Positions 1 to 32,000 are shown, numbered from the stretch's first letter. The stretch is 32,000 nucleotides of DNA from Delftia acidovorans NBRC 14950 (GCF_001598795.1 NZ_BCZP01000022.1:1-32000); one strand, 5' to 3'. The notes: generated by a model from the sequence alone, not told the origin. A program made the numbers and translations.

Positions 1-29
1 GTCCCTCAGCCTCCCCCCTTCTGCCCACG

Positions 30-169
30 CCTGCGTTGGGCGGGATGCGGGGTGGCAGCCCTGCCGAAGGACAGGGCTGCTCCGTCATCTGACTTGCCGC
101 AGTTGTTTGAGCGGCGCGCGAAGCGCAAAGCGAGTTCTGCGGCACACCCCGCATCCCGCCCAACGCAGG
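30..169. repeat. Nested inverted-repeat element (REP/MITE-like or structured RNA)
   Basis: 30-54 (cctgcgttgggcgggatgcggggtg) is the exact reverse complement of 145-169. Two internal perfect 8-bp stems lie at 55-62/73-80 and 95-102/137-144. No convincing coding frame. Confidence 0.6.
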
Positions 170-220
170 TCGCCCGCAGCGAAGCGAAGGGTCGTGGGCA
201 GTTTGGGGCGCGCTTCTTTG

Positions 221-252
221 CCTACTTTCTTATCGCGCGATAAGAAAGTAGG
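221..252. repeat. Perfect 32-bp palindrome with AT-rich arms
   Basis: cctactttcttatcgc|gcgataagaaagtagg, with 221-236 the exact reverse complement of 237-252. Intergenic, about 80 bp downstream of the stop of the minus-strand gene ending at 331. Confidence 0.9.
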
Positions 253-330
253 TCGGCCGCCGGGCCGAAACCCGGCCTCGAAAAACAACCACCCGGCAGG
301 GGTAAAAGCAGACCAAGAGCCAGCCTCACC

Positions 331-2544
331 TCAAACAGCAGGCACCAGCCGAATCCCAGCAGCCCACCCATCCCTCTCCAACTGCCCCACCAACCCCAAC
401 TCCCAATCCAGATAAGCCCGAAACCCCGCATCCCTCAACCCCAGATCCCGATGCGCATAAGGGCTGTACCACTGGTCATCATCCCCCGTCAGCACATCCG
501 CATCCCCCTGCCCCAGCGGCAGCCCGGCAGCAGCCCAGGCAGAAGTGCCGCCAACGACGGAGCGCACATCGCGCCCCGTGCGCGCCGCCAGTTCGGCCGC
601 CACTCCACGGGCCAGCACGCCGTCCGGCGAGGTGAGCACCACGACCTGGGCCGGCGGCAGGGCCTGCACGAAGGAGGGCAGACGATCAGGCACGGCAAAG
701 CGCGCACCGGCGATGTGCTGCTTCTCGAAGGCGGGCCGGCTGTCCACGTCGAAGACGATGGCCCGGCCTTCGCCCAGCAGCTCCTGCGCCTGCTGCACGG
801 ACAGCTGGGGCGCAGGCGCGTGGGATGCGAGCACGCGCACGGGTTCGGCGCCGACCTCCAGGGTGGCCAGCGTGGGCGGAACGTAGGTGAAGACTTCCCA
901 GCCCAGCTGGGCCAGCCAGGCGCCGGTGGTGAGGGCGCGCACGCCGTCCCAGTCGGCCAGCACGATGCGTGCGCCGCGCGTGGCCGCGTATTCGTCGGTG
1001 GCCTGCACGAGCTGGCCGCCAGGAGCCCAGCGCCAGCCGGGCAGGTGGCCGGCCTGGTATTCCTCGCGGGTGCGCACGTCGAAGCGGTAGAGCGTGCGTT
1101 CGGTGGCTTCGGACTCGAAGCGGGCCAGTTCGGCCGCATTAATGGATTGCACGCCCGCGCGCTGTGCCACGCTGGCTGCGCGCTCGCGGGCGGTGGCCAG
1201 GGCGACGGCGCCGGGCTCGGGCAGCGGGGTGCGGCGGCCATGGGCCAGCCTGCGGCCGGTGAGCAGCCAGTCCATGGTGCCGTTGCGCAGCGAGACGACC
1301 GGGTTGGGAATGCCGGCGTCGATCAGGGTCTGCGCGCCCACGATGGAGCGCGTGCGGCCCGCGCAGTTGACGACGACCAGGGTTTGCGGGTCCGGGGCGA
1401 TTTCGCCGATGCGGTAGACCAGTTCGGCCCCCGGCACGCTGAGGGCGAAAGGCAGGCTGAAGGCCGCGAATTCCTCGGGCGTGCGGCTGTCGACGACGAC
1501 GATGTTGTCGCCGCGCTGCACGCGCGCGCCCAGCTCGTCCGAGGTGATCCAGGGCGTGTGCTTTTCATGCTCGATGACTTCACCGAAGGCCTTGCTGGGC
1601 ACGTTGGTGCCGCTGAAGATTTCCAGCCCCTCGGCCGCCCAGCCTTCGGTGCCGCCTTCCAGCACGGAGACATTGGGCCAGCCCAGGCGCACGAGCTTGG
1701 CCGCAGCCTCATGGGCCAGGGAGCCGTCTGCGTCCACCAGCACGATGCGCGTGCCGCGGCGCGGCACCAGGCGGTCGATGAGCTGCTCCAGCCGCCAGGC
1801 CGGGGCGGGCGCCGCGAACAGGATGTGGCGGTGCGCGAAGACACCGGCCTCGCGCACGTCGAGCACGGCGATTTCCTCGCCGTCGGCCAGGGCCTGCCGG
1901 AGCGCAGCGGGCGTGACCAGCGCATGGCGAATCGACTTGGGCGGGCCGAAGGTGCGGAAGCTGCCGCCCTCCAGGCTCTCGAAGACCACGCGCTCGGGCA
2001 TGCGCTCCAGGCCGCGCCCGTAGAAGTGCAGGTGCAGGCCGGGCTCCTCGCCGATCAGCTCGATGGTGTGCACGTCGGTGGGCGTGAGCACTACCGAGGT
2101 TCCGCTGCCCACATCGACGCTGCGGCCCACCGCCAGGGTGTCGCGCAGCGGGTCGTCGGTCTTGCCGCGTGTGAAGAATACGTTGCGCTCCACGCCTTCG
2201 ACGCCCGCGATGATGGCCCAGGTGGTGTGGTCATGCGGCGGCTGGGACTTGCCCGGCAGGCCGGTGGACAGGTACAACGCATAGCGCCCGCCCAGGTCTT
2301 CGCTGAGGCGGTAGACCTGGGCCGGGTTGCTGGCCGAGACGGGGAAGTGCGCGTGCGGGAACAGTTCGCGCTGCAGGCCCAGCGCCTCCAGCTCGCGGGC
2401 CACGGCCTGCAATTGCTCGGGCGTGGCGTGCTCCGGGTTGGGGAGCAGGCGCCGGGCCGTGGCGATGAAGCCGGTGATGGCGGCTGCGCGGCGGCTGGCC
2501 ACGTCGCTGCCGCTGAAGTCGATGGAGAGATGGGTCTGTGTCAT
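331..2544 (-). CDS. Cupin (cysteine-dioxygenase-like) domain fused to four rhodanese-like domains; sulfurtransferase-type multidomain protein
   Basis: Start chosen at ATG 2544 (MTQTHLSIDF...) rather than the track start at 2709. N-terminal cupin with PHDHTTWAIIAGVEGVERNVFF. Four rhodanese-like modules follow, one with a catalytic-type loop VVVNCAGRTRSIVGA. Confidence 0.8.
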   Translation of the reverse strand: MTQTHLSIDFSGSDVASRRAAAITGFIATARRLLPNPEHATPEQLQAVARELEALGLQRELFPHAHFPVSASNPAQVYRLSEDLGGRYALYLSTGLPGKSQPPHDHTTWAIIAGVEGVERNVFFTRGKTDDPLRDTLAVGRSVDVGSGTSVVLTPTDVHTIELIGEEPGLHLHFYGRGLERMPERVVFESLEGGSFRTFGPPKSIRHALVTPAALRQALADGEEIAVLDVREAGVFAHRHILFAAPAPAWRLEQLIDRLVPRRGTRIVLVDADGSLAHEAAAKLVRLGWPNVSVLEGGTEGWAAEGLEIFSGTNVPSKAFGEVIEHEKHTPWITSDELGARVQRGDNIVVVDSRTPEEFAAFSLPFALSVPGAELVYRIGEIAPDPQTLVVVNCAGRTRSIVGAQTLIDAGIPNPVVSLRNGTMDWLLTGRRLAHGRRTPLPEPGAVALATARERAASVAQRAGVQSINAAELARFESEATERTLYRFDVRTREEYQAGHLPGWRWAPGGQLVQATDEYAATRGARIVLADWDGVRALTTGAWLAQLGWEVFTYVPPTLATLEVGAEPVRVLASHAPAPQLSVQQAQELLGEGRAIVFDVDSRPAFEKQHIAGARFAVPDRLPSFVQALPPAQVVVLTSPDGVLARGVAAELAARTGRDVRSVVGGTSAWAAAGLPLGQGDADVLTGDDDQWYSPYAHRDLGLRDAGFRAYLDWELGLVGQLERDGWAAGIRLVPAV

Positions 2545-2778
2545 GGGAGTGCCTGGGAGGACGTTCGCGGGAGGACACGAAGTTAGGCCTCTCCCGCCCT
2601 GGCGCCAACGACGCATTGCAGATATGGATATGAGCTTTGGGCACTGCGCGCGCATGCGTGGCGCAAGCGTGACGCACGTTGTGCGGCAGCCGCATATGCA
2701 TAGCCGCAATGCTTAGTTCACGCCGCGCCAGGAGCCTCCCAGACTGCGGGCATCGACTCTCTGCACTCCGGCACTCCC

Positions 2779-3768
2779 ATGATCCGCACCCCGTCTGCGC
2801 TGCGCGCACTGCTGCTTCCCCTGTTCTCCGCCCTGGCCCTGCACGCGCCTGCGGCCCTGGCCTCGGCCGACAGCTTTCCGAACAAGCCGGTGCGCATCAT
2901 CGTGCCCGTGGCGCCAGGGGGCAGCGCCGACAAGCTCACGCGCACGCTGGCCGACAAGCTGGCCGCGCTGTGGGGCCAGTCGGTGGTGGTGGAGAACGTG
3001 GCCGGGGCCAGCGGCACCATCGGCGCGGCCAAGGTGGCCAAGGCGGCGCCCGACGGCTACACGCTGCTGCAGCAGGGCGAGGGCCTCACGCTCAACGGCC
3101 TGCTGTTCGCCCAGCTGCCCTACGACACGCAAAAGGCCTTCACGCCCATCATCAAGGCCGTGGTCAATCCGCAGGTGCTGGTGGTCAACCCCGCCACGGG
3201 CCTGAACACGCTGGGCGACTACTTGGCGCGCGCCAAGGCCAAGCCGCAGAGCATCAGCCTGGGCCTGCCCGGCAATGGCGGCATTGCCCATGTGGCGCAT
3301 GAAATCCTCACGCAGGAGACGGGCGCCAAGGTCAACTACATCCCCTACCCGGGCGGTGGCCCGGCCTCGCTGGACGTGCTGGGCGGCCATACCGACGCCA
3401 CGCTGATCACGCTGGCCGCCGTGACCGAGTACGTGCGCGCCGGCAAGCTGCGCGCCCTGGCCGTGACCACGCCCTACCGCTCCGACGCCCTGCCCCAGGT
3501 ACCCACCATGGCCGAGGCCGGCGTGCCCGGCTTCTCGGTGGAAAGCTGGCAGGGCTACTTCGCGCCGGCCGGCACGCCCGCGCCCATCGTCGCCAAGATC
3601 AACCGCGACCTGCAGACCGTGCTGCAGGCCCCCGATGTGCGCGCCCAGCTGGAGCACATGGGCTTCAAGGTGGCGGGCGGCTCACCGGCCGACCTGGGCC
3701 AGAGCCTGCAAAGCGAGCGCCCGCGCTACGCCCGGGCGATTCAGTCGGCGGGGCTGTCGCTGCGCTGA
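2779..3768 (+). CDS. Bug/TctC-family tripartite tricarboxylate transporter substrate-binding protein
   Basis: Signal peptide MIRTPSALRALLLPLFSALALHAPAALA. Bug hallmark PNKPVRIIVPVAPGGSADKLTR...PDGYTLL. About 329 aa, the typical family size. Confidence 0.9.
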   Translation: MIRTPSALRALLLPLFSALALHAPAALASADSFPNKPVRIIVPVAPGGSADKLTRTLADKLAALWGQSVVVENVAGASGTIGAAKVAKAAPDGYTLLQQGEGLTLNGLLFAQLPYDTQKAFTPIIKAVVNPQVLVVNPATGLNTLGDYLARAKAKPQSISLGLPGNGGIAHVAHEILTQETGAKVNYIPYPGGGPASLDVLGGHTDATLITLAAVTEYVRAGKLRALAVTTPYRSDALPQVPTMAEAGVPGFSVESWQGYFAPAGTPAPIVAKINRDLQTVLQAPDVRAQLEHMGFKVAGGSPADLGQSLQSERPRYARAIQSAGLSLR

Positions 3769-3772
3769 GACG

Positions 3773-6700
3773 CTAGGGCACGGCGCTCCAACGCTTGGTG
3801 TGCGGCGCCACGCCGGGCAGGACCACCGTGATGTCCGCGCTGCCGACAGCCAGCGCCTTCACGGCAAGGTCCATGCACGGCTGGCCTGCGGGCCACGCAA
3901 CGCTGGCACTGCCCACGCCAAGGACTGAAGGCTGGGAAGAGACCACGCTGGCCTGCAGATCGGCCAGCGGATAGCTGAGCATGGCCCATGAGGTATCGCC
4001 CAGGCAGATGGCATAGGACTGCTGGTCGCCCACGGTCATCTGCACATTCGCCCGATCGGGGTCATCCCACTTCCAGCGATCGAAAGACAGCCGGGGCTCG
4101 ACGACCTCAATGCGCTCGCGGCCCGGCTCGGGATAGAGATCGGGCATGGAGGGTGCCGAGACCTCCAGGTCCGTCGCGCCCAGCGCCAGTCCGAGCACCC
4201 GGGCCGTGCCGCTGTTGCCGTCGGGCGCGATCTCGACCTGTTCCTGCGCGGAGCAAATGGCCGCATCAACGCAGCGCAGCCGCGCCTGCATGGGCTGCTC
4301 GGGAAGCTCCTCGCTCCCGAGATAGGTGGGCCTGAGCACCACATCGGACGCAAACCCCCGGGCCACAGCCATGTCGCTGCAGTCGCCGCAGGGACGGTTG
4401 ACGGTGAGGCCCCGGTCCGGCAGGACACGGATGGTCTCGCTGCGTGCACCCTGGCCTCCCGGCAGGTCGGCCCCGATGCGGTAGCTGCCCGGCTGCGTGG
4501 CCTCCTCCACGAACAGCGCCGGTGTGCAGCCGCTCCAGGTCTGGATGAAGGCCTTGTCCACGACATCGCCGTCCTGCCTCAGGTCGCGGATGTGCTGGAC
4601 CACATCGGCCGGCGAGCGATCGTACAGGCCCACGTCCACGCGCATGTCCGGGGCCACGGGGCGCTGCCGGTCGTAGGGCGCGGCCTCGGGCACGGACAGG
4701 CAGGCATGGAAGCCCTGGCGCAGGGACATGTAGCGCTGCGGGGTCAGCGCAGAGCTCGCGCTGGAGATCTCGGCCGATCTGCGGGTGGACATCTCGTCCT
4801 GGACGATGAGTGCTACGGATTGCGGGCCCACCACCTCGACGGGGATGGTGGCCGTGGTCAGTTGCCGCCCCCCCGCGATCAGGCGCGTGGTGCCCGGGGC
4901 CAGGCCGATGATTTCCACGTACTCGGAGGTGCTCCACTCCGACATCTGCACAGACGAACGCACGGTCTGGCAGATCTCCGGGTTCTCGCAGCGCAAATCG
5001 ACTGACACGCCTGAATACTGGTGCAGGCTGTCCGCATCCTTGCGCCACGACACGCGCACCGCCTGCGGCGCCGTCAGGCCCTGGCCGACCACCACCTTGC
5101 CGCTGTCGGCCGTGGCCGCAAGCGACAGCACCGTGGGCATCCAGACCTCGATCTCGCGGGACTCGCCTTCCGCAAAATCGCCGTGCACGAGCACGCTGGC
5201 CCGTCCCGGGCCGACGCCCTTGACCGTGACGGGCGCGTCGTACTGGTACATCTGGCCTTCGGCCAGCTGCGTTTCGGCGGGGGCCACAGCCAGGACCGCA
5301 GGATTGGAGCTGGACAGGCGGGCCTTCAGCCCTCCTGCGGGCGGGGGCGGCAGCACCGGCGCGATGATGAAGGTCTCTTCCTCGCCCACGACGAGGATGC
5401 TGGGGGCGTAGTCGAGGCCGACGCGGACCTTGTCCGTGAACGTCAGCCAGACGGGTTCCTCGCTCAGGTAGTTGCGCGCCTTGACAAAAAGCTGCGCGCT
5501 TTCACCCACCGCTGCCGCCGTGCCCTGGATCTGGATCTCCCTGGACGTCTCCCCTGCCGCCACCTTGACGCTGGCGGGATGCACCACCCGGCCCTCGGGC
5601 GTGCTGGTCAGCTGCACCTCCACGCCTTCGGCAGGCGCGGGGTGGGACAGCTGGACCGAGGCCCGGTGGGGATGACCGATCAGCATCGCGCTGTGCGGCA
5701 CTTGAAGACCGACCCGTGGCAGGTCAGCCACCGTGATGCTGGCCACGGCCTCGCCCAGATCGGGATGCCTGGCCGTGACCCGCGTGGTTCCGAGGTTGTA
5801 AGCGGAGCCTGTGACGTTGAAATCGGCCTGCGTCCGGCCTTCCTCCAGATGCAGGCTGGAGCCGACGCTGGCGATGTGGGTGGCACCAGTCGCGAGGCTC
5901 ACGGTCCGGCCGCCCGCAGGTGCCGGCACGCCCAGGTGCAGCGTCATGGTGCCGGTCCTGTTCCTGCCCACGGTGATCTCGGCAGGCTCGATGGAGAAGG
6001 GTGCGCGCCCCACCTCGATCAGGCCACCCTCCACGAGATAGGGAATGCCCGTCAGCGCCCATTGGACGGAGGTGGTGATGACACCCGCCGGCACCAGCAC
6101 GGCATCGAGCCCATTGCCCTCGGCGCGCAGGCCGCTGCCGCGAGGCGAGGACTGCAGGTCCACGCGCAGGGCCGGCCCCTTGTGGTGGAGGATGGAAACC
6201 TGGTCCAGGCCGGGCGAGGCCCCCTCGACGACCAGGCCACTGCCGTACTCGATGCGCACATGGGCCCATTGCGTGGCCCCGCTCCGCGTCCCCGCGAGAA
6301 AGCGCCATTCGCCCCAATCGCCGGGCGCGGGCTGGGGCCGCGAAGAAGTGATGGTGATCGGCTGCTGCGCTGTGCCCATTGCGCGTACGGCGCCGTCCCG
6401 CACGGTGAAACTGGCACCCGGCTCCATCTGTATGACGAGCCCGGGCTCCAGCGTCAGCGTGGCACCGGACTCCAGCACCACATCCCCCTGCAGGAGCACG
6501 GGCGAACTGGCTGCCGGCCAGGACGCGTTGCTACTGATGGACCCGGAGATACGCATGCCCGCCTGGGCCGGCAGCATGGCGGTCATCCAAAAAAGCGACC
6601 CCACAACCATCCACGCGAGCAGACAGGCGGCCCTGCGCAGCAGGAACAAAGCCTTCCGCGGACACTGGATCTGCGCCACCTTGGCGCGCCGTCCCGGCAG

Positions 6701-6790
6701 GGAATGCCCGCCGCAGTTGCGGGAAATGGGAAAGGTAGAAACAAGGGCGCATTGCAGCAATGCGCCTCCTCCCGGCAGACTGACGCGCAT
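3773..6790 (-). CDS. Large secreted/surface protein: beta-helix-like N-terminal region followed by several Ig-like beta-sandwich repeats
   Basis: 1005-aa ORF with host-like codon bias. Hydrophobic signal-like segment LLRRAACLLAWMVVGSLFWMTAMLPAQA. N-terminal pattern GDVVLESGATLTLEPGLVIQMEPGASFTVRDGAVRAMGTAQQPITITS resembles parallel beta-helix proteins. Later segments repeat with roughly 90-100-aa periodicity. The exact start is uncertain: ATG 6790 or an internal GTG. Confidence 0.7.
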   Translation of the reverse strand: MRVSLPGGGALLQCALVSTFPISRNCGGHSLPGRRAKVAQIQCPRKALFLLRRAACLLAWMVVGSLFWMTAMLPAQAGMRISGSISSNASWPAASSPVLLQGDVVLESGATLTLEPGLVIQMEPGASFTVRDGAVRAMGTAQQPITITSSRPQPAPGDWGEWRFLAGTRSGATQWAHVRIEYGSGLVVEGASPGLDQVSILHHKGPALRVDLQSSPRGSGLRAEGNGLDAVLVPAGVITTSVQWALTGIPYLVEGGLIEVGRAPFSIEPAEITVGRNRTGTMTLHLGVPAPAGGRTVSLATGATHIASVGSSLHLEEGRTQADFNVTGSAYNLGTTRVTARHPDLGEAVASITVADLPRVGLQVPHSAMLIGHPHRASVQLSHPAPAEGVEVQLTSTPEGRVVHPASVKVAAGETSREIQIQGTAAAVGESAQLFVKARNYLSEEPVWLTFTDKVRVGLDYAPSILVVGEEETFIIAPVLPPPPAGGLKARLSSSNPAVLAVAPAETQLAEGQMYQYDAPVTVKGVGPGRASVLVHGDFAEGESREIEVWMPTVLSLAATADSGKVVVGQGLTAPQAVRVSWRKDADSLHQYSGVSVDLRCENPEICQTVRSSVQMSEWSTSEYVEIIGLAPGTTRLIAGGRQLTTATIPVEVVGPQSVALIVQDEMSTRRSAEISSASSALTPQRYMSLRQGFHACLSVPEAAPYDRQRPVAPDMRVDVGLYDRSPADVVQHIRDLRQDGDVVDKAFIQTWSGCTPALFVEEATQPGSYRIGADLPGGQGARSETIRVLPDRGLTVNRPCGDCSDMAVARGFASDVVLRPTYLGSEELPEQPMQARLRCVDAAICSAQEQVEIAPDGNSGTARVLGLALGATDLEVSAPSMPDLYPEPGRERIEVVEPRLSFDRWKWDDPDRANVQMTVGDQQSYAICLGDTSWAMLSYPLADLQASVVSSQPSVLGVGSASVAWPAGQPCMDLAVKALAVGSADITVVLPGVAPHTKRWSAVP

Positions 6791-7037
6791 TGGCGCTCCC
6801 TCGGCAATGGTTTTGGTATCAGGATATCTGAGGGGTTGAAACTCCCCCGGCAGGACCGGCTCTCTTTACCGGCCGGCCATTGTATTGGCGCTTTGTCGCC
6901 GCATCAAATTCCATTGACTGGATTTTTGACCATGGACACACATTCATCCGAGCATTCAGCCATTCCAGATCACGGCCTGTTCAATTGCATACCAACCAAA
7001 TCCATTGCATTACCCATAACCGGCCGTATGCGCTGCG

Positions 7038-7468
7038 TCATAAGAAGCAAGACAGGGCCGCCAGCACAGCCGGCCGCTGCGGCGGCCAATCGAACGCTGA
7101 AGTCCGGTTGTCCTGCCGCCATTTCCCGCACGGAGGCCCGCCAGGCTGCGCAGATCGCAGGTTGGAGCGGGTCGGCGATGGTGGGCAGGTGAAGTTGGCA
7201 GCGGCGCTCAGAAATCGCGGCCCCGTTGCCTCTTCCTGAATATGCGGCACGATGGGGTCCGCCGCAATACGCACGAAATCATCGATGGGTTATCCGCCAA
7301 TGAAGCAGCAAGCCTTGGCCAGGGTTTCCAAAACCACGCCCACGTCCAAATTCGGGAGTTTGCTGTAAATACCCGTGATGCACCGGTCGACGGCCTGCTT
7401 GTCCTCACCGCTGAACGCATGTCCCTTGTCGGGGGATGTTCCAGATAGACCCAGTCTTGCCCTGGGTA
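7038..7468 (-). pseudogene. Decayed paralog of the adjacent tautomerase-family gene (in-frame TAA plus frameshifts, no start codon)
   Basis: Minus-strand translation ...GHAFSGEDKQAVDRCITGIYSKLPNLDVGVVLETLAKACCFIGG*PIDDFVRIAADP...PGGPPCGKWRQDNR aligns with the intact gene 8094-8510 (ENAFSDEDKQAIAQRITAVYGDLPRFYVGVVFEAVARTSFFIGGEPADDFVRISVD...PGTPEGEKWRLDNR). A TAA at 7290-7292 replaces the Glu codon. The middle section matches only in a shifted frame (RRCQLHLPTIADP versus RRQLSPFIADR). Confidence 0.6.
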
Positions 7469-7584
7469 CAAGGCAACGGTTCCTGGTCCTGTGCCGCCAG
7501 GGCCGTATCCACCAGGGTCTCGGCCAACATGAAGACATGCTTGGGAAACGGCGCAGGCGTCGGCCAGGTCTGCGGTCACGTTCG

Positions 7585-8037
7585 CTACGCCAGTTCCATC
7601 TGCATGGGTACGAAGGCCACGCCGTTCTTCTCCAGCGGCGCGCTGGTGGCCCGAAAACCCAGCCTTTCGTAGGCGGGTACGGCAAACGGCGTGGAGTTGA
7701 CGGTGACGCTGCCGGCGTCCGAGTGGATGACAGACTGCAGCGCCTGCCACAGCCGCCTGGCCAGTCCCTGCCGCTGGAACGGCAGGCCAACGAACAGATG
7801 GAACAGATGGCGCCCGTCACGCAGGGCCGCCATGCCTGCCAGGGCATCGCCCTGCCTGGCAACGATGAAGAGGTAGCGGGGGTCCTGCAGGTAGGCCTTG
7901 AACGCCTCCTGCCCCAGGGCCTTCAGGAATTCCTGCGCGCCCTGGCTGCCGGAGTCCAGGGTGAAGAGGTGCGAAACGCTGGAGACCAGCGCGCTGATCT
8001 CTTCGGCGTCTTCGATGTGTGCGGGACGAATGTGCAT
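7585..8037 (-). CDS. GNAT-family N-acetyltransferase
   Basis: Start at ATG 8037 (MHIRPAHIEDAEEISALV...). Acetyl-CoA motif-A-like LFVGLPFQRQGLARRLW. About 150 aa. Confidence 0.85.
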   Translation of the reverse strand: MHIRPAHIEDAEEISALVSSVSHLFTLDSGSQGAQEFLKALGQEAFKAYLQDPRYLFIVARQGDALAGMAALRDGRHLFHLFVGLPFQRQGLARRLWQALQSVIHSDAGSVTVNSTPFAVPAYERLGFRATSAPLEKNGVAFVPMQMELA

Positions 8038-8093
8038 GGGGAAAAGGTGCAAGGGCCACGGGGCCTGCCCCCGGTCCCTCCCCCGCAAGCCTC

Positions 8094-8510
8094 TCAGTAG
8101 GCCTCAGGCCGATTGTCCAGGCGCCACTTCTCCCCCTCGGGCGTGCCCGGCACCGGCGGGCGCAGGCCCTGGATGCTCCACAGGCTGAAGGGCGTCTCGT
8201 CCACATGCATCTCCCAGCGCAGGCCACGGTCGGCGATGAAGGGGGACAGCTGCCGCCGCACGCCTTCGAGGAACCGTGTCTTGGTCTCCTCGTCGCGTAT
8301 CTGCCGCGCGATGTGGTCCACGGAGATGCGCACGAAATCATCCGCAGGCTCGCCGCCGATGAAGAACGAAGTGCGCGCGACGGCCTCGAACACCACGCCC
8401 ACGTAAAAGCGCGGCAGGTCGCCGTAGACGGCCGTGATGCGCTGGGCGATGGCCTGTTTGTCTTCATCGCTGAAGGCGTTTTCGGGGTGGTAGATCTTCC
8501 ACAGGGGCAT
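8094..8510 (-). CDS. Tautomerase-superfamily protein (4-oxalocrotonate tautomerase-like, long form)
   Basis: Start ATG 8510 gives MPLWKIYHPE with Pro at position 2, the catalytic Pro1 after Met removal. GGAGAA RBS 5-6 nt upstream. Confidence 0.8.
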   Translation of the reverse strand: MPLWKIYHPENAFSDEDKQAIAQRITAVYGDLPRFYVGVVFEAVARTSFFIGGEPADDFVRISVDHIARQIRDEETKTRFLEGVRRQLSPFIADRGLRWEMHVDETPFSLWSIQGLRPPVPGTPEGEKWRLDNRPEAY

Positions 8511-8581
8511 GGTTTTCTCCGGGTGCAAAAAAGAGGAGGTTTCGGGAAATCCGGGGTGGCGACGCGGCGGGCCGTCAGGCG

Positions 8582-9388
8582 TCAGGCGGGCTGGCCTGCA
8601 TCCGCGCCCTGGTAGCGCGCTGCCGGCACGCCGCTGAGCGTCAGCGCCTTGACGAGATTGGCGCGCGATTGGTCAAAGTCCAGCCAGGCGGTCGTGCTGC
8701 CCAGCGTGGGAAAGCAGATGGCCTCGCCCTGGTCGAGTGCGACCAGGGCCGTATCCACCAAGGACTCGGGCGACATGAACAGGTGCTCGGGAAACGGCGC
8801 GGGCTTGCCGCCGAAGAATTCGGAGCGCACCAGGCTGGGCATCACCGCCTGCACCATGACGCCGCTGGAAGCGAGCTCGGCCTGCAGCGAGCGCGTGAAG
8901 TTCAGCACATAGGCCTTGGAGGCGCCGTAGCTGGAGGCGCCCGGCACCGGCATCACGGCCAGGATGGAGCCGATGTTGATCAGCGTGCCCCGGCCGCGCG
9001 TGGCGAACAGCCGCGCTGCCGCCAGCGACAGCCGCGTCAGTGCATGGATGTTGACCATGACCATGCGATCGACCTCGCCCGCATCCACCTGGGCGGCCGG
9101 GCCCAGGGCACCCAGGCCGGCGCAGTTCACCAGCATGCGGATGTCACGCTCACCCGACAGCAGCGCCGCCACGCGCTGCAGGCCGGCGGCGTCGGCCAGG
9201 TCGGCGGCCACCACCTCGACCTCGCGGCCATGCGCGCTGCGCAGGCGCTGCGCCAGCGCCTGCAGCCGGTCCTCGCGGCGGGCCACCAGGATCAGGGAAT
9301 GGCCCCTGGCGGCCAGGCGGTCTGCGTAGACGGCGCCAATGCCGGATGAGGCGCCAGTGACGATGGCGGTGCCTTGATGCGTGCTCAT
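8582..9388 (-). CDS. Short-chain dehydrogenase/reductase (SDR)
   Basis: Start ATG 9388 (MSTHQGTAIVTGASSGIGAVYA). TGxxxGxG cofactor motif and YGASKAY (YxxxK) catalytic motif. AGGA RBS. Confidence 0.9.
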   Translation of the reverse strand: MSTHQGTAIVTGASSGIGAVYADRLAARGHSLILVARREDRLQALAQRLRSAHGREVEVVAADLADAAGLQRVAALLSGERDIRMLVNCAGLGALGPAAQVDAGEVDRMVMVNIHALTRLSLAAARLFATRGRGTLINIGSILAVMPVPGASSYGASKAYVLNFTRSLQAELASSGVMVQAVMPSLVRSEFFGGKPAPFPEHLFMSPESLVDTALVALDQGEAICFPTLGSTTAWLDFDQSRANLVKALTLSGVPAARYQGADAGQPA

Positions 9389-9548
9389 GAAGGAAGTCCT
9401 TGCTTGAAAAGCCGTGGTTGATAGTGGCTCCAAATATAAACTCCAATCATTAGAGTTACAAGCACGCAATCCACCTTTGCGGGCCGGGCTTGCGTTTTGC
9501 TGAGACACTCCAGGCCTGCGACAACCGCGAACACACAAGGGAAACCCC

Positions 9549-10076
9549 ATGCGATCCAAGAGCTTCGAGGGCATGGCCTGCTCGATCGCCACCGCGCTGG
9601 AGGCCGTAGGCGACCGCTGGGCCATGCTGGTGCTGCGCGACCTGATGCTGGGCCTGAGCCGCTATGACGACCTGAGAAAGTCCACGGACATCACCAATGC
9701 CACGCTGACCGACCGCCTGCGCCAGCTGGAGCAGACCGGCCTGGTCGAGCGCCGCCTCTACCAAAGCGGCCCGGACCGCTACGAGTACCTGCTCACGCCC
9801 AAGGGCCGCGACCTGTCCCTGGTGATCCAGGCGCTGGCCCAGGTCGGCGACCGGTGGCGCCTGCAGCAGCAGGCCCAGCCGCCCATGCGCTTTGTGCGTG
9901 CGCAATCGGGCACGCACCTGCGGCTGGCGCTGGTGGAGGAGGAGTCGGGCCGCAGCGTGCCTTTTTCCGAGCTGCGCGTGGAGGCCGGCCCCGGCGCGGA
10001 CGACCTGACGCGCTGGCGGCTGTCCAAGCTGGCCGCGCAGGCCAGGACGCCGGCAGCGGCCCCCGGCGCGGATTGA
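9549..10076 (+). CDS. HxlR-family winged-helix transcriptional regulator, divergent from the SDR operon
   Basis: CSIATALEAVGDRWAMLVLRDLMLGLSRYDDL...TNATLTDRLRQLEQTGLVERR is typical of HxlR/MarR-like proteins. Confidence 0.9.
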   Translation: MRSKSFEGMACSIATALEAVGDRWAMLVLRDLMLGLSRYDDLRKSTDITNATLTDRLRQLEQTGLVERRLYQSGPDRYEYLLTPKGRDLSLVIQALAQVGDRWRLQQQAQPPMRFVRAQSGTHLRLALVEEESGRSVPFSELRVEAGPGADDLTRWRLSKLAAQARTPAAAPGAD

Positions 10077-10084
10077 GACCGGCC

Positions 10085-10888
10085 ATGGCCGCGCCCATAC
10101 CCGGCAAGCGCCCGCAACGCGCCCTGACCTACCGCCGCCACTGCGCGCTGGGCGGCGTGGAGATTCTCAGCGGCCATGCCGTGCAGCACCGCTATCCGCG
10201 CCACTTCCACGACACCATGGGCATTGCCGTCATCCACGGCGGGCGCGAGCTGTGCTGGAGCCGGGGCGCCGAGCGCGAGTTCACGGGTGGCGATATCGCG
10301 CTGTTCAACGCCGGCGAGATCCACGACGGGCGCCCGGGCGGCGAGCAGGGCTGGACCTACGACATGCTGCATGTCGAGCCCGCCCGCATGCACGCGCTGC
10401 TGGGCGTGCGCGATGGCTGGTTCGACGCCGTCAGCCTGCGCGACCCGCAGACCCGGGCCTGCGCCCGGCAGTTGCTGCAAGGCCCGCAGGACGGCCTGGC
10501 CGCCGACGAGGCCCTGCTGGCGCTGCTGCGCCGCGTGGTGCACAGCCCCGGCCGGCCGCATGCGCCCGATGGCGCCAGCGCGGCACTGCTGCGCGAGTTC
10601 ATCGATGCCCATGCGGACCAGGAGCTGGGCGCCGCGCGGCTGGCCGCCGTCTGCGGGCTCAGTCCCGAGCACGCCATCCGCAGCTTCAGCCGCCGCTACG
10701 GCATCACGCCCCATGCCTACCACCAGGCCCGCCGCGCCGAAAGCGCCCGCGGCCTGCTGCGCGGCACGCTGGCGCTGAGCGAGGTGGCACTGTCGCTGGG
10801 CTTCTACGACCAGAGCCATTTCTCCAACTGGTTCCGCCGCGCGCATGGCGTGGCGCCTTCGCAGTACCGCCAGGCCATGCGGCCCTGA
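10085..10888 (+). CDS. AraC-family transcriptional regulator with N-terminal cupin
   Basis: Start ATG 10085 (MAAPIPGKRPQ...). C-terminal AraC HTH LSEVALSLGFYDQSHFSNWFRRAHGVAPSQYRQ. Confidence 0.85.
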   Translation: MAAPIPGKRPQRALTYRRHCALGGVEILSGHAVQHRYPRHFHDTMGIAVIHGGRELCWSRGAEREFTGGDIALFNAGEIHDGRPGGEQGWTYDMLHVEPARMHALLGVRDGWFDAVSLRDPQTRACARQLLQGPQDGLAADEALLALLRRVVHSPGRPHAPDGASAALLREFIDAHADQELGAARLAAVCGLSPEHAIRSFSRRYGITPHAYHQARRAESARGLLRGTLALSEVALSLGFYDQSHFSNWFRRAHGVAPSQYRQAMRP

Positions 10889-10971
10889 GCGGCACGGCCT
10901 GATCAATTCCATCCAAGACCGCGCGCTGCGGCCTGCCTAAGCTGCCACTCCTCGACAGACAGGAGTGGTGG

Positions 10972-11592
10972 ATGAAGACACGGACCGTTGGATTTTTCGT
11001 CTTTGATGGCGTGGTGCTGCTGGAGTTTGCAGGGCCTTTGCAGGTGTTCGACGTGGCCGCGCGCGTGGCAGTGCGGCGCGGGCTGGCGGCCTCGCCCCCG
11101 TTTCAGCCCGTGGTGATCAGCCGCAGCGGCGCCGCCGTGCGCACGCGCGAAGGCGTGGGCATACAGGCGCAGGCCAGCCTGCAGGACCATCCCCCGCTGG
11201 ACCTGCTGATCGTGGCCGGCGGCGCGCTGCAGGCCGAACTGGCCGCGCCCGAGGTTGCCGCCTGGCTGCGGCAGGTGGCCGGCAGCAGCGAGGTGACGGG
11301 CTCCGTCTGCGTAGGCTCCTTCCTGCTGGGGCGGGCAGGGCTCCTGGACCAGCGCGAGGCCACCACGCACTTCGAGGACACGGAAGACCTGCGCGCCATT
11401 GCGCCGGCTGCCCGCGTGAGCGCCGACAGGCTGTGGATCGATGAGGGCGCCATCGTCACCTCGGGCGGGTTTGCGGCGGGCATCGACATGGCCCTGCACC
11501 TGGTGGAGCGCCTGCTGGGCGCAGAGATCGCGGCCGAGACGGCGCGCCAGCTCGAATACCGGCGGCGCAATGCCGCCGACCGGCAAGCGTGA
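10972..11592 (+). CDS. DJ-1/PfpI-family (class I glutamine amidotransferase-like) protein
   Basis: VGFFVFDGVVLLEFAGPLQVF... and a nucleophile-elbow-like segment VTGSVCVGSFLLGRAGLL. Confidence 0.8.
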   Translation: MKTRTVGFFVFDGVVLLEFAGPLQVFDVAARVAVRRGLAASPPFQPVVISRSGAAVRTREGVGIQAQASLQDHPPLDLLIVAGGALQAELAAPEVAAWLRQVAGSSEVTGSVCVGSFLLGRAGLLDQREATTHFEDTEDLRAIAPAARVSADRLWIDEGAIVTSGGFAAGIDMALHLVERLLGAEIAAETARQLEYRRRNAADRQA

Positions 11593-11599
11593 CGGAGCC

Positions 11600-12550
11600 A
11601 TGCGCATGAACGGAAAGACAAGCTACCTGGCGCTGCTGGCCGTGGGCGGGCTGATCCTGAGCCTGTCCGGCGTGGCCGTGGCTTTCAGCAGCATGGGCAC
11701 CAGCGCCATGGGCTTTTACCGCATGCTGCTGGGCGGCCTGGGGCTGGCCGGCTTTGCCCTGTGGCGGGGCCTGCGCTGGCGCATGACGCGCCAGGCCCTG
11801 CTGTACGCCTGCCTGGCAGGCGCCGCGCTGGCGCTGGACCTGTACTGGTGGCACAAGAGCATACGCATGGTGGGGCCGGGCCTGGGGGCCATCCTGACCA
11901 ACTGCCAGTCGTTCTTTCTGGCGGGGCTGGCCTGGGCGGTGTTCCGCGAGCGCATCACGGTCGTCTACTTCGTGGCGCTGGTGCTGGCGGCCACCGGCAT
12001 CCTCATGGTGTCGGGCGCGGGGCTGCCCGTGGCCTCAGGCCCGGATTCGGCGTCCGAGCACTGGTTGGGCGTGGCCCTGGGCCTGGCCTCGGCTGCGGCC
12101 TATGCGCTGTGCGTGGTCTTCATCAAGAAGGGGCAGACCCCGCCGCACGCCACGCATCCGGCCGTGAACATGGCCGTGCTGTGCGCCGCCGCCGCGCCCT
12201 GCCTGCTGGCAGCCGCGTGGCTGGAGGGCGAATCGCTGGCCATTGCCAGTGCGGCCGATTTCGGCACGCTGCTGCTGTACGGCCTGCTGGTGCAGGGCGT
12301 GGCCTGGCTCATGGTGAGCACGGCCGTGCCGCATGTGAAGGCCTCGCTGGCCGGCCTCATCCTGCTGGCCGAGCCCATAGGCACCTATGCCATCGACGTG
12401 CTGTTCTTCACCGCCCGGCCCACGCCGATGGCGCTGGCCGGCATGGCGCTGACGCTGGCGGCCATCTATGCGGGATCGACCTATGGGGGCGCGCCCTCTG
12501 GCGGAGCGCCCGCAAGGCGCATGGCGAAGGCGCAAGGCTCCGGCCACTGA
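11600..12550 (+). CDS. EamA/DMT-superfamily transporter
   Basis: Start ATG 11600 with GGAG RBS. About 10 hydrophobic segments arranged as two EamA-like halves. Confidence 0.85.
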   Translation: MRMNGKTSYLALLAVGGLILSLSGVAVAFSSMGTSAMGFYRMLLGGLGLAGFALWRGLRWRMTRQALLYACLAGAALALDLYWWHKSIRMVGPGLGAILTNCQSFFLAGLAWAVFRERITVVYFVALVLAATGILMVSGAGLPVASGPDSASEHWLGVALGLASAAAYALCVVFIKKGQTPPHATHPAVNMAVLCAAAAPCLLAAAWLEGESLAIASAADFGTLLLYGLLVQGVAWLMVSTAVPHVKASLAGLILLAEPIGTYAIDVLFFTARPTPMALAGMALTLAAIYAGSTYGGAPSGGAPARRMAKAQGSGH

Positions 12551-12568
12551 CCACGGCGGTCAGTGGCC
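12542..12568. terminator. Perfect 11-bp stem / 5-nt loop hairpin between convergent genes
   Basis: ggccactgacc-acggc-ggtcagtggcc. It overlaps the EamA stop codon (12548-12550). No U-run, so the intrinsic-terminator call is weak. Confidence 0.35.
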
Positions 12569-12591
12569 GGCCCGCTCGCTGCCTGTGCCGC

Positions 12592-13155
12592 TCACTTGGG
12601 CAGCAGCACCTTGTCGATCACGTGGATCACGCCGTTGGACTGGTAGACGTCGGGGATGGTCACCGTGGCCGTGCCGCCCTTTTCATCGGTCAGCATGATC
12701 TTGGAGCCGCTGGACTTGGCCACCAGCGTGCCGCCGCTGACGGTCTTGATGCTGGCCATTCCCTTGCCGTCCTTGATCATCTTGGACAGCGCCGCTGCAT
12801 CCCACTTGCCGGCCACCACGTGGTAGGTCAGCACAGTGGTCAGCGTGCCCTTGTTCTCGGGCTTGAGCAGGGTGTCCACCGTGCCTGCGGGCAGGGCCTC
12901 GAAGGCGGCATTGGTGGGCGCGAACACGGTGAACGGACCCGGGCCCTTGAGCGTATCGACCAGGCCCGCCGCCTTGACGGCTGCGACCAGGGTGGTGTGG
13001 TCCTTGGAGTTGACGGCGTTGTCGATGATGTCCTTGGACGGCAGCATGGGTGCGCCGCCCACCATCACATCGGCCATGGCGGCCACGGAGGCAGCCGACA
13101 TCACGATGGCCAGGCCGAACGAGGCCAGCTTGCGGGTGTTTTGAATCGAGACCAT
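12592..13155 (-). CDS. Secreted fasciclin (FAS1) domain protein
   Basis: Signal peptide KLASFGLAIVMSAASVAAMA. FAS1 motifs FTVFAPTNAAFEALP and VIHVIDKVLLP. Confidence 0.9.
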   Translation of the reverse strand: MVSIQNTRKLASFGLAIVMSAASVAAMADVMVGGAPMLPSKDIIDNAVNSKDHTTLVAAVKAAGLVDTLKGPGPFTVFAPTNAAFEALPAGTVDTLLKPENKGTLTTVLTYHVVAGKWDAAALSKMIKDGKGMASIKTVSGGTLVAKSSGSKIMLTDEKGGTATVTIPDVYQSNGVIHVIDKVLLPK

Positions 13156-13467
13156 GGAATGCTCCTAGCGGGTTGATGACAAGCCGAACGATTCCGGCTG
13201 ATCTGGATACGCAGCGCAGCGGGGTCTGGATTCAAAAAAGAAAAAGAAACGGCTGCATCCGCAAACCGTTACCTGCGCTTTCAATTGCGGCACATCCAGA
13301 CCTGCGCGGCCTGCGTACTGCCGGATAGCGGGGACGCATCCCATTCCGCTGGAGCAGGTGGCCACCTCTTCAGTGGAACGCGCTTTCGCCACACCCGTGT
13401 GCTTTCGGCCGGAGGCGCATTCTTCACGTTGACCGTTCGCGCCTGCCGCGAACCGAGAGGAACCATC

Positions 13468-14439
13468 ATGTCCGACGAATCAGTGTTGATCGGGGTTTTG
13501 CAAAAACGTGCCAAGAAGCTGGAGGACAGGCGCCAGTTCTTCCGCAAGACCAGCGGCGTGGCCGTGGGCATGGCGGGCGGGGTGATCCTGTCCGCCTGCG
13601 GCGGCGGCGGGGGCGATGCGAATGCGCAGGCCAACGGGCCCACGGATGCGGAGATCCTGAACTTCGCCCTCAACCTGGAGTATCTGGAGTCGCAGTTCTA
13701 TCACTACGCGGTGTTCGGCACCGGCCTGCCCGCCAACCTGCAGTCGGGCGTGGGCACGCAGGGCGCCATCACGGGCGGCCGTGCCGTGGCCTTCAAGGAC
13801 CCCGTGGTGGCGCAGTACGCCAAGGAGATCGCCCAGGACGAGATCGCCCACGTGGCCTTCCTGCGCGCGGCGCTGGGCTCGGCTGCGGTGGCGCAGCCGC
13901 AGATCGACATCGGCGGAACCGACCCGAACGGCGCCTTCTCGGTGGCGGCGCGAGCGGCCGGGCTGGTGGGCGCGGGCACGGCCTTCGATCCCTATGCGAG
14001 TGACGAGAACTTCCTTCTGGGGGCCTTCATCTTCGAGGACGTGGGCGTCACCGCCTACAAGGGCGCATCGCCGCTGATCACCAACAAGACCTATCTGGAG
14101 GCAGCCGCCGGCATCCTGGCCGCCGAGGCCTACCACGCAGGTCTGGTGCGCACGGTGCTGTACGCCAAGGGACTGGCCACGCCCGCGCTGCGCACGGCGG
14201 CCGGCGCCATCTCGGATGCGCGCGACAGCCTGGATGGCTCCACCGACGTGGACCAGGGCATCACGGGGGACGCCACCACGTCCAACATCGTGCCGCTGGA
14301 TGCCAACGGCATCGCTTTCAGCCGCTCGCCGGGCGACGTGCTGAACATCGTGTACCTGACCAAGGACACGGCGACCAAGGGCGGGTTCTTCCCGGCCGGC
14401 GTGAACGGCTCGCTGGTGATGAGCAGCGCCTACGCCTGA
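13468..14439 (+). CDS. Tat-exported ferritin-like-domain lipoprotein
   Basis: Start ATG 13468 with GAGAGGAA RBS. Twin-arginine motif RRQFFRK, lipobox ILSAC, and ferritin-like DAEILNFALNLEYLESQFYHY. Confidence 0.85.
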   Translation: MSDESVLIGVLQKRAKKLEDRRQFFRKTSGVAVGMAGGVILSACGGGGGDANAQANGPTDAEILNFALNLEYLESQFYHYAVFGTGLPANLQSGVGTQGAITGGRAVAFKDPVVAQYAKEIAQDEIAHVAFLRAALGSAAVAQPQIDIGGTDPNGAFSVAARAAGLVGAGTAFDPYASDENFLLGAFIFEDVGVTAYKGASPLITNKTYLEAAAGILAAEAYHAGLVRTVLYAKGLATPALRTAAGAISDARDSLDGSTDVDQGITGDATTSNIVPLDANGIAFSRSPGDVLNIVYLTKDTATKGGFFPAGVNGSLVMSSAYA

Positions 14440-14447
14440 CGCGGACT

Positions 14448-14482
14448 GCCCGCCTGCCCCGCGCCGGCCGGGGCAGGCGGGC
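14448..14482 (+). terminator. GC-rich hairpin after the ferritin-like gene (13-bp perfect stem)
   Basis: gcccgcctgcccc-gcgccggcc-ggggcaggcgggc followed only by tt, a poor U-tract. Confidence 0.4.
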
Positions 14483-14530
14483 TTCCCCGGGGCTGGCCCG
14501 AGACAAGCGTTCCCCTGCCAAGGAGTTGCC

Positions 14531-14773
14531 ATGATGTCCCTTCTGCCTTCCTCATCCGCCCCCAGCACGCCGGCTCACACTCCGGCCCGCACGCCACGGC
14601 GCCTGAAACCTGCCACCGTGGCGCGCCGCTGCGTGGGCAGCCTGATTCTGCTGGCCGGCGCGGTCATCGTGACCGGAGATCTCGTGGCGCTGTGGCGCGG
14701 CGCAGGCACTGATGCCGCACCCGCCGCCGCAGCCATGGCACCCGCCAGCGGCCTGGTGCCAACCACCCGATAG
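14531..14773 (+). CDS. Small hypothetical single-pass membrane protein upstream of mntH
   Basis: AAGGAG RBS 5 nt upstream of the ATG. One hydrophobic helix CVGSLILLAGAVIVTGDLVAL. No recognisable family. Confidence 0.4.
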   Translation: MMSLLPSSSAPSTPAHTPARTPRRLKPATVARRCVGSLILLAGAVIVTGDLVALWRGAGTDAAPAAAAMAPASGLVPTTR

Positions 14774-14818
14774 GCATCCCCCCTGCAACCGCGTGCCCCC
14801 GCCGGCGGAAAGGCCCCC

Positions 14819-16189
14819 ATGAACGACACCGTGCTTGCGGCCGAACAGGGCCGCTTCGGCGCCATCGAGCCGGACAACGGCCACGCGGGCACGCCCAGCC
14901 TGCCGCAGGTGCATCGCAGCATTGCCGTGCCGCGCGGCGACAGCCGCTCGGACAACGCGCGCCGCGTGCTGGCGTTTGCCGGGCCCGGCTACATGGTGGC
15001 CGTGGGCTACATGGACCCGGGCAACTGGGCCACCTCCATCGCGGGCGGCTCGCAGTTCGGCTACTCGCTGCTGGCGGTGATCTTTGCCTCCAACCTGATG
15101 GCCATGCTGTTCCAGGCGGCGGCCGTGCGCCTGGGCCTGGCCAGCGGGCGGGACCTGGCCCAGGCCTGCCGCGCGCAGTTTTCCCCGCGCATCAACCTGG
15201 TGCTGTGGTTCTTCTGCGAGATCGCCATCGTGGCCTGCAATCTGGCCGAGGTGCTGGGCATGGCCATCGGCCTGAACCTGCTGTTCGGCCTGCCGCTGGT
15301 GGCCGGGGTGTGCATCACGGTGGTGGATGTGATGCTGATCCTGGCGCTGCAAAGCCGGGGCTTTCGCTGCCTGGAGTCGGTGGTGATCGCCCTGGTGGCC
15401 GTGATCGGCCTGTGCTTTGCCGCCCAGCTGGTGTGGCTGCAGCCGCCCGTGGCGGCCGTGCTGCGCGGCCTGCTGCCGGGCATGGAGATCGTGGCCAATC
15501 CGCAGATGCTGTACCTGGCCGTGGGCATCGTGGGGGCCACGGTGATGCCGCACAACCTGTACCTGCATTCGTCCATCGTGCAGACACGCCGGCATGACAC
15601 CACGCCCCAGGGCACGCGGCAGGCCATCCGCTTGGCCACGCTGGACTCCACGGTGGCGCTGGGTCTGGCGCTGTTCGTGAACGCCGCCATCCTGGTGGTG
15701 GCGGCCGGCGCGTTCAACCGGCCCGGCCAGGCACCGGTGACCGAGCTGTCGGACGCCTACCACCTGCTGTCCCCGCTGCTGGGCGTGGGCATCGCCAGCG
15801 CGGTGTTCGGCGTGGCGCTGCTGGCCTCGGGGCTGAGTTCCTCGGTCACGGGCACGCTGGCCGGGCAGATCGTGATGGAGGGCTTCTTGCAGATCCGCCT
15901 GTCGCCCGCGCTGCGCGCCCTGCTGACGCGCTGCATCGCCATCGTGCCCGCCGTGGTGGCCACCGCCTGGTACGGCAGCACCGGCGCCAGCGCCCTGCTG
16001 GTGTTCAGCCAAGTGGTGTTGAGCCTGCAATTGCCGTTTGCCATCGTGCCGCTGCTGCTGTTCACCACGCGGCGCAAGACGCTGGGCGAGCTGGCCTTTG
16101 GCCCAAGGATGTCGGCGGTGCTGTGGGGCTGCGCGGCCCTGGTGGTGTCGCTGAACCTGTGGATGCTGCAGCGGCTGCTGATGGCCTGA
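14819..16189 (+). CDS. mntH: NRAMP-family divalent metal (Mn2+/Fe2+):H+ symporter
   Basis: GPGYMVAVGYMDPGNWATSIAGG (the DPGN motif), ATVMPHNLYLHSS, and about 11 transmembrane segments. Confidence 0.95.
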   Translation: MNDTVLAAEQGRFGAIEPDNGHAGTPSLPQVHRSIAVPRGDSRSDNARRVLAFAGPGYMVAVGYMDPGNWATSIAGGSQFGYSLLAVIFASNLMAMLFQAAAVRLGLASGRDLAQACRAQFSPRINLVLWFFCEIAIVACNLAEVLGMAIGLNLLFGLPLVAGVCITVVDVMLILALQSRGFRCLESVVIALVAVIGLCFAAQLVWLQPPVAAVLRGLLPGMEIVANPQMLYLAVGIVGATVMPHNLYLHSSIVQTRRHDTTPQGTRQAIRLATLDSTVALGLALFVNAAILVVAAGAFNRPGQAPVTELSDAYHLLSPLLGVGIASAVFGVALLASGLSSSVTGTLAGQIVMEGFLQIRLSPALRALLTRCIAIVPAVVATAWYGSTGASALLVFSQVVLSLQLPFAIVPLLLFTTRRKTLGELAFGPRMSAVLWGCAALVVSLNLWMLQRLLMA

Positions 16190-16274
16190 GGCGCCCTGAG
16201 GCTGTCCCGAGGTGGCCCCGGCGCCACGCGGCACCTTCATAGACGTTTTGCTTCTATCAAACGCCGCTCTTGTT

Positions 16275-16323
16275 CGTTGGTGGCTTGCCGCGAAGTTCTT
16301 AGATTGGTGCCTATAGCCACCAA
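16275..16323. promoter_or_regulatory. 10-bp inverted repeat with a third half-site upstream of the encapsulin operon (candidate operator or leader hairpin)
   Basis: gttggtggct (16275-16284) pairs with agccaccaac (16314-16323). An extra ttggtgcc sits at 16303-16310. The element lies about 30 bp upstream of the rhodanese ATG. Confidence 0.3.
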
Positions 16324-16351
16324 CCCGCGAATTCTCCGCAAGGACGACGAC

Positions 16352-16831
16352 ATGACAGCCCTCACTTTGGAAACCGCCTTGCCCCAGGCTCTGGAAGAGG
16401 CGCAGGAACACGCCCGCGCACAGGGGCTGGGCCACGCAGGCGGCGTGCGCCCGCCCGTGGCCTGGGCGCTGGTGCAGGCCGGCCAGGCCGTGCTGGTCGA
16501 TGTGCGCACGGCCGAGGAACGCAAGTTCGTCGGCCAGGTGCAGGACACCCTGCACGTGCCCTGGGCCACGGGCACGGCGCTGACGCGCAACCCGCGCTTT
16601 GCCCGCGAGCTGGAAGCGCGCCTGGCACCGCACGGCGGCAAGGAGGCCGTGGCCCTGCTGCTGTGCCGCAGCGGCAAGCGCTCGGTGCTGGCGGCCCAGG
16701 TGGCGGCCCAGGCCGGGTTCGCCCATGTGTTCAACGTGCTCGAAGGCTTCGAGGGCGAGATCGACGCGCGTCAGCAGCGCGGCAAAAACGACGGCTGGCG
16801 CTTCCACGGCCTGCCCTGGATTCAAGACTGA
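16352..16831 (+). CDS. Single-domain rhodanese sulfurtransferase (encapsulin-operon accessory)
   Basis: Start ATG 16352 (MTALTLETALPQ). LVDVRTAEERKF... and active-site loop LLCRSGKRS (C-X4-R). Confidence 0.85.
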   Translation: MTALTLETALPQALEEAQEHARAQGLGHAGGVRPPVAWALVQAGQAVLVDVRTAEERKFVGQVQDTLHVPWATGTALTRNPRFARELEARLAPHGGKEAVALLLCRSGKRSVLAAQVAAQAGFAHVFNVLEGFEGEIDARQQRGKNDGWRFHGLPWIQD

Positions 16832-16843
16832 AGGAGCACGCAG

Positions 16844-17758
16844 ATGGCCAGTTTCGACATTGCCGGACTCACCCAGAACCTGCATGCGGCGCGCCGCGAA
16901 TGGCGCGAGGCGCACGGCCGCACCCAGGAGCCCGGGGCGCGCGAGTTTCCCTCGCGCGACGCGCTTTCCACCCTCATCGACCAGCTCAAGGCAGCCCTGT
17001 TTCCCATGCGCCTGGGCCCGCACGACCTGCGCCAGGAAAGCGAGGACATCTTCGTGGCCCACCAGCTGGACTCGGCCCTGCATGCGCTGCTGGGCCAGAT
17101 ACGGTTGGAGCTGCGGCTGTCCGCGCCCCACACGGCAGCGGGCGCCGACGCCATGGCGCTGGACATCGCCCGCGCCTTTGCCGAGTCCCTGCCCCAGATC
17201 CGCCGCCTGCTCGACAGCGACGTGCTGGCCGCCTTCCAGGGCGATCCCGCCGCGCGCAGCGTGGACGAGGTGCTGCTGTGCTATCCGGGCGTGCTGGCCA
17301 TGATCCACCACCGCCTGGCCCACCAGCTGTACCTGCTGGAGCAGCCGCTGCTGGCGCGCATCGTGGCCGAGCTGTCGCATGCGCAGACGGGCATCGACAT
17401 CCACCCGGGCGCGAAGATCGGCCGGGGCTTTTTCATGGACCACGGCACGGGCGTGGTGATCGGCGAGACCGCCGTGATCGGCGAACGCGTGCGGCTGTAC
17501 CAGGCCGTCACCCTGGGCGCCAAGCGCTTTCCCACCGATGAGCACGGCCACCTGCGCAAGGGCCTGGCGCGCCACCCGGTGGTGGAGGACGACGTGGTCA
17601 TCTACGCGGGCGCCACCATCCTGGGCCGCGTCACGCTGGGGCGCGGCGCCGTCATCGGCGGCAATGTCTGGGTGACCGAGGACGTGCCGCCCGGCGCCCA
17701 CGTCACCCAGGCCCATGCGCGCGAGCACGCGCAGCAGCCCCGGGAGGTGGCCCTATGA
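16844..17758 (+). CDS. cysE: Serine O-acetyltransferase (CysE/SrpH-like)
   Basis: Left-handed beta-helix hexapeptide region GIDIHPGAKIGRGFFMDHGTGVVIGETAVIGERVRLYQAVTLG. 12-nt gap after the rhodanese gene. Confidence 0.9.
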   Translation: MASFDIAGLTQNLHAARREWREAHGRTQEPGAREFPSRDALSTLIDQLKAALFPMRLGPHDLRQESEDIFVAHQLDSALHALLGQIRLELRLSAPHTAAGADAMALDIARAFAESLPQIRRLLDSDVLAAFQGDPAARSVDEVLLCYPGVLAMIHHRLAHQLYLLEQPLLARIVAELSHAQTGIDIHPGAKIGRGFFMDHGTGVVIGETAVIGERVRLYQAVTLGAKRFPTDEHGHLRKGLARHPVVEDDVVIYAGATILGRVTLGRGAVIGGNVWVTEDVPPGAHVTQAHAREHAQQPREVAL

Positions 17759-18027
17759 GCACCCGTCTTGTCACCAGCTTCGGCATTGCCGTGCGCCAGG
17801 CGCGCGAGGCCCATGGCTGGTCGCAGGAGCGGCTGGCCGAGCACTCGGACCTGAACCGCTCCTACGTGGGAGAGATAGAGCGCGGCCGCGTCATCGCCTC
17901 GCTGCTGACCGTGGAGAAGCTGGCCGTCTCGCTGGGCGTGCAGCCCTCGGCCCTGGTCATGCGCGGCGAAACCGTGGCCCACGACCAGCTGGTGCGCGGC
18001 CTGCGGTTGGCGGCTATAGCATGTTGA
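17755..18027 (+). CDS. XRE-family helix-turn-helix transcriptional regulator
   Basis: FGIAVRQAREAHGWSQERLAEHSDLNRSYVGEIERGRVIASLLTVEKLAVSLGV is a canonical Cro/C1-type HTH. Its ATG overlaps the cysE stop (ATGA at 17755-17758). Confidence 0.8.
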   Translation: MSTRLVTSFGIAVRQAREAHGWSQERLAEHSDLNRSYVGEIERGRVIASLLTVEKLAVSLGVQPSALVMRGETVAHDQLVRGLRLAAIAC

Positions 18028-18109
18028 AGACATGTGCGCGGGCCGGGACACTGGCCCTGTTTCCCTCCTTCCCCTTCCCTTTTTCCTGAACTGATCACGG
18101 AGTCTGCAC

Positions 18110-19042
18110 ATGTCGGCAACAGTGGGCGGCACGACCGCGCTAGGCGACAACGCCGCGCGGCAACTGGCCAACGCAACCAAAACCGTTCCCCAGCTTTCGA
18201 CCATCAGCCCGCGCTGGCTGACGCACCTGCTGCAATGGTCGCCGGTGGAGGCGGGCATCTACCGCCTCAACCGCGTCAAGAACCCGGAGGCCATCAAGGT
18301 CACCTGCACGGCCAAGCAGGAAGACAACCAGCTGCCGCGCACCTATGTGGACTACGAGGAGCAGCCGCGCGAGTACTTCCTCAACGCCGTCTCCACCATC
18401 CTGGATGTGCACACGCGCATCTCCGACCTCTACAGCAGCCCGCATGACCAGATCAAGGAACAGCTGCGCCTGACCATTGAGACCATCAAGGAGAACCAGG
18501 AAAGCGAGCTGATCAACAACCCCGACTACGGCCTGCTGGCCCAGGTCACGGACGAGCAGCGCATCTTCCCGCTGACCGGCGCACCCACGCCCGACGACCT
18601 GGACGAGCTGCTGACCAAGGTCTGGAAGGAGCCCGCCTTCTTCCTGACCCATCCGCTGGCCATTGCCGCCTTCGGCCGCGAGGCCACGCGCCGCGGCACG
18701 CCGCCGCCCACGGTCAGCCTGTTCGGCTCGCAGTTCATCACCTGGCGCGGCATTCCGCTGATCCCCTCGGACAAGGTGCCCGTGGCCGATGGCAAGAGCA
18801 AGATCCTGTTGCTGCGCGTGGGCGACAAGCGCCAGGGCGTGGTCGGCCTGTACCAGCCCGGCCTGCCGGGCGAGCAAAGCCCGGGCCTGTCGGTGCGCTT
18901 CATGGGCATCAACAACCATGCCATCGCGTCCTACCTGATCTCGCTGTACTGCTCGCTGGCCGTGCTCACGCCCGACGCGCTGGCCGTGCTCGACGATGTC
19001 GAGATCGGCAAGTACCACGACTATCCCGACACCTACAAGTAA
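18110..19042 (+). CDS. Family 2A encapsulin shell protein (SrpI-type, HK97 fold predicted)
   Basis: 310 aa. The N-terminus AARQLANATKTVPQLSTISPRWLTHLLQWSPVEAGIYRLNRVK matches my recollection of Family 2 encapsulins. The size fits subtype 2A, which lacks the cNMP-binding insertion. GGAG RBS. Sits directly upstream of the cysteine desulfurase with a disordered N-terminal domain. Confidence 0.85.
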   Translation: MSATVGGTTALGDNAARQLANATKTVPQLSTISPRWLTHLLQWSPVEAGIYRLNRVKNPEAIKVTCTAKQEDNQLPRTYVDYEEQPREYFLNAVSTILDVHTRISDLYSSPHDQIKEQLRLTIETIKENQESELINNPDYGLLAQVTDEQRIFPLTGAPTPDDLDELLTKVWKEPAFFLTHPLAIAAFGREATRRGTPPPTVSLFGSQFITWRGIPLIPSDKVPVADGKSKILLLRVGDKRQGVVGLYQPGLPGEQSPGLSVRFMGINNHAIASYLISLYCSLAVLTPDALAVLDDVEIGKYHDYPDTYK

Positions 19043-19054
19043 AGAGGCCGGGCG

Positions 19055-20953
19055 TTGACCGTGTCTGCAATCACCTCCGTGGCGCCCCAGGCGCCCTTCG
19101 ACCCCGAGGCGCTGGCGCGCATGGCCAACGCCTTGTTCTCCGCCGCACCGGGATCGGCTCCTGCCCTACCGGGTCTTCCGGGTCTTCCCGGCCTGCCTGC
19201 TGGCGTCCAGGCCCCCGTGAACGTGGCGCCGCCCGGCTCGCCGCTGGCCAGCCCGGCAGGCCTGGGCCCCGGCGTGCCGGGCACGCCCATCCCGCAGGGC
19301 GTGGCGCCGGGCAGCAACCTGCTGCCGGCCTCGCCCGCGCCGCTGGCCTCGCTGGCCCACCGCGCGCCCGCGCTGCTGCCCCATGCCCAGGCCGGCAACG
19401 GCGTGCCCGACCATGTCGTGAGCGCCCTGCCCGCCTACGAGCCGCGCCTGGGATCGCAGGTGCTGGGCGTGCCCCAGCGCCAGGGCGATCCGCTGGATGC
19501 GCTGGCCGCGCTCCCGTTCACGGCACCTGCGTCACCTGCGTCACCCGCCGTGCCGCGCATCGGCGTGCCCACCGAAGGGCCCGGCATTGCGTCCACCGTG
19601 CCTTCGGCCGAGCCGCGCTTTTACTTTGTCGATCCCGTGGTGCTGCCCGCCGGCTACACCACGCCGGCCCATCCGCTGCAGCGCCAGCAGGCTGCGCACG
19701 GGGCAAGGCATGGCACGGCCGGCGTGCAGGCGCCCTTCGACGTGCATGCCGTGCGCCGGGACTTTCCCATCCTGTCCGAGCGCGTCAATGGCCGTCCGCT
19801 GGCCTGGCTGGACAACGCGGCCACCACGCACAAGCCGCGCGCGGTGATCGAGCGCATCCGCCACTTCTACGAGCACGAGAACTCCAACATCCACCGCGCG
19901 GCGCATGAACTCGCTGCCCGCGCCACCGACGCCTACGAGGGCGCGCGCGAGCGCGTGCGCCGCTTCATCAACGCGCCCGACGTGAACGAGGTCATCTTCG
20001 TGCGCGGCACCACCGAGGCCATCAACCTGGTGGCCAAGAGCTGGGGCTGGCAGCATGTGGGCGAGGGCGACGAGATCATCGTCTCCCACCTGGAGCACCA
20101 CGCCAACATCGTGCCCTGGCAGCAGCTGGCGGCCGCCAAGGGCGCGAAGATCCGCGTGATCCCGGTGGATGACTCGGGCCAGGTGCTCATCGATGAATAC
20201 CGCAGGCTGCTGAACCCGCGCACCAAGATCGTCTCCGTCACCCAGGTCTCCAACGCGCTGGGCACGGTCGTGCCCGTGCAGCAGATCGTGGAGCTGGCCC
20301 ACCAGGCGGGCGCACGGGCCCTGGTCGATGGCGCGCAGTCGGTCTCGCACATGGCCGTGGACGTGCAGGCCATCGGTGCGGACTTCTTCGTGTTCTCGGG
20401 CCACAAGGTCTTCGGCCCCACGGGCATCGGCGTGGTCTGGGGACGGCGCGAGGTGCTGGAGGACATGCCGCCCTGGCAGGGCGGCGGCAACATGATCGCC
20501 GACGTGACCTTCGAGAAAACCGTCTACCAGCCCCTGCCCAACACCTTCGAGGCCGGCACCGGCAACATTGCCGACGCCGTGGGCCTGGGCGCCGCCATCG
20601 ACTACGTGCAGGCCCTGGGCATGGAGCGCATCGCGCGCTACGAGCACGATCTGCTGCAGTACGGCACGCAGGCGCTGGCGCCCATCCCCGGCCTGCGCCT
20701 GATCGGCACGGCGGCCGACAAGGCCAGCGTGCTGTCCTTCGTGCTCAAGGGCTGGACCACGGCCGAGGTGGGCGAGGCGCTCAACGCCGAAGGCATCGCC
20801 GTGCGCACCGGCCACCACTGCGCCCAGCCCATCCTGCGGCGCTTCGGCGTGGAGACCACCGTGCGGCCCTCGCTGGCCTTCTACAACACCACCGAGGAAA
20901 TCGACCGGCTGGCGGCCGTGGTGCAGGGGCTGGCGGCGCGCAGGCGGGGTTGA
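19055..20953 (+). CDS. SufS-like (class V) cysteine desulfurase with ~227-aa disordered N-terminal cargo-loading domain
   Basis: TTG start 7 nt after an AGAGG RBS. Residues 1-227 are Pro/Ala/Gly-rich and low-complexity (PGLPGLPGLP, APASPASPAVP) with ALARMANALFS at residues 19-29. The catalytic domain has DNAATTHKP, the PLP-Lys motif FSGHKVFGPTGIG and the Cys loop RTGHHCAQP. Confidence 0.9.
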   Translation: MTVSAITSVAPQAPFDPEALARMANALFSAAPGSAPALPGLPGLPGLPAGVQAPVNVAPPGSPLASPAGLGPGVPGTPIPQGVAPGSNLLPASPAPLASLAHRAPALLPHAQAGNGVPDHVVSALPAYEPRLGSQVLGVPQRQGDPLDALAALPFTAPASPASPAVPRIGVPTEGPGIASTVPSAEPRFYFVDPVVLPAGYTTPAHPLQRQQAAHGARHGTAGVQAPFDVHAVRRDFPILSERVNGRPLAWLDNAATTHKPRAVIERIRHFYEHENSNIHRAAHELAARATDAYEGARERVRRFINAPDVNEVIFVRGTTEAINLVAKSWGWQHVGEGDEIIVSHLEHHANIVPWQQLAAAKGAKIRVIPVDDSGQVLIDEYRRLLNPRTKIVSVTQVSNALGTVVPVQQIVELAHQAGARALVDGAQSVSHMAVDVQAIGADFFVFSGHKVFGPTGIGVVWGRREVLEDMPPWQGGGNMIADVTFEKTVYQPLPNTFEAGTGNIADAVGLGAAIDYVQALGMERIARYEHDLLQYGTQALAPIPGLRLIGTAADKASVLSFVLKGWTTAEVGEALNAEGIAVRTGHHCAQPILRRFGVETTVRPSLAFYNTTEEIDRLAAVVQGLAARRRG

Positions 20954-21238
20954 GCCACGGGCTCAGCCCAGGCGTCTTGCAAAGGCGTCGCCCGTGGTGG
21001 CCGTGCCCAGGCGACCATGCCCAGGCGGCCGCCACGTCGTTGGCGCCGCTTGCGCCAGGTGTGCCGCAGGCCGGCCCCGGTGGCAATGCCGCGCCACGGC
21101 AGCGGACGGAACACGGCATTGGAGTCATGAAAAAGCATTGCCAATATCAGAATGATCCTATGGATTTTCATAAATCATAGGAATAGACTTTGGAGCACGC
21201 CCAACAAACTCTCCTGCATCGTTTCCGGTTTCATTCAT

Positions 21239-22243
21239 ATGAAAAAAATCAGATATTTTCTCATTCCGGCAACGCTTTGCTTTTCTGTAAGCTCCATTTA
21301 TGGAGGCATGTTTACACCGGCAGTATCCATCGTCCAATTACCGGAAATCATCAACGTTCCCGCAGGAAATATCATGAATGGATCAGTGCTATGGGAATCG
21401 CCCATGGTCAAATCCACTCTCGACACAATTTCCTACAGTGTGCTTTCGGGGCCATCTTCAGAAATATGGCCCCAAATCATGAACCCCACTACGCTGGACG
21501 GCGATATCTACTCCACATCTTTGCGCGGAATAGGAATCCGTTGGCGTGCCACATGGAAAGCCAGGAATTTCCCCAATGGCAAAACCATGTCCATCACCAC
21601 TACGTCCAACAATTCAGGAGCCACGGGATGGCAAAAGGATGATGTACATGAGCAAACCATATGGATGCAACTCATCAAGACAGGCGCCGTTCAATCGGGC
21701 ACTTTCAGCGTCAGCAGCTATGCAACCGCCCGGTTTGACTGCAATAGCCTTTGCAATATCTGGTCCGTGATGGCGGCCGGCAGCACCGTGGTGCGCACAG
21801 GCGCCAGTTGCCGGGTGAAGACGAGCAACATCGCCGTGAACCTGCAGCGAATCAACAGGTCACAGTTCAACGGGATAGGCGCTACCTCCGCGCCCCAGTC
21901 ATTCGATCTGGAATTGATCTGCACCGGGGGCGATGCCAATTCCACCCTGCGCCCGTTCGTCACGCTCACGGATGCCAACGATGCCGCCAACCGCTCCGAT
22001 GTGCTGACGGTGACCGGAGGGGCTGCCGGCATCGGCATCCAGATCCGCAGCAGCGACAAGGTCATCAGCTACGGCGAGGACTCCGCCAACTTCGGCAATC
22101 CCAACCAGTGGCAGGCGGGCATCATCACCCCAAACACCAGCAACCACGTGATTCCATTGACGGCGCGCTATGTCCAGACCCAGCCCTCCGTCACAACAGG
22201 CCTGGCCAACGGACGGGCCACCTTCACGCTCAATTACCAGTGA
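21239..22243 (+). CDS. Chaperone-usher-type two-domain fimbrial adhesin-like protein (orphan)
   Basis: Start ATG 21239 (MKKIRYFLIPATLCFSVSSIYG, a signal peptide). C-terminal pilin-domain hallmarks: Cys pair ASCRV...LELIC, GIGIQI, LTARYVQT, and terminal ANGRATFTLNYQ (compare the ...TFVYQ-type C-termini of type 1 fimbrial subunits). GC is much lower than the flanks, especially in the 5' half. Confidence 0.75.
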   Translation: MKKIRYFLIPATLCFSVSSIYGGMFTPAVSIVQLPEIINVPAGNIMNGSVLWESPMVKSTLDTISYSVLSGPSSEIWPQIMNPTTLDGDIYSTSLRGIGIRWRATWKARNFPNGKTMSITTTSNNSGATGWQKDDVHEQTIWMQLIKTGAVQSGTFSVSSYATARFDCNSLCNIWSVMAAGSTVVRTGASCRVKTSNIAVNLQRINRSQFNGIGATSAPQSFDLELICTGGDANSTLRPFVTLTDANDAANRSDVLTVTGGAAGIGIQIRSSDKVISYGEDSANFGNPNQWQAGIITPNTSNHVIPLTARYVQTQPSVTTGLANGRATFTLNYQ

Positions 22244-22267
22244 CCTACCAGTGACCTGCCAGTGACA
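22235..22267. repeat. 11-bp tandem repeat x3 spanning the adhesin stop codon
   Basis: taccagtgacc / taccagtgacc / tgccagtgaca. The stop TGA at 22241-22243 lies in the first unit. Confidence 0.85.
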
Positions 22268-22331
22268 CGCTGGCTGCATTGCGGCTGTGCAGGCGCCCGT
22301 GCCGATCCTGCGCGGCCGCCCCCGGCTGCGC

Positions 22332-23288
22332 TCACTCGGCCCTGGCCCCTGACACCCGCACCTGCTCGGCCGCCACCGGCATCTGCTCGCGCACGAAGCG
22401 CCAGAACGCGTCCACGCCCATGGGCTTGACGGGCAGCGAGCCCTGTTCGATGAACTGCTTTTGCACCTCGGGATTGCGCAGCGCCGTGGCCAGTGCGCCG
22501 TTCAGGCGCTCCAGCGCCGCACGCGGCGTGCCGGCCGGGGCAACCAGGCCGTACCAGGAGTCGGTGTAGAAGCCCTTGACGCCTGCTTCCTCGAACGTGG
22601 GCACATCGGGCAGGGCCGGCAGGCGCTGGCGCGAGGCCACGGCCAGGGCGCGCAGCTTGCCCGAGCGGATGAAGGGGATGGCGCCCGTGGTGAGCACGAA
22701 GTCCACGCGGCCCGCCATCAGGTCGGTCATGGCCGGGGCCGTGCCCTTGTAGGGGATGTGGGTGACATCCACGCCCGTGAGCTGCTTGAAGCTGGCGCCC
22801 GCCAGGTGCTGGCTGGAGCCCACGCCGCCCGAGCCGTAGTTGAGCTGGCCCGGCCTGGCGCGCGCCGCCTCCAGCAGATCGTTGACCGAGCGCAGCGGCG
22901 AGGCCACGGGCACCAGCAGCACGCTGGGCGAGGTGGTGATCATGCCGATGGGCGCGAAGTCCTTGAGCGGGTCGTGGTTCAGCTTGGCGTAGAGCGCGGA
23001 GTTCAGGCCGTGCGAGGCCACGGTGGCCAGCATGATGGTGTTGCCATCGGGCCTTGCGCGGGCCGCCGCGTCGCTGCCCAGGTTGCCGCCTGCACCGGCC
23101 CGGTTGTCGATGGTGATGGGCTGGCCCAGGGCCTCGCTCATGCGCGTGGCTGCCAGCCGCGCCACGTTGTCGGAAGGGCCGCCTGCGGGCCAGCCCACGA
23201 TGAGGGTGATGGGGCCTTGCGCCAGGGCCGGCAGGGCCAGCGTGCACAGGGTGAGCGCAGCCAGGCTGCGGCGCGACAGAGGGGTCAT
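22332..23288 (-). CDS. Bug/TctC-family substrate-binding protein
   Basis: Start ATG 23288 (MTPLSRRSLAALTLCTLALPALAQG). PITLIVGWPAGGPSDNVARL...PDGNTIML. 318 aa. Confidence 0.9.
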   Translation of the reverse strand: MTPLSRRSLAALTLCTLALPALAQGPITLIVGWPAGGPSDNVARLAATRMSEALGQPITIDNRAGAGGNLGSDAAARARPDGNTIMLATVASHGLNSALYAKLNHDPLKDFAPIGMITTSPSVLLVPVASPLRSVNDLLEAARARPGQLNYGSGGVGSSQHLAGASFKQLTGVDVTHIPYKGTAPAMTDLMAGRVDFVLTTGAIPFIRSGKLRALAVASRQRLPALPDVPTFEEAGVKGFYTDSWYGLVAPAGTPRAALERLNGALATALRNPEVQKQFIEQGSLPVKPMGVDAFWRFVREQMPVAAEQVRVSGARAE

Positions 23289-23332
23289 GGCAGTTGTCCT
23301 TGTCCATTCAAAGGTTTGCATGGCCAGGGCCT

Positions 23333-24322
23333 TCAGGGCTTGCCGTCCTGCCAGGGCATTTCGGTCCAGAGCTTGCGAAAGCCGGCCTCGGTGCGCTCCA
23401 GTTCGGCCGCGTAGGCGGGCGGCGCCAGGTAGCGCAGCGGCGCGTACATGGCCTCGGCCTGCTGCCTGAACTGCGGGTCGGCCGCGATGGCGGCCACGGC
23501 ATCGACCAGCTTTTTGCGCACGCCTTCGGGCAAGCCCTTGGGCGCGGCCAGGCCGCGCAGGGACGCCAGCTCGATATCGATGCCCTGCTCCTTGAACGTA
23601 GGCACCTGCGGCGCCAGCGAGCTGCGCGCGGCCGACATCTGGCCCAGCAGGCGGATGGGAGTGCCGCCCTTCTGGTAGGCCAGCACCTCGCCCACGTTGA
23701 TGGCGCCGATGGTGATCTGCTGGCCCGTGGCGGCGGCGCGCACCTCGCCCGCGCCCTTGTAGGGCACATGGGTGAGCTGCGTGCCGGTGGCCTTGGCGAA
23801 CAGCAGCATGGCCAGGTGGTCGTCCGAGCCCGTGCCCGTGGTGCCCACGGTCACGGCGCCGGGGTTGGCCCGGGCGTAGGCGGCCAGGCCGGCCAGCGTG
23901 GTGATGGCGTTGCTGTTGTGGATGGCGAAGCCGCCCGGGTCGTCCACCAGGTTGCCCAGCAGGTCGTACTGGCTCCAGTGGAAGCTGCTCTTGCGCTCGA
24001 TGGGGATGGTCAGCACGTTGGGCGTGTTGATGAAGCCGATGGTGTAGCCGTCCGGCTTGGCACGCGCCAGTTCGCCAAAGCCGATGCCACCGCCCGCGCC
24101 GGGGCGGTTGAGCACGACGACGCTGCCGCCGAGCTTCTTTTCCAGATGGCGGGCCAGCAGCCGCGCCACCAGGTCGGTGCCGCCGCCGGGCCCGTAGGCC
24201 ACGATCATCTCGATGTTGCGCGAGGGATAGGGGGCCTCGCTCTGAGCCTGGGCCAGGGCCGGCAGCGCCATGCAGGCGGCGGCCAGGCCTGCGCACAATG
24301 CGCGCCTTGCTTGCTGTGTCAT
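23333..24322 (-). CDS. Bug/TctC-family substrate-binding protein
   Basis: Start ATG 24322 with AGGAGA RBS (MTQQARRALCAGLAAACMALPALAQA). NIEMIVAYGPGGGTDLVARL...PDGYTIGF. Confidence 0.9.
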   Translation of the reverse strand: MTQQARRALCAGLAAACMALPALAQAQSEAPYPSRNIEMIVAYGPGGGTDLVARLLARHLEKKLGGSVVVLNRPGAGGGIGFGELARAKPDGYTIGFINTPNVLTIPIERKSSFHWSQYDLLGNLVDDPGGFAIHNSNAITTLAGLAAYARANPGAVTVGTTGTGSDDHLAMLLFAKATGTQLTHVPYKGAGEVRAAATGQQITIGAINVGEVLAYQKGGTPIRLLGQMSAARSSLAPQVPTFKEQGIDIELASLRGLAAPKGLPEGVRKKLVDAVAAIAADPQFRQQAEAMYAPLRYLAPPAYAAELERTEAGFRKLWTEMPWQDGKP

Positions 24323-24387
24323 CTTTGTCTCCTGGGTCGCCTCTTGCAGTGGTCTGAGAGGCTTTGTAGTCATGGTGAAGGAAGCGG

Positions 24388-25452
24388 CTAACGGGACGGG
24401 GAAAAGGACAGGGAACGGGACGGGTCCAAGGCCCTGGCGATGCGCTCGCGCGCATGCGGCCAGACCTCGGGATTGACCAGGCGCGCGGGCCGCTGGCCGT
24501 CGGCCAGCAACTGCACGATCTGGGTGGCGGCCAGCTCGGCGTTGTTGCGCCGGGCCTCGTGCGTGACACCGGCGGTGTGGAAGGTGGCCACCACCTGGGG
24601 CAGGGCCAGCAGCGGATGGGAGGCGGGCGGCGGCTCCTGGTCCCAGACATCGAGCCCGGCGCCGGCCAGGTGGCCGCTGGCCAGGGCGGTGTGCAGGACG
24701 GCCTCGTCATGGATACCGCCGCGCGCCGTGCTCACGAAGATGGCGCCCGGCTTCATGGCCGCAAAGGCAGCGGCGTTCATGAGCCCCAGCGTGGAGGCAT
24801 CGCGCGGGCAGTGCAGGGAGACGATGTCCGCGCGCTGCAGCAGTTCGTCGAAGCCGACGGCCTCGGCCCCGCGCGCCGCCAGGCCGGCCGCGTCATAGGC
24901 CGGGTCGCAGCCGATCACCTGCATGCCGAAGGCCCGGCCCAGGGCCGCGACGCGGCTGCCGGCCTCGCCCACGCCCACCAGGCCCAGGGTGCGGCCGCGC
25001 AGCTCGTGGCCCATGACGTCTTCCCGGCTGAAGCCCCTGCCCGGGGCGCGCAGCAGGCGGTCGGATTCGTTGATGCGGCGCAGCACGGACAGCATCAGGC
25101 CGATGGCCATCTCGGCCACCGAGTCCGCATTGCCGCCCGACTGGTTCATCACGGCCACGCCGGCCCGCGTGCAGGCCTCGATGTCGATGGTGTCGCAGCC
25201 CGAGCCGCTGGAGGACACGGCCAGCAGATCGGGGCAGCGCGCCAGCAGGTCCGCCGTGGCAAACCAGTGGCGCGGCAGCTCGTCCTTGGCGGCCGTGATC
25301 TGGTAGACCCGGGCGCCGGCCAGGGCCTGCCAGGCGGCGGCATCGTCGCCCTCGCGCCGGCAGGTGACCAGTTGCACGCCAGGCGCGGCCGAGACGATGC
25401 GGTCGAAGGCCGCATCCAGCCAGTAGTCGAAGCGGACAACGCGGCGGTCCAT
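24388..25452 (-). CDS. D-isomer-specific 2-hydroxyacid dehydrogenase family (NAD-binding)
   Basis: GRTLGLVGVGEAGSRVA (GxGxxG Rossmann motif) and a conserved C-terminal catalytic region ...VVATFHTAGVT. Its ATG overlaps the upstream gene's stop by 1 nt (TGATG). Confidence 0.9.
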   Translation of the reverse strand: MDRRVVRFDYWLDAAFDRIVSAAPGVQLVTCRREGDDAAAWQALAGARVYQITAAKDELPRHWFATADLLARCPDLLAVSSSGSGCDTIDIEACTRAGVAVMNQSGGNADSVAEMAIGLMLSVLRRINESDRLLRAPGRGFSREDVMGHELRGRTLGLVGVGEAGSRVAALGRAFGMQVIGCDPAYDAAGLAARGAEAVGFDELLQRADIVSLHCPRDASTLGLMNAAAFAAMKPGAIFVSTARGGIHDEAVLHTALASGHLAGAGLDVWDQEPPPASHPLLALPQVVATFHTAGVTHEARRNNAELAATQIVQLLADGQRPARLVNPEVWPHARERIARALDPSRSLSFSPSR

Positions 25453-26129
25453 CACAGCACCCCCTTGGCGGCCAGCGTGCGCGCCACCCAGGAACGGTCG
25501 GCGCGGCCTGCGGCAATGGCGGCAAGCACGTCGGCCTCGTCGCGCTGTATGGCCTCCACGCGGTCGGCAATGGCTGCGGCCTCGGCGGCGGGCACGGCCA
25601 GCAGGCCGTCGCCGTCGCCCAGCACCAGGTCGCCCGGGTGGACCACCATGCCGTCGATGCTCACGGGCACATGCAGCTCGCCGGGGCCGTCCTTGTAGGG
25701 ACCACGGTGCGAGACGCCGCGCGCATACACGGGCAGGCCGTGCTGGCCGATGGTGTCGCTGTCGCGGATCAGCCCGTCGATGACGATGCCGGCCGCGCCG
25801 CGCGCCATCATCAGCGCCAGCATGATCTCGCCAATGATGGCGTTGGGCCCGGCGCCGCCCGCGTCCACCACGATCACGTCGGCGGGGCCGCAGATGTCGA
25901 TGGCCTGGTGCACCATCAGGTTGTCGCCGGGCCGCGTGCGCACGGTCAGCGCACGGCCCACCAGCGGCCCCTGGCGGCGATGGAAGGGCCGCAGCGCCGA
26001 GGTGCCCGTGGTGCGGCTCATGGCGTCGCTGACATTGGCGACCGGAAAGCCGCGGTAGCGCTGCAGCAGCGCATCGCCAAGGGCGGCCTCGGGCCGGGCG
26101 TGGATATGGAATCCGGGAATCTTGCTCAC
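25452..26129 (-). CDS. RraA-family protein / 4-hydroxy-4-methyl-2-oxoglutarate aldolase-like
   Basis: GTG start at 26129 with GGAGA RBS 7 nt upstream (VSKIPGFHIH...). VVDAGGAGPNAIIGEIMLALMMARGAAGIVIDGLIRD is typical of RraA/HMG-CHA aldolases. The longer track ORF would overlap the upstream gene. Confidence 0.75.
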   Translation of the reverse strand: MSKIPGFHIHARPEAALGDALLQRYRGFPVANVSDAMSRTTGTSALRPFHRRQGPLVGRALTVRTRPGDNLMVHQAIDICGPADVIVVDAGGAGPNAIIGEIMLALMMARGAAGIVIDGLIRDSDTIGQHGLPVYARGVSHRGPYKDGPGELHVPVSIDGMVVHPGDLVLGDGDGLLAVPAAEAAAIADRVEAIQRDEADVLAAIAAGRADRSWVARTLAAKGVL

Positions 26130-26132
26130 TGC

Positions 26133-26162
26133 TGTGTCTCCGTCTGTGTCTGTGTCTGTGTC
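26133..26162. repeat. Hexanucleotide microsatellite (TGTGTC)n, five units with one imperfect
   Basis: tgtgtc tccgtc tgtgtc tgtgtc tgtgtc in the 52-nt intergenic spacer. It overlaps the RBS of the RraA-like gene. Confidence 0.85.
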
Positions 26163-26181
26163 GATACCGTTGTCTTGCCGC

Positions 26182-27417
26182 TCAGAACGCATCCCAGGCC
26201 TGCGCGTGGCGCACGCAGTCCGGCGTGACCTGGTCCAGGCGCGTGGCGCCCAGCATGGCCATGTCGCGCAGCACCTCCTCGCGCAGCAGGGCCATGGCGT
26301 GGGCCACGCCCGCCGGCCCGGCCACTGAGGCCGCGTAGTTGAAGGGCCGGCCCACGAACACGCAGCGCGCGCCCAGGGCCAGGGCCTTGAGCACATCGGT
26401 GCCCCGGCGCACGCCGCTGTCCAGCATCACCGGCAGGCCGGGCACGGCGCGCACGATGCCGGGCAGCACGCGCAGCGGTGCCACGGCGCCGTCGAGCTGG
26501 CGCCCGCCGTGGTTGGAGACGATGAGGCCGTCGGCCCCGTGGTCGCGCGCCAGCACGGCGTCTGCGGCCGAAAGAATGCCCTTGACCACCAGTTGCCCCT
26601 GCCAGCGCTGGCGGATGGCAGCCAGATGCGGCCAGGCCAGGTGGGAGCGGTCCGAGAAATCACGCATCACGCTGGCCGACAGGATGGGCGCGCCCCGGTG
26701 CGCATAGTTGTTCTCGAAATGCGGCATGCCGTGGCGCCACAGGGTCTTGAGAAAGCTGCCGAACAGCCAGCGCGGGTGGCTGATGCCCTGCCAGGCCAGG
26801 CCCGGCCCGGGCCGCAGCGGCGTGGAGAAGCCGGCGCGCACATTGTTCTCGCGGTTGGCGGCCACGGGCGTGTCCACCGTGATCACCAGGGTCTGCACGC
26901 CGGCGGCGGCCACGCGGTCCAGCAGCGCATCGATCTGGCCCTGATCACCCGGCAGGTAGGCCTGGAACCAGGTGTGGGGCGCGGCCGCCATCACATCCTC
27001 CAGCCGGATCAGCGAGGAGCCGCTCATGATGGCCGGCACGCGCGCCTGCTGTGCGGCCTGGGCCAGCACCAGATCGCCCCGGTAGGCCGACAGCGCGGCA
27101 ATGCCCATGGGCGCCACGCCGAACGGCGCGCCGTAGCGGCGCCCGAACAGCTCGAAGGAGGGGTCGCGCTGTGCCACGCCCACCAGCGCGCGCGGCACGA
27201 AGGCCAGCTCGGCAAAGGCGCGGCGGTTGTCCGCCAGCGAGGCGTTGTCCTCCACCGCCCCGCTGATGTAGGCATGGATGGGGCGCGGCAGGTGCCGCCG
27301 CGCCAGCCGCTCGAAATCATCGAGAGACAGCACCTGGCGCAGGCGGCGCGGCGGCCGGGCAGAGGCTGGTGCAGCGGCTGCAGGAGCTGTGGTGGAGGGG
27401 ACGTTGTTGGCAGGCAT
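26182..27417 (-). CDS. FMN-dependent alpha-hydroxy acid dehydrogenase/oxidase (LldD/mandelate dehydrogenase family)
   Basis: Start ATG 27417 (MPANNVPST...). Family motif LIVSNHGGRQLDGAVAP, and the C-terminal DSGVRRGTDVLKALALGA. Confidence 0.9.
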   Translation of the reverse strand: MPANNVPSTTAPAAAAPASARPPRRLRQVLSLDDFERLARRHLPRPIHAYISGAVEDNASLADNRRAFAELAFVPRALVGVAQRDPSFELFGRRYGAPFGVAPMGIAALSAYRGDLVLAQAAQQARVPAIMSGSSLIRLEDVMAAAPHTWFQAYLPGDQGQIDALLDRVAAAGVQTLVITVDTPVAANRENNVRAGFSTPLRPGPGLAWQGISHPRWLFGSFLKTLWRHGMPHFENNYAHRGAPILSASVMRDFSDRSHLAWPHLAAIRQRWQGQLVVKGILSAADAVLARDHGADGLIVSNHGGRQLDGAVAPLRVLPGIVRAVPGLPVMLDSGVRRGTDVLKALALGARCVFVGRPFNYAASVAGPAGVAHAMALLREEVLRDMAMLGATRLDQVTPDCVRHAQAWDAF

Positions 27418-27500
27418 TGCCGGCCAATGTAGAAGGGCCAACCTGCAAAGAAAAGCGAAATAAATAGGAATCGATATTTCGATTTTGGAAGAATGTCGCC

Positions 27501-28421
27501 ATGACCCTCAAACAGCTCGAAGCCTTCTACTGGGCCGCCACCTGCCTGAACTTCAGCGTGGCCGCCGACCGCGTGCACCTGTCGGTCTCATCGCTGTCCA
27601 AGCGCATTGCGGAGCTGGAGGCTTCGCTGGGCGTGCAGCTGTTCGACCGCAGCGGCCGCGCCGCCGAACTCACGCCCCAGGGCGAGCAGCTGCTGCCGCG
27701 CATCCGCGAGCTGCTGCACGGCGCCGCCCAGCTGCGCGAGGCGGCGGGCCGCAGCGTGGGCCTGCAGGGCCGCTGCCGCATCGGCTTTGGCGAACTCAGC
27801 GGCCTGACCTGGCTGCCCCGGCTGGTGCAGCGGGTGGCCGAGCTGCACCCCGACCTGCAGCTGGAGCCCCACACCGACATCGGCCAGGTGCTGGAGCAGC
27901 GCATCGTCGATGGCGAGCTGGACTGCGTGGTCATCGCCGGGCCATCGTCGCGCAGCAGCCTGGCCTTCGAGCAGGTCGCCCAGGTGCGCTTTGTCTGGGC
28001 CGCCAGCGACGACTTCATCGCCCGCGCCGGCACCGGCCTGCCCCGGCGCCTGGTGCGCGAGCAACTGCTGATCGCCCTGCCCACCGGCTCGGGCGCCACG
28101 CGCACGCTGGACGACTGGCTGGGCCGCCACGGCCTGGCCGTGGAGCGGCGCCTTTCCTGCAACAGCTGGGGCGCCGTGGTGGGCATGGTGGTGGACGGCC
28201 TGGGCTTCACCTACATGCCCGAGCAATGGGCCCTGGCCCTGCAGGAACGCGGCCGCCTGCGCGTGCTGGACGGCAGCGCCGAGGCCGCAAAGCACAGCGC
28301 GCTGGCCCCGCTGACCTACACCGTGCAATGGCGCCGCGACGATGCCCGGCCGCTGATCACGGAAATACGCGAGATCATCCGCAGCGTGATCGATTTCCCG
28401 GCGCCGCGCTGTTTGAGTTGA
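27501..28421 (+). CDS. LysR-family transcriptional regulator, divergent from the hydroxy-acid operon
   Basis: N-terminal HTH MTLKQLEAFYWAATCLNFSVAADRVHLSVSSLSKRIAELEASLGVQLFDR, plus a LysR substrate-binding domain. Confidence 0.9.
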   Translation: MTLKQLEAFYWAATCLNFSVAADRVHLSVSSLSKRIAELEASLGVQLFDRSGRAAELTPQGEQLLPRIRELLHGAAQLREAAGRSVGLQGRCRIGFGELSGLTWLPRLVQRVAELHPDLQLEPHTDIGQVLEQRIVDGELDCVVIAGPSSRSSLAFEQVAQVRFVWAASDDFIARAGTGLPRRLVREQLLIALPTGSGATRTLDDWLGRHGLAVERRLSCNSWGAVVGMVVDGLGFTYMPEQWALALQERGRLRVLDGSAEAAKHSALAPLTYTVQWRRDDARPLITEIREIIRSVIDFPAPRCLS

Positions 28422-28713
28422 ATATCACTGATTTCAGGGATATTCAAAATAGCAATCCTGTAGTATTTGAATGAACAATCAATATCAACAATAAACACTC
28501 ATCAATACATTGATAAGACATTATCAATTTCAAATATCAATCGATTCAGATCTTTCCCTATGGGAGCACTCATCTTTCGCATGGATTTCTTGGCATACTG
28601 AAAATCCTTTCTCAAAGAAATTTGACAATCCTTTGCAAAAACTGCCTATGATTTAACAACTCTTTTCAATTATTCACGACTGGAACTCCTGCGTTTCCAG
28701 TCGATTTCCATTC
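28422..28713. promoter_or_regulatory. AT-rich (~one-third GC by eye) intergenic control region with clustered ATCAAT hexamers and several inverted repeats
   Basis: ATCAAT at 28478, 28501, 28523 and 28536, and ATTGAT at 28509 (giving ATCAAT-ac-ATTGAT at 28501-28514). AATCGATT palindrome at 28539-28546. Inverted repeat GAATATC/GATATTC at 28420-28445. Perfect 8-bp inverted repeat gactggaa-N9-ttccagtc at 28678-28702, just before the ATG. Confidence 0.6.
28622..28652 (+). promoter_or_regulatory. Candidate sigma70-type promoter for the tail-collar locus
   Basis: TTGACA (28622-28627) and TATGAT (28647-28652). The 19-nt spacer is longer than optimal, so this is tentative. Confidence 0.3.
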
Positions 28714-29556
28714 ATGAGCACTGCGCCTGCAAATACCAGTCTCCGCAGCCCTCACCCCGAATCCTGCGGTGCGCTGGCGCTTCAACCCATTGGCTCCGGC
28801 GACGAAGCCGCTCTCCTGGCCATCTTCGCCTCCACACGCGAGCAGGAGCGCGAACAATTCGGCTGGCCCGAGGAGCAATGGAATGCCTTCATTCGCCAGC
28901 AGTTCATGGCGCAGCACACCCAGTATTCGACGGCCTACGCCAACCCCAGTTTCGATCTGGTGCTGCGCGATGGCGAGATAGCGGGCCGGCTGTATGTGGA
29001 CCGCAGCCCGCAGGAAATCCGCGTGGTGGATATCGCCCTGCTTCCCAGGCACCGTCGCCAGGGCGTGGGGCGGCAGTTGCTGCAGGCTTTGACGGATGAG
29101 TCAGATGCCCTGGGCATTGACCTGGGCCTGCATGTGGAGAAGAACAACCCCATCCTCGGCCACTACCAGCGCCTGGGCTTTGTCACCGAGGCCGATCGCG
29201 GCGTGTACTGGTATATGCGCCGCGCGCCGCAGCCTGCGCGCAGGCCCTGCCTTGAGGATTTCACCGGCCTGGTCGGCACCGATTTCGCGTTGCAGCTGTA
29301 CGGTGCCGGGTCCGTGGCCCTGCGACTGGAAGAGGCCAAGGTCGGCCAGGGACTGCATACCTCGCACTGCTCGCTGCACTTCAGCGGACCCGACATAGCC
29401 CGCCCGGCCCATGACACCTATCTGCTTTCCCACGAGCGCCTGGGACGCTTTGCACTGTTCATGGGGCCCGTCATGGGCACAGAGCGGGGGCAGACCAGCT
29501 ACCAGGCACTCATCACCCGCATGAACCCATCGATCAAGGAGGAGGGCACGCTATGA
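28714..29556 (+). CDS. GNAT N-acetyltransferase fused to a ~100-aa C-terminal domain of unknown function
   Basis: GNAT motif A VVDIALLPRHRRQGVGRQLLQAL...HYQRLGF. C-terminal part LEDFTGLVGTDFALQLYGAGSVALRLEEAKV...CSLHFSGP...DTYLLSHERLGRFALFMGPV has no family I can name. Its stop overlaps the next ATG (ATGA at 29553-29556). Confidence 0.8.
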   Translation: MSTAPANTSLRSPHPESCGALALQPIGSGDEAALLAIFASTREQEREQFGWPEEQWNAFIRQQFMAQHTQYSTAYANPSFDLVLRDGEIAGRLYVDRSPQEIRVVDIALLPRHRRQGVGRQLLQALTDESDALGIDLGLHVEKNNPILGHYQRLGFVTEADRGVYWYMRRAPQPARRPCLEDFTGLVGTDFALQLYGAGSVALRLEEAKVGQGLHTSHCSLHFSGPDIARPAHDTYLLSHERLGRFALFMGPVMGTERGQTSYQALITRMNPSIKEEGTL

Positions 29557-30074
29557 GCGAGGCATTCATTGGAGAAATCCGTCTTTTCGCGGGCAACTAC
29601 GCGCCCGAGGGCTGGGCACCGTGTGACGGCCGGCTGCTGAGCATCAACGACAACTCCGCCCTGTTCACCCTGCTGGGCACGACCTACGGCGGAAATGGTG
29701 TCACCCAGTTCGCACTGCCCGACCTGCGGGGCCGACTGCCCATAGGCCAAGGCCAGACCCTGGGCGGAACCAACCGCATTCTGGGTCAGCAGATCGGCAC
29801 CGAAAACGTCACGCTGAACGTCAACCAGATACCCCAACACAGCCACGCATTCTCCGCCGCGGCTGCGGCCAGCACCGGCAAGCCGTCGGGACAGGTCCCG
29901 GCGGCGGTCACGGGGTTCAACCTGTATGCGCCGGCCCCCGCCACCCCCACCGCCAAGCTGGCCCCCGCCAGCGTGTCATTCGAGGGCGGCGGACAGTCGC
30001 ACAACAACGTCATGCCCAGCCTGGTGCTGAGCTACATCATCAGCCTCTACGGCATCTTCCCCAGCACCTCCTAA
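29553..30074 (+). CDS. Phage-tail-collar-domain protein (MdpB-like), paralog 1
   Basis: FIGEIRLFAGNYAPEGWAPCDGRLLSINDNSALFTLLGTTYGGNGVTQFALPDLRGR...QIPQHSH...GGGQSHNNVMPSLVLSYIISLYGIFP. Strong AAGGAGGA RBS. Confidence 0.9.
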   Translation: MSEAFIGEIRLFAGNYAPEGWAPCDGRLLSINDNSALFTLLGTTYGGNGVTQFALPDLRGRLPIGQGQTLGGTNRILGQQIGTENVTLNVNQIPQHSHAFSAAAAASTGKPSGQVPAAVTGFNLYAPAPATPTAKLAPASVSFEGGGQSHNNVMPSLVLSYIISLYGIFPSTS

Positions 30075-30093
30075 CGCTGGACAGGAGCATCAC

Positions 30094-30594
30094 ATGGACC
30101 CCTTCCTCGGAGAAATCCGTGCTTTCGGCTTCGGCCTGATCCCCAAAAACTGGCTGCCGTGCGACGGACGCCTAATGCCTGTCAGCACGAACCAGGCACT
30201 GTTCGCCCTGCTGAGCGTCAGATATGGCGGCAACGGCACAACGACCTTCGGCCTGCCCGATCTGCGTGGCCGTGTACCCCTGGGATTCAGCGCAAACGAC
30301 CAGCTCGGCCTGCTCAACGGCACGGAAACCGTCACGCTGTCGGTCAACCAGATCCCCCAGCACACTCATTCGGTGTCTTGCAGCAGCACGGTAGCCACTA
30401 CCAGCGATCCCACCAATGCCGTGATGGCAGAGGCCGCTGGCGGCCTGGGCGCCTATGGCGTGCCCAACGGCTCCTTCCTGGCCCCAACTGCCGTGGCCCT
30501 CGGCGGAGGCAGCCAGCCCCATCCGAACATGCAGCCCTCGCTGGTCGTGAACTGGTGCATCGCCATCAGCGGCATTTTCCCGGCGCGTAACTGA
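30094..30594 (+). CDS. Phage-tail-collar-domain protein (MdpB-like), paralog 2
   Basis: FLGEIRAFGFGLIPKNWLPCDGRLMPVSTNQALFALLSVRYGGNGTTTFGLPDLRGR...QIPQHTH...GGSQPHPNMQPSLVVNWCIAISGIFP. AGGAG RBS. Confidence 0.9.
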   Translation: MDPFLGEIRAFGFGLIPKNWLPCDGRLMPVSTNQALFALLSVRYGGNGTTTFGLPDLRGRVPLGFSANDQLGLLNGTETVTLSVNQIPQHTHSVSCSSTVATTSDPTNAVMAEAAGGLGAYGVPNGSFLAPTAVALGGGSQPHPNMQPSLVVNWCIAISGIFPARN

Positions 30595-30617
30595 AGACCT
30601 TCCAAGGAAACATCGAC

Positions 30618-31160
30618 ATGGCAGATCCTTTCACCGGTGAGATCCGTGCATTCGGCTTCAACTACGCTCCGGTCAACTGGGCCTTTTGTTGGGGCCAGAG
30701 CATCCCGATCCAACAGAACTCCACGCTGTATTCCATCATCGGCGTCCAGTTCGGCGGAAACGGAACCACTGACTTCCTCCTGCCCGATCTGAGGAGCAGG
30801 GTGGCCATGGGCAACGGCACGGGTCCCGGCCTGTCACCGTTCGTGGTCGGGGAGGCCGTGGGCAGTCCCACAGAGACGCTGCTTCTGACTCAGTTGCCTG
30901 CGCACAACCACGGAATCAACGTACAGGGCGCAGACGCCTCCGTGGCCGTGCCCGGCGACAACGTGCTGGCGAAGGGCGGCCAGGGCGTGCCTCCACGGAC
31001 CAGCGCCAAGCCGACCTACACCGTGGTCGCGCCAGATTCCACCCTGGCATCGACGGCCCTTTTTCCGACCGGCAGCAATCAGTCCCACAGCAATCTCCAG
31101 CCCTACCAGGCGCTGAATTTCTGCATCTGCCTCTACGGCGATTTTCCTATCCGTCCCTGA
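30618..31160 (+). CDS. Phage-tail-collar-domain protein (MdpB-like), paralog 3 (most divergent)
   Basis: FTGEIRAFGFNYAPVNWAFCWGQSIPIQQNSTLYSIIGVQFGGNGTTDFLLPDLRSR...QLPAHNH...GSNQSHSNLQPYQALNFCICLYGDFP. AAGGAA RBS. Confidence 0.9.
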   Translation: MADPFTGEIRAFGFNYAPVNWAFCWGQSIPIQQNSTLYSIIGVQFGGNGTTDFLLPDLRSRVAMGNGTGPGLSPFVVGEAVGSPTETLLLTQLPAHNHGINVQGADASVAVPGDNVLAKGGQGVPPRTSAKPTYTVVAPDSTLASTALFPTGSNQSHSNLQPYQALNFCICLYGDFPIRP

Positions 31161-31190
31161 TCACGAGCGCTGCACCGCAGTCCCATCGCC

Positions 31191-32000
31191 ATGGCAACCA
31201 ACCACTTCTTCCCGCCCCCCTCCACCTTCCGTTTTCTGAGGCTGTGGTTTGCCTGGCTCATGGGACTGCTGTTTTCTCTGGTACTGCCCGCGCAGGCGGC
31301 AGTCACCCCTGGAACGCTGGACTTCGGCAACAACCACACTCGCTATGCCAACGTTGCCACGCCCTACAACGAGCTGAACTTCAGCGGGCAGTGGGTCTAC
31401 TTCACCGAGGCAGACCTGCAGGCCACACAGAACGGCATCAACAGCAACGGTGATGCCATTACCTCGGACGCCCTCACTGGTAGCGCCGTCATCAAGCCGG
31501 TCAACGCCGGCGACCGGTTCAGCCTGGTCAGCGCCCGCATCTTCGCGTACGGTCAGATCAGCCAGTTCACATTGACCGGCTATGTCAACGGCAATCCTGT
31601 AGCAGGGGCAACGACGACGTTCCTCCGAAGCTCAGCAATGCAAACGAGCTTCGTCGAGGTCGATCTCAGCGCCCTGGCCAATGTGGACGAGGTGAGGATA
31701 TCCAACACCAATACCGGCGGCACCGAAGGCAGCGCCTTCGCGCTGGATGACCTCGTGGTGCTGGCCGGCGCCACGCCGACGCCCACGGTGACGTCCATTT
31801 CGCCCACCGCCGGCCCTGTCGGGGGCGGCGCCAGCGTGACCATCACCGGCACCGACCTGTCAGGAGCCACGGCCGTGCGCTTCGGTGCCACAACCGCCAG
31901 CTACATCGTCAACAGCAACACCCAGATCACCGCAACCGCCCCCGCAGGCAGTGCCGGCACGGTCGATGTGACCGTCTCCACGGCAGGAGGCACCAGCGCC
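31191..32000 (+). CDS. Secreted protein with N-terminal beta-sandwich-like domain and IPT/TIG repeat(s); partial, continues beyond the window
   Basis: Not in the ORF track because there is no stop before the window end. My translation from ATG 31191: MATNHFFPPPSTFRFLRLWFAWLMGLLFSLVLPAQA|AVTPGTLDFGNN...FALDDLVVLAGATPTPTVTSISPTAGPVGGGASVTITGTDLSGATAVRFGATTASYIVNSNTQITATAPAGSAGTVDVTVSTAGGTSA. The last ~80 aa is a classic IPT/TIG pattern. Open for all 270 codons. Confidence 0.7.
   Translation, partial: MATNHFFPPPSTFRFLRLWFAWLMGLLFSLVLPAQAAVTPGTLDFGNNHTRYANVATPYNELNFSGQWVYFTEADLQATQNGINSNGDAITSDALTGSAVIKPVNAGDRFSLVSARIFAYGQISQFTLTGYVNGNPVAGATTTFLRSSAMQTSFVEVDLSALANVDEVRISNTNTGGTEGSAFALDDLVVLAGATPTPTVTSISPTAGPVGGGASVTITGTDLSGATAVRFGATTASYIVNSNTQITATAPAGSAGTVDVTVSTAGGTSA

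Follow-up and report, generated by a model that had tools for sequence, protein, structure and literature searches.

A Family 2A encapsulin operon with cysteine-desulfurase cargo in Delftia acidovorans, and a candidate regulator embedded in it

A five-gene operon of Delftia acidovorans NBRC 14950 encodes an encapsulin shell protein together with a cysteine desulfurase and, taken whole, is almost certainly a cysteine-desulfurase encapsulin operon of Family 2A (SrpI-type), an identity against which no finding speaks. It lies in a window, the whole stretch of DNA that was analysed, of 32,000 nucleotides (GCF_001598795.1 NZ_BCZP01000022.1:1-32000). The operon is an ordinary and already annotated copy of a known compartment that encloses a desulfurase and stores sulfur, more than 1,400 such operons having been catalogued in published work, and it is not new. 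All five products have exact matches among the RefSeq proteins of Delftia, where shell and cargo already carry Family 2A encapsulin names (‘family 2A encapsulin nanocompartment shell protein [Delftia]’) and the acetyltransferase is named ‘serine O-acetyltransferase EpsC [Delftia]’. As a gene-finding result the locus therefore carries little weight, since the family, cargo, structure and storage function are published and the exact Delftia proteins have been named by NCBI. The sole feature undiscussed in the literature searched is a regulator embedded in the operon with two conserved DNA boxes, and this is a modest addition. A first-pass annotation of the window had been aware of no characterised betaproteobacterial example; as far as experiments go this appears to be true, none being present in the literature searched, yet members from Burkholderia have been catalogued and are named automatically in RefSeq.

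Gene content and conservation of the operon

The five tightly packed plus-strand genes described in the first-pass annotation were recovered in the ORF listing with the same spacing (16352-20953; rhodanese, serine O-acetyltransferase (SAT), XRE regulator, shell and cysteine desulfurase, with intergenic gaps of 12, -4, 82 and 12 nt; Table 1). The XRE start and the SAT stop share 4 nt (ATGA), and the desulfurase gene begins 12 nt past the shell gene. The rhodanese start is an internal ATG of the 16277 ORF, its 159-aa product being an exact match to RefSeq WP_034397173.1. The three largest ORFs of the operon (SAT, shell and desulfurase) have a GC3 of 0.91-0.92. The presence of both rhodanese and SAT, as judged by Pfam and NCBIfam models, places the operon in the R-AT-Enc-CD type (as defined in PMC10836720), and publications on the family agree with the earlier listing of these two as its accessory genes.

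Table 1. Positions of the operon, its regulatory elements and the genes upstream, counted from the first nucleotide of the window
Feature	Coordinates	Strand	Evidence and remarks
Tat-signal ferritin-like protein gene	13468-14439		Upstream of operon
MntH gene	14819-16189		NF001923, 574 bits; directly upstream of operon
Dyad ATAGA-N9-TCTAT	16239-16257	+	Candidate LysR-type (CysB-like) activator site; centre ~64 nt upstream of inferred P1 start
Inferred operon promoter P1	16268-16305	+	Box TCTTGTTCGTTGG 16268-16280; -35-like TTGGTG 16277-16282; 17-nt spacer; -10-like TAGATT 16300-16305
Box O1	16304-16323	+	Near-perfect 20-bp palindrome TTGGTGCCTATAGCCACCAA; core GCC-TATA-GCC 16309-16318; overlaps P1 -10 and inferred start
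Rhodanese, single-domain, 159 aa	16352-16831	+	PF00581, 1.4e-8; active-site loop CRSGKR at residue 105
SAT, EpsC/CysE type, 304 aa	16844-17758	+	NF041874 EpsC, 168 bits (cut-off 150 bits); TIGR01172, 2e-51
XRE/HTH_3 regulator, 90 aa	17755-18027	+	HTH_3, 1.4e-13
Box O2 and inferred internal promoter P2	18012-18052	+	Conserved footprint; O2 GGCTATAGC 18012-18020; -35 TTGAAG 18024-18029 (contains XRE stop codon); 17-nt spacer; -10-like GACACT 18047-18052
Hairpin, 7 bp, GGGCCGG-GACA-CTGGCCC, then pyrimidine-rich tract	18040-18057	+	MFE structure, z=-1.87, alone not significant
RBS of shell gene, GGAG	18099-18102		
Family 2A encapsulin shell, 310 aa	18110-19042	+	NF041162 (equivalog), 528.9 bits (cut-off 380 bits); PF19307 (SrpI-like), 1.1e-102; HK97 fold by homology
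Desulfurase, whole ORF, 632 aa	19055-20953	+	TTG start; exact match to WP_034397175.1; NF041166 (Family 2A cargo), 916.9 bits (cut-off 800 bits)
Cargo-loading domain, residues 1-225	19055-19729	+	49% Ala+Pro+Gly; both loading motifs present
Loading motif LARMANALFS, residues 20-29	19112-19141		
PGLPGLPGL repeat	19169-19195		In N-terminal domain
Loading motif AEPRFYFVD, residues 185-193	19607-19633		
SufS-type class II cysteine desulfurase catalytic domain	19730-20953	+	PF00266, 9e-148; TIGR01979, 556 bits

The assignment of the shell candidate to the Family 2 (SrpI-type, HK97-fold) encapsulins was borne out by profile search, in which it scored above the curated cut-off of the NCBIfam model encap_f2a, and by its 81.2% identity over 303 aa to 8T6R, a cryo-EM structure of the HK97-fold T=1 shell of Acinetobacter baumannii. 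Matches were also obtained to SrpI (6X8M) and to 8WOL and 9KSL. The proposed 2A subtype lacking a cNMP-binding insertion is in agreement with the length of the protein, with the lower score of the 2B model NF041163, whose alignment is confined to model positions 211-449 (the C-terminal half), and with the absence of any Pfam match to a cNMP-binding domain in the 310 residues. Because direct fold prediction failed (a single-sequence AlphaFold model reached a pLDDT of 32), we infer the HK97 fold from sequence identity.

The next gene had been read as a SufS-like desulfurase with a long disordered N-terminal extension, and the cargo model NF041166, which covers residues 10-625, confirms this reading together with the Pro/Ala/Gly-rich residues 1-225 and the motifs within them. 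These are variants of the loading motifs LARLANEFFS and AASPYYFLDG defined by Nichols et al. (2021; PMC8049743), who showed that the N-terminal domain is necessary and sufficient for cargo loading. The Aminotran_5 domain spans residues 251-619 and contains the PLP-binding Lys451 (SGHK) and the catalytic Cys589 (HHCAQP); the best solved relative of the desulfurase domain is 8KG1 (6e-189).

Relatives are encoded in more than 592 genomes. Conservation was assessed in the 80 closest loci, nearly all from Burkholderiales, comprising 69 with the XRE gene (XRE+) and 11 lacking it (XRE-). The shell-desulfurase pair and accessory genes are syntenic in all 80, rhodanese is the first gene in 77, and the complete five-gene order is shared with the 69 XRE+ loci, in which XRE stands between SAT and shell, a position fixed across three families of Burkholderiales. 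The form of the operon with the embedded C-protein-like regulator and two boxes thus dominates among the closest relatives of the shell. The MntH gene reported directly upstream is indeed present and, like the ferritin-like gene beyond it, is kept in this context among Delftia strains; both are missing from its vicinity in the other 80 loci. A further protein had been described as a cupin with four rhodanese domains at 331-2544. The four rhodanese domains are present, but the gene runs from 331 to 2709 on the minus strand, and the cupin label is weakly supported since for the N-terminal ~250 aa the one cupin-type match (AraC_binding, E=0.021) stays below threshold.

The embedded putative regulator and two conserved DNA boxes

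The best solved relatives of the XRE protein are controller (C) proteins of restriction-modification (R-M) systems, namely C.AhdI (1Y7Y; 3e-10, about 45% identity), C.BclI (2B5A; 2e-7) and C.Esp1396I (3CLC; 6e-3), and it matches the PADLOC Control_protein model at 7.8e-16. The alignment takes in the entire HTH domain, with the recognition-helix segment L-[DN]-R-[ST]-Y-[VI]. Neither the window nor the surroundings of the operon in six Delftia strains showed a restriction endonuclease or methyltransferase gene, so the protein should be called C-protein-like and not be classed among R-M controllers. C proteins bind sites of the form trinucleotide-TATA-trinucleotide, causing repression where the site lies over a start and activation where it lies beside a -35 element (PMC3488213). 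Both boxes of the operon show this layout, one overlapping a start in the manner of O_M (repression) and the other abutting a -35 in the manner of O_L (activation). The Delftia locus differs from R-M systems in that the putatively regulated genes are those of a metabolic compartment, in its half-sites (GGC/GCC rather than GAC/GTC), in having a single box per promoter instead of a tandem O_L+O_R pair, and in a C-terminal extension of ~25 aa on the XRE protein. The literature searched contains no discussion of a regulator dedicated to Family 2A encapsulins, and its sole trace of one is in a supplementary table of Nichols et al. (2021; PMC8049743), where HTH_3 is entered as co-occurring at 22.5% of loci.

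The sequence GSCTATAGC occurs exactly twice in the 32 kb, at O1 and O2, where 0.14 occurrences are expected; the O2 region reads GGC-TATA-GCA at 18012-18021. At O1 a match to TGGCTATAGCCA with no more than two mismatches was seen in 41/66 XRE+ as against 0/11 XRE- loci (Fisher p=9e-5; background rate 1.2%), the other 25 of the 66 having more than two mismatches. At O2 the motif GGCTATAGC(A/C)(T/G)GTTGA is present in the window and in every one of the 69 XRE+ loci and is missing from all 11 XRE- loci (Fisher p=1e-7), its TTGA being invariant in 70/70, and is followed 17±1 nt beyond by a NANA[AC]T hexamer (GACACT or GATAAT). The motif is non-coding in Burkholderiaceae, so its conservation does not stem from coding constraint. 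Upstream of rhodanese, TTTTTATTCGTTTG followed by a TAnAnT hexamer is kept across loci of Comamonadaceae, Oxalobacteraceae, Burkholderiaceae and Achromobacter, and a dyad occupies the same position as that in Delftia in other genera (ACAAC-N5-GTTGT in Variovorax and Achromobacter, whether XRE is present or absent). P1 would accordingly be a conserved weak promoter preceded by a dyad of the kind usual in LysR/CysB-type activation, the dyad itself being a candidate activator site. A promoter scanner found no sigma-70-like site between 14400 and 21400, so both promoters are weak ones, P1 matching the consensus at 3/6+4/6 positions and P2 at 4/6+3/6.

From this co-occurrence, and by analogy with C proteins, a dimer of the XRE protein probably binds the two GGC-TATA-GCC boxes. 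The position of O1 over the P1 start suggests autorepression, and that of O2, abutting the P2 -35 in front of shell and cargo, suggests activation or gating. In most Burkholderiales the XRE protein, a DNA box and the internal promoter P2 would then form an embedded cassette. We tentatively propose, at somewhat below an even chance, that XRE is a domesticated C-protein-like switch which most Burkholderiales have recruited, along with O2 and P2, into their desulfurase-encapsulin operon, and which represses the sulfur-responsive operon promoter through O1 and activates or gates transcription of shell and cargo through O2. If so, the switch would determine when the compartment is assembled, or in what stoichiometry, relative to the soluble accessory enzymes. 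The XRE/box arrangement offers a concrete and cheaply testable handle on the regulation of desulfurase encapsulins.

A rather unlikely alternative is that XRE is an unrelated passenger, either an orphan antitoxin or a remnant R-M controller, and that another factor binds the GGCTATAGC boxes or that O2 is a roadblock or terminator element. Sub-threshold matches of XRE to models of HipB-type antitoxins and of C proteins are consistent with a passenger, but no gene for a toxin, restriction endonuclease or methyltransferase adjoins it, its place between SAT and shell is fixed, and the boxes co-occur strictly with it. C.Kpn2I has been reported as an elongation roadblock (PMC6237814), and downstream of O2 the hairpin, at which P1 transcripts may be partly terminated, extends over the proposed P2 -10. 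The conserved GACACT lies in the hairpin loop and could therefore act in the RNA or in termination instead of as a -10 hexamer; the failure of both promoters to reach the scanner's consensus threshold points the same way. Against this, the hexamer of Burkholderiaceae, likewise spaced by 17 nt, is canonical (GATAAT or CATAAT) and has no hairpin, which favours a promoter, and a roadblock would still leave XRE as a regulator of shell and cargo.

Proposed function of the compartment

By close homology to the systems of A. baumannii 118362 and Synechococcus, 60 shell subunits would self-assemble into an HK97-fold T=1 shell of ~24 nm, within which desulfurase dimers would be captured through the short motifs of the ~225-residue disordered N-terminal domain. 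L-cysteine is expected to enter by the five-fold pores and to be converted by the desulfurase to alanine and persulfide sulfur, so that protected elemental sulfur would accumulate. SAT would feed cysteine synthesis through O-acetylserine, and rhodanese is a candidate acceptor or mobiliser of the sulfur. The first-pass annotation regarded the physiological role of such compartments as still open, a view now outdated: Benisch et al. (2024; PMC10836720), working on the A. baumannii system with its 81% identity, demonstrated that elemental sulfur is stored and that limiting sulfur induces the system ~10-fold. By homology, Delftia may be expected to assemble and load the compartment, to store sulfur in it and to induce the operon when sulfur is limiting, the experimental precedents for storage and induction coming from A. 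baumannii and Synechococcus elongatus. As Delftia is easily cultured it would be a convenient host for in vivo work on sulfur storage and remobilisation.

It is improbable that the compartment, though assembled, serves mainly to insulate a reactive persulfide-generating enzyme that has a part in redox or persulfide signalling or in channelling to one specific acceptor (rhodanese), perhaps with a link to metal homeostasis. Channelling to the co-regulated rhodanese was proposed by Andreas and Giessen, and the MntH and ferritin-like genes immediately upstream would accord with a metal link. However, the sulfur in the A. baumannii system was crystalline and elemental both in vitro and in cells (PMC10836720), the two metal-related genes adjoin the operon in Delftia only, and the position of P1 between MntH and rhodanese argues for separate transcription. 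A reading of the shell as a remnant prophage capsid gene lying by coincidence beside an ordinary Fe-S cluster (SUF) desulfurase, for which there speak the HK97 fold common to encapsulins and phage capsids, the name ‘Phage capsid-like protein’ given to one cluster member in a public source and three genes with phage tail collar domains at 29.5-31.2 kb, is effectively refuted and has a negligible probability, since the shell passes an equivalog-level Family 2A model and not a capsid model, synteny holds at 80/80 loci, no portal, protease, terminase or other phage genes were found in the flanks of the shell gene, and the desulfurase passes a cargo-specific model, carries loading motifs and has no sufBCDE genes adjacent.

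Relation to known encapsulin systems

The sulfur-storing compartment favoured here can be set beside four groups of known systems. Family 2B encapsulins (9BHU, 9BIX and 9BJE, annotated as Crp/Fnr or nucleotide-binding) share the HK97 core, aligning with residues 61-300 of the Delftia shell at 278-297 bits, but are ~470 aa long with a cNMP-binding domain that the Delftia shell lacks; many of their operons carry terpene-cyclase or polyprenyl-transferase cargo, although 199 2B desulfurase operons have also been catalogued. The Family 2A shells of mycobacteria known as ‘major membrane protein I’ (8WOL, 8WON and 9KSL) align over their full length at 465-488 bits and differ in their actinobacterial hosts. 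SrpI of Synechococcus elongatus PCC 7942 (6X8M/6X8T; Nichols et al., 2021, PMC8049743) is likewise a Family 2A shell (482 bits, residues 9-305 aligned) with a cargo desulfurase loaded by a disordered N-terminal domain, both motifs of which recur in Delftia as variants. Its gene neighbourhood is different and its identity to the Delftia shell is lower than that of 8T6R; its five-fold pore reportedly carries positive charge, in contrast to the uncharged pore of the closer homologue from Acinetobacter.

The nearest system is that of the gammaproteobacterium A. baumannii 118362 (J517_0525-0528, shell 8T6R), described by Benisch et al. (2024; PMC10836720) as a T=1 compartment of 24 nm with a five-fold pore of 6 Å. 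Both shells are 310 aa long, the order of rhodanese, SAT, shell and desulfurase is the same, and the cargo has a disordered loading domain of ~225 aa in both. The predicted compartment of the betaproteobacterium Delftia is expected to resemble it in size, symmetry, elemental sulfur storage and induction by sulfur limitation. The A. baumannii operon consists of four genes with no regulator between SAT and shell; in Delftia, by contrast, the 90-aa XRE gene, O2 and the inferred P2 are inserted at that point, and O1 is placed at the operon promoter.

Genes of the operon and the identity of their products

The first-pass annotation had described five forward-strand genes, separated by 12, -4, 82 and 12 nt, as an operon encoding a rhodanese, a serine O-acetyltransferase (SAT), an XRE regulator, an encapsulin shell and a cysteine desulfurase cargo, and an ORF table confirmed both their coordinates and their spacing. 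The three largest of these ORFs (SAT, shell and desulfurase) have third-position GC values of 0.91-0.92 in a sequence of ~69% GC, which argues that they are real genes, and all five translations are present verbatim in public databases so that the gene starts agree with current annotation. The exact rhodanese and cargo are the Delftia acidovorans RefSeq records WP_034397173.1 and WP_034397175.1, and the exact shell is a 'MULTISPECIES ... [Delftia]' record that bears the name 'family 2A encapsulin nanocompartment shell protein'; the cargo record carries the corresponding family 2A cargo name. The shell sequence was counted on several hundred contigs (452), and the operon context in six complete or near-complete Delftia genomes is the same as in the window. 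Since public records name the exact proteins, the locus has already been identified in public annotation and the encapsulin operon as first described is already known.

Coordinates and identity of the operon genes, predicted regulatory elements and other features of the window
Feature	Position	Strand	Details
Rhodanese ORF	16352-16831	+	159 aa, start is an internal ATG of the 16277 ORF (ORF table); PF00581; active-site loop CRSGKR at residue 105
SAT ORF	16844-17758	+	304 aa (ORF table); EpsC/CysE type, NF041874 168 bits (cut-off 150)
XRE ORF	17755-18027	+	90 aa (ORF table); HTH_3/XRE protein (Pfam, NCBIfam)
Shell ORF	18110-19042	+	310 aa (ORF table); PF19307 'Type 2A encapsulin shell protein SrpI-like' 1e-102; NCBIfam equivalog NF041162 'family 2A encapsulin nanocompartment shell protein' 528.9 bits (cut-off 380)
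Desulfurase ORF	19055-20953	+	632 aa, TTG start (ORF table); NF041166 'family 2A encapsulin nanocompartment cargo protein cysteine desulfurase' 916.9 bits (cut-off 800)
PGLPGLPGL repeat	19169-19195		cargo residues 39-47
P1 dyad	16239-16257
P1 conserved box	16268-16280
P1 -35-like TTGGTG	16277-16282	+	alignment across loci
P1 -10-like TAGATT	16300-16305	+	alignment across loci
Box O1	16304-16323
Box O2	from 18012
P2 -35 TTGAAG	18024-18029	+	conserved motif
P2 -10-like GACACT	18047-18052	+	conserved motif
Hairpin	18040-18057		7 bp
Four-rhodanese protein	331-2709	-	792 aa
ORF in insertion	3773-6790	-	1,005 aa
GNAT gene	7585-8088	-
Ferritin-like gene	13468-14439	+	PF13668; twin-arginine-type signal RRQFFRKTSG
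Small ORF	14531-14773	+	72-80 aa
MrkD-like adhesin gene	21152-22243	+
Lower-GC cluster	28714-32000	+	58-66% GC
Tail-collar proteins	29553-30074, 30094-30594, 30618-31160	+	~170 aa each

The alignment of the shell with that of A. baumannii 118362 (8T6R) runs from end to end, at 81.2% identity over 303 residues; further solved matches are S. elongatus SrpI (6X8M) and two mycobacterial shells named 'major membrane protein I' (8WOL, 9KSL). An AlphaFold2 model made from the single sequence without an alignment was unusable (pLDDT 32, pTM 0.20); the fold is settled by a solved structure that is 81% identical (8T6R). The Family 2B shell model scored below the 2A model and aligned over its C-terminal half only, and no cNMP-binding domain was found in the shell with Pfam or NCBIfam, which together assign it to subtype 2A. 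A prophage-capsid reading of the shell was rejected. Residues ~228-626 of the cargo form a SufS-type domain (best solved match 8KG1, 6e-189) in which the PLP lysine K451 (SGHK) and the catalytic cysteine C589 (HHCAQP) are both present. Ahead of this domain lie 225 residues that are 49% Ala+Pro+Gly and include LARMANALFS (residues 20-29) and AEPRFYFVD (residues 185-193), variants of two encapsulin-associated desulfurase motifs (Nichols et al., 2021; PMC8049743). A PGLPGLPGL repeat is also present in this cargo-loading domain. Cargo length differs among Delftia strains (632-644 aa in loci L081-L086), consistent with expansion and contraction of a disordered linker. With profiles above their cut-offs and both motifs in place, every defining feature of a Family 2A desulfurase encapsulin that can be tested by sequence was found, and the original identification of shell and cargo holds.

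Distribution, operon variants and neighbourhood

When genomes were scanned at one per species, more than 592 encoded a relative. The best 80 are 86-96% identical and almost all are from Burkholderiales. Of these 80 loci, 69 carry the genes in the order rhodanese, SAT, XRE, shell, desulfurase, and 11 (Ottowia, Achromobacter, several MAGs and Halomonas) have no XRE gene. Two loci (L048, L078) are arranged as rhodanese-XRE-shell-desulfurase, without SAT but with XRE and box O2, the box upstream of the shell gene. In four others (L052, L060, L062, L063) an additional gene of ~1 kb lies between the rhodanese and SAT genes; L060 and L063, which have XRE, retain O2 while O1, the box upstream of the rhodanese gene, is not recognisable.

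Published surveys put the number of Family 2A desulfurase operons at 1,281-1,462; most are from Proteobacteria, and Burkholderia is among the hosts (PMC10836720; Andreas and Giessen). The earlier claim that no betaproteobacterial example had been characterised seems correct for experiments, none having been found in the literature searched, although members had already been catalogued. A literature search for encapsulin and Delftia found nothing relevant.

Neither MntH nor a ferritin-like gene is near the operon in any of the 80 other loci, and their membership of the system was rejected; the 'metal' neighbourhood is therefore Delftia-specific and probably incidental. The ferritin-like protein of the window has a twin-arginine-type signal, and between its gene and MntH is a small ORF that is called by NCBI in Delftia strains. 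Comparison of 13000-21500 with Rfam at E≤1 gave a single chance miRNA match; neither the operon nor the region before MntH yielded a riboswitch (the Mn riboswitch included) or another known RNA.

Several other features of the window were noted. A protein reported as a cupin with four rhodanese domains at 331-2544 does have the four domains, but its gene is longer (792 aa; 736 aa in NCBI calls for other strains) and on the minus strand, and the only match of its N-terminal ~250 aa is a sub-threshold one to AraC_binding/cupin (E=0.021). Pfam, NCBIfam and PADLOC gave no family match for a 1,005-aa ORF with coding-like GC3 (0.84). Judging from its sequence, the product may be a secreted protein that combines a signal/TM segment with repeated modules rich in beta structure. 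Delftia strains L082 and L086 lack both this ORF and the GNAT gene next to it, and their tautomerase gene comes directly after the TctC gene, so that the ~4.3 kb segment from 3773 to ~8090 is a strain-variable insertion. The desulfurase gene is directly followed by an orphan fimbrial MrkD-like adhesin gene, which lies in a pocket of 54% GC and has no usher or chaperone gene nearby. Its position is kept in six Delftia genomes and its low GC suggests a horizontal origin. The window ends in a lower-GC cluster with a GNAT+DUF6916 protein, three consecutive phage-tail-collar-domain proteins and then a TIG-domain protein extending past the window end; some Delftia strains (L082, L085) have other genes in its place.

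Putative promoters and conserved boxes

The layout of P1, the putative operon promoter, emerged when the regions preceding the rhodanese gene in the different loci were aligned. A conserved dyad (ATAGA-N9-TCTAT in the window, ACAAC-N5-GTTGT in Variovorax and Achromobacter) is followed by a conserved box, TTTTTATTCGTTTG (TCTTGTTCGTTGG in the window), and a -10-like hexamer, TAnAnT, is conserved 17 nt after TTGnnn. The centre of the dyad is ~64 nt upstream of the inferred P1 start. LysR-type recognition sites usually lie ~64 nt upstream of the transcription start, and the position of the dyad would fit CysB-like sulfur control. Directly after the -10 hexamer, loci with XRE have a palindrome around GGCTATAGCC; the window version, box O1, is TTGGTGCCTATAGCCACCAA. 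With up to two mismatches allowed, TGGCTATAGCCA was found in 41 of 66 loci with XRE and in none of the 11 without (background 1.2%; Fisher p 9e-5).

A second, longer motif, GGCTATAGC(A/C)(T/G)GTTGA, precedes the shell start by 75-148 nt in the window and in all 69 loci with XRE, and is found in no locus without. The Delftia copy extends over the final codons of XRE and its stop codon, and that of Burkholderiaceae falls outside coding sequence, which indicates a constraint on the DNA itself. The TTGA of this motif is invariant (70/70) and is followed 17±1 nt later by GACACT (Comamonadaceae, Oxalobacteraceae) or GATAAT/CATAAT (Burkholderiaceae), a pairing of -35 and -10 elements that predicts an internal promoter, P2. 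A minor alternative is that this DNA encodes an RNA element, as GACACT lies within the loop of a 7-bp hairpin, but the fold z-score is -1.87 and Burkholderiaceae have no counterpart hairpin. The predicted P2 and P1 both fall below the threshold of a consensus promoter scan of 14400-21400, which returned no promoters; a terminator scan of the same region gave three terminator-like sites, all within MntH and in no excess over chance. GSCTATAGC occurs exactly twice in the 32-kb window, at the O1 and O2 sites (0.14 expected).

Comparison with known systems

The physiological role of sequestering the desulfurase had been called open in the first-pass annotation, a statement that missed or was overtaken by work on sulfur storage in an Acinetobacter system whose shell is 81% identical (Benisch et al., 2024; PMC10836720). 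There the T=1 shell is 24 nm across with a 6 Å five-fold pore, and desulfurase dimers sit beneath the pentamers, tethered via discontiguous motifs in a disordered domain at their N-terminus. Encapsulation increases desulfurase activity, crystalline elemental sulfur accumulates shielded from glutathione, and all four genes of the operon are induced ~10-fold under sulfur limitation (PMC10836720). The Delftia system would be expected to behave similarly in assembly, loading, sulfur storage and induction. By homology SAT would provide the O-acetylserine from which cysteine is made, with the rhodanese as a candidate sulfur acceptor or remobiliser.

The one element that may be unexpected to a specialist is the conserved regulator with its two boxes, which we offer as a regulatory hypothesis and not as a new kind of system. 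The operon types described in the surveys, four in all, are made up of rhodanese, SAT, shell and desulfurase genes only. An HTH_3 gene occupies one line of a supplementary co-occurrence table (287/1,273 loci, median distance 1; Nichols et al., 2021; PMC8049743) and is unmentioned in the main text of three key papers (Benisch et al.; Andreas and Giessen; Nichols et al.); a literature search for encapsulin, XRE and desulfurase found no paper combining all three. The closest solved relatives of the XRE protein are the restriction-modification (R-M) controller proteins C.AhdI (3e-10, ~45% identity), C.BclI and C.Esp1396I, and in PADLOC it is matched best by the 'Control_protein' models (7.8e-16). 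Judged by these matches it is C-protein-like, and as no R-M genes were found in the window or in six Delftia strain contexts it is not an R-M controller. The operators of C proteins have the form trinucleotide-TATA-trinucleotide; the protein represses where such a site overlaps the transcription start (O_M) and activates where it abuts the -35 element (O_L) (PMC3488213). From this parallel and the positions of the boxes we propose that XRE may repress its own expression from P1 via the predicted site O1 and activate or gate P2, and with it shell and cargo, via the predicted site O2, and that XRE, O2 and P2 would have been gained or lost jointly as one cassette. The occurrence of GGC-TATA-GCC at both kinds of position in the operon is a close parallel to the operators of C proteins.

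Follow-up and report, generated by a model that had tools for sequence, protein, structure and literature searches.

Three phage-type collar proteins, an acetyltransferase and DUF6916 form a widespread bacterial module that in Delftia adjoins a giant surface protein

Stand-alone collar proteins, known as MdpB/RhiB or annotated 'tail fiber protein', occur in thousands of bacterial genomes, their function unassigned since the 1990s. RhiB of the rhiABC operon in Rhizobium leguminosarum and MrpB of the mrpAB operon in Microcystis are non-phage collar proteins that published work links to cell-cell or host interaction (PMC13133039, PMC6969944, PMC3328848), and MrpC of Microcystis, which shares its name with mrpAB, is a glycosylated surface pilin (PMC12397347). 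In a conjugative-pilus shufflon, a PilV-tail-collar fusion places a collar domain at the end of a bacterial surface appendage, where it serves as a variable recognition element (PMC9881135).

We analyzed a window of 32,000 nucleotides from Delftia acidovorans NBRC 14950, at the end of which lies a single five-gene operon encoding, in order, a GNAT–DUF6916 fusion, three collar proteins and a 1421-aa surface protein. Upstream are a LysR gene and a catabolic operon; downstream of the collars, the giant-protein gene runs past the window and was followed on the source contig, L001 (GCA_000741825.1). The features are as follows, numbered from the first nucleotide of the window.

28422..28713, + strand: AT-rich leader, 292 bp, presumed promoter region of the operon
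28714-29556, + strand: open reading frame of the GNAT–DUF6916 protein, 280 aa
28714..29226, + strand: GNAT domain, residues 1-171 (PF00583, 44 bits)
29227..29556, + strand: DUF6916 domain, residues ~172-280 (PF21880, 61 bits)
29553-30074, + strand: collar protein 1, orthogroup beta, 173 aa (PF07484, 98 bits)
30094-30594, + strand: collar protein 2, orthogroup alpha, 166 aa (PF07484, 84 bits)
30618-31160, + strand: collar protein 3, orthogroup gamma, 180 aa (PF07484, 82 bits)
31191 to the window end, + strand: open frame of the giant protein, by translation
31191..31298, + strand: signal peptide, residues 1-36, ending ...LPAQA before AV, by translation
31299..31775, + strand: cassette-specific N-terminal domain, ~160 aa, no Pfam match
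31782..32000, + strand: first of nine IPT/TIG repeats (Pfam TIG), in a gene that continues beyond the window

An earlier note on this DNA had given the coordinates of the locus and the sizes (166-180 aa) of the collar proteins correctly, and all that it described is there. The gaps of 19 and 23 nt that it described, the ATGA overlap of the GNAT–DUF6916 stop with the start of collar protein 1, and a separate ribosome-binding site for each collar gene (AGGAGGAG, AGGAG and AAGGAA, with AGGAG preceding collar protein 2) can be read directly in the DNA. Its AT-rich region of ~290 bp and the lower GC of the locus are likewise real: GC is 0.51 at 28501-29000, around the leader, and 0.61-0.66 over the locus, compared with ~0.70 in the flanks. 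The leader region carries ATCAAT-type repeats and a 14-nt palindrome at 28418-28447 that overlaps the LysR stop codon; a comparison with Rfam gave no match for the leader, nor did a search for a sigma-70 consensus. The downstream extension proposed as a check revealed, after the 1421-aa gene, a strong terminator 16 nt past its stop (L001:14855-14887) and then housekeeping genes, with no phage module. One point had to be corrected. The locus had been called consistent with an accessory island, but D. tsuruhatensis and D. acidovorans carry it at the same chromosomal site; it is not strain-specific, and the variable part is an internal patch only.

The first gene, previously described as an acetyltransferase fused to an unknown domain, is indeed a fusion, with DUF6916 (Pfam PF21880; 60.8 bits, cut-off 27) as the second domain. 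The first belongs to the GNAT superfamily, matching Acetyltransf_1 (PF00583; 44 bits, cut-off 20.7), and contains the AcCoA-binding motif RRQGVGRQL, of the Q/R-x-x-G-x-G/A type, with Gly nearly invariant across the subfamily alignment. This alignment places the domain in a module-specific GNAT subfamily, the solved structures nearest to it by sequence are N-alpha-acetyltransferases, and Foldseek matched GNAT structures at E = 4e-8, the structural matches being generic. RimI, the ribosomal S18 N-alpha-acetyltransferase, was rejected as an identity for the protein (TIGR01575; 31.4 bits, cut-off 86.4). The module GNATs form their own subfamily, with a resemblance to N-alpha-acetyltransferases. 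DUF6916, a family of 2345 clusters, is a standalone gene of ~100 aa in most other genomes, such as those of loci L007, L011 and L093. Its model is a small six-stranded β-fold (AF2 pLDDT 87), for which comparison with solved folds returned no match and no solved relative. The model of the fusion is compact, with an ordered linker (pLDDT 91, pTM 0.82). Fused in Delftia, separate elsewhere and compact when modeled together, GNAT and DUF6916 are most likely one unit.

Each of the next three genes encodes a complete collar domain, as the earlier note had recognized, with PF07484 scores of 82-98 bits (cut-off 24), mutual identities of 40-50% and all of the motifs it quoted. An HxH motif occurs in each (QIPQHSH, QIPQHTH and QLPAHNH in collar proteins 1, 2 and 3, respectively); the pair recurs in the consensus for every position, drawn from 171 collars, and in alignment corresponds to PSHQH of 8kec, a solved fibre. 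Among PDB sequences, the collars match gp12 at E = 1e-3 to 5e-5, as well as phage long fibres. Collar protein 3 contains the GPGLS insertion that is the signature of position 3 in the position-specific consensus. The proteins begin 6 residues ahead of the collar motif and, in keeping with the earlier reading, none of the three has room for a signal peptide; GNAT and DUF6916 have none either. Residue 2 is Ala or Ser in 143 of 160 collars. Together with the N-alpha-acetyltransferase-like GNAT, these conserved Met-Ala/Ser N-termini hint that the collars are possibly acetylated.

The core of GNAT, DUF6916 and exactly three collars is found in more than 10 phyla and also on megaplasmids, and the module GNAT subfamily is present in at least 429 species. 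Collars adjoin GNAT in 66 of 70 informative GNAT-seeded loci (four have GNAT without collars), with an intact triplet in 53 of the 70, and DUF6916 is present in 66 of 80 GNAT-seeded loci; the co-occurrence of the triplet with GNAT, which had been suggested as a check, is thereby confirmed, with giants at about half of the loci. The same module was recovered by sampling from DUF6916 and from plasmid-borne collars. A Rhizobium plasmid locus so retrieved is the GNAT module and not rhiABC, and RhiB was not among the tblastn matches. Far from being a local oddity, the cassette is a module spread widely across phyla. The interpretation in the earlier note is partly borne out: it holds for gene content and non-phage character but fails for a strain-specific accessory island. 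The five-gene module is previously undescribed, and the literature contains no published function for it. No secretion system is conserved in the neighborhoods of related loci, and PADLOC returned no anti-phage defence match for any of the five proteins.

Intact modules contain one member each of three ancient collar orthogroups, alpha, beta and gamma, despite differences in gene order. For 159 of the 171 collars, the best match outside their own locus falls at the same position. When scored with position HMMs of collars-first loci, GNAT-first loci read 2-1-3 (18/20, 16/20 and 20/20), with Delftia collar protein 1 (beta) equivalent to position 2 and protein 2 (alpha) to position 1. The order in Paenibacillus is 2-1-3, the nine collars of locus L075 form three full sets (1-2-3 three times), and Aliiroseovarius retains a lone gamma-type collar. 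Because each module holds one member of every ancient orthogroup, the earlier idea of a heterotrimer is strengthened but not proven by these sequence patterns; three separate homotrimers, each of them obligatory, would satisfy the one-of-each rule as well.

The secreted IPT/TIG protein reported downstream of the collars is borne out by a signal peptide in the translation and by Pfam TIG. At full length, the giant comprises a signal peptide, nine IPT/TIG repeats, two He_PIG domains, a cadherin-like domain, a choice-of-anchor-U domain (Pfam, NCBIfam) and an IPTL-CTERM anchor. The anchor lies outside the window, at residues 1388-1416 on L001 (PF18203, 34.5 bits; TIGR04174, 30.4 bits), giving the protein both the signal peptide and the C-terminal motif of an IPTL-CTERM sorted surface protein. 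The signal-peptide junction, AQA followed by A or T, is conserved among homologues. No other part of the locus varies as much as the N-terminal domain, which is farthest from the anchor and has no counterpart in Pfam or NCBIfam. A purpose-built HMM of this domain matches giants that adjoin the module in 12 loci; the domain is rare (11 clusters among 1.84 billion representative proteins), and every instance seen with its genomic context adjoins a module. More widely, a giant Ig-repeat surface protein with a recognizable end domain flanks about half of the loci, and in ~33 loci from distant phyla it directly adjoins the module and bears one of two cassette-specific end domains. Across the giants, the end domain is opposite the anchor, whether this is IPTL-CTERM, an autotransporter barrel or an N-terminal lipobox. 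The type-2 C-terminal end domain is conserved across phyla and not polymorphic. No relationship links the two end domains, a point that, with the occurrence of such giants at only about half of the loci, counts against the explanation we prefer below.

Between Delftia strains, a recombining, hypervariable patch takes in DUF6916, the collars and the N-terminal domain of the giant, within flanks of 94-99% nucleotide identity. Identity falls along the patch from 85 through 77, 75 and 71 to 61%, the first value being that of DUF6916 and the last that of the giant's N-terminal domain (dS 1.2), while the GNAT domain stays at 96-98%. In the patch, dS is 0.3-1.2, compared with 0.01-0.15 in the flanks, and dN/dS is 0.3-0.45, with the genes under purifying selection. 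The recombination boundary coincides with the GNAT/DUF6916 domain junction and, in close homologues, GNAT identities of 99, 94 and 85% accompany DUF6916 identities of 80, 68 and 74%; for these two reasons, DUF6916 appears to track the collars. Co-divergence within the patch could reflect a single recombination block rather than interaction.

The explanation we prefer, tentatively and at a little under even chances, is that a domesticated 1:1:1 collar knob, a two-part acetyltransferase and a stalk provide strain-specific surface recognition by way of allelic cassettes. We infer a heterotrimer in which collars alpha, beta and gamma would assemble into a knob resembling the receptor-binding end of gp12, the T4 short tail fibre, with the HxH pair of each chain contributing to a single axial metal site. 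GNAT and DUF6916 would form one protein acetyltransferase, GNAT being the constant catalytic part and DUF6916 a variable adaptor that recognizes the collars, whose Met-Ala/Ser N-termini may be its target. The giant Ig-repeat protein would act as a cell-anchored stalk, with its distal cassette-specific domain as the partner of the knob, be it dock or ligand. The block of DUF6916, collars and tip domain would be swapped between strains as an allelic cassette, and such exchange would make it a strain-specific determinant of surface recognition, for adhesion or cell-cell recognition. Since the core proteins are without signal peptides and the giant is Sec-exported, contact between collars and giant would need another export route or lysis. 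The more general proposal, that throughout the phyla an obligate heterotrimer matured by its own two-part N-acetyltransferase leaves the cell independently of a signal peptide and caps or recognizes the stalk tip, with recombining cassettes of knob and tip domain setting strain-specific adhesion or kin recognition, we consider improbable in its entirety.

Among the alternatives, an unlikely one is that the module works in the cytoplasm, the collars being a metal or ligand scaffold or the substrates or partners of the acetyltransferase, and the giants incidental neighbors. The uniform lack of signal peptides in the core, the lack of conserved secretion genes nearby, the half or so of loci without a recognizable partner giant and the four with GNAT but no collars all suit it, as does the Azospirillum module, which has no giant neighbor and forms part of a lasso-peptide and glycosyltransferase cluster. 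Incidental neighbors, however, would not readily account for a same-strand giant with a cassette-specific end domain beside the collars in ~33 loci of distant phyla, for a very rare N-terminal domain that always adjoins the module where context is seen, or for a hypervariable patch spanning both collars and tip domain; the collar fold, moreover, is one that binds receptors outside the cell. Slightly less probable still are three separate homotrimers, each a lectin or receptor-binding knob of differing specificity and all three needed. Phage homologues are homotrimeric (as established for T4 gp12), each collar gene has its own ribosome-binding site, the complete HxH of each paralogue suits a homotrimer equally well, and the lone Aliiroseovarius collar fits. 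Yet the number of independent binders usually varies, whereas collars come strictly in threes or multiples of three, with every orthogroup represented, in more than 10 phyla despite rearrangement, and tight spacing with translational coupling suggests equal dosage.

GNATs are immunity enzymes in some microcin systems, a precedent for bacteriocin-like or contact-dependent competition in which the knob targets cells, the patch sets target or immunity specificity and GNAT is the immunity or modifying enzyme. Old recognition-patch alleles swapped by recombination recall polymorphic competition loci, and tailocins and phages use the same receptor-binding fold. We regard this reading as quite doubtful: scans of the components with Pfam, NCBIfam and PADLOC found no recognizable toxin domain, in contrast to polymorphic toxin, CDI or bacteriocin systems with their toxin domain and adjacent immunity gene, lysis or release genes are absent, GNAT, more conserved than any other part, shows no co-variation, and the type-2 end domain is not polymorphic. 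A decaying prophage or tailocin tail-fibre remnant, suggested by PHROGs and phage-database matches to tail fibre and minor tail proteins and by the NCBI name 'tail fiber protein', is already essentially refuted and has almost no probability, given that phage structural, lysis and integrase genes are absent within 10 kb on either side in Delftia and ~90 related loci (in line with the earlier non-phage reading), that the collars have neither the N-terminal shaft of a phage fibre nor tail, baseplate, capsid or lysis genes within 10 kb, that 2.9 million viral contigs hold no GNAT relative, that phage homologues of the collars share no more than 37% identity with them and form segments of longer tail proteins, and that selection is purifying and the architecture conserved across phyla.

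These collars now belong to a defined genetic unit, in which three orthogroups come with their own GNAT and DUF6916 and, in many cases, a giant adhesin-like partner, and the hypothesis is open to testing in culturable hosts (Delftia, Geotalea daltonii, Methylomicrobium album, Ruegeria TM1040 and Paenibacillus). Should the heterotrimer and its surface link prove correct, a phage receptor-binding domain would have been domesticated into a multi-chain cellular recognition device, DUF6916 would gain a function, and a new strain-specific surface determinant would bear on biofilms, symbiosis and phage-receptor biology. The module would also set right routine misannotation as prophage tail fibres.

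Some likenesses to known systems are analogies only. The globular head of complement C1q is a 1:1:1 trimer of three tandem-encoded paralogous chains around an axial metal ion, as we propose for the module heterotrimer, but its fold and lineage are unrelated to the collars. Polymorphic surface receptors of the Myxococcus TraA type combine a signal peptide and a variable distal recognition domain with a repeat stalk and a C-terminal sorting tag, and have strain-specific alleles; Bdellovibrio chimeric trimeric fibre adhesins use phage-fibre-like tips for cell recognition. Neither is known to have a separate collar triplet, a GNAT or DUF6916. Closer are T4 gp12 and related fibre tips (1ocy, 1pdi, 5iv5, 8kec), where PF07484 spans the tip as it does the whole ~170-aa module collars. 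The GEIR, W.C.G, YGG.G and LPDLRGR motifs are shared, as is the HxH pair, which in gp12 binds an axial metal ion. In contrast to gp12, the module tip is free-standing, shaftless and outside a phage, with three diverged paralogues in place of a single homotrimer gene and with GNAT and DUF6916 as companions. RhiB and MrpB (COG4675, 'microcystin-dependent protein') are likewise stand-alone, signal-peptide-free, non-phage collars. Their operons, however, have a single recognized collar gene, RhiA/MrpA partners without a Pfam domain and quorum-sensing regulators, and no GNAT or DUF6916, which by description sets the module apart from RhiA/RhiB/RhiC; beside the Delftia collars we found no rhiA/mrpA-type partner or quorum-sensing regulator, the neighbors being LysR, the catabolic operon and the giant. 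Lastly, the PilV-tail-collar protein also repurposes a phage collar domain for surface recognition, the role we propose here. There a single fused gene is diversified by DNA inversion, whereas the module has separate genes, three paralogues and allelic exchange driven by recombination.

The acetyltransferase fusion, the three tandem tail-collar genes and the secreted IPT/TIG protein that an earlier note had read at the end of the window are all confirmed by open reading frames and Pfam matches:

28714-29556, + strand: GNAT-DUF6916 fusion, 280 aa (ORF; Pfam GNAT and DUF6916, PF21880)
29553-30074, + strand: collar 1, 173 aa (ORF; Pfam Collar, PF07484)
30094-30594, + strand: collar 2, 166 aa (ORF; Pfam Collar, PF07484)
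30618-31160, + strand: collar 3, 180 aa (ORF; Pfam Collar, PF07484)
from 31191, + strand: giant protein, frame open through the window end (IPT/TIG by Pfam)

The Collar family scores 82-98 bits in all three small proteins (cut-off 24), and the three paralogues are 40-50% identical to one another. The claimed ATGA overlap, 19- and 23-nt gaps and ribosome-binding sites can be read in the sequence, and both the ~290-bp AT-rich stretch (a 292-bp leader) and the lower GC content of the locus are real. Pfam assigns the extra domain of the acetyltransferase, which the earlier note had called unknown, to DUF6916. The locus, whose nearest relatives are in Delftia, can be followed past the window end on its source contig (L001; GCA_000741825.1, 6.78 Mb). 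There, the full-length giant protein comprises 1421 aa, with an N-terminal signal peptide, a ~160-aa N-terminal domain (residues 37-195) that matches nothing in Pfam or NCBIfam, nine IPT/TIG repeats, two He_PIG domains, one cadherin-like and one choice-of-anchor-U domain and, at the end, the sorting signal IPTL-CTERM. The stop codon of the giant gene is followed after 16 nt by a strong terminator (14-bp stem and T-run), with none of similar strength between the five genes. Housekeeping genes follow, and the downstream prophage or tailocin module that would have refuted the note is not there. Upstream, the neighbours are a LysR gene and a catabolic operon in divergent orientation.

A 14-nt palindrome (TTGAATATCACTGA / TCAGGGATATTCAA, window 28418-28447) overlaps the LysR stop codon, and several ATCAAT-type repeats occur in the AT-rich leader (window 28480-28640); both may be regulator-binding sites, as candidates from sequence. 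No known RNA element, such as a c-di-GMP riboswitch, was found in the leader, and a sigma-70 promoter scan found nothing. Elsewhere in the window, a type 2A encapsulin shell gene (SrpI-like, PF19307, E = 1e-102) followed by a 632-aa Aminotran_5/cysteine-desulfurase gene (18110-20953, +) looks like a known encapsulin-plus-cargo pair. An orphan fimbrial-protein gene (PF00419; 21152-22243, +) occupies the lowest-GC patch of the window (0.51-0.57 versus ~0.70); neither an usher nor a chaperone gene was seen close to it. Three long ORFs without a Pfam match, at 451-2583 (+, 711 aa), 3773-6787 (-, 1004 aa) and 14552-17725 (-, 1057 aa), could be genuine genes that lack annotation or, the DNA having 70% GC, shadow ORFs.

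With each species represented by a single genome, the GNAT subfamily was found in at least 429 species, and stand-alone GNATs ~50% identical to that of the window are present in distant bacteria. We annotated the best 80 GNAT-seeded loci with custom-built HMMs; they span Proteobacteria, Desulfuromonadota, Acidobacteriota, Chloroflexota, Gemmatimonadota, Planctomycetota, Verrucomicrobiota, Bacteroidota, Firmicutes, Actinobacteria and Omnitrophota. Collars adjoin the GNAT in 66 of the 70 informative loci, with an intact triplet in 53 and collars truly absent in only four, and DUF6916 is found in 66 of the 80. The co-occurrence of triplet and GNAT that the earlier note had proposed to look for recurs across phyla. 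In the type 1 layout (16 loci, Delftia among them) GNAT and DUF6916 precede the collars; in the type 2 layout (36 loci) they follow. Geotalea daltonii and metagenome contigs show GNAT, DUF6916, the three collars and a giant surface protein, in that order. Independent sampling seeded with DUF6916 gave the same module, as did collar-seeded sampling on plasmids and chromids, in Deinococcus, Ruegeria, Azospirillum, Ensifer, Rhizobium and Paenibacillus. We found no paper describing a module of GNAT, DUF6916 and collar triplet; it is widespread, sharply defined, unexplained and open to experiment.

All-against-all clustering of neighbours revealed no other widely conserved family and no common secretion system or regulator; the clusters obtained were shadow ORFs, generic ABC ATPases, UvrA synteny and a TAT-signal protein in seven Acidobacteriota loci. 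This protein of ~260-300 aa, with a twin-arginine signal, is encoded between collars and GNAT (loci L027, L069, L070, L074, L076, L081 and L092) in Thermoanaerobaculia and other Acidobacteriota, and could be a lineage-specific exported partner. Two Rhodobacterales loci encode a 405-aa protein 3' of the collars (L097:9598-10815 and L100:9595-10812), annotated as DUF4331 in Aliiroseovarius, which has a single collar of gamma type (position 3 of collars-first loci) and no GNAT, and is thus a reduced variant. In Azospirillum oryzae (L098:1-18543) the module of three collars, GNAT and DUF6916 has no giant protein in its vicinity and is embedded in a cluster of genes for lasso-peptide, 2OG-oxygenase and glycosyltransferase functions. 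Four loci (L059, L061, L064 and L077) have a module-type GNAT, in three cases together with DUF6916, but lack any collar gene over a distance of at least 4 kb, so the enzyme pair can exist without adjacent collars.

The best-supported reading, which we hold tentatively, is a four-part model of heterotrimeric knob, dedicated modifying enzyme, stalk and recognition cassette. The three collars would form a domesticated heterotrimeric receptor-binding knob, and GNAT and DUF6916 would together be an enzyme dedicated to modifying the knob, its specificity set by DUF6916 as the adaptor. The giant protein would serve as the stalk, its distal domain partnering the knob, and the variable patch of the locus would be a strain-specific recognition cassette. 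The earlier note's observations hold, and its interpretation of the locus is partly supported and considerably extended here.

The chief difficulty for any surface model is the absence of signal peptides on the collars. Methionine occurs exactly six residues ahead of the GEIR motif in 149 of 160 collars, and the preceding in-frame stop lies at most 25 codons from the motif in 113 of 170, leaving no room for a signal peptide. This favours a purely cytoplasmic role for the collars, which we nonetheless consider unlikely. A collar protein has been detected in the exoproteome of Ruegeria pomeroyi, not tied to any triplet (PMC4949626).

How the collars are related bears on the heterotrimeric knob of the four-part model. 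Paralogues of one triplet share ~47% identity, and the best match outside the own locus is at the same triplet position for 159 of 171 collars. Against HMMs built from type-2 positions, type-1 collars score as 2-1-3 (18/20, 16/20 and 20/20), so every triplet draws on the same three ancient orthogroups, and the GNAT-first layout differs in having the first two exchanged. The GNAT-first Paenibacillus collars likewise read 2-1-3, and a Gemmatimonadales locus (L075:8299-17866) has nine collar genes beside one GNAT, as 1-2-3 three times. The structural core and an HxH pair are kept in all three orthogroups, while a GPGLS insertion is specific to position 3. In an alignment with a solved phage fibre, the HxH pair falls on the corresponding histidines, which in T4 gp12 are contributed by three chains and bind one axial metal ion. 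An obligate 1:1:1 heterotrimer would predict that one member of each orthogroup is strictly kept even when the genes are rearranged, and the pattern is consistent with this, not proof of it. Three separate homotrimers, each built from one orthogroup, seem to us quite unlikely.

As for the proposed enzyme, an alignment-based search found DUF6916 in 2345 clusters as stand-alone proteins of ~100 aa. Its confident AF2 model (pLDDT 87) is a six-stranded β fold for which neither the PDB nor a set of viral models offers a credible counterpart. The whole fusion protein was modelled as one compact unit with an ordered linker (pLDDT 91, pTM 0.82), which, with the two domains fused here and separate elsewhere, argues that GNAT and DUF6916 work together physically. 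The closest solved GNATs by sequence are protein N-α-acetyltransferases, such as RimI and Naa50; the GNAT of the fusion does not qualify as a RimI equivalog, and its structural matches are generic. Collar residue 2 is Ala or Ser in 89%, the class acetylated by Rim-type enzymes, which is no more than suggestive of collar N-termini as the substrate.

In about half of the loci, a giant protein with Ig-like repeats directly flanks the module. Type-1 giants (12 loci) have the window-type N-terminal domain, a rare one (11 clusters among 1.84 billion representative proteins) that begins no more than ~60 residues from the N-terminus in the stronger matches. Type-2 giants (~21 loci), encoded immediately upstream of the collars, have a distinct conserved C-terminal domain of ~120 aa ending in G.C..P (L058:7900-8286, L074:7100-7492, L081:7200-7589, L093:6150-6513 and ~17 more loci), which is in neither Pfam nor NCBIfam. 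By hhalign, the two end domains are not homologous (probability <1%), and neither is related to the collars or DUF6916 (probability <1%). The cassette-specific domain lies at the far end from the anchor in the cases examined: type-1 anchors are C-terminal (IPTL-CTERM or autotransporter barrel), and the Deinococcus giant has a lipobox at its N-terminus.

Nucleotide identity along the locus, window versus two other Delftia genomes
Upstream genes, TctC to LysR: 93-99.5%
GNAT half of fusion: 96-98%
DUF6916 half of fusion: 85%
Collar 1: 77%
Collar 2: 75%
Collar 3: 71%
Giant protein, N-terminal domain: 61%
Giant protein, C-terminal part: 94%
Downstream YjgF gene: 97%

In the variable patch dS is 0.3-1.2, versus 0.01-0.15 in the flanks, and dN/dS is 0.3-0.45. 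The patch consists of old functional alleles swapped by recombination, and reflects no gene decay and no recent selective burst. In every comparison of close homologues, DUF6916 has diverged faster than the GNAT half of the fusion; DUF6916, collars and tip domain thus co-vary, with the catalytic domain constant.

That the module is instead a competition system we consider distinctly improbable; PADLOC defence models gave no match. A phage remnant is essentially excluded, with no phage genes on either flank of the Delftia locus, the GNAT subfamily encoded by none of 2.9 million viral contigs, and collar homologues in phages embedded in longer tail proteins and no more than 37% identical.

Among known systems, the collars belong to the same fold family as the tip of T4 gp12, and a PilV-collar fusion offers a precedent for the domain being re-used on a bacterial appendage (PMC9881135). 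The cellular proteins closest to them are RhiB and MrpB, which are stand-alone collar proteins (PMC13133039, PMC3328848). With rhiABC considered as a candidate degenerate triplet, the Rhizobium plasmid match turned out to be the GNAT module, not rhiABC, and RhiB was not among the matches of the search that gave it. Neither the RhiB nor the MrpB operon has the triplet, the GNAT or DUF6916, all of which are present in the module described here.
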